The position numbers were made by a program, and so were the translations under genes. From contig OY969938.1 of assembly GCA_963704755.1 (NCBI GenBank), forward strand, positions 1,830,001-1,862,000: 32,000 nt of DNA. Direction: 5' to 3'. The notes beneath the pieces were generated by a model. That model did not search any database. It was not told where the DNA came from and worked only from the letters and a program-made list of their open reading frames with translations. This document shows, piece after piece, positions 1-32,000 of the stretch. The DNA is from an uncultured Chloroflexia bacterium. GTDB lineage: Bacteria > Chloroflexota > Anaerolineae > Anaerolineales > Anaerolineaceae. How positions within the stretch are numbered: position 1 is the stretch's first letter; the number at the start of each line of letters is the position of its first letter.

Positions 1-330
1 CTGGTTGGCCTGGTTGTAGGCAAATTGCAGCGAATGGACCTGCTGATCTCCCAGCCCCAGCCTGCCCTGGACGTTAAACGTATCAAAAGTCATCTCGCGG
101 AAAGCATTCAGGTTGCTCAAGCGGTACAGGCGCGTGCGCTCAGTACGCATTACTTCGCGTTGCCGGCAGGAACAGATTTCCACCTTGCCAAAATCCGGGT
201 CGCCAATCGGCAGTTCGCGGCGGATAAAGCCGACGCCGTGACAGATCGGGCAGTTTGGGTCGCCGGGCAATCCCGCGACAGGGGTAGGCGGTTCAGTGTT
301 CGATGAACTCGCCGTATTCTCCCTGGACAT
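1..330 (-). CDS. DnaC/DnaI-like helicase-loader ATPase, N-terminal part only (gene runs off the left edge)
   Basis: Not in the ORF track because no stop lies in the window. Reverse-strand translation from the ATG at 330-328 gives MSRENTASSSNTEPPTPVAGLPGDPNCPICHGVGFIRRELPIGDPDFGKVEICSCRQREVMRTERTRLYRLSNLNAFREMTFDTFNVQ... A CxxC...CxC zinc knuckle followed by an SNL..F...TFD.F segment is what I associate with DnaC/DnaI/IstB-like AAA+ loaders. The start overlaps the end of the DnaD-like gene by 38 nt, which is operon-like. The AAA+ domain is outside the window, so the call is provisional. Confidence 0.55.
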   Translation of the reverse strand, partial: MSRENTASSSNTEPPTPVAGLPGDPNCPICHGVGFIRRELPIGDPDFGKVEICSCRQREVMRTERTRLYRLSNLNAFREMTFDTFNVQGRLGLGDQQVHSLQFAYNQANQ

Positions 331-997
331 ACCGGCGGCGATCTTTTTGAGACTTTCCTCGATTGGCTTCGTCATGCTCTTTCTCCAGGCGAGACTTTAA
401 TATTGCTTCTACATAGCGCCACCGGCGCACGTTGCTCTCCACGGCCGCGCGAATGGCCGCTTCGATCCAGTCCATGGGGTAAGTCAACTCGGCTTCCCGC
501 AAGGATTCGGCGATCATGGGCGTCAACGGGCCGATGTTTTGTTCGTACAAACGGTAGATATTCGGCCGCTCAACCTCCAGGTTCAAGGTGGAACGGTCGA
601 TTTGTTCGGGAAACCATTGGCGGTCCTTCAAAGCAGCGACGGCCGCCCGGCCCCGCGGTGAATTGAGAAAATACAGGTCATCCTGCGGCCCGCCCTCGGC
701 CAGGCTGACCTTGAGCAGCGTACCGCGTTGGACGGTGCGCTCCATCCCATCGCGCAGGCGATCCAGCGCCTGTTCGGGGTCGCGGCTAAGGCTTTCCATC
801 AGAACCCGGTCACTCGAAAAATCGGCCAGGCGCAGGTAGCGGAACTCCCCTTCCAGGCGATCCAGCGCCCAGAAGGCGTACAGGGTAACCTTGAGCTCGC
901 CCAGGTGATCGATTTCAGGCAGCAGCTCGCTAAAAAATTCGACCGGCAGCGGGGTCAGGTGCGTCTTGCCGGCCGGGAACCCGCTAAATCTACTCAT
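293..997 (-). CDS. DnaD-domain replication initiation / helicase-loading protein
   Basis: 234-aa ORF. The C-terminal half (NIYRLYEQNIGPLTPMIAESLREAELTYPMDWIEAAIRAAVESNVRRWRYVEAIL) matches the DnaD/DnaB_2 C-terminal domain pattern. A GGGGGA Shine-Dalgarno lies just upstream. The gene starts 11 nt after the dnaB stop. Confidence 0.75.
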   Translation of the reverse strand: MSRFSGFPAGKTHLTPLPVEFFSELLPEIDHLGELKVTLYAFWALDRLEGEFRYLRLADFSSDRVLMESLSRDPEQALDRLRDGMERTVQRGTLLKVSLAEGGPQDDLYFLNSPRGRAAVAALKDRQWFPEQIDRSTLNLEVERPNIYRLYEQNIGPLTPMIAESLREAELTYPMDWIEAAIRAAVESNVRRWRYVEAILKSRLEKEHDEANRGKSQKDRRRYVQGEYGEFIEH

Positions 998-1008
998 ATC
1001 TAATCCCC

Positions 1009-2391
1009 CTATCCATGCGATTCGACCTGGAAGGCCGGGGCAGCGTTTTCGAAGCGGGCTAGCCGGTCCAGGAAGACCAGCTCGATCCCCGGGTGGGTCG
1101 GACCATTCCGGTGCTTTGCCACGATAATTTCGGCAATATTCTTGCGCGGATTATCCTTCTCGAGCGCATCCGGCCGGTTGATGAACATGACGATGTCTGC
1201 GTCCTGCTCCAGCGAGCCTGATTCGCGCAGGTCCGAGAGGACCGGACGCTTGTCCGCGCGCTGCTCGACTGCACGTGAAAGCTGGGCAGCCGCGAGTACC
1301 GGCACGTTCAGCTCGCGGGCCAGGACCTTCAGGTTACGGGAAATATAAGATACCTCCTGGACGCGGTTATCGTTACGGGTATCCCCCGACATAAGCTGCA
1401 AATAGTCCACAATGACCAGGTCCAGGCTGTACTCCAGGTGCAGCCGGCGGCACTTGGTGCGCAACTGCAAAGGCGTGATGGCCGGGGTATCATCCAGCCA
1501 GATGTGGGTATCGCTCAATACTTCGATGGCGTGGGTGAACAGCGGCCACTCGTCGTCGCCCAGCTTGCCGGTCCGCAGATGCTGGGTATCGATGCCGGTC
1601 TCCTGAGCGATCAGGCGCTGGACGAGCTGTTCGGCCGACATTTCCAGCGAAAAGATCGCCACGTGTTTTTTGTGGCGCTGGGCGGCATTTTTGGCCACGG
1701 AGAGCAGAAAACCGGTTTTACCCATACCCGGCCGCCCGGCGATAATCAGCAGGTCTGATTTTTGCAAACCACCCAGCAGGGTATCCAGGTCCTTCAACCC
1801 GGTGGGCACCCCAAAAATATCCTCGTCGCGCTTGGAAAGTTCATCGATCCGGTCGAAGTAATCACTCAAAACCGTTTGGATCGATTGCAAATCGTGCTGT
1901 GCACGGCGCTCGCTGAGGCTGAAAACCGATTTTTCGGCTTCGTCGATGATGGTATCCACGCTGCGCTGCTGGTCGAAGGCCAGCTTGGCCATCTCGTTGG
2001 CCGCCGAAAGCATCCGCCGGCGCACGGCGGCTTCCTCGACCATATGCGCATACGCCTCGGCGTGCAGCGAGGTCGGGGTTTGGCTAATCAGCGCCGTGAT
2101 GTAGGCCGGCCCGCCCACTTCCATGAGCTGGTTATCCTCTTCCAATTGTTGGACGACTGTCAGGTAATCGATCGGTTCGCGGGTCTCGTGCAGGCGGGTG
2201 AAAGCCTCCCATACCCAACGGTTACGGACGATGTAAAAATCGTCCGGCTGCAAGATCTGGGCAACCTCGTAATAGACTTCCGGGTTGATCAGGACCGCAC
2301 CCAAAACGGCTTCTTCGGCTTCGCGGCTGTGCGGATGGGCCTGTTCCAGCGGGACGCTGCTTTCTTCGATCGGTGGAGGAAAATCACTCAT
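1009..2391 (-). CDS. dnaB: replicative DNA helicase DnaB
   Basis: 460 aa. The N-terminal domain has the DnaB motif (PHSREAEEAVLGAVLINPE). Walker A is GRPGMGKTGF. The RecA-like C-terminal domain contains LVIVDYLQLM, ISRNLKVLARELNVPVLAAAQLSR and IVAKHRNGPT. Confidence 0.95.
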   Translation of the reverse strand: MSDFPPPIEESSVPLEQAHPHSREAEEAVLGAVLINPEVYYEVAQILQPDDFYIVRNRWVWEAFTRLHETREPIDYLTVVQQLEEDNQLMEVGGPAYITALISQTPTSLHAEAYAHMVEEAAVRRRMLSAANEMAKLAFDQQRSVDTIIDEAEKSVFSLSERRAQHDLQSIQTVLSDYFDRIDELSKRDEDIFGVPTGLKDLDTLLGGLQKSDLLIIAGRPGMGKTGFLLSVAKNAAQRHKKHVAIFSLEMSAEQLVQRLIAQETGIDTQHLRTGKLGDDEWPLFTHAIEVLSDTHIWLDDTPAITPLQLRTKCRRLHLEYSLDLVIVDYLQLMSGDTRNDNRVQEVSYISRNLKVLARELNVPVLAAAQLSRAVEQRADKRPVLSDLRESGSLEQDADIVMFINRPDALEKDNPRKNIAEIIVAKHRNGPTHPGIELVFLDRLARFENAAPAFQVESHG

Positions 2392-2620
2392 AGTTATTCA
2401 CAAAAGTCGATGTTTTATAGTCGTGCCGGGCCATGACCAAAGCTAGTTGGGTCATCATAAACGAGTAAATTTGTGCATCAAAATGCAATTTTAACCAGCC
2501 AGCGTTATATTAAATAAATACCGGCCCCATTTTGAAACCTTGTGAGTGCCCAGCCGGGTCACCTGGAACCCATGGAAACAAGCTCACGCAGTCACCTTTT
2601 AATTATAGTGAAGAACAGCC

Positions 2621-2650
2621 AAAAAAACCGGGGCATTTTGACTGCCCCGG
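2621..2650 (-). terminator. intrinsic terminator downstream of the nuclease gene
   Basis: On the minus strand: CCGGGGCA-GTCAAAA-TGCCCCGG (8-bp GC stem, plus-strand coordinates 2628-2650), followed immediately by TTTTTTT (2621-2627). It lies 16 nt after the stop at 2666. Confidence 0.7.
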
Positions 2651-2665
2651 AAGTTTTACACAGGT

Positions 2666-3274
2666 TCAGGATTTTCCTGGTTTGTCCTCTTCGTCAGGCT
2701 CATCGCCTTCATCGTCCTGGTCCTGGTCTTCTTCAGGAGAATCATCGATTCGCAAATTCTGCAAGAAGTCTTCAAAGACCGAAAGACGCTCTTCCGACTT
2801 GTAATCGTCTTCCAGCGAGGACAGTTGTGCCTTCCCGGGGACTTCAGACTGGTCCTGCAAGTCCTGGTCCGGAATGATACCGGCCGAATCCATCACTTCG
2901 CGCGAGACCAGAATGGGCACGTGACCGCGCACGGCCAGGGCCAGCGCATCCGAGGGGCGCGAATCGATGTCAACCATTTGATTGTTGGCCTCGATAACCA
3001 GGTTGCCAAAAAATACGTCATCATTCAAAGCGATCACCTCCACGCGCACCAGGCGGCCGTTGAGGCTGTTGATGATATTTTTCAACAGATCATGTGTCTG
3101 TGGTCGGGCCACTTCGATTTCTTGCAAAGCTATAGTGATCGCCTCTGCTTCATATGGGCCAATCCAGATCGGCAGATAACGGTCGGCATTAACTTCACGA
3201 AGCACAACAATTCGTTGCTGGTTGGTCAGGCTGACACGCACACTGTCGATGACCACTTCCACCATTCTCGGCAT
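2666..3274 (-). CDS. bifunctional nuclease family protein (DUF151/BFN domain) with acidic C-terminal tail
   Basis: VEVVIDSVRVSLTNQQRIVVLREV..RYLPIWIGPYEAEAITIALQ....RPQTHDLL...I..L is the DUF151 signature. The tail is Asp/Glu rich (EEDQDQDDEGDEPDEED). The ORF track starts at 3310. I prefer the ATG at 3274 because GAGG lies 6 nt upstream. ATGs at 3280 and 3265 are also possible. Confidence 0.8.
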   Translation of the reverse strand: MPRMVEVVIDSVRVSLTNQQRIVVLREVNADRYLPIWIGPYEAEAITIALQEIEVARPQTHDLLKNIINSLNGRLVRVEVIALNDDVFFGNLVIEANNQMVDIDSRPSDALALAVRGHVPILVSREVMDSAGIIPDQDLQDQSEVPGKAQLSSLEDDYKSEERLSVFEDFLQNLRIDDSPEEDQDQDDEGDEPDEEDKPGKS

Positions 3275-4033
3275 ACTCATCCTCGTAATTGAATTACCGT
3301 AACATCTCATCCCTGTTGAAGGGGGTGTTGTTCACATCCAGATGGACTCGATTTATTCTAACACGGGCAGGTATGGTATGCAACTAAGCCAAAAGGCGGG
3401 ATCGGGGTTTATTCATAAAGTCGAGGCGGCCGCTGTGAAGCGGTTTCATCCCAAAAGCAAGAATTCTCTGCCCCAAAATCCTGTTACGGCCTTATCAATG
3501 TTAACAATTCTGGATTCGATTAAATCGTTAAGTTTAAGGTATAATACCGCTGTATCTTCTGATAAAGGGCCTTAACCGGCACCCGAGGTCTTTAACAAGG
3601 CAGCCTATATAAACCTATCCGGTTTCCAAACGTATTCGACCAATTGCTGGCTCATTTCATCTTGCCCTGATGAGAAGATACTGAAGCAGCCAATTAGTTC
3701 CACTGCCACTAGACCACTGATTTACGGGGCCATGTGTAAAATTTAATAAATTTTTGACCCGCTTAATGACAACAGCTTAGATTGGGTCTGATGCCTGTGT
3801 GGCATCCCCATTTTGCCAATGCAGTATTGTAGTCTGTCGAAATAGTGAGGCGGTATGAGTTGCACTGGCGTAGTCTTTTTATCGGAGGGCAGGTCTTTAG
3901 CTGCTCAAGCTGTTGCCCATGCGGGCGGAAAAGTCGTAAAAATGTGGATGAGAAGCCGTTTCATCCATCCGCATAGTTATTTATTCGACTTTTTTCAGCC
4001 CGTTTCAGGCAGCCACACTGGTTTATTCTAATA

Positions 4034-4759
4034 ATGTCTGGAAGACAAACAATGCAGAAGAACGTTTCCATTTTGCTGGTTGAAGGCAAAAGATCTGACC
4101 GGGCTTCCTTTTTAGCTGGCCTGACTAAAAAGAAATTCCAGGTCGAGAGCGCACCCAGCGGTGCAGCTGCCTTGGCACGAATTGAAGAAAACAATCCCGA
4201 TATTATTATCATCGACGCTGCCTCCATGCGGACCAGCGGAAAACGGATTTGTTCCTCGTTAAGAGAGAAGGCCCCAGGAGTCCCTATCGTGCTCATCCTG
4301 GACGAGGCTACCCCCAATAATAACGACCAGGACGTAAACGTCGTTCTCAACCTGCCGTTTACCTTGCAAAAGTTACTCAACCGAATCAAACCCTACCTGC
4401 CCCAGGAACCCAAAAACGTGGTTCGAGCCGGCCCGATCTACCTGGACGTGCAGAACCGCTCGGTCCGCTGTATGGATCACCAGGCCCTGCTGACCCCGCG
4501 CCTGGTCCTGATTTTGCGCCTGTTGATGGAACACGCCGGCCAGGTGATCGAGCGCGAAGCGCTCTTCAGCCAGGTGTGGGATACCACCTACACCGGCGAT
4601 ACGCGCACCCTCGACGTTCACATCAGTTGGCTGCGCCAGGCCATCGAAGACGATCCCCGCCATCCGCGCTATATCAAAACCGTTCGCGGCCTGGGTTACC
4701 GCCTGGACGTTGACGATTTGCAAAATCTCAACGGCCGCTTCACCAAAAAAAGATACTGA
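4034..4759 (+). CDS. OmpR/PhoB-family winged-helix response regulator with atypical receiver domain
   Basis: The C-terminal domain (LTPRLVLILRLLMEHAGQVIEREALFSQVWD......TRTLDVHISWLRQAIEDDP..PRYIKTVRGLGYRL) is a classic Trans_reg_C domain. The N-terminal domain has a CheY-like fold and retains the Asp in IIIIDAAS. The alternative start at 4052 (MQKNVSILLVEG) has a weak GGAAG upstream and may be the real one. Confidence 0.85.
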   Translation: MSGRQTMQKNVSILLVEGKRSDRASFLAGLTKKKFQVESAPSGAAALARIEENNPDIIIIDAASMRTSGKRICSSLREKAPGVPIVLILDEATPNNNDQDVNVVLNLPFTLQKLLNRIKPYLPQEPKNVVRAGPIYLDVQNRSVRCMDHQALLTPRLVLILRLLMEHAGQVIEREALFSQVWDTTYTGDTRTLDVHISWLRQAIEDDPRHPRYIKTVRGLGYRLDVDDLQNLNGRFTKKRY

Positions 4760-4783
4760 GATCGGATTTAGGGCAGACTCAGG

Positions 4784-6145
4784 ATGCGCCGCTGGATACG
4801 TAAACTTTCTCCTGAGAGACGGGCCGAGGTACTGGACGAGCTTAACCTGTCCTCCTCGCCCAACCTGGACTATTTCCTGCTAGTCTTCCTTTCCTGCAAC
4901 ATTGCCACTTTTGGCCTGATCACCAATTCGGCCGCGGTCATTATCGGCGCCATGTTGATTGCCCCCCTGATGTCACCCATCCTGGGGCTTTCGCTGGCGT
5001 CGGTCGTCGGTCGCCGGCGCATGTTCCAGCGCGGGGTGATTGCCCTGCTGGAAGGCGCGCTGCTGTCGGTGGCCTTATCCACCCTGTTGAGCTGGATCGG
5101 GCGCATTCTGCCGTTCGGCGTGTTGACCACCCTGCCGCACGAAGTCCTCATCCGCACCAACCCCAACCCGTTCGACCTGATGATTGCCCTGGCCGGCGGG
5201 GCTGCCGCGGCCTATGCGCTGGCCCAGCCGCAGCTCTCGGCTGCCCTGCCGGGAGTAGCTATCGCCACCGCGCTGATGCCACCCCTTTGTACGGCCGGGA
5301 TCGGCTTTTCGCTGGGCGAGCCGCAGGTGGCCAGCGGCGCTTTGCTGCTTTTCCTGACCAACCTGACCGCCATCTCCTTTGGCGGCATTATCGTGTTCGT
5401 CTCGCTGGGTTTCCGCCCCTATGCCGCCCAGTTGAAAGTCTATGGTGTCCGGCGGAGTGTGCTGGTTTCGGCCGTGCTGGTCCTGCTCGTAATGATCCCG
5501 CTGATCATTTCGACGGTGCGCTTTGTCAATAAAGCCTCTTACGACCAATCCGTGCGCGATACCATCCAGGTCGAGACGACCGACCTGTTTCCCAGTGTCC
5601 AGGTCGTTTCCATCGACGTCACCGATGATAATGACATCATCAAAATCGACCTGACCATCCGCGCCTACGCCCAGCCCACCTACCAGCAGGTGGTGGCGCT
5701 GCAATCAGCCATCGCCGGCAAGATCCAGCGCACGGTCGCGCTGCAAATGATCGTGGTGCCCTCCGCGGTGCTCGACCCGCTCATCCCGCCCACCCAGACG
5801 CCCACCGCCACCCCGGGTCCCAGCTTGACGGCCTCGATCACGCCCACCCCCACGCCGACCCGTACCCCCCTCCCCTCGCAAACGTATACCCCCAGCGATA
5901 CCGCCACGCCCACCGCCTCGGCAACCGCTACCCCGGTGCTGGCTTACATCACCAACACCGGCGGAGTCGGGGTCGTCCTGCGCGACCAGCCCAACGGGAA
6001 AATCACCAGCTTCCTGCCCGAAGGCGCCCCGGTGGAGATCCTCTACCAGCGCGAGCAGGTCGGCAGTATCCTCTGGATCCAGGTCGCCGACCTGGTCGGC
6101 CGCACCGGATGGGTCAATGCCATCTACCTGACCATCCGGCCGTAA
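4784..6145 (+). CDS. DUF389 (TIGR00341-like) multi-pass membrane protein with Pro/Thr linker and C-terminal SH3b-like domain
   Basis: Segments typical of DUF389: the N-terminal NLDYFLLVFLSCNIATFGLITNSAAVIIGAMLIAPLMSPILG, and later GVAIATALMPPLCTAGIG. A PT-rich linker follows (PTQTPTATPGPSLTASITPTPTPTRTPLPSQTYTPSDTATPTASATATP). The protein ends in GVVLRDQPNGKITSFLPEGAPVEILYQ....WIQV....GRTGWVNAIYL, which resembles bacterial SH3. Confidence 0.8.
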   Translation: MRRWIRKLSPERRAEVLDELNLSSSPNLDYFLLVFLSCNIATFGLITNSAAVIIGAMLIAPLMSPILGLSLASVVGRRRMFQRGVIALLEGALLSVALSTLLSWIGRILPFGVLTTLPHEVLIRTNPNPFDLMIALAGGAAAAYALAQPQLSAALPGVAIATALMPPLCTAGIGFSLGEPQVASGALLLFLTNLTAISFGGIIVFVSLGFRPYAAQLKVYGVRRSVLVSAVLVLLVMIPLIISTVRFVNKASYDQSVRDTIQVETTDLFPSVQVVSIDVTDDNDIIKIDLTIRAYAQPTYQQVVALQSAIAGKIQRTVALQMIVVPSAVLDPLIPPTQTPTATPGPSLTASITPTPTPTRTPLPSQTYTPSDTATPTASATATPVLAYITNTGGVGVVLRDQPNGKITSFLPEGAPVEILYQREQVGSILWIQVADLVGRTGWVNAIYLTIRP

Positions 6146-6492
6146 GGTCGTTAGATTGGCCGCGTGTGGTTATTGAGCCGGTTCCCGACCGATATAGGTG
6201 CGTTGGCAACGAACCAAAACGCTTAGTAATCATGGATATTGGGTTGTGAAATGCGACCAAGCGGGTCTTTCTACCCGTTATTAGCCTTAAACCAAGCTAA
6301 ACGGTGCGTTACCAAGCACCCTACCTGAGAAAATTAGCGTGTTTCCATTCTTCCGTTTTCCGGTATAGGGGCGACAACAGCCGGGTCAATGCCTATTCTA
6401 CAAACTTGAGCGCTTTTACGGCCGCTTCGCCCCTACTCTCAGGGCGATTGCAACCTGCCTGCTTTTCGAGGGCAATTCCCCAAAGAATGGGT

Positions 6493-6537
6493 TTTTGAGT
6501 GTTATTGTGGGGCTAAGCCCCACAATAACACTCAAAA
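6493..6537. repeat. perfect 21-bp-stem palindrome with 3-nt loop between convergent genes
   Basis: TTTTGAGTGTTATTGTGGGGC-TAA-GCCCCACAATAACACTCAAAA. I paired every base by hand (6493-6513 with 6517-6537). A-tracts and T-tracts on both sides give it the look of a bidirectional terminator, but the stem is unusually long. Confidence 0.85.
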
Positions 6538-6550
6538 TTATCTCCTTAAC

Positions 6551-6745
6551 GCCTTCTCCCTCCCAGGGAGAAGGTGGGGATGAGGGTAGATGCCCGCCAG
6601 GGAAATGCCCTGTTGTTCAGCCAGGGCCTGGTCCGGCCGGCGTTGGCCCTCACCCCAACCCCTCCCCCAGAAACAGGAGAGGGGCTAAGAAAGCCCTCCC
6701 TTCCCCCCCAATTGCGGGGGAAGGGAGGGTCGGGAGGGATGAAGG
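6551..6745. repeat. cluster of three family-1 short palindromic repeats (CCCTCTCCC..GGGAGAGGG hairpin plus GGGGTGAGGG-type tail)
   Basis: Copy a, 6551-6587: CCTTCTCCC-TCCCA-GGGAGAAGG then TGGGGATGAGGGT. Copy b, 6646-6685, opposite orientation: GCCCTCACCCCAAC then CCCCTCCCCCAGAAACAGGAGAGGGG. Copy c, 6694-6745: perfect 14-bp stem CCCTCCCTTCCCCC/GGGGGAAGGGAGGG then TCGGGAGGGATGAAGG. The same family occurs at 16955-16996 and 27798-27838. Confidence 0.7.
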
Positions 6746-6754
6746 AAGCCGTTG

Positions 6755-8554
6755 CTATACCTCCGGCAGCTCGACACCCTTATCGAACAACCCCAGCACG
6801 GTTTGCTGTTCTCGCGGGGTCAGGGTATTTTCGGCCGTAAAAACTTGCAAGCTGCCGGTCTCGCTCAACAAGAACATGGGCAGAAACCGTCCGCCCAGTG
6901 AATCGACCAGTTGCGCGAAGCCATGCCCGCCGTTTAATTTCACTTCGCGGATGTCTGCTCCGCCGTCGAAGCGTTGCGCCAGCTTGTCGAAATCGACCCA
7001 ACTGGCAAACAAAGCCCGCCCGCACAGGTCTTGCGACACGTTCGAACTGATCTGCGAGCATAGTTGATAGACTTCCGAACGGCCGAAGATCTCGCTCATA
7101 CGGATGGCGGCCAGCGAGTTCACCTCCGGGTTGGAAGTCAGGGCAATGAGCTTGCCAATGCCGGTCAGATCGTTGTCGTTGAAAAAGTCTTCCCCCAGAA
7201 TACTGCCGTGATAAGCCTCCAGCCCTTTCTGGAGCGAAGATTGCACATTAGCCGGGTTGGTATCCACCATCAGCACCCGGAAACCGGCCTGTTTCAACGC
7301 TATGGCGATCGATTGGGCCCAGGCGTGGGCCCCAATGATCAAGGTCCCCTGCGGGCTGGGCTGGCTCACGCCCAGCATCCGTCCCACCGGCATCGATGTC
7401 AGCCCATAGATCAAGACCGTGCCGATAATCATCAGGAAGGTCAGCGGTACCAGCCGTTCCGCTTCAGTAAAACCCTCCTGGGCCAGCCGCAGGGCAAAGA
7501 CCGAGGAAACCGAGGCAGCGATGATCCCGCGCGGGGCCATCCAGGCCAGGAAACCGCGCTCGCGCCAGCTCAACCCGGTGGTGGCCGTCGAAAGCAGCAC
7601 CGATAACGGCCGGGCGATCAGGATCAACACCGCCAGGAAAAGGAGCGTCGGCCAGCGCAGTTCACCCAACAAAGTCATCGCGTCGATCCTGGCCGCCAGC
7701 AAGATGAACAGGCCGCTCAGCAGCAAGGTGCGCAGGTTCTCTTTGAATTCAACGATGTGACGAATGTTGACCCAGGGCTGGTTGGCCATGAAAATGCCCA
7801 TGACGGTCACGGCCAGCAAGCCGGATTCGGGTTCGATGACGTTGGCGAGCGTGTACGCCGAAATCACCAGGACCAGCGCGGCCGGGTTCTGCAAGAATTC
7901 GGGCAGCAGGTAGCGGCGCATCAGCAGAATGATCAACCCGCCGAAGAGCAGCCCAACCAGCAGCCCGGTGATCAGGGTGATCAGCACCCCCACCACCAGC
8001 AAGCCGATCGCGGCCGTGCCCGAAATCTCCGAAACGGTCACCTGAAAGACCAGCACCGCAATGGTTGCCCCGACCGGGTCGATGACGATGCCCTCCCACT
8101 TGAGGATATTGAACACCCGGCGGGTGGGACGCACGTGCAGCAGCAGCGGTTGGACCACCGTGGGCCCGCTGACGATCATGATTGCCCCCAACAGAACCGA
8201 CAACCGCGGGCTGAGGTCCAGCAGCAGGTAAGCAAACAGGGCGGTCACCGCCCATACTACCAGTGCGCCCAGGGTGACCAGGTTACGCACGGTGTGACCG
8301 GCTTCGCGCAGCTCGGCCAGGTGCAGCGAAAGCCCGCCCTCGAACAGAATCAAAGCCACCGACAGGGAAACGATCGGAAAGATCAGGTCGCCCATAATTT
8401 GGTCAGGATGCAGCAGCCCGGTCGCCGGGCCGGCCAGCAAGCCAAACAGCAGCAGCACCAGAATGGAAGGTAATCGCAGGCGCCAGCCTATCCATTGGGC
8501 CAATATGCCCAGGATGATAATCGCGGCCAGGGGGATTAAAGCAATTTCGGACAC
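6755..8554 (-). CDS. CPA1-family Na+/H+ (cation:proton) antiporter with C-terminal RCK/TrkA-like soluble domains
   Basis: 599 aa. The N-terminal ~400 aa is polytopic with NhaP-like segments (LPSILVLLLFGLLAGP, ILFEGGLSL, SGPTVVQPLL, LKWEGIVIDPVGA). The C-terminal part begins with a Rossmann-like GTLIIGAHAWAQSIAIALKQAGFRVLMVDTNP. Confidence 0.85.
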   Translation of the reverse strand: MSEIALIPLAAIIILGILAQWIGWRLRLPSILVLLLFGLLAGPATGLLHPDQIMGDLIFPIVSLSVALILFEGGLSLHLAELREAGHTVRNLVTLGALVVWAVTALFAYLLLDLSPRLSVLLGAIMIVSGPTVVQPLLLHVRPTRRVFNILKWEGIVIDPVGATIAVLVFQVTVSEISGTAAIGLLVVGVLITLITGLLVGLLFGGLIILLMRRYLLPEFLQNPAALVLVISAYTLANVIEPESGLLAVTVMGIFMANQPWVNIRHIVEFKENLRTLLLSGLFILLAARIDAMTLLGELRWPTLLFLAVLILIARPLSVLLSTATTGLSWRERGFLAWMAPRGIIAASVSSVFALRLAQEGFTEAERLVPLTFLMIIGTVLIYGLTSMPVGRMLGVSQPSPQGTLIIGAHAWAQSIAIALKQAGFRVLMVDTNPANVQSSLQKGLEAYHGSILGEDFFNDNDLTGIGKLIALTSNPEVNSLAAIRMSEIFGRSEVYQLCSQISSNVSQDLCGRALFASWVDFDKLAQRFDGGADIREVKLNGGHGFAQLVDSLGGRFLPMFLLSETGSLQVFTAENTLTPREQQTVLGLFDKGVELPEV

Positions 8555-8656
8555 GGTAAATCCTGTTGAATGTGCTATAAAACAATCTGCATTCGGGTTT
8601 TCCTCAAGGAGGGTTACCTCCGCCTGTAAACTCGAAACAATATCTGCGGATTGGAA

Positions 8657-9928
8657 TTAAATCTCGAAGGCCAGCAGCGGCACCAGCATCTCTTCCGGGC
8701 TTAAACCGCCGTGGCGGCCGCGCATTTCGTTTTCTTTTTCCGGCCACCAAAGGTAACCGTTCTCGCGGGCAATCAGGATCAGGTCGCCGATCCGCCGGGA
8801 CGTGCCCTCGTACGGTTTACCTGGGCCAAATAGACCGGCCTGGAGGGCCTTGTCCGCTTCGACGATGGCAAATTCGCCCGGCCAGTAACGCTCTACCGAG
8901 TCCCGGAAGTGCGCTTCATGTCCCGGTCGCAGGTAGCAGTAGGCCAGCCGGTTTTCTCCCGAAGGGGACATGGTCAGGTCCGCCTGCAACAGGGGATAGC
9001 TATGCAGGTCGTAGCGCGGATCGGGTGGGGTATCCAACAGGCCATGATCGGCCGTTACCAGGAAGAGGGTATCGCCCTGCCCTTTCTGGCGCAGCGGCTC
9101 GAGGACCCGCTCCAACATCTGGCTGAAGGCGTAAAATTCGAGGTGGATCCGTTCATCGTCCGGCCCGAAGCGGTGCGAAAGGTCGTCGATGTTCGACCAG
9201 TAAGCATACAGGTAGCGATTGGCCGTTCCCGGCTGGCGGATTTTGCCGCCCAGCGAGATGACCAGATCCGCGGCGGTGCGGTAGGGGGTCTGTTTTTGGC
9301 CGGCGAACAGCATGGACGAAAGCCCGGAATGGGTAATATGAGCCGGTTGGAAGATGCCCGTATCGATGTGATTGGCGGACAGGTGCTTCCCCAGGGTCGG
9401 GACGGGCAGGAAGGTGGCCGGGTCGAAACCGGCCCGGGCCAGCCCGTTGGGATCGTTGCCGAAGGTGCTGGGAGCGTGCAGGATCATGTTGGCGATCAGG
9501 CCATATTCTTTCAGCCAGACTTCGTAACCCATGATGCCGTGCTGGGCGGGGTACACCCCGCTCCAGAAAGTGGTTAAAGCCGAGGCGGTGGTGCTGGGCG
9601 AAATGCTGGTCAAGGCGGCCAGGCTGCCCGCTTCGATCCAGGTTTTCCAGGGTTCTTCACCGGCGTGCTGGCGGAACAGGGTCAGTCCCAGGCCGTCCAC
9701 CAGCAGCAAGACCACCTGGCGGTAGCGCTTTTGGAAGGGGGCCAGGTATGCGCCGTCCAGGCTCCCATTCGAGGGGGCCGGGATATCCAGCCGTTGACAG
9801 ATGCTGGCCGGCAGGTTGGCGTTCGAAAAGCCATCGTAAGCCGGGAAAACACTGCGTTCGCCGGCCGGGATCCCGCTCATTTGGTGAGCGTAAATTTGTT
9901 GGAGAAAATGTTCACTCAGGTCTGGCAT
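8657..9928 (-). CDS. alkaline-phosphatase-superfamily protein (nucleotide pyrophosphatase/phosphodiesterase-like, COG1524 type)
   Basis: VVLLLVDGLGLTLF, SISPSTTASALTTFWSG, LFLVTADHGL and GRHGGLSPEEMLVPLLAF match the metal and nucleophile segments of the type I phosphodiesterase family. The ORF track extends to 10078. I prefer the ATG at 9928 (MPDLSEHF, AGGA 5 nt upstream) for two reasons. The extension has non-protein-like composition, and it runs into the 18-bp inverted repeat at 10027-10087. Confidence 0.8.
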   Translation of the reverse strand: MPDLSEHFLQQIYAHQMSGIPAGERSVFPAYDGFSNANLPASICQRLDIPAPSNGSLDGAYLAPFQKRYRQVVLLLVDGLGLTLFRQHAGEEPWKTWIEAGSLAALTSISPSTTASALTTFWSGVYPAQHGIMGYEVWLKEYGLIANMILHAPSTFGNDPNGLARAGFDPATFLPVPTLGKHLSANHIDTGIFQPAHITHSGLSSMLFAGQKQTPYRTAADLVISLGGKIRQPGTANRYLYAYWSNIDDLSHRFGPDDERIHLEFYAFSQMLERVLEPLRQKGQGDTLFLVTADHGLLDTPPDPRYDLHSYPLLQADLTMSPSGENRLAYCYLRPGHEAHFRDSVERYWPGEFAIVEADKALQAGLFGPGKPYEGTSRRIGDLILIARENGYLWWPEKENEMRGRHGGLSPEEMLVPLLAFEI

Positions 9929-10026
9929 GATGGAGTCCTTTGTTGGATGAGTATATCTGACCTTCGGACCTTGTGCAATCTCTGGTTTCAACCTGATCGT
10001 GGAATTATTCAGCTTCGTGGTGCAGA

Positions 10027-10087
10027 ATTGCCGAATTGGATGAGATTGCGCTGGCGTAGACAGCACAAACTCATCCAATTCGGCAAT
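10027..10087. repeat. perfect 18-bp inverted repeat with 25-nt spacer in a divergent promoter region
   Basis: ATTGCCGAATTGGATGAG (10027-10044) and CTCATCCAATTCGGCAAT (10070-10087) are exact reverse complements. The spacer is ATTGCGCTGGCGTAGACAGCACAAA and contains GTAG. It lies 55 nt upstream of the GTG start at 10142. Confidence 0.85.
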
Positions 10088-10141
10088 TACTTTATCTGAA
10101 TTCCGCTTGTCTCACTTTTAACCCCGTGATAAACTTTTAAC

Positions 10142-11569
10142 GTGCAAAAGAAGGTTCTGGTCGTCAGCTTCAACCCTGCTTTTCGAGATCTGTTGCGCCG
10201 CGGCCTGGAAGAAAGCGGGCGTTACAGCCCGGTTTTAGCGCCTGAGACAGACGCGTGGGATTCACACCTCTACCGTGACGACTTTGATCTGATCCTGGCC
10301 GACCTGGCCACCGGTGAGGAAAACGCCCGAACTATTTTATCCAACCTGGACCGGCTGGCCCCAGACCTGGCGCCGGTCGTGTTCCCGCCCGAAAACGACC
10401 CGCAGCATCCCTGGCTGGAAGACCGAAAGCTGGCCGCCTGCCTGATAAAGCCACTCCATTTATCGGCCCTGCTGGAGGCGCTCGATTCCATCTGTGGACA
10501 GCCGGCCGGAGTGAACGATTGGTACCCCGAGGTCATCCTAGATCCACCCACCCTGGCCAACCTGTTGGCGGACACCCAGGCGACGGCAGGTGTCTTATTG
10601 GAATCCGGCCAGGCTGCTACCATCGCCGGCCAACTGGACGCCGCCGGTGGGGCCGAGGTCACCACGCTGCTGCCCGTCCGGGGAAATGACCTGCCCGGTG
10701 ACCTGGTGCGCTATGCCCACCTGGCAGCCACCGGCCAGGACCATTTGCTTTACGGTGTCTGTTTGAGTGGAGACCGCCTGCTGGTCCTGATTTTCCCGGC
10801 CGAAGTCTCCTACACCCGCGCCCGCGCCGACAGCCAATCTGTGATGGCCATCCTGCAGCCGCGCTCGTCCGTCCCGGCCCGCCAGCCCAACCTGGCCCCC
10901 CTGCCCGAGGTCCAGGATTTGCCCGAAGACGAACCCTCCGCCCCGGCCACGCTGGACCAGCTTTCTCAGCCGGAACCGGACGCAGCCGCATCATTTGCCG
11001 ATTTGCTGGCCGGTAAAGCGGATCCGGCGGGTGAATGGGCTCACGAGCCGAATTTTGAGCAGACGGCTGCTCTCACCGAAGAGTCCTTACCGGCTCCGGC
11101 CGGCCCGGACCTCACGCTGGAAGACACCCGGCCCAATCACCCCGGCAATCCGCCGCCCCCGCTCGAGGCCGGCTTCGTTCCCGCCGCCCAGAAATACACC
11201 TGCGTACTGGTTCCGACCCTGCCCGAGACCAGCCTGGCCGGTGAACCGGGCCAGGCGTTAGCCGCCTGGCTGCAGGAATTCTGCCAGACCTTTGGCTGGC
11301 AGCTCGAGCGCGTCCAGGCCGAGCCGCATTACCTGCTCTGGACGGTCACTTTTACCCCACCCGGTACGCCCGGTCACCTGGCGCGCACCCTGCGCCAGCA
11401 GAGTTCGCGCCTGTTAAACGAGAAGTTCCCCCAAATCTCCGGCGTATTGAACGGGAAAGACTTCTGGGCCCCCGGCTTTTTGCTGGTCAGCGGTGGACAG
11501 GCTCCCCAGCCGGCCCAGATCGAGGACTACATTCAACAGACTCGCACACGCCAGGGCTATCCATCCTGA
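10142..11569 (+). CDS. pseudo-receiver (CheY-like) domain protein with C-terminal degenerate IS200/Y1 (HUH) transposase-like domain
   Basis: GTG start with no obvious SD. A TTGTCT-17 nt-TAAACT promoter-like pair at 10107-10135 ends 6 nt before the start, so the mRNA may be leaderless. Residues 1-115 are receiver-like (KVLVVSFN, DLILADL, CLIKPL). Residues ~352-470 parallel IS200/IS608 TnpA: YTCVLVP, EPHYLLW at the HUH position, FWAPGFLLVSGG, EDYIQQT. A long Pro/Ala/Glu-rich linker sits between the two domains. Confidence 0.8.
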   Translation: MQKKVLVVSFNPAFRDLLRRGLEESGRYSPVLAPETDAWDSHLYRDDFDLILADLATGEENARTILSNLDRLAPDLAPVVFPPENDPQHPWLEDRKLAACLIKPLHLSALLEALDSICGQPAGVNDWYPEVILDPPTLANLLADTQATAGVLLESGQAATIAGQLDAAGGAEVTTLLPVRGNDLPGDLVRYAHLAATGQDHLLYGVCLSGDRLLVLIFPAEVSYTRARADSQSVMAILQPRSSVPARQPNLAPLPEVQDLPEDEPSAPATLDQLSQPEPDAAASFADLLAGKADPAGEWAHEPNFEQTAALTEESLPAPAGPDLTLEDTRPNHPGNPPPPLEAGFVPAAQKYTCVLVPTLPETSLAGEPGQALAAWLQEFCQTFGWQLERVQAEPHYLLWTVTFTPPGTPGHLARTLRQQSSRLLNEKFPQISGVLNGKDFWAPGFLLVSGGQAPQPAQIEDYIQQTRTRQGYPS

Positions 11570-11634
11570 TTTATCCATGAGCCCACTGAAACAACACCCT
11601 TTTCCAAAAAAGACCGCAATCATAAGGTGAAATC

Positions 11635-14412
11635 ATGCCGCCAACTTTATACCTGATCGACGGCCATGCGCTGGCTTATCGCACTTACTTTGCCTTGAGC
11701 ATGACCAGTCAGAAATTTTCTACCGCTGAGGGCGAGCCAACCGCCGGGACATTCGGCTTTGCCAGCGTCCTGCTGCGCCTTCTGGAACAAGACCAACCCG
11801 AATACCTGGCCGTCGCCTTCGATACCGGGCGGACCTTCCGCAACGACATGTACCCGGAATACAAAGCCACCCGCGCCAAAATGCCGGATGACCTGCGCCC
11901 GCAGATCGAGCGCATCCGCCTGATGGTCGATGCGCTCAACATCCCGCGGATCGAACACGAAGGCGTGGAAGCCGACGACGTTCTTGGCAGCATTGCCCGC
12001 CAGGCGGTCGCCAAGGGTTTTGGGGTGAAGATCATCACCGGCGACCGCGACCTGCTGCAGTTGGTAGATAACCGTATCCTGGTCAACCTGCCCGAGGGCA
12101 AGCTCTCCGACGCAAAAGATTTTGGTCCCAATGAGGTCATGGCAAAGCTGGGTGTTCGGCCCGACCAGGTTGTGGATTACAAAGCCCTGGTGGGGGATAA
12201 ATCCGATAACATCCCCGGCGTGGCCGGCGTGGGGGAGAAGACCGCCATCAACCTGCTGGAAAAATACCAGACCCTGGATGAAATTTACGCTCACCTGGAC
12301 GAAGTGGCCCCGCGGGTGCGCAACCTGCTGGAAAAGTCGCGCGAGAACGCCTATCTCAGCCAGGACCTGGCCACCATTCGCACCGACGTACCGGTCGTGC
12401 TCGACCTGGAAAAAGCCCGTACCAGCGGGATCAATTTGCCGGCGGCCGAGCAATTATTTATCCAACTTGAATTTCGTTCACTCATCCCGCGTTTGAAGAA
12501 ACTCGAAGGCCAGGTTGTGCCGGTCAACGATGGGCAGCAGTTAGCCCTCTTTGGCCAGCCGGTGGTGCAGATCGGCGAACCCGCCCCGGTCGATATTACC
12601 GTCAAAGTGGTCGATTCCGAAGCGGCCCTGGCCGAATTGACGGCGGCCCTGGAAAAGGCCAAACTGATCTCCTTCGACACCGAAACCACCTCGACCGACC
12701 CAATGAGCGCCGGCCTGGTAGGCATCTCCCTGGCCGTCCAACCCGGGGAAGGCTATTACATCCCGGTGGGCCACACCACCGGAGAGCCGCAACTGCCCGT
12801 GGCGCAGGTAATCGAAGCCCTGCGACCGGCCATGAGCGACCCGCACAAGTCCAAGGTCGGGCACAACCTCAAATACGACTGGTTGATGCTGGCCCGCCAG
12901 GGCCTTGAATCCGCCCCCCTGGATTTTGATACCATGATAGCGGCTTTTTTGGTCCAGCCGGACAGCTACAACCTGGGGTTGAAAGATATGGCCCGGGCTT
13001 ACCTGGGTTTGGCCATGACCCACATCGAGGAATTGATCGGTAAGGGCAAGAACCAGACCACCATGAATGTCGTACCCATCCAGCAGGCCGCCAGCTATGC
13101 GGCCGCCGATGCGGAGGTTTGCCTGCGGCTGATGCCTGTGATGCAAAAACGCATGGAGGAGGTCCAGGCGGCCAGGCTCTTCCATGAGATCGAAATGCCC
13201 CTGGTTCCGGTGCTGGCCCAGATGGAACGTAACGGCGTGGCGCTGGATGTAGACCTGCTCAAGAAAATGTCGGTTGACCTGACCAAACGCCTGGGTGAGA
13301 TCGAGACCGAAATCTACGACGGGGTGGGCTATACCTTCAACCTCAATTCCACCCAGCAGCTTTCCAAGGCGCTCTTCGAAACCCTGCGCCTGGAGCCGCC
13401 CGATCGCCGCAAGAAGACCTCCTCCGGCCATTTCTCCACCTCGGCCGATGTGCTGGAAGAGATCCGCCAGCAGCACCCGGTAGTCGAATGGATCCTGGAA
13501 TATCGCGAGCTGTCCAAGCTCAAGTCCACCTACGTGGACGCGCTGCCCCTGCAAGTCAACCGGGTTACCGGGCGCGTGCACACCTCCTACAACCAGACCG
13601 GCTCGGTCACCGGGCGGCTGGCCTCCTCCGACCCCAACCTGCAAAATATTCCCACGCGCACCGACACCGGCCGGCTGGTGCGCAATGCCTTTGTCGCCGG
13701 TCCGGGGCTGAAGCTGTTGGCCGTGGATTATTCGCAGATCGAGCTGCGCATCGTGGCCCACATGGCCAAAGACGAGGCCATGTTGGACGCCTTCCGCGAA
13801 GGGCAGGACATCCACGCCACCACCGCAGCCGCGGTATACGGCGTGCCCCTGAACGAGGTCACCAAGGACCAGCGCCGCCACGCCAAAGCGATCAACTTCG
13901 GCTTGATCTACGGGATGAGCTCGTTCGGCTTGAGCCGCGCCACCGACCTGACCCTGGGCGAGGCGGAGAATTTCGTCAAGGCCTATTTCAAGCGCTTCCC
14001 GGCCGTCAAGAGTTTCCTGGATGGCATCCGCCTCCTGGCCAAAGAACAGGGCTACGTGGAAACCCTGCTCGGCCGCCGGCGTTATTTCCCCAACCTGAAG
14101 AACCCGATCAACAAGGCCATGGTTGCCCGCGAAGAGCGCGAGGCCATCAACGCGCCTGTACAGGGCACTGCCGCCGATATCCTCAAGATCGCCATGGTCC
14201 GTATGCCGGCCGCGCTGGACGCAGCCGGGCTGCACGCCCGCATGCTCTTGCAAGTCCACGATGAGCTGGTGCTGGAGGTACCTGAGGAAGAACGCGATTT
14301 GGCCACCCGGACGGTCAAGCAAATTATGGAAAATGCCTATCCCCTTTCTATCCCACTGCTCACCGAGGCGCGCTGGGGCCATAACTGGGGCTCTTTACAG
14401 GTGTTGGATTAA
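11635..14412 (+). CDS. polA: DNA polymerase I (5'-3' exonuclease, 3'-5' exonuclease and polymerase domains)
   Basis: 925 aa. The 5' nuclease domain has LIDGHALAYRTYFA and ITGDRDLLQL. The exonuclease domain has ISFDTETTS. The polymerase motifs are A (DYSQIELRIVAH), B (RRHAKAINFGLIYGMS) and C (LQVHDELVLEV). AAGGTGA SD upstream. Confidence 0.97.
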   Translation: MPPTLYLIDGHALAYRTYFALSMTSQKFSTAEGEPTAGTFGFASVLLRLLEQDQPEYLAVAFDTGRTFRNDMYPEYKATRAKMPDDLRPQIERIRLMVDALNIPRIEHEGVEADDVLGSIARQAVAKGFGVKIITGDRDLLQLVDNRILVNLPEGKLSDAKDFGPNEVMAKLGVRPDQVVDYKALVGDKSDNIPGVAGVGEKTAINLLEKYQTLDEIYAHLDEVAPRVRNLLEKSRENAYLSQDLATIRTDVPVVLDLEKARTSGINLPAAEQLFIQLEFRSLIPRLKKLEGQVVPVNDGQQLALFGQPVVQIGEPAPVDITVKVVDSEAALAELTAALEKAKLISFDTETTSTDPMSAGLVGISLAVQPGEGYYIPVGHTTGEPQLPVAQVIEALRPAMSDPHKSKVGHNLKYDWLMLARQGLESAPLDFDTMIAAFLVQPDSYNLGLKDMARAYLGLAMTHIEELIGKGKNQTTMNVVPIQQAASYAAADAEVCLRLMPVMQKRMEEVQAARLFHEIEMPLVPVLAQMERNGVALDVDLLKKMSVDLTKRLGEIETEIYDGVGYTFNLNSTQQLSKALFETLRLEPPDRRKKTSSGHFSTSADVLEEIRQQHPVVEWILEYRELSKLKSTYVDALPLQVNRVTGRVHTSYNQTGSVTGRLASSDPNLQNIPTRTDTGRLVRNAFVAGPGLKLLAVDYSQIELRIVAHMAKDEAMLDAFREGQDIHATTAAAVYGVPLNEVTKDQRRHAKAINFGLIYGMSSFGLSRATDLTLGEAENFVKAYFKRFPAVKSFLDGIRLLAKEQGYVETLLGRRRYFPNLKNPINKAMVAREEREAINAPVQGTAADILKIAMVRMPAALDAAGLHARMLLQVHDELVLEVPEEERDLATRTVKQIMENAYPLSIPLLTEARWGHNWGSLQVLD

Positions 14413-14527
14413 GTGCCTGGAAAAAAGCATCAACTTTGCGGATTTGTTATCCTGCCAGCTTTGCTTTCCGGGCAGGTTTAGGGTAAATTTGTAGAAGTGA
14501 TTCTTTTCTCAAGCTGGAGTGCCCAAC

Positions 14528-16855
14528 ATGCCCGCTGACCAGAGTAAATTCGAAAAAGCCTTGAACGACGGCCATTCAGCCGCCTGGGACCAGCATTGGG
14601 AAGAAGCTGCCAATTATTACCGCGCCGCCCTGGAAGAATTTCCCAACCACGCCGGCGCACTGGCCAGCCTGGGATTGGCGCTCTTCGAACTGCAAGACTT
14701 CGACCAAGCCCTGGAAGTGTACCAGCGCGCATCCATCCTCGCCCCCAAGGACCCGGTCGCCTTCGAGAAAATGGCCCGCATTTACGAGCGTATTGGCCAA
14801 CTGGGCGATGCGGTCAGAAGCGGCATGCAGGCCGCCGAACTGTACCTGGAAGCCCACGACATCGACAAGTCGATCGAAGACTGGGTCCGCGTAACCAGCC
14901 TTCAGCCCGAAAACATGACCGCCCACACCCGCCTGGCGGTGATCTATGAGAAGATGGGCCGCAAGCCCGAGGCGGTGGCGGCTTACCTGAACGTCGCCAG
15001 CCTTTTCCAGCACCGAAAGGATATCGCCAAGGCTACCCAGGTCGTTCAATACGCCCTCAAGCTGCTGCCTGGCAGCCCCGATGCCAGCGAGTATATGCAG
15101 CTCCTCAAGAGCGGCAACAACCTGCCGCGCCCGGTCCGCCCGCGTGGGGGCACCGGCCCGGTGCGCATGGCCGAGATACGCCAGCTCCAGTCCAGTGAAG
15201 ACACCCATGCGGCGGTCCAATCCGACCCGATCAGCGAAGCGCGCCAGAACGCCCTGGTGCAGTTGGCCGGGCTGCTGTTCGAGCAGTCCGAGGAGATCGA
15301 AGAGACCAACGACCAGGCCAACCGTCACAAGATCAATGCCCTGGCGCGCGGTACCGGCGGCCTGTCCCTGGACCATACCGAACAATCCCGTGTGCTGCTC
15401 CACCTGGGGCAGGCCATCGAATCCCAGACCCATAACGACGAAAACCAGGCCCTGGACGAGCTCAACCGGGTTTACGAAGTTGGCTTTTCACACCCGGCCC
15501 TGCATTTCAACCTGGGCTATTTGTATTCTTCCCGTGACTCGGCCAAGGCCATCCGTTCACTGAACAAATCGGTGAAAAACCCGGATTTCTCGCTGGCTTC
15601 GAACCTGCTCCTGGGAAAGATCTATTACGATGCCGGCAAATACAGCGAAGCCGCCATCAATTACCTGCAAGCCCTGCGCCTGGCGGATATTACCACGGTG
15701 CCGGAAGGGCAAAAAGAGCAGTTGCGCCAGCTCTACGAGCCGGTGATCGAGGCCCAGGCTAACCAGACCGACGATCCCCAGCTCAAGTCCATCTGTGAGA
15801 CCATCGCCGGCCAACTGATCCAGCCGGATTGGCGCCTTCTGCTCCTGCAGGCCCGCCAGCAGCTTCCGATTCTCGCGGAAGGGGCCCCGCCGATGCCGGT
15901 ATCCGAGATTCTGCTCGAAACTCGCAGCGCGCAGGTGATCGAATTGCTGGCCAATATCCGCACTTATGAATCCCAGGGCATGGACCGCACGGCCATGGAA
16001 GAGGCCTTTTACGCCCTGGATTACGCCCCAACGTACCTGCCGCTGCACATCGAAATCGGCGACCTGTTGGCCAAAGAGGGCAAAGTCGATGACGCCGTGC
16101 GCAAGTACATGCTCGTTACCCAACTATACAACTTGCGCGGCGATGCCACCCAGGCGATCAACCTGTTGACCCGTGTTACCCAGATCGCCCCAATGGACCA
16201 GTCGGTGCGCGACCGTTTGATCGAACTGCTCACCGAGCAGGGCCGCATCGATGACGCCATCCAGCAATACATGGAACTGGCCGACATGTTCTATCGCCTG
16301 GCCGAGATGGACCGCACCCGCCAGACTTATTTGACTGCCATGCGCCTGGCCAAGCAGTCCGCCCGCAACCGCCTGTGGGCCTATCAAATCCTCAGTCACC
16401 TGGCCGACATCGACGTGCAAAGGCTGGACTGGCGCCAGGCCCTGCGGTTTTACGAACAGATGCGCACCCTCCAGCCCGAGGACCAGGTCCCGCGCAACCG
16501 CATCGTGGACCTGAACTTCCGCCTGGGTCAAGACCCGGCGGCTTACTCCGAGCTGGACAATTACCTGGACCTGCTCGAAAACAGCCGCCAGCTCAACGAG
16601 GCGATCGCTTTCCTGGAATGTCTTTTGGAAGACTATCCTGACAAGTCCAACCTGCGCCGCCGCCTGGCGAACGTTTTCCTCAAGGCCAGCCGGACGGCCG
16701 AAGCGATCAGCCAACTGGATGCCCTGGCCGACGCCTACCACGAAGCCGGCGAGATTCGCAACGCCATTCAGGTGGTCGAAGAAATCATCCAGCTCAATCC
16801 CCCCGACCGCGACCAGTTCGAAGCCGTGTTAAAGGATTTGCGCAAGGAAGTGTGA
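14528..16855 (+). CDS. tetratricopeptide-repeat (TPR) protein
   Basis: About 775 aa of recurring 34-residue A/L/Y-patterned helical repeats, for example ALEVYQRASILAPKDPVAFEKMARIYERIGQLGDAV. The ORF track starts at the GTG at 14519. The ATG at 14528 has GGAG 8 nt upstream. Confidence 0.85.
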   Translation: MPADQSKFEKALNDGHSAAWDQHWEEAANYYRAALEEFPNHAGALASLGLALFELQDFDQALEVYQRASILAPKDPVAFEKMARIYERIGQLGDAVRSGMQAAELYLEAHDIDKSIEDWVRVTSLQPENMTAHTRLAVIYEKMGRKPEAVAAYLNVASLFQHRKDIAKATQVVQYALKLLPGSPDASEYMQLLKSGNNLPRPVRPRGGTGPVRMAEIRQLQSSEDTHAAVQSDPISEARQNALVQLAGLLFEQSEEIEETNDQANRHKINALARGTGGLSLDHTEQSRVLLHLGQAIESQTHNDENQALDELNRVYEVGFSHPALHFNLGYLYSSRDSAKAIRSLNKSVKNPDFSLASNLLLGKIYYDAGKYSEAAINYLQALRLADITTVPEGQKEQLRQLYEPVIEAQANQTDDPQLKSICETIAGQLIQPDWRLLLLQARQQLPILAEGAPPMPVSEILLETRSAQVIELLANIRTYESQGMDRTAMEEAFYALDYAPTYLPLHIEIGDLLAKEGKVDDAVRKYMLVTQLYNLRGDATQAINLLTRVTQIAPMDQSVRDRLIELLTEQGRIDDAIQQYMELADMFYRLAEMDRTRQTYLTAMRLAKQSARNRLWAYQILSHLADIDVQRLDWRQALRFYEQMRTLQPEDQVPRNRIVDLNFRLGQDPAAYSELDNYLDLLENSRQLNEAIAFLECLLEDYPDKSNLRRRLANVFLKASRTAEAISQLDALADAYHEAGEIRNAIQVVEEIIQLNPPDRDQFEAVLKDLRKEV

Positions 16856-16875
16856 GCGGGTGAAACCGTGACTAA

Positions 16876-16947
16876 GTGTTACGGTGTTACGGTGTTTCAG
16901 TGTTTCAGTGTTTCAGTGTTTCGGTGTCACGGTGTTACCGTGACATT
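16876..16947 (+). repeat. 8-nt microsatellite, about 9 copies of GTGTTNCR
   Basis: GTGTTACG GTGTTACG GTGTTTCA GTGTTTCA GTGTTTCA GTGTTTCG GTGTCACG GTGTTACC GTGACATT. It begins 21 nt after the TPR stop. Confidence 0.9.
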
Positions 16948-16954
16948 GTTGTTT

Positions 16955-16996
16955 GGCCCCTCTCCCGCTTCTGGGAGAGGGGTTGGGGAGAGGGCC
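16955..16996 (+). repeat. family-1 palindromic repeat copy
   Basis: GGCCCCTCTCCCGCTTCTGGGAGAGGGGTTGGGGAGAGGGCC. It is near-identical to 27798-27838 and related to the three copies at 6551-6745. Confidence 0.85.
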
Positions 16997-17985
16997 AGCC
17001 CCGGTCATCCCAGGCTCACGTTATTTTCCATCGAAAAAAACATTGTTCGGGCCGGTCTCTCCCTCCGCCTTTCAGGCTTCGGCCGAGCCCGCTCTTCAAC
17101 GCGTGTTTGGAAGCCAGCCTGTAGGTTGGGTTGCGGGCTCGATCGCAACATTGGTTATTGGGAAAAACATATCCCAACCCGGGTTTTGCCCGTAACCCAA
17201 CTGGGTATCGCAAACGTTGGGTTTCGGGCAGAGCCCGGCAAAACAAAATGCCCTTCCGTATGCCAATGCCATAAAAGAGCCCGCAACCCAACCTACACGA
17301 ACGCCATGGATAAATAGTGAGGGCCAGCGCCGGTCATCCCAGGTTCACGTTATTTTCCATCGAAAAAAAACATTGTTCGGGCCGGTCTCTCCCTCCGCCT
17401 TTCAGGCTTCGGCCGAGCCCGCTCTTCAACGCGTGTTTGGAAGCCAACCCACGTAGGTTGGGTTGCGGGCTCGATCGCAACATTGGTTATTGGGAAAAAC
17501 ATATCCCAACCTGGGTTTTACCCGTAACCCAACTGGGTATCGCAAACGTTGGGTTACGGGCAGAGCCCGGCAAAACAAAATGCCCTTCCGTATGCCAACG
17601 CCATAAAAAGCCCGCAACCCAACCTACACGAACGCCATGGATAAATAGTGAGGACCAGCCCCGGTCATCCCAGGCTCACGTTATTTTCCATCGAAAAAGC
17701 CATTGTTCGGGCCGGTCTCTCCCTCCGCCTTTCAGGCTTCGGCCGAGCCCGCTGTTCAACGCGTGTTTGGAAGCCAACCCACGTAGGTTGGGTTGCGGGC
17801 TCGATCGCAACATTGGTTATTGGGAAAAACATATCCCAACCTGGGTTTTGACCGTAACCCAACTGGGTATCGCAAACGTTAGGTTACGGGCAGAGCCTGG
17901 AATGTTATGCGGCCCGGCAATTTTCCGGCGTTCATAATGAGCCCGCAACCCAACCTACACGAACTACACGAGCGCATGGATGAAT
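16990..17985 (+). repeat. tandem array A: three head-to-tail copies of a ~330-bp composite unit, each containing a 176-bp element with perfect 18-nt terminal inverted repeats
   Basis: Unit starts (GAGGRCCAGCSCCGGTCATCCCAGG) are at 16990, 17319 and 17650. GTAGGTTGGGTTGCGGGC...GCCCGCAACCCAACCTAC occurs at 17121-17296, 17453-17627 and 17783-17958. By eye, copies differ by only scattered substitutions and 1-2 nt indels. Confidence 0.9.
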
Positions 17986-17986
17986 A

Positions 17987-18013
17987 AAAACCCGGCTTTG
18001 AAAGCCGGGTTTT
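17987..18013. terminator. bidirectional intrinsic-terminator-like hairpin (family-3 CGGCTTTGAAAGCCG motif)
   Basis: AAAA-CCCGGCTT-TGA-AAGCCGGG-TTTT: an 8-bp stem extended by A/T pairs, with an A-tract 5' and a T-tract 3'. It sits 35 nt downstream of the minus-strand SagB-like stop (18048). The same core hairpin recurs at 20790-20806 and 28036-28054. Confidence 0.7.
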
Positions 18014-18015
18014 AA

Positions 18016-18044
18016 ATCTGTGTCCATCCGTGTCTATCTGTGGC
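18016..18044 (-). repeat. CACAGAT-type short repeat block, inverted partner of 27717-27744
   Basis: The reverse complement, GCCACAGATAGACACGGATGGACACAGAT, compares with GCCACAGATAGCACAGATGGACACAGAT at 27717-27744. The 11-nt 5' and 12-nt 3' ends are identical. The middle differs by about 3 changes. Confidence 0.8.
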
Positions 18045-18047
18045 TTA

Positions 18048-18801
18048 TTACTCCACCTTGCGCTTGCCCAACGAGGCCACGTAGACCACGAACTGGTTCT
18101 TCCCATCCAGGCCCAGGGCGGCATTGAGCAGGTCATCGTCGTAGGCCGCGATGGCGCAGGTCCCGCAGCCCAGCGCCTCGCCCACCAGGTACAGATTCTG
18201 GCAAACGTGACCCGCATCCAGCAGAATGTAGCGATAGCCGCGCTCGGAATAACGCCAGGTCGTGCGCTCGGCCACGGCTGCCCACATAAACGTCACCGCC
18301 GAATTCGGCCACCTGGCTCTGGTCATCGCAGCCATGGGTAACCCGCCCGTTGACGTCGCCGCCTCCATCCACCAGGATCAAAGTGTGCTCCAGCGCGGCA
18401 TAACGGTACAGCCCGGGCTGCAGCCCATCCACCCGGTTGACCAGCAAATAAGTCTCGAAGGGATGCCGCGCACCCGCCGAAGGGACCGTTCGGAAAGTAG
18501 CCGGCCGGCTGGTGACCCGCTTGACCCCCTGGGTGTACCACAGCAGCGTGGACAGCTCGTCCAGGGTCAGGGCCTGGTCACTGTAATGGCGCAAGGTCCT
18601 GCGCTTCTCGATCATCTGCCACAGCCCGGCGCCCGGCAGCTTCAGCTCGCGCGGGTCGGCCAGCTTGATATTCGTAGCCGCAGCCGGATCGAAAGGCAGC
18701 TCCAACGCCGGCTGGGGCGAAACGCCTTTCTCCTGGTCGGATACGGGCAAATTAACCTGTTTGCTCTGGTCCCAGAATTTTTTCCCGATGGATTCGCTCA
18801 T
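18048..18801 (-). pseudogene. SagB-type dehydrogenase / nitroreductase-family protein, interrupted by a frameshift
   Basis: Frame A (18801 downward) carries the N-terminal half: RRTLRHYSDQALTLDELSTLLWYTQG...RTVPSAGARHPFETYLLV...GLYRYAALEHTL. Frame B (ending at 18048) carries the C-terminal half: AVTFMWAAVAERTTWRYSERGYRYILLDAGHVCQNLYLVGEALGCGTCAIAAYDDDLLNAALGLDGKNQFVVYVASLG. The switch is near 18297-18310 (GAATTC). Removing one base there gives ...QVAESAVTFMW... and a continuous protein of about 250 aa. Confidence 0.7.
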
Positions 18802-18897
18802 AATGCCTCCTGGATGATGGGCTATTCCCCCAAAAATATCTTCCTAAAAAATGGATGTTCGCATGGGCGAAGGCCCACGCGAACCTTTTTTGACCGT

Positions 18898-20505
18898 TTA
18901 ATTACGTTTTAAAACCAGTTTCATCCGCCCACGCACTACCCGCAGCAGACTGCCGGTTTCCGGCACCCGCAGGACCAGCAAAATATAGCCATAGATCAGC
19001 CCGCCCACAGCGACGGCCAGGGGTACCCGCAGCCAGTTCGACAGGTTCTGGCTGGCCGCCAGCCAGCCCCACACTCCAATCCCCATGCCGAGTGCGCCCA
19101 GGGCAGCCTGTCCGACTGCCTGCCAGATCATTTGACCCTGCAAATTGTGCAAACGCCGGCGCAGGAACAGGATCAGCGTGACCGTTTCCAGGAAGGTCGC
19201 CAGGCTGTTGGCCAGAGCCAGGCCCCCCAGCGGCAGCCAGCCCAGGCTGGCGAACCAACCCGGAAAAGTCAGGCTGAACACCACGTTCAGGCCCATGGCG
19301 GTGGCCGTAATGGTTACCGGGGTGCGGGTATCGTGCATCGAGTAGAACGCCCGCACCAGCACCTCGCCCAGCGAATGCCAGACCAACCCGGCGCTGTACC
19401 ACAGCAGCGCCCAGGCCACCAGGTCGCTCGATTCGGCCGTAAAGGCGTGGCTTTGATACAGTTCGCTCAACGGCTTGCTCAACAGCATCAGCCCCAGGCT
19501 GGCCGGGATGGCCAGCAGCAGTACGCTGCGCAGGCTGGAAGCCAGCGAGTGGCGCATTTCGTCCAGCTTACCCAGGGCCACCTGGGCCGAAAAGGTTGGC
19601 ATGGCCGCGATGGCAATCGCCTGGGCGATGGCTGCCTCGGGCATCAGCATCCATGAAAAGGCCAGGGTCAGGGACGAAACGCTGCCTTCCGGCAGGCTCA
19701 AGCCGACAATGGTATTGACGATGAAATTAACCTGTACGACAGCCACGCCCAGGATGCGCGGGCCCATCAATCGCAGCACTTCGCGCACCTCGGCCAGCTT
19801 GTGACCCAGGATCGGCAGGTATTTGCCATGCAGGCGCAGCAGAACCGGGGTCTGGATCAGCAGATGCATAGCCGCGCCTACCAGCACACCGTAAGCCAGG
19901 CGGTAGATGCCCATGCTTTGCGGCAGCAGCCACACCCCCAGGATCTGGCCCAGGGAATACATGCCCGGGGCAATGGCTGGCAGCCAGAAATGCTGGTGAC
20001 CGTTGAGGATGCCCATGATCAGCCCGCTCAGGCCGAAGATCGCCACGGTGGGCATCATGATCCGCAGCAAATGGATGGTCAGCGCCTCCTGCCCGACCGC
20101 CTGGTCGGGCGCCAGCAGGTACAGCCCGTGGCGGACGATCTGCGGCGCAAAGATCATGCCCAGCACGGCTACCAGGGTCAGGATCAGCAGGAGCAGGTTG
20201 GCAATCGCCGAGGCCAGCTTCCAGGCCGTCTCGCGTTTTTCGTGGGCCAGCAGCCCGGTAAAGGTCGGGATAAATGCTGAGGCCAGCGCACCGCCGGCCA
20301 TCAGGTTGAAGAGCACGTCGGCGACTTTGTTAGCGGCCCAAAACGAATCCAGGTCGGCGCTGGTGCCGAATACACGGTAAATAATAAAGCCGCGCAGCAG
20401 CCCAAGCAGTTGGACCAGCAGCGTGGCGGCCATCACCGTGCCCGCTGCGCGGGCGATCTGGCGATTGGCAGTTTGTGGAATGGGGGGTATTGTCTCGACG
20501 GACAT
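18898..20505 (-). CDS. murJ: lipid II flippase MurJ (MviN family)
   Basis: 535 aa, about 14 TM segments. The N-terminus (ARAAGTVMAATLLVQLLGLLRGFIIYRVFGTSADLDSFWAANKVADVLFNLMAGGALASAFIPTF) is the characteristic MurJ opening. Confidence 0.93.
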   Translation of the reverse strand: MSVETIPPIPQTANRQIARAAGTVMAATLLVQLLGLLRGFIIYRVFGTSADLDSFWAANKVADVLFNLMAGGALASAFIPTFTGLLAHEKRETAWKLASAIANLLLLILTLVAVLGMIFAPQIVRHGLYLLAPDQAVGQEALTIHLLRIMMPTVAIFGLSGLIMGILNGHQHFWLPAIAPGMYSLGQILGVWLLPQSMGIYRLAYGVLVGAAMHLLIQTPVLLRLHGKYLPILGHKLAEVREVLRLMGPRILGVAVVQVNFIVNTIVGLSLPEGSVSSLTLAFSWMLMPEAAIAQAIAIAAMPTFSAQVALGKLDEMRHSLASSLRSVLLLAIPASLGLMLLSKPLSELYQSHAFTAESSDLVAWALLWYSAGLVWHSLGEVLVRAFYSMHDTRTPVTITATAMGLNVVFSLTFPGWFASLGWLPLGGLALANSLATFLETVTLILFLRRRLHNLQGQMIWQAVGQAALGALGMGIGVWGWLAASQNLSNWLRVPLAVAVGGLIYGYILLVLRVPETGSLLRVVRGRMKLVLKRN

Positions 20506-20562
20506 CGAGACTATTATAACTGGGGTGGGAAGAGAGTAGAGATTAGAAATGAGAGATTAGTC

Positions 20563-20656
20563 AATGAGGCGAGAAGGCAAAAAGGTGATGAGGTAATGGG
20601 GCAACAAGGTAACAAGGCAATGGGGCAACGAGGCGATGAGGCGATGAGGCGACAAG
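20563..20656. repeat. degenerate 9-nt purine-rich microsatellite (pyrimidine-rich on the murJ sense strand)
   Basis: AATGAGGCG AGAAGGCAA AAAGGTGAT GAGGTAATG GGGCAACAA GGTAACAAG GCAATGGGG CAACGAGGC GATGAGGCG ATGAGGCGA. It lies 58-150 nt upstream of the murJ start. Confidence 0.7.
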
Positions 20657-20668
20657 GATAGCAGCATT

Positions 20669-20930
20669 GTAGCCCGGCTTTCGAGGCCGGGTCTTCGCGC
20701 CAACCGAATATAGCGCTCGCGTAGAGCTGGGTTCGAGCCGGTCCCTCTTTGCCGCCGGCTAAGCCCACTCTTCGATGCAATTTTAAGGGGCCGGCTTTGA
20801 AAGCCAGACTACCCACTGCGATTCGTTTTTGATTGCCAGTAATTTTGGCGCGGTCAAAAAAAAAATGAACCCCACGAAGGTGGGGCTTTGTGTACTTGTA
20901 GGTGCAGCTTTAGCTGCTGTTTGCTAAGAT
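20669..20930 (+). repeat. decayed mosaic of the same repeat modules (GTAG hairpin, family-4-like, family-3 hairpin, partial array-B H2/H3)
   Basis: GTAG+CCCGGC-TTTCGAG-GCCGGG at 20669-20691. GTTCGAGCCGGTCCCTCTTTGCCGCCGGCTAAGCCCACTCTTCGATGC parallels the family-4 module. GGCTTTGAAAGCC+AGACTAC is at 20793-20812. CCCCAC-GAAG-GTGGGG at 20870-20885 is followed by TTGTAGGTGCAGCTTTAGCTGCTGTTTGC, which parallels H2-H3 of array B. Confidence 0.5.
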
Positions 20931-21092
20931 GAAGGGTAAACGCCAGAAAAACGAAGCAAAGCGCCTGGCCGGTATTTCCTCGGGTTTCCAAACCAAGCTA
21001 CCTTACCGTGCATGACTTCGTCGCCGTTACCGGCACAACCGGGGGCTCTCCATTTATCCAAAAGGATGCATCTTCCTTAAATCTTCGTAACC

Positions 21093-21124
21093 AAAGAGGA
21101 GCGCACCGCGGTGCACTCCTCTTT
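21093..21124 (-). terminator. hairpin terminator downstream of the chemoreceptor gene
   Basis: AAGAGGAGCGCAC-CGCG-GTGCACTCCTCTT has one mismatch and is flanked by T-runs on both strands. It lies about 85 nt after the stop at 21210. Confidence 0.6.
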
Positions 21125-21209
21125 TATGCTTCATTCACAACTACTCAGCCCAATTGGTAAAAACGCCTCAATTACGTTTATTTCAAGCACGGGCTTGAGC
21201 AGTTTCCCT

Positions 21210-23545
21210 TTATTCCTCGCGATGGCCGTCCTCGGGCAGCTTGAAATTGATCACTGCCTCCAGCAATTCGCCGGCCATTTTATCCAGGCTCGACGCCGAG
21301 GCATCTACTTCCTGCACCTGGGCCGTCATTTCCTCTGCCGAGGCGGATACCTCTTCTACCGCCGCGCCGTTTTCCTCGCTGACGCTGGCAATCTTTTCCA
21401 TGGATTGGCTGACCTCGCTCGAGCCCGCGGCCATTTCCTCGGTGGCGGCGGTGTTTTCTTCCACCACTGCGCTGACCGATTCGATCGTGGATACCAGCTC
21501 ACCGGCCAGGGTTTTCATTGCCTGGGCGGCCTGCGAGGCCTGCTCGGTCTGCTTCGACACGGTCTGGATGGCGTTCAGAATATGCTCCAGGGCTTCCCCG
21601 GCCGATGCGGCCCGGTCCACCCCATTTTCGACTTCATCTGTGCCTTCCTGCATGGCGATCACGGCTTCATTGACCGTCGTCTGGATGCCGCTGACCAGGT
21701 TGTTGATCTCCTTGGTCGAAGCGCTGGATCGTTCGGCCAGTTTGCGCACCTCATCGGCCACCACGGCAAAACCCTTGCCGTGCTCACCGGCCCGGGCCGC
21801 CTCGATCGCCGCGTTCAGCGCCAGCAAATTGGTCTGCGAGGCAATTTCCTGGATCGTCTCGACGATCACGCCGATCTGGGCAGAGCGCTCGCCCATTTCC
21901 TGCACCTTTTTAGCCGAAAAGCCGACTTTTTCCTTGATCGCCCGCATCCCCTCCAGGGTCTGGTTGACCGTTTCGCTGCCGGCAGCCGCCGACTGGCTGG
22001 CCCCCTGGGAGCTCTGGCTGACCGACAGGGTGTTCTGGGCTACCGTCTCGATGGCTTCATTCAACTGAGCCGTGATGGTGGATGCATTACCGGTCGCCTG
22101 GGCCTGCTCCTGGGCACCCAGGGCCACGCCCTCGATGGCGCGCGACATTTGCTCGATCGAAGAGACGGTCTGGGTGACTGTTTCGCTTTGCTGCGATGCC
22201 CCCATGGCGATTTGCTGGATCGTGGCGGAAATCTGGATAGAAGCCTTCCCGGCCTGGTCCGATGCCTCTGCCAACATGCGGGCTGCCTCGCGCAAGGCCA
22301 GCGCATTTCGGTTGACCTTACCCACACTCTCACTCAAGGACCCTACCATCCGGGAAAAAGCATTCCCCAGGCGGTCCTGCTCGGAGCGCGGGCTGACCTG
22401 TGCGGTCAGGTCCCCTTCTGCGATGGAGTCGGCGGTCTGCGCCATTTCATCCAGGTACAAATCCATTTCGCGGAACGATTCGGCTAACTGGCCAATTTCA
22501 TCCTGGCTCTTATAGTTCACTTTCTGAGAAAGGTCCCCTTCGGCCAGGGCATGGGCCACCCGGGTCATGTTCTTGATCGGCCGGGTCAGTGAATTCGACA
22601 TCAACACGGCGATAGCGGCCACAATCAAGGCAGCCAGCAGGGCTGCCAGCGGTCCAGTTTGCAGGTTCGTGTAGAATTCCGAGAGCACCTCCGATTGGTC
22701 CATTTCGGTCACCAGCACCCAGTTCAGGCTCGGAACCAGGCTGTACGCCCCGACTACTTCTCTGCCGCGGTAGTTCTGGTAAACGCTCACCCCGCTGTTG
22801 CCTGCCAGAGCCTGCTGGCTGGCAAAGTCGTTCACTTGCAGCTCCAGTTCGGTCTGATTTTTGATCAGCCCGGCCAGCTTGAGGTCGTCGGTAAAGCGTG
22901 AAGGGGTAAAGAAATAGCCATCTTTATCCAACATATAGGCGTCGCCGGTATTCCCGATCTGGGCAATCGACAGGATGGAAGAAATATCGCTGACCGGGAT
23001 GGCCCCTCCCACCACGCCGATGACTTTGTCATTGAGCATCACCGGTACGGCCACGACCAAAATTACTTTGCCGGTAGCTTTGGAAATCAACGGTTCAGAG
23101 GTCACCGTTTTGCCTGTCACGGCCTGTTGAAAATAATCCCGGTCGGCAACACTGACCCCCACCATGGACGTATCCGTATTAGCGGCTATGTCGCCGTTCG
23201 TCTTCAAAATAAACAGAAATTCGTAGCCGTCCCAAATATCCAGGTAATTTTTGAGCACCAACTGGGCATGTTGGATATCCATCTCTTGAACGGCCGGGGT
23301 TGTGGCCAGAATTTGGATGTCTTAACCCGGTCGTTCGCCCAGGTGACGACGTAATTGCTCAACATCGCGTTTTGCGTCTTCAAATTCGTTTGCACGTTAT
23401 CCATCAAGGTGGACTGAAGCCGGTAAACGGTAACCGCTTCGGTAATTACCAGGGGGATGATGGCCAAAAGGATAAATGTTAAGATGAGCCGGCCGCGTAA
23501 CGAGTGAAACTTTACGCCCTTCAATTTTCCCGATAAATGCTGCAT
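21210..23545 (-). pseudogene. methyl-accepting chemotaxis protein (TM - dCache - TM - HAMP - MA domain), interrupted by a 1-nt frameshift near the 5' end
   Basis: The main ORF (21210-23282) has a double-Cache-like periplasmic region, a second TM, HAMP ([24 protein letters not shown]) and the highly conserved signalling hairpin ([40 protein letters not shown]). ORF 23204-23545 supplies the missing N-terminus with TM1 (LILTFILLAIIPLVI) up to ...[14 protein letters not shown]. The main frame continues upstream of its ATG as [15 protein letters not shown]. The two frames join at GTTAAGAC (about 23311-23318). Adding one base gives a protein of about 778 aa. Confidence 0.8.
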
Positions 23546-23900
23546 TTGCTATTTCGCGCTCCCTTCGAAATATGTTCCAAATCAAGCCCTTCGTATTCTT
23601 TTTCGGAAATCGTTAACCAAACAACCCGATCTTAGACAGGCGAAACCTTCCCAGCTACCTGGAAAAAACGCAGCCTATCTAAAAACGGTTTTCTTATCCA
23701 AAATATGGAAGGCCCGAGTTGGAGTTGGTTTTAAGCCATTTAAAGTTCATGCCGAAGGTAGGGGCTTCTGGCCTGCCTGGCTTAAACCACTAATCCTTGC
23801 TATTAATTACGGTAGCAAATGCAGAACAACCTTCCCATAAAACGAAGATAAATTTTGGCCTAATTCCGTGTGAAGACAAAATACCCTGAGAAGGCACTCT

Positions 23901-23943
23901 CCGTATTTGTACCGGGTGGCAATGCCACCCGGTACAAATACGG
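23901..23943 (-). terminator. perfect 20-bp-stem palindrome immediately downstream of the decarboxylase operon
   Basis: CCGTATTTGTACCGGGTGGC-AAT-GCCACCCGGTACAAATACGG. It ends 8 nt from the stop of the beta-subunit gene (23952). There is no adjacent U-tract on the operon strand, so a terminator function is assumed, not shown. Confidence 0.5.
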
Positions 23944-23951
23944 AATAATCT

Positions 23952-25073
23952 CTATCCCAAAACCCCCATCGTAAGCGCTAAAAGCAGCCCGCCGGCGATG
24001 ACCGAACCAAGCTGCCCGGCGGTGTTGGCGCCCATGGCGTGCATAAGAATAAAGTTGTCGAAATCCTCTTCTTTGGCCATCTGGGCGGCCAGCCGGCCGG
24101 CCATAGGGAAGGCGCTGATGCCGCAGGCCCCGATCAGCGGGTTGATCTTGCCGTGGGTCAGCGCCGACATCAACTTGCCGAATAGCAAACCGGCTACCGT
24201 ATCGATCACAAAAGCCAGGAAACCCAGTCCCAGGATTTCCAGGGTTTGCAGGGTCAAAAAGCTGCTGGCGGTCATGGTTGCCCCGATGGTCAGCCCCAGG
24301 AACAGGGTGGCAATATTGATGATCTCATTCTGGGCCGCGTTGCTCAGCCGGTCCACCACCCCGCTTTCGCGCAGCAGGTTACCCAGCATCAAGGTAGCGA
24401 TCAGCGGGGCCGCATCCGGCGCCAAAAGCGAGACGATGACTGTAACCACGATCGGGAAGGCGATTACCACGCCCTTCGAGACCGGCCGGGCGGCGTAATC
24501 CATGCGGATCAGGCGCTCTTTGCGGGTGGTGAGCAGCTTCATGACCGGGATCTGGATGATCGGGATCAGGCTCATGTAGGAATAAGCCGCCACCGTCACC
24601 GGGGCCAGGATTTCAGGCGCCAGCTTGGAGGTAACGAAAATCGCCGTAGGCCCATCGATTGCGCCGATCACCCCGATGGAGGACGCCTGGTTGATGGGGA
24701 ACTTCAGCAAAATAGCCAGCAGCAGGGCCCCGTAAATGCCAAACTGGCCGGCCGCCCCTAACAAGGCCATGTTCGGCATGGCCAGCAGTGGGCGAAAATC
24801 GATCATCGCGCCCACCCCGATAAAGATCAAAAGGGGAAATAATTCAGATTTAATCCCGGCATTGTACAGGACCTGGAAGACCCCGTGATCGGCCGACATG
24901 CCCAGGTTGGCCAGGATGCAGCCAAAACCGATCGGCAGCAGCAGCACCGGCTCGTATTCCTTCACCACCGCCAGGACGATCAGGATCAAGCCGGCCGCTA
25001 TCATGATGGCGTTGCCAACTGTGAAGGCAGTAAAGCCTTTGGATATTTCAGTGAGCAGAGCGGTAAAGTTCAT
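23952..25073 (-). CDS. mmdB: Na+-translocating decarboxylase, beta (membrane pump) subunit (OadB/MmdB/GcdB family)
   Basis: 373 aa, polytopic. Family-typical segments are ISAFPMAGRLAAQMA and HAMGANTAGQLGSVIAGGLLL. GAGGGGG SD upstream. It is the last gene of the operon. Confidence 0.88.
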   Translation of the reverse strand: MNFTALLTEISKGFTAFTVGNAIMIAAGLILIVLAVVKEYEPVLLLPIGFGCILANLGMSADHGVFQVLYNAGIKSELFPLLIFIGVGAMIDFRPLLAMPNMALLGAAGQFGIYGALLLAILLKFPINQASSIGVIGAIDGPTAIFVTSKLAPEILAPVTVAAYSYMSLIPIIQIPVMKLLTTRKERLIRMDYAARPVSKGVVIAFPIVVTVIVSLLAPDAAPLIATLMLGNLLRESGVVDRLSNAAQNEIINIATLFLGLTIGATMTASSFLTLQTLEILGLGFLAFVIDTVAGLLFGKLMSALTHGKINPLIGACGISAFPMAGRLAAQMAKEEDFDNFILMHAMGANTAGQLGSVIAGGLLLALTMGVLG

Positions 25074-25086
25074 TTCACTGGCCCCC

Positions 25087-25524
25087 TCAGTCGGTGTACT
25101 CTAGCAGCACCTGCGAATGGCGTACCTGGTCACCCACACCGACCCGCACCGCGGCGATCTTTGCGCTGCGCGTGGCGCGGATGGCGTTCTTCATCTTCAT
25201 GGCCTCCAGCGTGACCATCTCCTGGCCATATTTCACTTGATCCCCCTCTTTGACCAGCACGGCCACGATCGTCCCCGGGATGGGCGCCAAAACGGCATTG
25301 GCGTTGCTGGGCTTCCCGGCCACGCCAGCAGCCTCAGCCTGGGGAGACGGCAGACTGACCGGCGCACTTGTTTCACCAGCCGCTTGCGAAGCCTCTTCCG
25401 GCCAGACTTCCAGCGTCTCGCCCTCTACAGTCGCCAGGATAGGGCGGCTTTGCAGGTCTTCGATCTCCACTTCAAAGCTTTTATCTTCGATTTTGACTCG
25501 CATTTTCATGGCGCTGATCCTCAC
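25087..25524 (-). CDS. mmdC: biotin carboxyl carrier subunit (biotinyl domain)
   Basis: 145 aa. The C-terminal biotinyl domain has the EAMKM motif (VTLEAMKMKNAIRATRSAKIAAV). The start overlaps the upstream gene's stop (ATGA at 25521-25524). Confidence 0.88.
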   Translation of the reverse strand: MRISAMKMRVKIEDKSFEVEIEDLQSRPILATVEGETLEVWPEEASQAAGETSAPVSLPSPQAEAAGVAGKPSNANAVLAPIPGTIVAVLVKEGDQVKYGQEMVTLEAMKMKNAIRATRSAKIAAVRVGVGDQVRHSQVLLEYTD

Positions 25525-25892
25525 ACTCTTCGGGTTTTTAGCCGGGCACTTTGGTTGATCTGGCTGGAGCGGCGAGCCGCCTGCCAGGGTGAAAGGGATT
25601 GGCCGGCCCGCGGCACCAGGTTTAGCCGGCTGGCCTGCAAGGCCAGTGCAGTCGCCACGGCGACCGCCGCAGCGCGTCTTCGCAAGGCTTTGGCTTCCAT
25701 TTCAAGCGCTTCGGCGTCAGCGGAATCGCTCTCGGCCGTCCCAGCGCCTTCCAGAATTTCCTCGTTTTCTTCCTGGTGAGGAACTCGGATGCGCGCCATC
25801 CAGGCCATCAATCCCCACAGCAAAATCAGAGCCAGGAAGACCAGCCCCATACCGATCAGGGTGATCAACAAACCTTGGGAAATTTCAGACAT
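25521..25892 (-). CDS. OadG/MmdD-like small membrane-anchor subunit of Na+-decarboxylase
   Basis: 123 aa. A single N-terminal TM (GLLITLIGMGLVFLALILLWGLMAWM) is followed by an Ala/Glu-rich tail. Its position between the carboxyltransferase and the biotin carrier matches the usual operon layout. Confidence 0.7.
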   Translation of the reverse strand: MSEISQGLLITLIGMGLVFLALILLWGLMAWMARIRVPHQEENEEILEGAGTAESDSADAEALEMEAKALRRRAAAVAVATALALQASRLNLVPRAGQSLSPWQAARRSSQINQSARLKTRRV

Positions 25893-25916
25893 ATCGGTTT
25901 GCTCCTTTGCTCGGCG

Positions 25917-27467
25917 CTACAGCGGGATATTGCCATGCTTGCGCGCGGGGGTGGAGATGGATTTATCACGTAAGGCAGCCAGTGCCGCGATCACCCGCAT
26001 ACGTGTTTCCCGCGGCTCGATGACGTCGTCCACAAAGCCGTCAGCGGCGGCCGCGTACGGATTGAGGAATTTCTTGCGGTATTCATCGATCACGCGGGCG
26101 CGCTCGGCTTCCGGGCTTTCCGCTGCCTCGATCTGCTTGCGGTAGAGGATGTTGGCGGCGCCCTCCGGGCCCATGACGGCAATCTCGGCGCTCGGCCAGG
26201 CAAAGCTGATATCCGCGCCCATCAGTTTGGAGCTCATCACGATCATCGCCCCCCCATAGGCTTTGCGGGTGATAATCTGCACCTTGGGCACACTCGCCTC
26301 GGAATAGGCGAACAGCACCTTGGCCCCGTGGCGAATGACCCCGCGGTGTTCCTGGTCCACGCCCGGCAGGAAGCCGGGTGAATCCAGGAAGGTGACCAGG
26401 GGAATGTTGAAGGCGTCGCAGAAACGGACGAAGCGGGCGATCTTATCGGACGAATCGATGTCCATCACCCCGGCCAGCATGGCCGGCTCCTGCGAGACGA
26501 TGCCGACCGTCGAGCCGCCCATACGGGCCAGGCCGATGATGGCATTACGGGCAAAATCGGCCTGTAGTTCCAGGAATGAATCGCGGTCCACGATCATGCG
26601 GATGGCATCGTGCATCGAATAAGGCGAGGCCGGGCTAAGCGGCACCAGGCTGTTCAGGGCCGGGTCCATCCGGCCGGGGTCGTCGCCGTTATCCAGGTAG
26701 GGCGGGTTTTCGACGTTGTTCGACGGCAGGTAAGAGAGCACCTGGCGGCACAGTTGGACCGCCTCTTTGTCGCTGGGCGACTTCAAATGGGCCGTCCCGC
26801 TGATGCCGTTGTGAACATCCGCCCCGCCCAGGCTCTCCGAGTCGACCACTTCACCGGTGACGGACTTGATCACTTCCGGGCCGGTCAGGAACATGAAGGA
26901 CTGTTTTTCCACCATGATGATCAGGTCGGTCACCGCCGGAGAATAGGCCGCCCCGCCGGCGCAAGGGCCCATCACCAGGCTGATCTGGGGAATGACCCCC
27001 GAGTAGAGCGTGTTACGCTGGAAAATCTGGGCGTATCCGTACAGGCTGCGTACCCCTTCCTGGATGCGCGCCCCGCCCGAGTTGATCAATCCAATCACCG
27101 GGCAGCCTGCCCCGGCGGCCATGTCCAGCAGCCGGGCGATCTTTTTCCCGTGCATTTCACCCAACGCCCCGCCTATGACGGTGAAATCTTGGGCATACAC
27201 GTACACAGTCCGGCCGTTGACACTGCCAAACCCGGTCACAACCCCATCACCGGGATATTTGGGACCACCACCCAGGTCGTCACTGCGATGGGTGACGTAT
27301 GGCTCCAATTCTGTGAAAGTACCGGGGTCCAACAGTGCATCAATGCGCTCGCGGGCCGTCAGTTTGCCCTTGGCGTGTTGTTTTGCAATCCTGTCCTCTC
27401 CGCCGGCCATTCGCGCCTTCGCGCGCATTTCGCGCAGCTCGATAATTCGGGGATCTTCTTCGGGCAT
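25917..27467 (-). CDS. mmdA: methylmalonyl-CoA decarboxylase alpha subunit / acyl-CoA carboxyltransferase (propionyl-CoA carboxylase beta family)
   Basis: 516 aa. It reads as a carboxyltransferase throughout (GKLTARERIDALLDPGTF.E, INSGGARIQEGV, GPCAGGAAYSPA.TD, FLPG..QE..GVIRHGAK). AGAGGAAA SD upstream. Substrate specificity cannot be read from the sequence. Confidence 0.9.
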   Translation of the reverse strand: MPEEDPRIIELREMRAKARMAGGEDRIAKQHAKGKLTARERIDALLDPGTFTELEPYVTHRSDDLGGGPKYPGDGVVTGFGSVNGRTVYVYAQDFTVIGGALGEMHGKKIARLLDMAAGAGCPVIGLINSGGARIQEGVRSLYGYAQIFQRNTLYSGVIPQISLVMGPCAGGAAYSPAVTDLIIMVEKQSFMFLTGPEVIKSVTGEVVDSESLGGADVHNGISGTAHLKSPSDKEAVQLCRQVLSYLPSNNVENPPYLDNGDDPGRMDPALNSLVPLSPASPYSMHDAIRMIVDRDSFLELQADFARNAIIGLARMGGSTVGIVSQEPAMLAGVMDIDSSDKIARFVRFCDAFNIPLVTFLDSPGFLPGVDQEHRGVIRHGAKVLFAYSEASVPKVQIITRKAYGGAMIVMSSKLMGADISFAWPSAEIAVMGPEGAANILYRKQIEAAESPEAERARVIDEYRKKFLNPYAAAADGFVDDVIEPRETRMRVIAALAALRDKSISTPARKHGNIPL

Positions 27468-27716
27468 ACGGTTTCCTCTTTTTATGGGATGATTTAGGGG
27501 ATTTTCAGAGGGGGGTACCTCGCGCAGGGTCGACGTTCAGTGGGCAGCCGCCTGGCGGTGAACATACCCACCATCCGCGCCGGAAACGGCCTGCCCGGGG
27601 AAACACGTGGAAATTGAGGTACCCAATAAAACCTGAGGGGAAAATTAATTTATTCTACTATAACACAGGCACCCTGGAGAAGTTGCCAGCCAATTTCTTC
27701 GCCTGCGGAGATAGTT

Positions 27717-27744
27717 GCCACAGATAGCACAGATGGACACAGAT
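27717..27744 (+). repeat. CACAGAT-type short repeat block, inverted partner of 18016-18044
   Basis: GCCACAGATAGCACAGATGGACACAGAT. See the feature at 18016-18044. Confidence 0.8.
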
Positions 27745-27797
27745 AAAGATTTTTTTTGGAAGAATTGGGTTGGATTAGGCGTGGTTGGGATTAGTTG

Positions 27798-27838
27798 GGC
27801 CCCTCTCCCGTTTCTGGGAGAGGGGTTGGGGTGAGGGC
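27798..27838 (+). repeat. family-1 palindromic repeat copy
   Basis: GGCCCCTCTCCCGTTTCTGGGAGAGGGGTTGGGGTGAGGGC, preceded by GGTTGGATTAGG/GGTTGGGATTAG short direct repeats. Confidence 0.85.
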
Positions 27839-27963
27839 AGGCCCCGGTCTTACCGGGTGCATGCAGGTTGGGTGAGCGCTTTTTTACAAGCCTTAACCGC
27901 CTACAAACCCAATGGTTCTTAGCATGGGGTTTGTTGTTATATGTTGTTAAACGGTATAAAAGC

Positions 27964-28054
27964 CATTGTTCGGGCCGGTCTCTCCCTCCGCCTTTCAGGC
28001 TTCGGCCGAGCCCGCTCTTCAGCGTATGCCTAGAACTCGGCTTTGAAAGCCGGG
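27964..28054 (+). repeat. family-4 module followed by family-3 hairpin
   Basis: CATTGTTCGGGCCGGTCTCTCCCTCCGCCTTTCAGGCTTCGGCCGAGCCCGCTCTTCAGCG is almost identical to 17041-17103 and to its copies in array A. CTCGGCTTTGAAAGCCGGG follows. Confidence 0.85.
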
Positions 28055-28081
28055 CAACCATCCACCGGCTCGGAATTTTTT

Positions 28082-29256
28082 AGTCGAGGTGATATTGTTG
28101 GGTTCGGGCAAAACCTTTGCAGATAAACACCAGGTGTCTGGCCAGTGTTGTCAATCCGCCCGAACCCAACCTACGCGAGCGCTGTAAATCAACCGCACAA
28201 AAGTTTACATTGAGCCCCACGAAGGTGGGGCTTCGTGAATTTGTTGCCGCGACCTCGGTCGCCAACGCATGTCGAAGAACCCGTCTTCGAAAGTCAAGCT
28301 ACCATACCGCTCCACCGAATTTTCAAGTCGGGGTGATATTGTTGGGTTCGGGCAAAACCTTTGCAGATAAACGTCTGGAATCTGGCCAGTGTTGTCAATC
28401 CGCCCGAACCCAACCTACGCGAACGCCGTTATCATCGGGTAAAAAATCTGAATTGAGCCCCACGAAGGTGGGGCTTCGCGAATTTGTTGCCGCGACCTCG
28501 GTCGCCAACGCATATCGAAGAACCCGTCTTCGAAAGTCAAGCTACCATACCGCTCCTCCGGATTTTCAAGTCGAGGTAATATTGTTGGGTTCGGGCAAAA
28601 CCTTTGCAGATAAGCGCCAGGTGTCTGGCCAATGTTGTCAATCCGCCCGAACCCAACCTACGCGAGCGCCGTTATCATCGGGTAAAAAATCTGAATTGAG
28701 CCCCACGCAGGTGGGGCTTCGTGCATTTGTTGCCGCGACCTCGGTCGCCAACGCATATCGAAGAACCCGTCTTCGAAAGTCAAGCTACCATACCGCTCCT
28801 CCGGATTTTCAAGTCGAGGTAATATTGTTGGGTTCGGGCAAAACCTTTGCAGATAAGCGCCAGGTGTCTGGCCAATGTTGTCAATCCGCCCGAACCCAAC
28901 CTACGCGAGCGCCGTTATCAGCGGGTAAAAAATCTGAATTGAGCCCCACGCAGGTGGGGCTTCGCGAATTTGTTGCCGCGACCTCGGTCGCCAACGCATA
29001 TCGAAGAACCCGTCTTCGAAAGTCAAGCTACCATACCTCTCCTCCGGATTTTCAAGTCGAGGTAATATTGTTGGGTTCGGGCAAAACCTTTGCAGATAAG
29101 CGCCTGGAATCTGGCCAATGTTGTCGACGAGCCCGAACCCAACCTACGCGAGCGCTGTAAATCAACCGCACAAAAGTTTACATTGAGCCCCACGAAAGTG
29201 GGGCTTCGTGCATTTGTTGCTGCGACCTTGGTCGCCAACGCATATCGAAGAACCCG
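28082..29256 (+). repeat. tandem array B: about 4.8 copies of a 243/244-bp four-hairpin unit
   Basis: Unit starts (AGTCGRGGTRATATTGTTGGGTTCGGGC) are at 28082, 28326, 28569, 28812 and 29055. The last copy breaks off after ...CGAAGAACCCG near 29256. Confidence 0.92.
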
Positions 29257-29416
29257 GGTTCCTAACCCGAGAATTACCCAACTCACAGGCGATACTGGCC
29301 GAGTGGCGGATCGGTATGCGGCCAGAAACCGGTATAATAATTTTATTGTCTCAACCGGAATGGGGATTTTCTGCAACCGAACCCAAAAAAGCAAGAGACC
29401 CCCAAAAGAAGTAAAA

Positions 29417-30349
29417 ATGATCCTGACAGAACAACTTACCAAGACTTTTCAAGTCCATCGCAACCAACCGCCCATCCGGGCCGTGCAAGAACTGACCCTG
29501 GAAGTGAAAGAGGGCGAAGTTTTCGGCTTTTTAGGCCCCAACGGCGCCGGTAAAACCACCACCGTGCGCATGCTGACCACCCTGATCGGCCCGACCAGTG
29601 GGCGGGCTTCCATCGGAAAGCTCCAGGTTGGCAAAGATGACGAGAAAATCCGCCGGTCGGTCGGCATTTTGACCGAAACACCCGGCATGTACGAGCGCCT
29701 GAGCGCTGAAAAGAACCTGACCATTTTCGCCCGCCTGTATGACGTGCCGGACGTGCCCGGCCAGGTTGAAAAATATCTGCGCATGCTGGGTTTATGGACC
29801 CGGCGCATGGACGAAGTCGGCAGTTTCTCCAAAGGCATGCGCCAGAAGCTGGCCATCGCCCGCGCTTTGCTGCACGAGCCCCAGGTGCTCTTCCTGGACG
29901 AACCCACCAGCGGCCTGGACCCCGAAGCCGCCAAAATCGTGCGCGACTTCATCGAAGAACTGAAAACTGAAGGGCGCACTATCTTCCTTTGCACCCATAA
30001 CCTGGATGAGGCTGACCGCCTGTGTGACCGCATCGGCATCTTCAAATCCCGCCTGATCGTGATCGATACGCCCGAAAAGCTGCGCCAGAAATTGTATGGC
30101 CGGCGGGTGGTGTTCCACCTGGCCAATCTCGACCCGGCCTGGAGCGACCTGTTGAAGCAAAACGAGTTCGTCCACGAGATCCAGGTGGTGGAAAACCGCC
30201 TGATCGTCAGCCTGGACGATCCCGAATCTCAAAACCCGGCCCTGGTACGCCGCCTGGTCGAAGCCGGCGCCGAGATCCAGTTCGTAGGTGAGCTGCGCCA
30301 CTCCCTGGAGGACATCTACCTGCAAACCATCCAGAACGGGGAAGAGTAA
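29417..30349 (+). CDS. ABC transporter ATP-binding protein (ABC-2/DrrA-like exporter type)
   Basis: Walker A GPNGAGKTT, Q-loop, signature FSKGMRQKL, Walker B VLFLDEPTSGLD, H-loop CTHNL. The ORF track begins at 29090 inside the repeat array. The protein-like sequence begins at MILTEQLTKTF (ATG at 29417). Confidence 0.92.
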   Translation: MILTEQLTKTFQVHRNQPPIRAVQELTLEVKEGEVFGFLGPNGAGKTTTVRMLTTLIGPTSGRASIGKLQVGKDDEKIRRSVGILTETPGMYERLSAEKNLTIFARLYDVPDVPGQVEKYLRMLGLWTRRMDEVGSFSKGMRQKLAIARALLHEPQVLFLDEPTSGLDPEAAKIVRDFIEELKTEGRTIFLCTHNLDEADRLCDRIGIFKSRLIVIDTPEKLRQKLYGRRVVFHLANLDPAWSDLLKQNEFVHEIQVVENRLIVSLDDPESQNPALVRRLVEAGAEIQFVGELRHSLEDIYLQTIQNGEE

Positions 30350-30416
30350 GGAGGCAGCCATGAACCACATCCGTACAATCATCGATAAAGAATAGTCCGA
30401 AGTCTTCAAGAATAAG

Positions 30417-31268
30417 ATGGTCCTGTTCACGATCATCTTTATCCCGCTCTTGTTTACGGCCATGCCGTTGATTATGCTTTCGGTGATGGGCTCGACCATG
30501 TCTGGGGCAACCAGCAGCAGCAGTAGCGACGTTCCAGAGGCCTTCCTGGCCGTCTGTGGCAGCATGAGCGGCAGCGACTGCATGCAGGTCTACCTCATCA
30601 ACGAGTTCCTGATCCTGTTCATGCTTATGCCGGTGATCATCCCGATCACCATCGCCGCCTACAGCGTGGTCGGCGAGAAAACCACCCGCAGCCTGGAGCC
30701 GCTGCTGGCCACCCCGGTGACCACCGAGGAACTCCTGGCCGGCAAAAGCCTGGCCGCCGCCCTTCCGGCGATCGTGGCGACCTGGGCCAGCTTCTTTATC
30801 TTCGTGCTGCTCATCCCCGTGACCGGCGCCAGCCAGATGGTCCGCCAGTATGTGATCGGCCCGACCTGGCTGACCGGCGTTCTGCTGATCGGCCCGTTGA
30901 TGGCCATCGCAGCGGTGAACTTCGCCATTATGGTCTCCTCGCGGGTGAACGATCCGCGGGTGGCCGAGCAGCTCTCGGCCGTGATTATCGTACCGATCCT
31001 GGGATTGATGTTTGCCCAGATCGCCGGTGTCATCGTGATCAATCAGCGCCTGATCCTGCTGGTGGCCGGCGGTTTCGTCCTGGCCGATTTCGCCCTGATC
31101 TTCCTGGGTGCGCGCCTGTTCCAACGTGAGACCATCCTGAACTCGCTGGAAGTGAACCATGAACACCAAGAAATCCATCTCATTACCCATTTCCATCTTC
31201 GCCGGCCTGGCCGCACTGCTCCTCAGCCTGGTTCTGTTTTCCCCTGCCCTGGCCCAGGCGGGCTATAA
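30417..31268 (+). CDS. ABC-2 family transporter permease (see the finding on its in-frame TAG; the 3' end is probably over-extended)
   Basis: Six hydrophobic segments, and its position right after the ATPase. An upstream in-frame ATG at 30360 has a strong AAGGAGG SD but is separated from this ORF by TAG at 30393-30395. The last ~38 codons overlap the next gene and read like out-of-frame translation of its signal peptide. Confidence 0.75.
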   Translation: MVLFTIIFIPLLFTAMPLIMLSVMGSTMSGATSSSSSDVPEAFLAVCGSMSGSDCMQVYLINEFLILFMLMPVIIPITIAAYSVVGEKTTRSLEPLLATPVTTEELLAGKSLAAALPAIVATWASFFIFVLLIPVTGASQMVRQYVIGPTWLTGVLLIGPLMAIAAVNFAIMVSSRVNDPRVAEQLSAVIIVPILGLMFAQIAGVIVINQRLILLVAGGFVLADFALIFLGARLFQRETILNSLEVNHEHQEIHLITHFHLRRPGRTAPQPGSVFPCPGPGGL

Positions 31269-31944
31269 GGTAGTCGTCCACCGTGATTTTGGCTACGGCG
31301 GTTTCAACAACGACATCCGCGGGAATTTCACCATCTCAATTTCCGGCGACGCCACGGCAGTTGCCTCGGTCGAATTCACCATCGACGGGCAGGAAATGAG
31401 CACCGTCAGCCAGGCGCCCTTCAAATACAGCTTCGTGACCGGCGATTACCCGGATGGAATCCACGAAATGGGCGCCGTGGTCACCCTGAAGGACGGGACA
31501 ACGCTTAACCCCACGCCTGAATCGTATAACTTTATCTCCGCTAACGCCGAACAGGTTAATATGGGCCAAATTCTCTGGCCCTTGTTGGGGATTATCGTGG
31601 CGGTGATCGCGATCGTGATCCTATCGCAAGTGCTGGCCAGCCGGCGCGGGCTGGCTCATGTGGAGCCGGGTACCCAGCGCAATTACGGCATCGCCGGTGG
31701 TGCGGTTTGCCCCAAATGCGGGCGGCCTACCCCGCTGCACATGATGAGCATCAACCTGTTGGCCGGTAAGTACGACCGCTGCGAGAACTGCGGCAAGTGG
31801 AGCGTCATGCGCCGGGCCAGTATCGCCGATCTGCGCGCTGCCGAAGAAGCCGAAGCCGCCGCGAGCAAGCCCACCGACCTGCCCGAGAAGAGCGAAGAAG
31901 AAAAACTGCGCGATATGCTGGATAAATCGAAATATATGGATTGA
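31159..31944 (+). CDS. membrane protein: signal peptide, Ig-like extracytoplasmic domain, TM helix, cytoplasmic zinc ribbon, acidic tail
   Basis: SISLPISIFAGLAALLLSLVLFSPALAQA is signal-like. VASVEFTIDGQEMSTVSQAPFKYSFVTGDYPDGIHEMGAVVTLKDGTT resembles bacterial Ig-like domains. ILWPLLGIIVAVIAIVILSQVLA is a TM helix. CPKCGRPTP...CENCGKW is a CxxC...CxxC ribbon. Confidence 0.7.
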   Translation: MNTKKSISLPISIFAGLAALLLSLVLFSPALAQAGYKVVVHRDFGYGGFNNDIRGNFTISISGDATAVASVEFTIDGQEMSTVSQAPFKYSFVTGDYPDGIHEMGAVVTLKDGTTLNPTPESYNFISANAEQVNMGQILWPLLGIIVAVIAIVILSQVLASRRGLAHVEPGTQRNYGIAGGAVCPKCGRPTPLHMMSINLLAGKYDRCENCGKWSVMRRASIADLRAAEEAEAAASKPTDLPEKSEEEKLRDMLDKSKYMD

Positions 31945-31946
31945 AT

Positions 31947-31987
31947 GATCAAAGGAATGTCGCAAGAAATGCGACATTCCTTTGATC
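31947..31987 (+). terminator. perfect 18-bp-stem hairpin just after the last gene
   Basis: GATCAAAGGAATGTCGCA-AGAAA-TGCGACATTCCTTTGATC starts 3 nt after the stop at 31944. No clear U-tract follows. Confidence 0.6.
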
Positions 31988-32000
31988 CGGCAGCTAAAGC

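Follow-up and report, generated by a model that had tools for sequence, protein, structure and literature searches.

What kind of protein is encoded directly upstream of polA, the gene for DNA polymerase I, in this uncultured Chloroflexia bacterium, and what has become of its transposase-like C-terminus? The window, i.e. the whole 32-kb stretch of DNA analysed here, had been described in an earlier note based on the DNA letters alone. That note read the gene as a pseudo-receiver joined to a degenerate Y1/IS200 domain and proposed a signal-modulated protein that binds or processes hairpin DNA in connection with nearby palindromic repeats. We re-examined this reading using profile searches, structure prediction, and genomic contexts of related genes.

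Protein family and domain architecture

The open reading frame was genuine, and its pseudo-receiver and degenerate Y1/IS200 domain were both supported. We are highly confident that the product is a four-part protein consisting of a pseudo-receiver, a Roadblock/LC7 domain, a long disordered linker, and a dead IS200/IS605 TnpA-fold domain. The parts are as follows.

10142..11569, forward strand: whole open reading frame, 475 aa from a GTG start (pseudo-receiver, Roadblock/LC7, disordered linker, and catalytically dead Y1 domain)
10142..10495, forward strand: receiver-like domain, residues 1-118, with D54 and K103-P104 retained, S9-F10 in place of the acidic pair, and P82 at the Thr/Ser position
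10520..10861, forward strand: Roadblock/LC7 (MglB/LAMTOR-like) domain, residues 127-240, assigned from the domain model and Foldseek
10868..11149, forward strand: disordered Pro/Ala/Glu-rich linker, residues 243-336, with pLDDT <50 at 243-285, 290-302, and 304-336
10994..11050, forward strand: short linker motif 1, FADLLAGKADPAGEWAHEP, residues 285-303, shortened in the window copy
11117..11134, forward strand: short linker motif 2, LEDTRP, residues 326-331
11189..11557, forward strand: Y1 / IS200-IS605 TnpA-fold domain, residues 350-472, more conserved than any other part of the protein, with the family-specific invariant tail T-R-x-R-Q-G

Word-indexed searches with a single sequence or with five sequences gave just 5-7 relatives; an exhaustive profile search and a genome scan revealed a family of at least 771 clusters at 50% identity (E<=1e-30), present in 415 species genomes. 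Counts of loci below rest on the 80 best loci, which were essentially all from Anaerolineae, and counts of alignment columns rest on 111 family representatives and 81 genome copies. Family proteins were 461-811 aa long, with a linker of variable length. Mean pairwise identity was 69.5% in the Y1 domain, 62.7% in the Roadblock domain, 37.8% in the receiver, and 31.6% in the linker, and purifying selection is stronger on the Y1 domain than on the remaining protein. Database labels on the family genes were "IS200/IS605 transposase", "RayT", or "CheY-like protein", and we found no database name describing a REC-Roadblock-Y1 protein upstream of polA. Literature searches on Y1_Tnp with response regulator, roadblock with receiver and transposase, and inactive IS200-like proteins likewise gave no description of this architecture.

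The CheY-like receiver recognized in the earlier note stood at the family level, whereas the window copy itself was below the Response_reg cut-off (E=0.093; 13.3 bits against 30.2). The same profile matched 57 of the 80 family members at E<=0.01 (best E=1.7e-11), and Foldseek aligned the N-terminus with PhoB, HemR, and other receivers at a target TM of about 0.8. D54 was conserved in 81/81 genome copies and 109/111 representatives, and position 103 was K or R, followed by P104, across the family. The replaced acidic pair and the lost Thr/Ser position, already noticed in the window copy, extended to the family: positions 9-10 were T/S-P in the family and S-F in the window copy, and position 82 was Pro in 87 of the 111 representatives. 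Because the Mg2+-binding acidic pair and Thr/Ser are absent, we regarded the domain as a pseudo-receiver, and its residues predict that it is unable to bind the Mg2+ needed for phosphorylation. The proposed modulation by a signal is doubtful on the same grounds, despite the near-invariant D54.

The following segment, which the earlier note could not assign, was identified as a Roadblock/LC7 domain by fold search and by a profile match to MglB. Structure prediction was also run on sub-sequences of database proteins. The domain model (pLDDT 90.3, pTM 0.85) showed the alpha-beta-beta-alpha-beta-beta-beta-alpha order of the Roadblock fold. Its top 50 Foldseek PDB matches were all Roadblock proteins (E from 3.6e-5; query TM 0.46-0.68, mostly about 0.6-0.68), including p14/MP1, MglB, Ragulator, Rag/Gtr C-terminal domains, and the S. 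avermitilis Roadblock/LC7 domain. Pfam gave no match to this segment at E<=0.01 in 80 members, and the eight best matches of the family sequence profile in the PDB were all MglB (E=0.005-0.009). Roadblock domains usually regulate small GTPases; the annotated neighbouring genes in the window included none for a GTPase. The linker, described earlier as rich in Pro, Ala, and Glu, was predicted by AlphaFold to be disordered (residues 243-336). Its two short motifs had the family consensus sequences L-x-x-L-L-x-D-V-P-x-P-D-P ... W..P (motif 1) and [DE]-T-[RQ]-P (motif 2).

A TnpA fold without its active site

The IS200/TnpA-like character of the C-terminus was borne out by both profile and fold. 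Pfam Y1_Tnp matched residues 351-466 over profile positions 6-120 of 121 (E=2.5e-11; 44.2 bits, with the gathering cut-off at 23) and was above threshold in 80/80 family members tested; the NCBIfam IS200 equivalog gave the window protein 45.8 bits, under its cut-off of 55. The solved IS200 transposases 2ec2 and 2f4f were matched by the window domain at E about 3e-5, and 2ec2 was matched by the family profile at E=1.6e-15. In the AlphaFold model, the Y1 domain had pLDDT >90, and the top 29 matches in a Foldseek PDB search were the IS200, ISDra2, and IS608 TnpA proteins (target TM 0.62-0.83; E about 4e-9), with identities of ~20-22% in the Foldseek alignments. Two sites within the domain mark the former catalytic center.

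11324..11341, forward strand: HUH motif remnant, P395-H-Y-L-L-W400, aligned to canonical P-D-H-U-H-L
11528..11530, forward strand: Y463, the catalytic Tyr position, by alignment to the Tyr in 2ec2 and ISDra2

The canonical P-D-H-U-H was P-H-Y-L-L in the window protein and P-[E/D]-Y-L-Q in the family. In the gap-free profile alignment, the two His positions of HUH were occupied by Y397 and L399; because this alignment pairs the conserved Pro with Pro, H396 falls on the Asp preceding HUH. The earlier mapping, in which the first His was kept, was therefore off by one residue, and both His residues are gone. H-x-H was retained in 0 of 192 relatives (the 111 representatives and 81 genome copies). 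The catalytic Tyr had also been described as kept, which held for the window copy (Y463) but not for the family: this column contained Phe in 82 and Tyr in 29 of the 111 representatives (Phe 74%), and Tyr in 54 and Phe in 27 of the 81 genome copies. The position of the Gln metal ligand, four residues past the Tyr, was T467 in the window protein and Thr in 96/111 representatives. With no HUH in any relative, Phe mostly replacing Tyr, and Thr replacing the Gln ligand, the proposed hairpin-processing role was not supported. Residue conservation is best read as indicating an exapted, non-catalytic module derived from a transposase.

P358, W442, R468, and Q471 were invariant among the 111 representatives. 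The window copy departed from the family at three conserved arginines (R359T, R387Q, and R394E). The PolA closest to that of the window was from Bellilinea (74-75% identity), and the window protein was 30-32% identical to the Bellilinea copy, against a median of 55% for other pairs at similar PolA identity. The replaced arginines and this unusual divergence suggested that the function of the window copy may have shifted.

Vertical inheritance

The gene is chromosomal and vertically inherited across the class Anaerolineae. Over genome pairs, identity of the family protein climbed steadily with PolA identity, which argues for vertical descent, and the syntenic context together with this tracking of PolA pointed to a single-copy, vertically inherited gene. 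We found no inverted repeat or IS end downstream of the gene, its nucleotide composition matched that of the flanking DNA, and no plasmid or phage copies of the family were found; the earlier view that this is not a transposon was thus upheld. Apparent stand-alone Y1-only versions, seen as many matches of 120-230 aa, proved to be contig-end fragments or products of frameshifted long-read assemblies in which polA was also split.

Probable operon with polA, and promoter

We compared the surroundings of the gene among the related loci. The elements in the window are as follows.

10107..10135, forward strand: promoter of the gene, with -35 box TTGTCT (10107-10112), a 17-nt spacer, and extended -10 box TGATAAACT (10127-10135)
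11635..14412, forward strand: polA (DNA polymerase I, 925 aa), probably co-transcribed
14519..16855, forward strand: gene for a TPR-repeat protein (778 aa; Pfam TPR families), third gene of a conserved trio, following polA in most loci

As reported earlier, polA lies 65 nt downstream on the same strand, and this adjacency, whose conservation among homologs had been named as a check, was found in 75/80 loci, where the gap had a median of 89 nt; it was lost in three genomes (L021, L053, and L074). The upstream neighbour was conserved in at most 33/80 loci, indicating that synteny elsewhere has eroded. The 65-nt spacer before polA contained no terminator-like or promoter-like site and no inverted repeat, and in none of the 75 loci did an extended -10 box lie 60 nt or less from the polA start. 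The gene is most likely co-transcribed with polA and the TPR-protein gene.

The gene itself is driven by a predicted, conserved sigma-70-type promoter of its own. A simple promoter scan did not pick up this site; the pattern TTGnnn-17 nt-TG-n-TAnAnT was present 4-12 nt before the start codon in 74 of the 80 related loci, and the best promoter 9-mer occurred in 48/80 loci compared with at most 4 in shuffles. In the window, the GTG start lies 6 nt beyond the -10 hexamer. The short distance between promoter and start codon suggested that the operon mRNA is leaderless or nearly so. Apart from the -35 and extended -10 boxes, no conserved operator or hairpin was detected upstream.

Hairpins and palindromic repeats

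The earlier note connected the gene with a perfect 18-bp inverted repeat upstream and with GTAG-flanked palindromes elsewhere in the window. The inverted repeat was present and larger than stated.

10026..10088, no strand assigned: long palindrome/hairpin just upstream of the -35 box, specific to the source genome

Its 28-nt arms (10026-10053 and 10061-10088) were 93% complementary, with a perfect 19-nt core, and the DNA fold had a z-score of -8.3. This hairpin was unique within the window, and a long upstream inverted repeat of any kind occurred in only about 7-10 of the 80 relatives; the hairpin is thus probably not part of the family's function, and the suggested link to it was not supported. 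The GTAG/GTTGGGTT repeat had 14 near-matches in the 32-kb window, where the copies did not flank the gene, and none in the 80 related loci (about 1 Mb), which left the second link unsupported. Since the hairpin and the GTTGGGTT palindromes are both specific to the source genome, a connection with REP-type repeats was unsupported. An Rfam scan of the whole 32-kb window at gathering thresholds returned zero RNA families.

Proposed function and alternative explanations

We infer that the protein is probably an exapted, dead Y1 module working with Pol I. IS608 TnpA acts on single-stranded DNA of the lagging strand, can bind DNA resembling a fork, and is an interaction partner of the beta clamp (PMC5027513). 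The dead Y1 domain may still dimerise as its TnpA ancestor did, and may bind DNA that is single-stranded, folded into a hairpin, or gapped on the lagging strand while leaving it uncut. A platform for dimerisation and partner recruitment could be formed by the REC-Roadblock half together with the linker motifs, with the TPR protein and/or Pol I as candidate partners. The outcome would be that Pol I-dependent gap filling or Okazaki-fragment processing is assisted or regulated. It is plausible that the protein binds structured or single-stranded DNA non-catalytically in the context of replication or repair, and the explanation as a whole, in which description and mechanism are blended, seems to us slightly more probable than improbable. 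The DNA-binding mechanism linked to Pol I is tentative when taken by itself, and less likely than not; neighbouring genes can stay together for reasons unrelated to a common role.

Among the alternatives, the one that survives best is a polarity or scaffold protein unrelated to DNA, in which the REC-Roadblock-linker half would serve as a landmark or NTPase regulator resembling RomR/MglB/MglC, the Y1 domain would be a dimerisation or protein-binding module, and polA adjacency would be meaningless. Among bacterial proteins, the Roadblock fold was closest to MglB, and the receiver and Roadblock domains together aligned with the G-domain and roadblock layout of Rag/Gtr. RomR, a receiver with a Pro-rich linker, partners Roadblock proteins (PMC12719032), and the short linker motifs would suit the TPR protein of the operon, a typical peptide binder. 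However, the most conserved part of the protein is Y1 rather than the REC-Roadblock half, the Y1 domain conserves arginines (R415, R418, R468, and R470) as in a nucleic-acid binder, no MglA-like GTPase is nearby, and polA adjacency persists where other synteny is gone. We consider this explanation unlikely.

Somewhat less probable is an atypical response-regulator transcription factor, whose Y1-derived DNA-binding output would regulate the operon that encodes it, with polA and the TPR gene, or genes elsewhere. The order of domains, with the receiver at the N-terminus and the output at the C-terminus, is standard for response regulators, the gene is first in its operon, and the -35 box in the window is closely preceded by a strong palindrome. 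A domain so conserved should have a conserved operator, whereas the sole conserved upstream DNA consisted of the promoter boxes and the long inverted repeat was confined to the few loci mentioned above; moreover, the receiver lacks the acidic pair and Thr/Ser needed for phosphorylation, and no histidine kinase is adjacent.

A transposition inhibitor, acting as a dominant-negative decoy of TnpA through binding to IS200/IS605 ends or through heterodimers with active TnpA and so restraining these elements, is very improbable. The TnpA fold and a probable dimer interface are kept without catalysis, and the TnpA dimer builds its active sites in trans (PMC3597680). Yet the window contains no IS200/IS605 element, conservation as a single-copy gene throughout the class and the operon context with polA suggest a housekeeping role, and heterodimerisation is unlikely at about 20-22% identity to real TnpA structures.

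An active or conditionally active RAYT-like HUH/Y1 nuclease that processes the GTAG/GTTGGGTT palindromes or the upstream hairpin has marginally poorer prospects still, being largely refuted by residue conservation. The window copy does have Tyr at the catalytic position and a His beside the former HUH, and palindromic repeats are abundant in the window; against this, the Gln ligand and both HUH histidines are replaced, no relative has H-x-H and most representatives have Phe for Tyr, the repeat is absent from the related loci, and the hairpin is unique and unconserved. The nearest structures were IS200/IS605 TnpA proteins, and no RAYT structure appeared among the listed sequence matches or the top 50 fold matches. 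A decaying IS remnant or annotation artefact, as suggested by short database entries of the family named "IS200/IS605 family transposase, partial" or "RayT", is already refuted by the intact open reading frame, the hundreds of full-length relatives among the 771 clusters, the confident AlphaFold model, and the origin of short entries in truncated contigs or frameshifted assemblies with polA likewise split.

We return to a dead Y1 module associated with Pol I. The domain has lost catalysis and yet evolves slowest within a protein found across the class, so selection must act on some property of the TnpA fold other than enzymatic activity. The most far-reaching version of this reading is a transposase fold that has shed its catalytic activity and become a housekeeping accessory factor of Pol I across one bacterial class, with the REC-Roadblock module and linker motifs providing the connection to Pol I and the TPR partner. 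This version is improbable at present; if true, it would represent the first case in bacteria of a "pseudo-transposase" serving a core role in replication or repair. The near-invariant operon link to polA offers a concrete lead towards lagging-strand or gap DNA. Current database labels also lead to overcounting of mobile elements in genomes and metagenome bins of Anaerolineae.

Comparison with known systems

Two known systems resemble the N-terminal half. The Rag/Gtr GTPases share an alpha/beta nucleotide-binding-like domain followed by a Roadblock domain, and about 300 columns were aligned; the overall target TM was low (0.26-0.31) and the window protein has a receiver instead of a GTPase, so the resemblance is architectural only. 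Myxococcus RomR/MglB/MglC and the Thaumarchaeota REC-NitrOD3 (Roadblock-related) regulators likewise combine a receiver and a Roadblock/LC7-type domain with a disordered, proline-rich linker (PMC12719032; PMC5847659). Where the output of these systems is known, it is the regulation of a small GTPase, and they contain neither a transposase-derived domain nor a linkage to polA.

For the C-terminal half, RAYTs (TnpA-REP) similarly represent a Y1 domain that became a single-copy, vertically inherited host gene (PMC8266576; PMC5581495; PMC6006769). The known domesticated Y1 transposases, RAYTs, all keep the catalytic center, and their role is still debated. RAYTs retain the HuH/Y core and are flanked by REP sequences, whereas the present family lacks the core and conserved flanking palindromes and has additional REC and Roadblock domains. 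In the TnpAY1 classification, median lengths were 148-325 aa and long fusions were discarded (PMC6006769); binding of Pol I to E. coli REP palindromes is cited in the same paper.

The IS200/IS605 TnpA proteins (IS608, ISDra2, and Sulfolobus 2ec2/2f4f) share the fold and core motifs over the full ~120-aa domain. The family motif Y-x-C-L-L-V-P-R corresponds to TnpA YHxVWxPKYRR, and (D)FWAPGYL corresponds to LWxxSYF; the PP..SP..R..S helix and the C-terminal helix bearing the Tyr position are also shared. Unlike these transposases, the family has lost HUH and the Gln ligand, and most members have lost the Tyr; it has no subterminal hairpins, tnpB, or plasmid or phage copies, and apparently no multiple copies. 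Instead, the domain is fused behind about 340 N-terminal residues and is encoded at a locus with class-wide synteny.

Domain architecture and active site

The family gene encodes a vertically inherited three-domain protein with its own promoter, in which the TnpA fold is dead but highly constrained, and the gene heads a trio with polA and a TPR protein gene. The window copy comprises the following features.

10142–11569, + strand: family ORF, 475 aa, GTG start, ending 65 nt before a polA of 925 aa
10142–10861: tandem of receiver (REC) and Roadblock domains, residues 1–240
Residues ~127–240: Roadblock/LC7 domain, the middle segment left unassigned in the earlier note

Residues 351–466 of the window copy matched Pfam Y1_Tnp, the IS200/IS605 TnpA-type HUH transposase domain (Y1), over profile positions 6–120 of 121 (E = 2.5e-11; 44.2 bits; gathering cut-off 23). 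The NCBIfam IS200 equivalog score was 45.8 bits, under the cut-off of 55, and a single-sequence search matched the solved IS200 transposases 2ec2 and 2f4f at E ~3e-5. The AlphaFold model, built from an alignment of 111 family representatives, contained three confident domains (pLDDT mostly >90), with residues 243–336 disordered. The first 29 matches in a Foldseek PDB search were TnpA structures of IS200, ISDra2, and IS608 (E from 3.9e-9; target TM 0.62–0.83), after which came PhoB-type receivers (target TM ~0.8). The earlier note's reading of a receiver-like domain joined to a Y1/IS200-like domain was thus correct, far beyond chance.

Alignment of the family profile to 2ec2 and ISDra2 TnpA (E = 1.6e-15 to 1.4e-13) was gap-free around the HUH motif, and the conserved Pro fell on the Pro of TnpA in both the single-sequence and the family-profile alignments.

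Residues of the HUH region
Canonical TnpA: P-D-H-U-H-L
Window copy, residues 395–400: P-H-Y-L-L-W
Family consensus: P-E/D-Y-L-Q-W

His396, previously taken for the retained first His of HUH, aligned instead with the preceding Asp; it is peculiar to the window lineage, and its column was Glu in 49 and Asp in 33 of the representatives. H-x-H was absent from all 111 representatives and 81 genome copies. The catalytic Tyr column held Phe in 82 and Tyr in 29 representatives, and Tyr in 54 and Phe in 27 genome copies, while the Gln-ligand position, four residues past the Tyr, was Thr in 96 of 111 representatives. These losses run counter to the catalytic potential implied earlier and indicate, at the level of sequence, that the Y1 domain is a pseudo-enzyme. 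Family column counts also revealed many conserved Arg residues in this domain.

The Response_reg profile anticipated for the N-terminal domain stayed below threshold for the window copy (E = 0.093), yet 57 of 80 family members matched it, with a best E of 1.7e-11. Asp54 is invariant and Lys/Arg103-Pro104 are retained; the acidic pair is replaced by Thr/Ser-Pro (Ser-Phe in the window copy), and the Thr/Ser position is Pro. Judged by these residues, the domain is a pseudo-receiver, and its phosphorylation is unlikely. Elsewhere in the window, an OmpR-type response regulator (4034–4759), with a GlnR_1st match and a receiver match covering only profile positions 1–81 of 111, may be another atypical receiver; a gene for a DUF389/SH3 protein comes after it.

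The family profile of the middle domain matched MglB chains at E = 0.005, the eight best PDB matches all being MglB. Modeled separately (pLDDT 90.3; pTM 0.85), the domain had only Roadblock structures among its top 50 PDB matches: p14/MP1, MglB, Ragulator, Rag/Gtr C-terminal domains, and 3kye. The layout of Rag/Gtr GTPases, a G domain followed by a C-terminal Roadblock domain, aligned with the REC and Roadblock domains of the window copy over ~300 columns (Foldseek, E ~1e-5), although the overall TM was low; this architectural parallel hints that the family protein may dimerize through its Roadblock domain. The linker carries two short motifs that are conserved in the family, L-x-x-L-L-x-D-V-P-x-P-D-P, shortened in the window copy, and [DE]-T-[RQ]-P.

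Distribution and sequence constraint

An exhaustive profile search returned 771 clusters at 50% identity (E ≤ 1e-30), and the members were mostly full length (461–811 aa) among the top 150 clusters. Scanning a single genome for each species yielded 415 copies, the best 80 of which were essentially all from Anaerolineae (Bellilinea, Longilinea, Anaerolinea, Brevefilum, and many metagenome bins), the exceptions being two bins labeled as other phyla. No family member was found in the plasmids and phages searched; the sole plasmid matches were weak, between the Y1 domain and ordinary tnpA genes. Together with the syntenic link to polA, this upholds the earlier view of a domesticated gene rather than a transposon.

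Family fragments (database proteins P0157–P0276; loci L081 and L082) bear public names such as "REP element-mobilizing transposase RayT", "IS200/IS605 family transposase, partial", and "CheY-like chemotaxis protein". We rejected many short database entries as separate shorter proteins: these copies have suffered truncation or frameshifts, they share the genomic context, and their polA is split too. The two inspected, P0179 and P0211 from long contigs, came from frameshift-rich assemblies with polA in three pieces.

Mean pairwise identity by domain among 80 genome copies; the window copy was compared separately with the others
Y1: family copies 69.5%; window copy 40.5%
Roadblock: family copies 62.7%; window copy 26.1%
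Receiver: family copies 37.8%; window copy 26.0%
Linker: family copies 31.6%; window copy 20.1%

These values indicate that the strongest constraint within the protein falls on the dead Y1 domain. Compared with the Bellilinea copies (L001–L003), the window copy was 30–32% identical overall, against 74–75% for PolA and 49–57% for the TPR protein; the median family-protein identity was 55% for other genome pairs at the same PolA identity. By this measure, the window copy is unusually diverged and evolves much faster than its neighbors. Replaced family-conserved residues include R359T, H363T, R387Q, and R394E, and every strictly invariant residue is still present.

Genomic context and promoter

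In 75 of 80 loci, polA lay downstream in the same orientation (median spacer 89 nt; 51 spacers <150 nt), in line with the polA link noted earlier. Downstream polA was truly absent at three loci (L021, L053, and L074), and two were too short to judge. At L053, genes for an NPCBM-domain protein and RelA/SpoT follow the family gene; at L021, ~2 kb without a long ORF precedes a RadA-like gene on the opposite strand. The TPR protein gene followed polA in most loci. The polA link stands out because upstream synteny is eroded: the commonest upstream neighbor, a divergent metallo-beta-lactamase-fold gene, was shared by at most 33 of 80 loci, and that in the window is a phosphodiesterase-family gene.

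An upstream k-mer screen detected a strongly conserved element, AGTGTATCA/GTGATACAC; 48 of the 80 loci carried it, and shuffles gave 4 at most. It resolved into a sigma-70-type promoter (TTGnnn, a 17-nt spacer with TGn, TAnAnT, then 4–12 nt to the start codon), present in 74 of 80 loci and in the window as follows.

10107–10112, + strand: –35 box TTGTCT
10127–10135, + strand: extended –10 element TGATAAACT

Its position just before the GTG at 10142 supports that start, and the 4–12 nt distance implies that the mRNA would be leaderless across Anaerolineae. In none of the 75 loci did a comparable element lie 60 nt or less from the polA start, and the 65-nt spacer in the window lacked terminator-like or promoter-like sites and inverted repeats; hence, polA is likely co-transcribed with the family gene.

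Palindromes and tandem repeats

10026–10088: palindrome, 28-nt arms 93% complementary, 7-nt loop; DNA fold –27.8 kcal/mol, z = –8.3
16990–17897: tandem array 1, 330 bp × 2.7 copies
28075–29256: tandem array 2, 243 bp × 4.9 copies

The upstream inverted repeat reported earlier is real. It occurs once in the window, between the divergently oriented phosphodiesterase-family and family genes, and the –35 box begins 18 nt downstream. Its suggested link to family function is unsupported: the palindrome was not conserved across the 80 related loci, only about 7–10 of which had any upstream inverted repeat of at least 10 paired bases. It may serve as an operator or be an element particular to this genome.

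Copies within both arrays match at 92–96%, and each array bears GTTGGGTT(N)CGGGC...GCCCGAACCCAAC palindromes, those of array 2 having perfect 13-nt arms 48 nt apart. No mechanical ORF spans either array from end to end; both are overlapped by partial ORFs (e.g., 28117–29160 over most of array 2). The GTTGGGTT motif was unmatched in ~1 Mb of the 80 related loci. The proposed link to REP-like palindromes and their processing is unsupported, because the protein lacks the catalytic residues and a class-wide family contrasts with genome-specific repeats. Short tandem repeats also occur at 16876–16942 (GTGTTACG × 8.4) and 20562–20657 (24-nt unit × 3.4; GGCAACAAGGTGATGAGGCAATGG).

Putative function

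We tentatively consider a non-catalytic, Pol I-linked DNA-binding role possible. The Y1 domain would still dimerize and bind structured or single-stranded DNA without catalysis, and the protein would work with Pol I, the REC-Roadblock part and linker motifs serving as interaction modules. Retained DNA binding is suggested by the biology of the ancestral TnpA: the IS608 transposase works on the template of the lagging strand, binds DNA with a fork-like structure, and has the beta clamp as an interaction partner (PMC5027513). The conserved arginines are consistent with such binding. A scaffold of the RomR/MglB type, unrelated to DNA, to which the MglB-like middle domain would be suited and the constrained Y1 domain less so, is unlikely, and an atypical transcription factor, with a receiver fold and a poorly conserved candidate operator, is somewhat less likely still. 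A TnpA decoy, despite the shared fold, is highly improbable, and an active nuclease, given the lost HUH motif and notwithstanding the Tyr kept in some copies, marginally more so.

Comparison with known systems

In a literature search, neither a REC-Roadblock-dead-Y1 protein nor its linkage to polA was found described. Fusions of REC with Roadblock-related domains occur in Thaumarchaeota (PMC5847659), and RomR, MglB, and MglC form a functional REC-Roadblock partnership (PMC12719032). The classification of TnpAY1 recognizes 12 subclasses with median lengths of 148–325 aa, takes the HuH/Y core as the defining feature of the family, and left out long fusion proteins (PMC6006769); studies of RAYTs, the domesticated REP-associated Y1 transposases, stress an intact catalytic center (PMC5581495, PMC8266576). 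The catalytic features that define the TnpA and RAYT enzyme families were absent when tested, which places the family protein outside both; it is best classed as a previously undescribed variant of domesticated Y1 transposase.

Follow-up and report, generated by a model that had tools for sequence, protein, structure and literature searches.

The three tandem units at positions 16990–17985 of the window (the whole stretch of DNA analyzed, 32 kb of a 4.87-Mb chromosome) very probably form a cluster of GTAG-tagged REPs of the GTAGGTTGGGTT family, in which a head-to-head dimer has been triplicated in a REPIN/BIME-like, and more specifically BIME-2-like, arrangement. REPs, a class of small bacterial DNA repeats recognized long ago, are presumably propagated by a dedicated RAYT enzyme. 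Within this cluster, here called array A, the 176-bp element of each unit joins two REPs head to head, with GTAG at its outer ends, as in a REPIN or a BIME-1-like unit. Its two inverted REPs, separated by a spacer of 14 nt, can fold together as one long hairpin, and the dimer is reiterated in tandem with its linker (three units, 94–96% identity). The array is extragenic, and all 11 tagged REP units in the 32 kb lie in two tandem arrays, with no dispersed singletons. The half-units exceed the canonical REP length of 20–40 nt by a factor of two to three.

The limits of array A were set by TRF, alignment, and repeat families. TRF reported a period of 330 bp, 2.7 copies, and 96% matches over 16990–17897, and the alignment of the three units (16990–17318, 17319–17649, and 17650–17985, with 329 and 331 bp between starts) gave a mean column identity of 94%. 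Every unit contains the tail of a family-1 repeat, a family-4 module, and the REP dimer, and the duplicated segment starts with the tail of the family-1 palindrome, continues with the hairpin-forming family-4 module, and passes through the dimer as far as ...GGATAAATAGT. The dimers were located at 17121–17296 (copy 1, 176 bp; halves 17121–17201 on the plus strand and 17216–17296 on the minus strand), 17453–17627 (copy 2, 175 bp; halves 17453–17533, plus, and 17548–17627, minus), and 17783–17958 (copy 3, 176 bp; halves 17783–17863, plus, and 17878–17958, minus). Their terminal arms show 100% complementarity across 20–21 nt, and the perfect GTAG-tipped inverted ends measure 18–21 nt. With unit lengths of 329 and 331 bp, the reading frame changes from copy to copy, and the 206-aa ORF that spans units 2 and 3 had no homologue but itself among 5.8 billion proteins; array A is non-coding. 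An earlier note on this DNA had described three tandem units of ~330 bp, a non-coding array, elements of 176 bp with perfect GTAG-tipped ends, and an internal hairpin built from the same core and perfect in copy 2, and all of these observations were upheld.

Each half of the array A dimers is 78–81 nt long and comprises an unpaired 5′ GTAG, a stem of 13–16 bp that opens with the invariant GTTGGGTT, and an interior of 42–53 nt. When half-units were folded as single-stranded DNA, GTAG was left unpaired and pairing began at the next base in all those folded. GTAG stands directly before the stem in all six half-units of array A and in all five units of the second array, array B. The full head, GTAGGTTGGGTT, has 11 copies in the window, where 0.11 would be expected; six of them make up the three inverted pairs of array A, and the other five belong to array B, all on the minus strand. 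The 8-mer GTTGGGTT was present 21 times, against 1.2 expected, with every copy inside one of the two arrays.

The three dimers are not identical. The inner hairpin, CCCGTAACCCAAC-14 nt-GTTGGGTTACGGG at 17521–17560, is perfect in copy 2 only, which is also the sole copy whose nested and inner pairings are both perfect. The inner core is altered in copy 1 (GTTGGGTTTCGGG) and in copy 3 (GACCG..., GTTAGGTT) by single, uncompensated changes. Furthermore, ~40 nt of the right-half interior of copy 3 (roughly 17899–17940) have been swapped for an unrelated sequence of equal length. As the stems were retained and the replacement interior has no second occurrence within the 32-kb window, this interior was probably acquired by exchange with another genomic copy.

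Array A sits between two convergent genes, one for a TPR protein of 778 aa (plus strand) that ends at 16855 and one for a nitroreductase-like protein (minus strand) that ends at 18048. Just past the TPR stop codon lies an 8-nt tandem repeat (GTGTTACG, about eight copies, 16876–16948, plus strand), ending in a terminator-like hairpin at 16922–16948. On the other side, array A is closed by a GC-rich hairpin with T-runs on both strands (CCCGGCTTTGAAAGCCGGG, 17989–18015), likely the terminator of the nitroreductase-like gene. Both the convergent neighbors and the closing terminator-like hairpin had been recognized in the earlier note. Homologues of the TPR protein place the organism among Anaerolineae-like Chloroflexota, with the nearest orthologues merely 62–64% identical. 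Three orthologous loci retain the gene order, namely a receiver/Y1-like protein, PolA, and TPR, with nitroreductase and MurJ on the opposite strand. At their TPR/nitroreductase junction, the genes either overlap by 4 bp (−4) or stand 37 bp apart, compared with about 1.2 kb here, and the GTTGGGTT core is absent from all three loci. This comparison marks the 1.2-kb spacer as a gain specific to the lineage, the site being empty in these relatives. Exact-protein look-ups with the nitroreductase-like and MurJ ORFs of the window returned no match; their start codons or frames differ from those of called genes.

Array B (28075–29256, minus strand), 10 kb away, consists of 4.9 head-to-tail units of 243 bp, as delimited by TRF. 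Each unit holds one single REP of the array A family together with other hairpins. These REPs, of 78 nt each, lie on the minus strand at 28097–28174, 28341–28418, 28584–28661, 28827–28904, and 29070–29147, and the copies of array B diverge from one another in a graded fashion, like those of array A. The hairpin H1 of array B, which had been noted as sharing its core with array A, is such a single minus-strand REP. The remainder of the array A unit had been attributed to a family-1 tail and a family-4 module, and both are indeed shared with 27794–28035. The family-4 module, which forms a hairpin and travels with the REP dimer, occupies 17035–17112 (plus strand) in unit 1, with further copies at 17365–17442, 17695–17772, and 27958–28035. 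The family-1 palindromic repeat (GCCCCTCTCCC...GGGAGAGGGGTTGGGGAGAGGGC) lies at 16951–17014 (plus strand), with other copies at 6626–6688 (minus strand) and 27794–27857; its tail alone, from 16990, falls in the duplicated unit. The order family 1, family 4, REP recurs ahead of array B.

The distribution of the GTAGGTTGGGTT family was examined by scanning GTDB genomes with the pattern GTAGGTTGGGTT N45-75 AACCCAAC, which matched at least 120 stretches. The matches listed come from Cyanobacteria, Alpha-, Beta- and Gammaproteobacteria, Desulfobacterota, Chloroflexi, Poribacteria, and Brocadia, the Chloroflexi among them being L013, L098 (a Longilinea MAG), and L108. Symmetric head-to-head dimers of 69–99 nt account for 64 of the matches listed. 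These have the layout GTAG-GTTGGGTT-loop-AACCCAAC-A, spacer, T-GTTGGGTT-loop-AACCCAAC-CTAC, which corresponds to two inverted hairpins of ~30 nt with GTAG outside, and in 48 of the 64 the cores follow the forward-reverse-forward-reverse order of array A. A second form, with 43 representatives among the matches listed, is a single hairpin of 65–83 nt in which the stem is extended and the interior long, and it is to this long single-hairpin form that the half-units of array A belong. The signature GTAGGTTGGGTTAG...CGTAACCCAAC was found in 29 of these 43 listed hairpins, and in those 29 the second stem covaries: cells with both sides changed numbered 65 versus 22 in shuffles, and the covariation score was 0.338 versus 0.086, a value reached by none of 500 shuffles and far above the slid controls. 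Such covariation of the second stem indicates that the hairpin is under selection in the GTAGGTTGGGTT family. Stem variants differ between Chloroflexi-type units, and for the variant of array A (GTTGGGTTGCGGGC) the JGI metagenomes yielded no true relative. A scan of these metagenomes with GTAGGTTGGGTT(N)CGGGC gave 69 matches, of which ~62 were chance matches without a partner arm, ~7 were true REPs, and none was of the array A type. A literature search with the core as a text string yielded unrelated primers only.

Two further readings of these sequences were set aside. The long REPs might be thought to carry hypervariable, spacer-like interiors, but copies within one genome have a central motif in common and do not vary in length, and the interiors are thus diverged copies rather than acquired spacers. 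Integron attC sites came into question through GTTGGGT and ACCCAAC, which fit GTTRRRY and RYYYAAC; the order of the boxes along the strand is, however, the reverse of that in attC.

Each array A element folds far better than shuffled sequences on both strands (z about −7). The nested fold, with an outer helix of 18–21 bp and an inner one of 13 bp, reaches −82 to −100 kcal/mol and beats two side-by-side hairpins by 20–32 kcal/mol (RNA parameters). Folds of such stability, the availability of both structures, and G-T positions in the side-by-side stems that would become G-U pairs in RNA could all be accommodated by three structured non-coding RNA genes, or by a cis-acting RNA switch that toggles between the nested and the two-hairpin fold. 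We nonetheless consider such an RNA very improbable. The Rfam search proposed in the earlier note (Rfam 15) found no family in the window at the gathering score, and matches at E ≤ 1 were at chance level only, the best reaching 26.9 bits versus a gathering score of 74 bits. No sigma-70-like promoter was found in or near the units (16600–18300), and terminator-like hairpins bracket the array. The two strands fold equally well, as would those of a DNA palindrome, and the pair-breaking changes in copies 1 and 3 are without compensation. Furthermore, the two folds follow from the geometry of any inverted pair of REPs, the four-core layout being generic to REP dimers (48 of the 64 listed), and so lend no support to a designed switch; nor does a nested fold that wins by so wide an energy difference make a balanced one. 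The elements had been likened to a structural switch or a REP doublet. The REP doublet stands, but the switch, which had been drawn from the two mutually exclusive folds, does not.

The reading of array A as REPs gains from the genes found beside the same head in other genomes. Two of the 120 listed loci hold an ORF that matches the NCBIfam model NF047646 (REP-associated tyrosine transposase, cut-off 80 bits), at 209 and 168 bits. The RAYT of Nostoc (L048) is bracketed by a dimer (3836–3923) and a single REP (4623–4653), and in Methyloglobulus (L014) a dimer begins at the last codon of the RAYT. Using the Nostoc RAYT as a query, we retrieved proteins of 180 aa, 64–68% identical, in MAGs labeled Anaerolineae and Desulfobacterales/Desulfobacteraceae; for the RAYT contigs assigned to Anaerolineae, the taxonomy rests on short MAG contigs. 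One of these, P0209 (L266–268, Anaerolineae-labeled), has an upstream REP composed of GTAGGTTGGGTGACGG, about 40 nt, and CCGTCACCCAAC, and an inverted REP downstream; the upstream copy (L266:2528) is 76 nt long and built like the halves of array A. A short REP and a dimer flank the RAYT P0195 (L263, Anaerolineae-labeled), and one short and two long-interior REPs flank P0217 (L269, a Desulfobacteraceae MAG). REPs with GTAGGTTGGGT(T) thus adjoin RAYTs in five other genomes (L048, L014, L263, L266–268, and L269), two of them labeled Anaerolineae, and L266 and L269 include RAYT-flanking REPs of 76 to about 100 nt. With the GTAGGTTGGGTT head widespread and adjoining RAYT genes in this way, GTAG plus a palindrome had been rightly taken for the REP signature. 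The RAYTs next to GTAGGTTGGGTT REPs carry DHLH, WE, and YIHYNP, the motifs of subclass 2.2 (equivalent to group 2). For the REPs of this subclass, the published description reads “long, long with bulge” (PMC6006769). The best 120 RAYT matches included none from the source genome, nor did the GTDB stretches listed; a cognate RAYT and dispersed copies would be expected in the source organism.

The window itself contains a Y1/IS200-like ORF (10142–11569), which we reject as the partner RAYT. The ORF has no match to NF047646, and its score against the IS200 model, 45.8, falls below the cut-off of 55. Its HUH position reads PHYLL, and orthologues have ESYLQ or PDYLQ, with both histidines missing; the catalytic tyrosine is a phenylalanine in one orthologue. 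In relatives, it is a conserved syntenic gene beside polA.

Perfect terminal inverted repeats, a size typical of MITEs, and a site that is empty in relatives could also point to the 176-bp element being a MITE, that is, derived by deletion from a DDE-type insertion sequence and mobilized via its 18–21-bp terminal inverted repeats. This is more doubtful still than a structured RNA. Target-site duplications are absent from the array A element, whose flanks read ...CCAC|GTAGG and CCTAC|ACGA..., and duplications of 3 or 4 nt are absent from all 64 listed dimers (for k = 3, none versus one expected). The ends correspond to a REP head that lies beside Y1-type RAYT genes, not DDE genes, and the same head is also found as single hairpins in array B. 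Finally, that the threefold repetition is an assembly artefact, with a real copy number of one or some other value, is scarcely credible: although the short-read contig L001 of the same organism, identical to window positions 13573–16921, stops in the 8-nt tandem repeat just ahead of array A, and a frameshift in a neighboring gene hints at leftover assembly errors, the units are set apart by scattered substitutions, an indel of 2 nt, and the replacement of one interior over 40 nt, array B is likewise graded in its divergence, and a collapsed or inflated repeat would not yield such scattered differences.

Reading array A as a cluster of REP dimers suggests how it might have arisen. By analogy with the family, each half would fold into a hairpin in single-stranded DNA, and a RAYT (TnpA-REP, an HUH/Y1 enzyme) would recognize this hairpin and its GTAG foot. 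By cutting and rejoining the DNA there, the enzyme would seed copies without target-site duplications. One dimer, together with about 150 bp of adjoining repeat modules, may then have been triplicated in situ through slippage or unequal recombination, in the manner of BIME-2, and an exchange with another copy probably swapped one interior. Positioned between two terminator-like hairpins and with no promoter-like site, array A is probably a largely passive element that acts, if at all, at the level of DNA. Any effect it has may be of the kind usual for REPs between convergent genes, as a termination barrier or, alternatively, a binding site for gyrase or IHF. We would further raise, as a speculation that is rather unlikely to hold, that in this Anaerolineae lineage the GTAGGTTGGGTT REP/RAYT system shifted its mode of spread from dispersed short REPs to satellite-like blocks, in which REPs of ~80 nt are amplified in place with neighboring modules, interiors are exchanged, and the blocks are perhaps co-opted, where genes converge, as barriers or topological elements.

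REP dimers reiterated with flanking DNA have already been described, both for BIME-2 and by Di Nocera et al. (2013). Array A is notable only for how long its hairpins are and for being found in Anaerolineae, and it is best regarded as an unusually large but ordinary example of a REP doublet. In practical terms, a conspicuous non-coding block of 1.2 kb and another one at a distance of 10 kb are explained as REP clusters, and neither an ORF nor a new RNA gene should be annotated there. Array A also accounts for the break of this organism's short-read assemblies at the locus. An Anaerolineae example with unusually long hairpins joins the REP/RAYT lineage, with a 12-nt head conserved over several phyla. 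Researchers concerned with the persistence of REP/RAYT systems may take an interest in this conservation and in the preference that Chloroflexi apparently show for tandem blocks, although no new question is opened.

Among known systems, the REPINs that Bertels and Rainey are said to have described in 2011 in Pseudomonas fluorescens are reportedly dispersed in hundreds of copies and regarded as a mobile unit replicated by a single-copy RAYT. Array A resembles them in its inverted REP doublets, each able to form a single long hairpin, and in lacking a target-site duplication. Unlike those REPINs, the copies in the window are confined to two tandem blocks, and they differ in sequence family and in size. 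The likeness to BIME-1 and BIME-2 of Escherichia coli (REP Y/Z pairs, with the TnpA-REP/RAYT YafM) extends to GTAG-plus-hairpin REPs in inverted pairs, to units reiterated in tandem with linkers, BIME-2 being tandem BIME-1-like units (PMC2817692), and to an extragenic placement, often between convergent genes. The partner RAYT of the E. coli system belongs to subclass 2.2 (group 2), with motifs as in the RAYTs beside the GTAGGTTGGGTT family. The REPs of array A are, however, 78–81 nt long with interiors of 42–53 nt, compared with about 35 nt in E. coli, and its repeat unit of 330 bp includes unrelated repeat modules.

Further parallels come from the GTAG families of Di Nocera et al. 2013 (PMC3733652), where head-to-head dimers are the preferred form and dimers are reiterated in tandem with flanking DNA. 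Array A shares the GTAG tag, the head-to-head dimers, and the clusters of dimers plus flanking DNA with the families treated there, which include GTAG REPs of the Chloroflexi member T. roseum (GTAG-23) that form large blocks at few loci. Our guess is that GTAGGTTGGGTT corresponds to the GTAG-15 family, whose cyanobacterial REPs have loops of 9–15 nt, whereas the interiors in arrays A and B are far longer than 15 nt. The RAYT-linked REP of Coxiella burnetii (GTAGGTTGGGCTGAGCTTGCGAAGCCCAAC, which reads GTAGGTTGGGCT...; Nunvar et al. 2010, PMC2817692) is short (30 nt) and gammaproteobacterial, with the core GGGCT in place of the GGGTT found here. Its head is nonetheless nearly the same (GTAGGTTGGG), its stem follows the same logic, and its link to a Coxiella RAYT is documented (PMC2817692).

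Array B, the second tandem block of GTAG-tagged repetitive extragenic palindromes (REPs), occupies window positions 28075-29256 and consists of five 243-bp units arranged head-to-tail. Each unit carries one 78-nt REP on the minus strand, of the same family as those in array A, together with a GAGCCCCACGAAGGTGGGGCTTCG hairpin and a GCGACCTCGGTCGC hairpin; one further copy of the GAGCCCCACGAAGGTGGGGCTTCG hairpin was found at 20863-20899. Within the array B REPs, a short interior patch exists in two versions, CCAGGTGT and CTGGAAT, which alternate between units. In array A, the right-hand REP of unit 3 has its whole interior (17899-17940) swapped for unrelated sequence of equal length, with both stems retained. 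No second copy of this replacement interior was detected anywhere in the window, and its lone occurrence, together with the retained stems, suggests exchange with an unseen copy.

The family-4 module, CATTGTT-CGGGCCGG...CCGAGCCCG-CTCTTCAACGCG, was located at 17035-17112, 17365-17442, 17695-17772, and 27958-28035. It has a frame in common with the array B REP, comprising ATTGTT, CGGGC...GCCCG, and CAACGCG, and judged on sequence it may be a decayed REP without the GGGTT core. A further degenerate REP head, GCAGGTTGGGTGAGCGC, lies at 27863.

Other repeats were also present in the window. The family-1 palindromic repeat, GCCCCTCTCCC(N6-7)GGGAGAGGGGTTGGGG(A/T)GAGGGC, has three sites, all intergenic (6626-6688 on the minus strand, 16951-17014, and 27794-27857). 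Two gene ends are followed directly by short tandem repeats, one of 8 nt (GTGTTACG; 16876-16942) and one of 8/16/24 nt (GGCAACAAGGTGATGAGG...; 20562-20657). The nitroreductase-like gene on the minus strand (18048-18801) is split between two reading frames by a frame shift near 18310-18332, while each orthologue consists of one ORF (246-248 aa). The gene here is either a pseudogene or carries a residual assembly indel error.

Perfect palindromes with 22-nt arms and 1-nt loops were seen at 6493-6537 and 23900-23944, and an imperfect palindrome, with 28-nt arms that are 93% complementary (10026-10088), sits just 5' of a plus-strand gene for a 475-aa Y1-like protein (10142-11569; orthologues L002:1418-3004 and L004:1577-3049). 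The N-terminus of this protein is receiver-like, and its C-terminal part is an IS200/Y1-like domain from which the HUH histidines have been lost; one orthologue also lacks the tyrosine. Three Anaerolineae-like genomes conserve the gene in the position directly preceding polA. The protein has the appearance of a domesticated Y1 fold without catalytic activity.

Beyond this genome, the matches listed include 29 copies of a "long with bulge" REP class (loci L012-L116; alignment A3), drawn from Cyanobacteria, Alphaproteobacteria, and Gammaproteobacteria and built as GTAGGTTGGGTTAG-stem, 35-45 nt, stem-CGTAACCCAAC-A. Across these copies the bulged G is invariant and the second stem covaries, while the interiors diverge fast at constant length. 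Short-loop REPs of the window's family occur in 69 stretches (L194-L262) of IMG/VR contigs, viral by database label, and in several of these they are arranged as dimers. Finally, among the best 120 matches (P0122-P0241) to the Nostoc REP-associated tyrosine transposase (RAYT), a clade of exactly 180 aa shows 64-68% identity between Nostoc and metagenome-assembled genomes labelled Anaerolineae or Desulfobacterota, and is accompanied by an identical 12-nt REP head (L048, L263, L266, and L269). Such conservation fits either cross-phylum transfer or very strong constraint.

Follow-up and report, generated by a model that had tools for sequence, protein, structure and literature searches.

In P. 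fluorescens SBW25, the higher-order arrangement in which REPINs are most often found is a tandem series of near-identical copies together with their flanks, and the largest such cluster holds four REPINs in over 700 bp (PMC3116915). In the survey of the GTAG superfamily and its 24 families by Di Nocera et al. (2013), tandem reiteration is described for GTAG repeats generally, including those of a Chloroflexi genome, and the Chloroflexi Thermomicrobium roseum is listed with GTAG-23, mostly 'grouped' (PMC3733652). BIME-2 elements consist of regularly spaced REPs of alternating orientation with conserved inter-REP motifs (PMC2817692). Here we describe an array of 243-bp units located between two divergent operons, the decarboxylase operon and the ABC transporter operon, of an Anaerolineae host, within an analysed stretch of 32 kb (the window) of the 4.87-Mb host contig. 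The original prediction could not assign the unit to any described family; tandem REPs or REPINs with flanking DNA are, however, already known (PMC3116915 and PMC3733652). We consider it probable that we are dealing with a cluster of BIME or tandem-REPIN type peculiar to this lineage, that is, a set of non-coding hairpin modules that circulate in intergenic regions and were amplified in place.

Like the SBW25 REPIN clusters, the array consists of a few near-identical hairpin-plus-flank units placed head-to-tail over hundreds of bp of extragenic DNA, with a GTAG-type tag. Unlike in those clusters, the unit reaches a length of 243 bp and includes, besides H1, three hairpins from other module families, the arms are not palindromic REPs and only the 3' arm is tagged, no RAYT gene is adjacent and no active one was found in the window, and the host belongs to Anaerolineae and not to the proteobacteria. 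With E. coli BIMEs the array shares a mosaic of REP-type palindrome and short conserved motifs, variable tandem copy number, and intergenic location, whereas the E. coli units are ~100 bp or less, contain 35-40-bp short-loop REPs, and are mostly situated in transcribed DNA of 3' or inter-cistronic location instead of between divergent promoters. Specific binding of IHF, DNA gyrase, or Pol I is a further mark of BIMEs. The GTAG superfamily resembles it in having a terminal GTAG/CTAC tag by the stem, in the occurrence of 12-13 bp stems (GTAG-24), and in including Chloroflexi, but the loops given in the survey measure 2-27 nt, as opposed to 34-136 nt here, and GTTGGGTT is absent from its searchable supplements (PMC3733652).

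A near-equal period is found in Pseudomonas oryzihabitans DE0602, which has a mosaic tandem unit of 239 bp x 2.4 around a GTAGGTTGGGTT-headed REP. Both this type of REP and the accompanying CCCTCTCCC..GGGAGAGGG..GGGGTGAGGGC triplex-type motif correspond to module types in the repeat regions of the window, whereas the REP there has the classical form of a short hairpin, the unit is otherwise unrelated in sequence, and only 2.4 copies are present. Since P. oryzihabitans belongs to a different phylum, the resemblance is one of module types and not of array descent. BOX elements of Streptococcus pneumoniae are likewise modular (boxA-boxB(n)-boxC) and intergenic, with one module tandemly reiterated and stable stem-loops. 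However, the reiterated BOX module is 45 nt and not a 243-bp composite, it has no GTAG tag, and its sequence is unrelated.

Layout of the array and origin of its modules

The tandem array is real: Tandem Repeats Finder reported 28075-29256 with a period of 243, 4.9 copies, 92% matches, and a score of 1940. Copy spacings of 244, 243, 243, and 243 agree with the unit starts originally given, and the share of the intergenic region, 61% of 1949 bp, matches the earlier estimate of about 60% of 1.95 kb. Homology reaches further leftward, to 28033, so that the array comprises 5.03 units of 243/244 bp if phased on a GAACYCG 7-mer. Each unit has the order H1, spacer, H2, H3, and H4/tail (Table 1). All four hairpins sit where the original prediction had placed them, including H2 at 28214-28231, and all were recovered by both MFE and centroid folding, with unit z-scores of -3.8 (RNA, + strand), -3.0 (RNA, - strand), and -4.2 (as DNA).

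Table 1. Positions of the array, its modules and related features in the window
Feature	Position	Strand	Description
Whole tandem array	28033-29256	+	Ends: GAACTCG 28033-28039, GAACCCG 29250-29256
Array left edge, intact GGCTTTGAAAGCC hairpin module	28033-28074	+	Solo copies at 17994 and 20793
H1, copy 1	28097-28174	+	13-bp perfect arms, 48-nt loop with inner 5-bp hairpin, 3' CTAC tag
H1, other copies	28341-28418, 28584-28661, 28827-28904, 29070-29147	+	
H1-H2 spacer, hypervariable	28175-28209	+	Allele A in copies 1 and 5; allele B in copies 2-4
H2, copy 1	28212-28233	.	9-bp stem, GNAR-like tetraloop, recurs every 243 bp
H3, copy 1	28243-28266	.	4 + 5 bp stem, 2-nt CC bulge, 2-nt written loop
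H4 and unit tail	28272-28318	+	TCGAAGA-ACCCG-TCTTCGA (H4, 28272-28290), then AAGTCAAGCTACCATACCG
Decarboxylase operon promoter-proximal DNA	27468-27690	-	Conserved with the 96% relative (L006), 72% and 82% blocks
ABC transporter operon promoter-proximal DNA	29291-29416	+	86% identical to L006
Intrastrand-triplex-type motif	27794-27857	+	CCCCTCTCCC..GGGAGAGGGG..TTGGGGTGAGGGC
67-78-nt module	27958-28032	+	Degenerate relative of the H1 hairpin (ATTGTT..CGGGC ... GAGCCCGC..CAAC)
Sister array	16990-17964	+	2.7-2.9 copies of a 330-bp unit
Degenerate singlet of the H1 family	20713-20790	+	GCGCTCGCGTAG-AGCTGGGTTCGAGCCGG ... CCGGCTAAGCCCAC; third intergenic region

The H1 arms, GTTGGGTTCGGGC and GCCCGAACCCAAC, are 13 nt long, 100% complementary, and 48 nt apart in 5/5 copies, with CTAC next, exactly as had been read. 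The 13-nt arm GTTGGGTTCGGGC is not self-complementary, and within the 243-bp array H1 has no tag on its 5' side, which reads TATT and not GTAG. AACCCAACCTAC has 11 matches in the window against 0.1 expected. The H1-type head is GTAG-GTTGGGTT, and hairpins of the family follow the pattern GTAG-GTTGGGTT...AACCCAAC-CTAC. Judging from this architecture, H1 would be a REP/REPIN-like module that is closer to a REPIN or a MITE than to a REP.

H2 is the same module as a solo intrinsic terminator at 20868-20887 (- strand), which scores as a good terminator on that strand. In the array, H2 was called terminator-like on the + strand in three units; its T-run is weak on this strand and lies 9 nt off the stem on the - strand, where the displaced T-run is contained in the H1-H2 spacer. 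Between copies, the paired positions of H3 do not vary. H4 and the tail derive, with mutations, from the GGCTTTGAAAGCC-type hairpin module and make up every inter-unit junction, and the GGCTTTGAAAGCC module at the left edge is 68% identical (counted by hand) to these junctions.

The modules are not confined to the array; H1, H2, and the parent module of H4 were each found independently elsewhere in the window. All 21 GTTGGGTT heads of the 32-kb window are intergenic, and they are restricted to the two arrays and degenerate singlets, the inventory being the two arrays, a single degenerate singlet at 20713, and a degenerate derivative that is present four times. A REPIN-like element is nested in every copy of the 330-bp unit; its arms of 19-21 bp (GTAGGTTGGGTTGCGGGCTC ... 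GAGCCCGCAACCCAACCTAC) are separated by 136 nt, and an inner inverted pair is present as well. In this sister array, whose context is convergent and 3', GTAG and CTAC flank both arms, and the folding z-score is -7.0. The 67-78-nt module next to the 243-bp array is 91-97% identical to three copies within the 330-bp array (17035, 17365, and 17695). The triplex-type motif recurs at 16951-17014, where it abuts the 330-bp array, and in reverse orientation at 6646-6685.

Variation between copies and absence from relatives

The sequences originally given for the H2 loops, for both alleles of the spacer, and for both alleles of the H1 insert are correct. The spacer alleles had been called unrelated, but they share ~56% identity with one gap, and the closest relative carries an intermediate version. 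The mosaic character of the units was confirmed: 19 informative sites fall in 6 partitions, and 9/15 partition pairs fail the four-gamete test, incompatibilities that support the proposed exchange between units by recombination or gene conversion. Only 3 sites distinguish the inner copies c3 and c4, whereas comparisons of an edge copy with the others give 18-27 differing sites.

Variable sites occupy 0/65 stem columns against 35/144 others, and with the hypervariable patch left out the counts are 4/85 against 18/92 (p = 0.003). The stems are invariant, which is the sense in which they stay intact, and no pair changes on both sides. The suggested selection on secondary structure accordingly keeps the depletion of variation in stems and lacks compensatory change, an Rfam match, and conservation in relatives, and we regard it as weak. 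Among the five copies the covariation score was not above that of shuffles, and copies this similar give no support either way. A purely neutral model does not predict the depletion in stems, which hairpin-templated correction or recency could explain.

In the closest relative (L006; 96% protein identity; ENA ERZ23486237), window positions 27691-29290 (1.6 kb) correspond to 136 bp that contain a single decayed H1. Since the blocks beside both start codons are conserved with this array-less relative, the array lies outside conserved promoter-proximal DNA. From the sequence, a putative extended -10 element, TGTTATAGT, may be placed on the decarboxylase side (reverse complement of 27657-27665) and a putative -10 TATAAT on the ABC transporter side (29333-29338). 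Relatives at 83-91% have 370-840 bp at the locus and none of the modules.

Further afield, a metagenome scan with both H1 arms, whose search pattern did not include the GTAG/CTAC tags, returned one true relative, a contig (L009) carrying GTAG-GTTGGGTTCGGGCAG[loop]CTGCCCGAACCCAAC and then GTTGGGTTATCGC...GCGATAACCCAAC-CTAC, with unrelated loops; another contig (L010) was rejected as a palindromic assembly artefact. Scanning of species-representative genomes with AACCCAACCTACRCGARCGC gave four matches and no Anaerolineae copy. One of them (L001) is a chance match within a gene, and the other three are GTAGGTTGGGTT-headed classical REPs in three other phyla (Pseudomonas, Inquilinus, and Hormoscilla).

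Class assignment and competing explanations

The Rfam search that had been proposed as a check gave 0 matches at gathering score and only chance-level ones at E <= 10, ARAGORN reported neither tRNA nor tmRNA, and neither phage and plasmid BLAST of one unit nor a viral-contig scan for the H1 arm gave a match. In the literature, the strings GTAGGTTGGGTT and AACCCAACCTAC turned up in unrelated primers only. DnaA boxes are not enriched, and neither they nor an origin were found within the array.

Several known classes could be set aside. A MITE combines terminal inverted repeats (TIRs) with a target-site duplication, and an autonomous IS carries matching TIRs. The H1 arms could act as TIRs; however, there is no direct repeat beside H1 (ATATT|...|CTACG) and no IS or transposase with such ends in the window. 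CRISPR arrays have direct repeats of 24-48 bp that alternate with unique spacers about as long. The array is not a CRISPR array, having a period of 243 bp, no unique spacers, and a variable patch with only two alleles; CRISPR-DR28 scored 18 bits against a threshold of 35. Integron attC sites follow the consensus 5'-RYYYAAC ... GTTRRRY-3', an imperfect palindrome with extrahelical bases, and have cassettes between them and an integrase close by. Here the order of the 7-mers is the opposite one (5'-GTTGGGT ... ACCCAAC-3') whichever strand is read, the stems pair perfectly, and neither cassettes nor, in the window, a tyrosine recombinase are found. The sole Y1_Tnp-like gene of the window, at 10142-11569 (Pfam 2.5e-11), was rejected as a RAYT: it has xYLxW where HUH is expected, the catalytic motifs are missing, and its short flanks are without repeats. 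In relatives of its product, Phe replaces the catalytic Tyr. REP/REPIN families typically number tens to hundreds of copies spread over the chromosome and have a cognate RAYT, a Y1 HUH transposase with HUH and Tyr intact whose gene its REPINs usually flank. No intact RAYT was found in the 32-kb window.

The lead that the original prediction had drawn from REPs and BIMEs was borne out. H1 belongs to a GTAG/CTAC-tagged palindrome family, which also appears in the 330-bp array and in the metagenome contig, and whose head occurs in classical REPs. CTAC stands directly 3' of the H1 arm in 5/5 copies, all the heads are extragenic, and the unit is a composite of a REP-type palindrome and other motifs that is reiterated, as in a BIME mosaic. 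The reuse of modules, with H1-type arms building the 330-bp array and the 67-78-nt module shared by both array regions, the absence of the array from relatives, the closeness of the inner copies and the incompatible partitions, the identical 7-mer type at both array ends, the precedent in SBW25, and the lack of Rfam, phage, plasmid, and viral matches argue in the same direction. Against the BIME/REPIN assignment stand the size and form of H1, which at 78 nt with a 48-nt loop and a 3' tag only is no textbook REP (20-40 bp with a short loop) nor a REPIN of two palindromic REPs, the restriction of the heads in the window to the two arrays and degenerate singlets, the lack of an intact RAYT there, and the significant depletion of variation in stems.

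One competing idea, which we judge unlikely, is that the array would be useful as DNA between the promoters, either as an insulator of five weak H2 terminators or as a platform of extrudable palindromes or protein-binding sites that buffers negative supercoiling. The buffering idea is modelled on the proposed interactions of BIMEs with gyrase and IHF, with divergent transcription as the source of supercoils. It would suit the position of the array exactly between the conserved promoter-proximal blocks, the depletion of variation in stems, and the terminator-like calls of H2 together with its good solo copy, and Bertels and Rainey take ordered tandem clusters to suggest specific functional roles (PMC3116915). 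However, the 96% relative with the same gene pair and all more distant relatives do without the array, the T-run of H2 is displaced on one strand and weak on the other, and the 48-nt loop of H1 would extrude poorly. Moreover, because the sister array is convergent and 3', a promoter-relative position is not a feature that both arrays share. Less probable still is that every unit, with its four conserved helices, is a structured ncRNA gene in a tandem family, or that the whole is a single long repetitive RNA. The strong and reproducible fold, the invariant stems beside variable loops, and the tolerance of G-U pairs in the basal part of the H2 stem (+ strand) would fit such an RNA, but no Rfam family fits even at E <= 10, no pair has changed on both sides and the covariation score stays within that of shuffles, and no sigma-70-like promoter was found in 27300-29600. 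In addition, folding is about equal on both strands and as DNA, which is typical of palindromes, the close relatives have no array, and elsewhere each module is met on its own, with other neighbours. With no Rfam match, no compensatory change, and no occurrence in relatives, the array does not fit the description of a structured ncRNA family.

Assembly classically goes wrong at tandem repeats of long period, and one or two real units might have been expanded to five. This is highly improbable, as the copies can be told apart (3-27 differences per pair, an indel of 1 nt, the two alleles of the spacer, and a left-edge copy distinct from the rest), the source contig comes as a single piece of 4.87 Mb, and the window contains another array of different construction. 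The chance that the array is coding, for a protein built of 81-residue repeats, is close to nil. Its period (243 = 3 x 81), an ORF open over 4.3 units (28117-29160, 347 aa), a gene call in public annotation (P0121), and a marginal summed Pfam RcsF score speak for coding. Yet the ORF starts with TTG, its translation is rich in Arg, Cys, Ser, and Thr, no single Pfam stretch passes alone, and among 5.8 billion proteins it has no homologue but itself (same genome). The frame of copy 1 differs from that of copies 2-5, and thus the same DNA reads NPPEPNLRER in copy 1 and SARTQPTRTP in the others. The inconsistent frame and the absent homologues effectively refute a coding repeat. A further possibility, to which we give little credence, is that Anaerolineae have a live REPIN-like system of their own, with a constant GTAG-GTTGGGTT head, varying distal stems, 34-136-nt loops, and long-period mosaic arrays, whose perfect arms would be kept by a hairpin-recognising protein. 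It draws on the perfect arms in all copies, as opposed to the decayed singlet in the 96% relative. The protein could be an undiscovered RAYT or, more speculatively, the catalytically dead Y1/HUH-fold protein, domesticated as a hairpin-binding factor; this protein has a receiver-like N-terminus, and its gene is located just upstream of polA in the window and in two other Anaerolineae.

A possible history of the array and its significance

Taken as a BIME/REPIN-type cluster, the repeats are most likely young, species-specific, and selfish or neutral, and not a new RNA gene. The ancestral locus would have had a single H1-type element between the divergent promoters, the state that the 96% relative displays. 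Two GGCTTTGAAAGCC-type modules would have come to flank an H1-H2-H3 segment, as the edges of the array suggest, and the first 243-bp duplication may then have arisen by unequal recombination or slippage between these modules at the GAACYCG microhomology, with the module at the left edge of the array as the left partner. This model of the founding exchange is built on a 68%-identical 57-nt stretch and the 7-mer. Further unequal exchange would have led to five copies with homogenised inner ones, and gene conversion would have shuffled short patches; a mosaic patchwork, as in this last step of amplification, is what the copies themselves display. Since the array lies between start-codon-adjacent blocks that are conserved with the relative, it is probably tolerated and not required. 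As secondary side effects, H2 might weakly terminate transcription in both directions, or the array might absorb supercoiling.

If this is true, the locus represents ordinary REP/BIME-type clustering, of which there are hardly any descriptions from this phylum, and no new class of element. The array also accounts for spurious gene-caller ORFs at this locus, one of which is present in public databases with a precomputed Pfam match. The origin of ordered REPIN clusters was left open by Bertels and Rainey (PMC3116915), and the 96% relative with one decayed element, set beside five units with visible edge modules, would provide a clean before/after pair for it.

Structure of the array and variation among its copies

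The array of tandem ~243-bp units in the original prediction is real: Tandem Repeats Finder (period 243, 4.9 copies, 92% matches at 28075-29256), a gap-free repeat finder (copy-to-copy spacings of 244, 243, 243, and 243), and an alignment of the five copies (mean column identity 93%) all agree on it. Its predicted extent and copy number (~4.8) were too small, because homology extends left to 28033, so that the array comprises 5.03 units, with GAACTCG and GAACCCG at its ends. Copies 3 and 4 differ at three sites; the inner copies are most alike and the edge copies most divergent. The array sits between conserved promoter-proximal blocks in the 1949-bp intergenic region between the decarboxylase and ABC-2 transporter operons (see table). 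Homologues of the carboxyltransferase, which carry the annotations Bellilinea, Longilinea, Ornatilinea, and Levilinea, place the host in the Anaerolineae.

Each unit carries four hairpins, H1 to H4. The H1 arms, GTTGGGTTCGGGC and GCCCGAACCCAAC, are perfect in all five copies, lie 48 nt apart, and are followed by CTAC; AACCCAACCTAC is found 11 times in the window, where 0.1 occurrences would be expected. By inspection of the sequence, H2, H3, and H4 lie where they had been placed. All four hairpins were recovered in MFE and centroid folds, and the unit folds better than its shuffles (z = -3.8 and -3.0 for RNA on either strand, -4.2 for DNA). The five-copy alignment confirmed the variants listed for the loop, spacer, and insert, although the two alleles of the hypervariable H1-H2 spacer (A in copies 1 and 5, B in copies 2-4), described as unrelated, are ~56% identical. 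Mosaic exchange between units was borne out by 19 informative sites forming six partitions, with 9 of the 15 partition pairs failing the four-gamete test.

Repeat modules in other intergenic regions of the window

Features of the window discussed here, with positions and strands
Feature	Position	Strand	Remarks
Biotin-dependent Na+-pumping decarboxylase operon	left of array	-	carboxyltransferase, OAD gamma, biotinyl carrier, OAD beta
ABC-2 transporter operon	right of array	+	
Second array	16990-17964 (flanks 16856-18132)		~2.7-2.9 copies of a 330-bp unit; convergent intergenic region
H2 solo copy	20868-20887	-	good intrinsic terminator with T run
GGCTTTGAAAGCC hairpin, solo copies	17994; 20793		
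CCCTCTCCC / GGGAGAGGG / GGGGTGAGGG-type motif copies	16951-17014; 27794-27857; 6646-6685 (-)		similar motif at ~6550-6590
Degenerate GTAG-tagged singlet	20713		
Y1_Tnp-like protein gene	10142-11569	+	475 aa; upstream of polA (11635-14412)

The 330-bp unit of the second array consists of nested REPIN-like inverted repeats, with arms GTAGGTTGGGTTGCGGGCTC and GAGCCCGCAACCCAACCTAC of 19-21 nt placed 136 nt apart and an inner inverted pair (z = -7.0 for the DNA fold of the array element). Its arms and H1 have in common the GTTGGGTT head and the GTAG/CTAC tag, and each of the 21 GTTGGGTT heads present in the window lies between genes. Gene callers would put two spurious ORFs there (16868-17317 and 17317-17937), neither of which has a Pfam match.

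Short tandem oligomer runs edge the repeat-rich intergenic regions (16876-16942, 20562-20657, 27717-27744, and, on the minus strand, 18016-18044) and comprise GTGTTACG x 8 and a G-rich 8/16/24-mer (GGCAACAAGGTGATGAGG...), as well as CACAGAT x 3, whose orientation is reversed between the two array regions. We take these runs to be reminiscent of the STRR heptamers of cyanobacteria.

The left edge of the 243-bp array is an intact GGCTTTGAAAGCC hairpin, and the inter-unit junctions hold a mutated GGCTTTGAAAGCC hairpin corresponding to the predicted H4 plus a tail. Directly adjoining the array on its left is a 67-78-nt module with 91-97% identity to three copies within the 330-bp array, and the solo copy of H2 has only ~40 nt in common with the unit. 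Further left is a CCCCTCTCCC..GGGAGAGGGG..GGGGTGAGGGC motif that also adjoins the 330-bp array. This motif and the CCCTCTCCC-type motifs match the intrastrand-triplex repeats of Holder et al. 2015 (PMC4666352), which are pan-bacterial and linked to local instability; two of the copies are placed beside the two tandem arrays, which is consistent with that link.

Relatives and alternative readings of the array

The closest locus compared, L006 (carboxyltransferase 96% identical), keeps the same divergent gene pair, and the DNA beside both start codons is conserved (72-86%). In place of window 27691-29290, it has 136 bp containing a single H1-like element, its arms decayed, together with a portion of the spacer; H2-H4 are absent from this stretch. 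At five further loci, with 83-91% identity, the stretch upstream of the operon is 370-840 bp long and lacks all of the array modules. Close relatives do not carry the array. In one of the five, an ENA contig 91% identical (L005; ERZ25039495 contig_89789), a 206-bp x 2.0 tandem repeat of unrelated sequence occupies the corresponding place upstream of the decarboxylase operon (8937-9351); this contig has many split genes, as is typical of uncorrected long-read assembly. In relatives (L007, L012, and L013), genes for a response regulator, a BFN-nuclease, DnaB, and DnaB_2 directly follow the decarboxylase operon. In the window, they lie ~19 kb from it in the opposite relative order (1-4759 vs 23952-27467), and this change of gene order, a rearrangement or an insertion, has repeat-rich intergenic regions at its borders.

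If the unit were an RNA gene, a family match, covariation, or conservation might be expected, but the unit has no Rfam match, no compensatory stem change was found among the five copies, no promoter-like site was found in 27300-29600, and relatives lack the unit. The same absence of compensatory change, Rfam match, and conservation weighs on the proposed selection on secondary structure. On its side, variable sites are underrepresented in stems: none of the 65 stem columns varies, against 35 of 144 elsewhere, and 4 of 85 against 18 of 92 with the hypervariable patch excluded (p = 0.003). The claimed intactness of the stems amounts only to their never varying. As variable sites occur in clusters and the copies are recent, this depletion is only suggestive of selection on structure.

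A protein-coding repeat was rejected, as the reading frame in copy 1 is not that of copies 2-5 and there are no homologues; among 5.8 billion proteins, the array ORF translation matched only an identical sequence (on a 4.87-Mb contig, evidently the host chromosome). In a public annotation, a gene of 311 aa is called over the array (P0121; ORF 28117-29160, plus strand), with a precomputed Pfam RcsF match. It is a spurious gene call, made because the repeat period is a multiple of three. A known type of mobile element was also rejected, the array having no phage, plasmid, or viral match and no target-site duplication. Judged by its absence from relatives and an ORF without homologues except the identical sequence, the array is young and lineage-specific.

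Relationship to REPIN clusters and probable origin

A metagenome scan for both H1 arms, with a pattern containing neither the tags nor the second hairpin, matched an intergenic pair of long-loop hairpins (L009) with GTAG and CTAC outermost and the same 8-nt head in each; the second has a different yet complementary distal stem, and the loops are unrelated. Another match (L010, ~1000-1600 of Ga0114946_10000127) was rejected as a chance effect of its own symmetry, being a perfect palindrome of several hundred nt centred at ~1307 and almost certainly an assembly fold-back artefact. Classical short REPs with a GTAGGTTGGGTT head turned up in a genome scan, one each in a cyanobacterium, an alphaproteobacterium, and Pseudomonas oryzihabitans. 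In P. oryzihabitans DE0602 (L004; NZ_VDND01000003.1, 5298-5862), a 239-bp x 2.4 tandem mosaic contains a triplex-type motif and a GTAGGTTGGGTT-headed REP, both of them module types also present in the Anaerolineae window, although the phyla are unrelated. The 11-mer GCGCCGTTATC adjoins the REP head in the window (28418-28428, allele B of copies 2-4, 3' of CTAC) and recurs in this mosaic at ~5365-5380, 5' of GTAG in opposite orientation, which may be chance.

The Y1_Tnp-like protein begins with a weak CheY-like region, continues through a long linker of low complexity, and has an IS200-type Y1 fold at its C-terminus. It was rejected as a RAYT, the Y1 HUH transposase associated with REP/REPIN, since xYLxW replaces HUH, the catalytic Tyr is Phe in relatives, and no repeats flank the gene. 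The family comprises 680 clusters at E <= 1e-10, and both in the window and in two further contigs from Anaerolineae (L015 and L016), the gene is immediately upstream of that for DNA polymerase I. The sequence of the product suggests a HUH domain that has been domesticated and is catalytically dead.

The suggested REP/BIME affinity holds for architecture and probable origin, in which the array resembles a tandem REPIN cluster or BIME, but not for the strict REP size and loop definition, outside which the H1-type array falls. By analogy, the array behaves like a variant of the REPIN-cluster/BIME type, not a member of a named family. The unit is modular, with patches exchanged between units. An H1-H2-H3 segment would have come to lie between two GGCTTTGAAAGCC-type modules; unequal exchange or slippage at the common GAACYCG may have produced the first duplication, and later unequal exchanges would have amplified and homogenised the copies. 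Ordered REPIN clusters and tandem GTAG-repeat clusters have been described as arising in this way (PMC3116915, PMC3733652). The main value of the array is as a warning about spurious gene calls over repeats and, together with L006, as a before/after pair for studying cluster formation.
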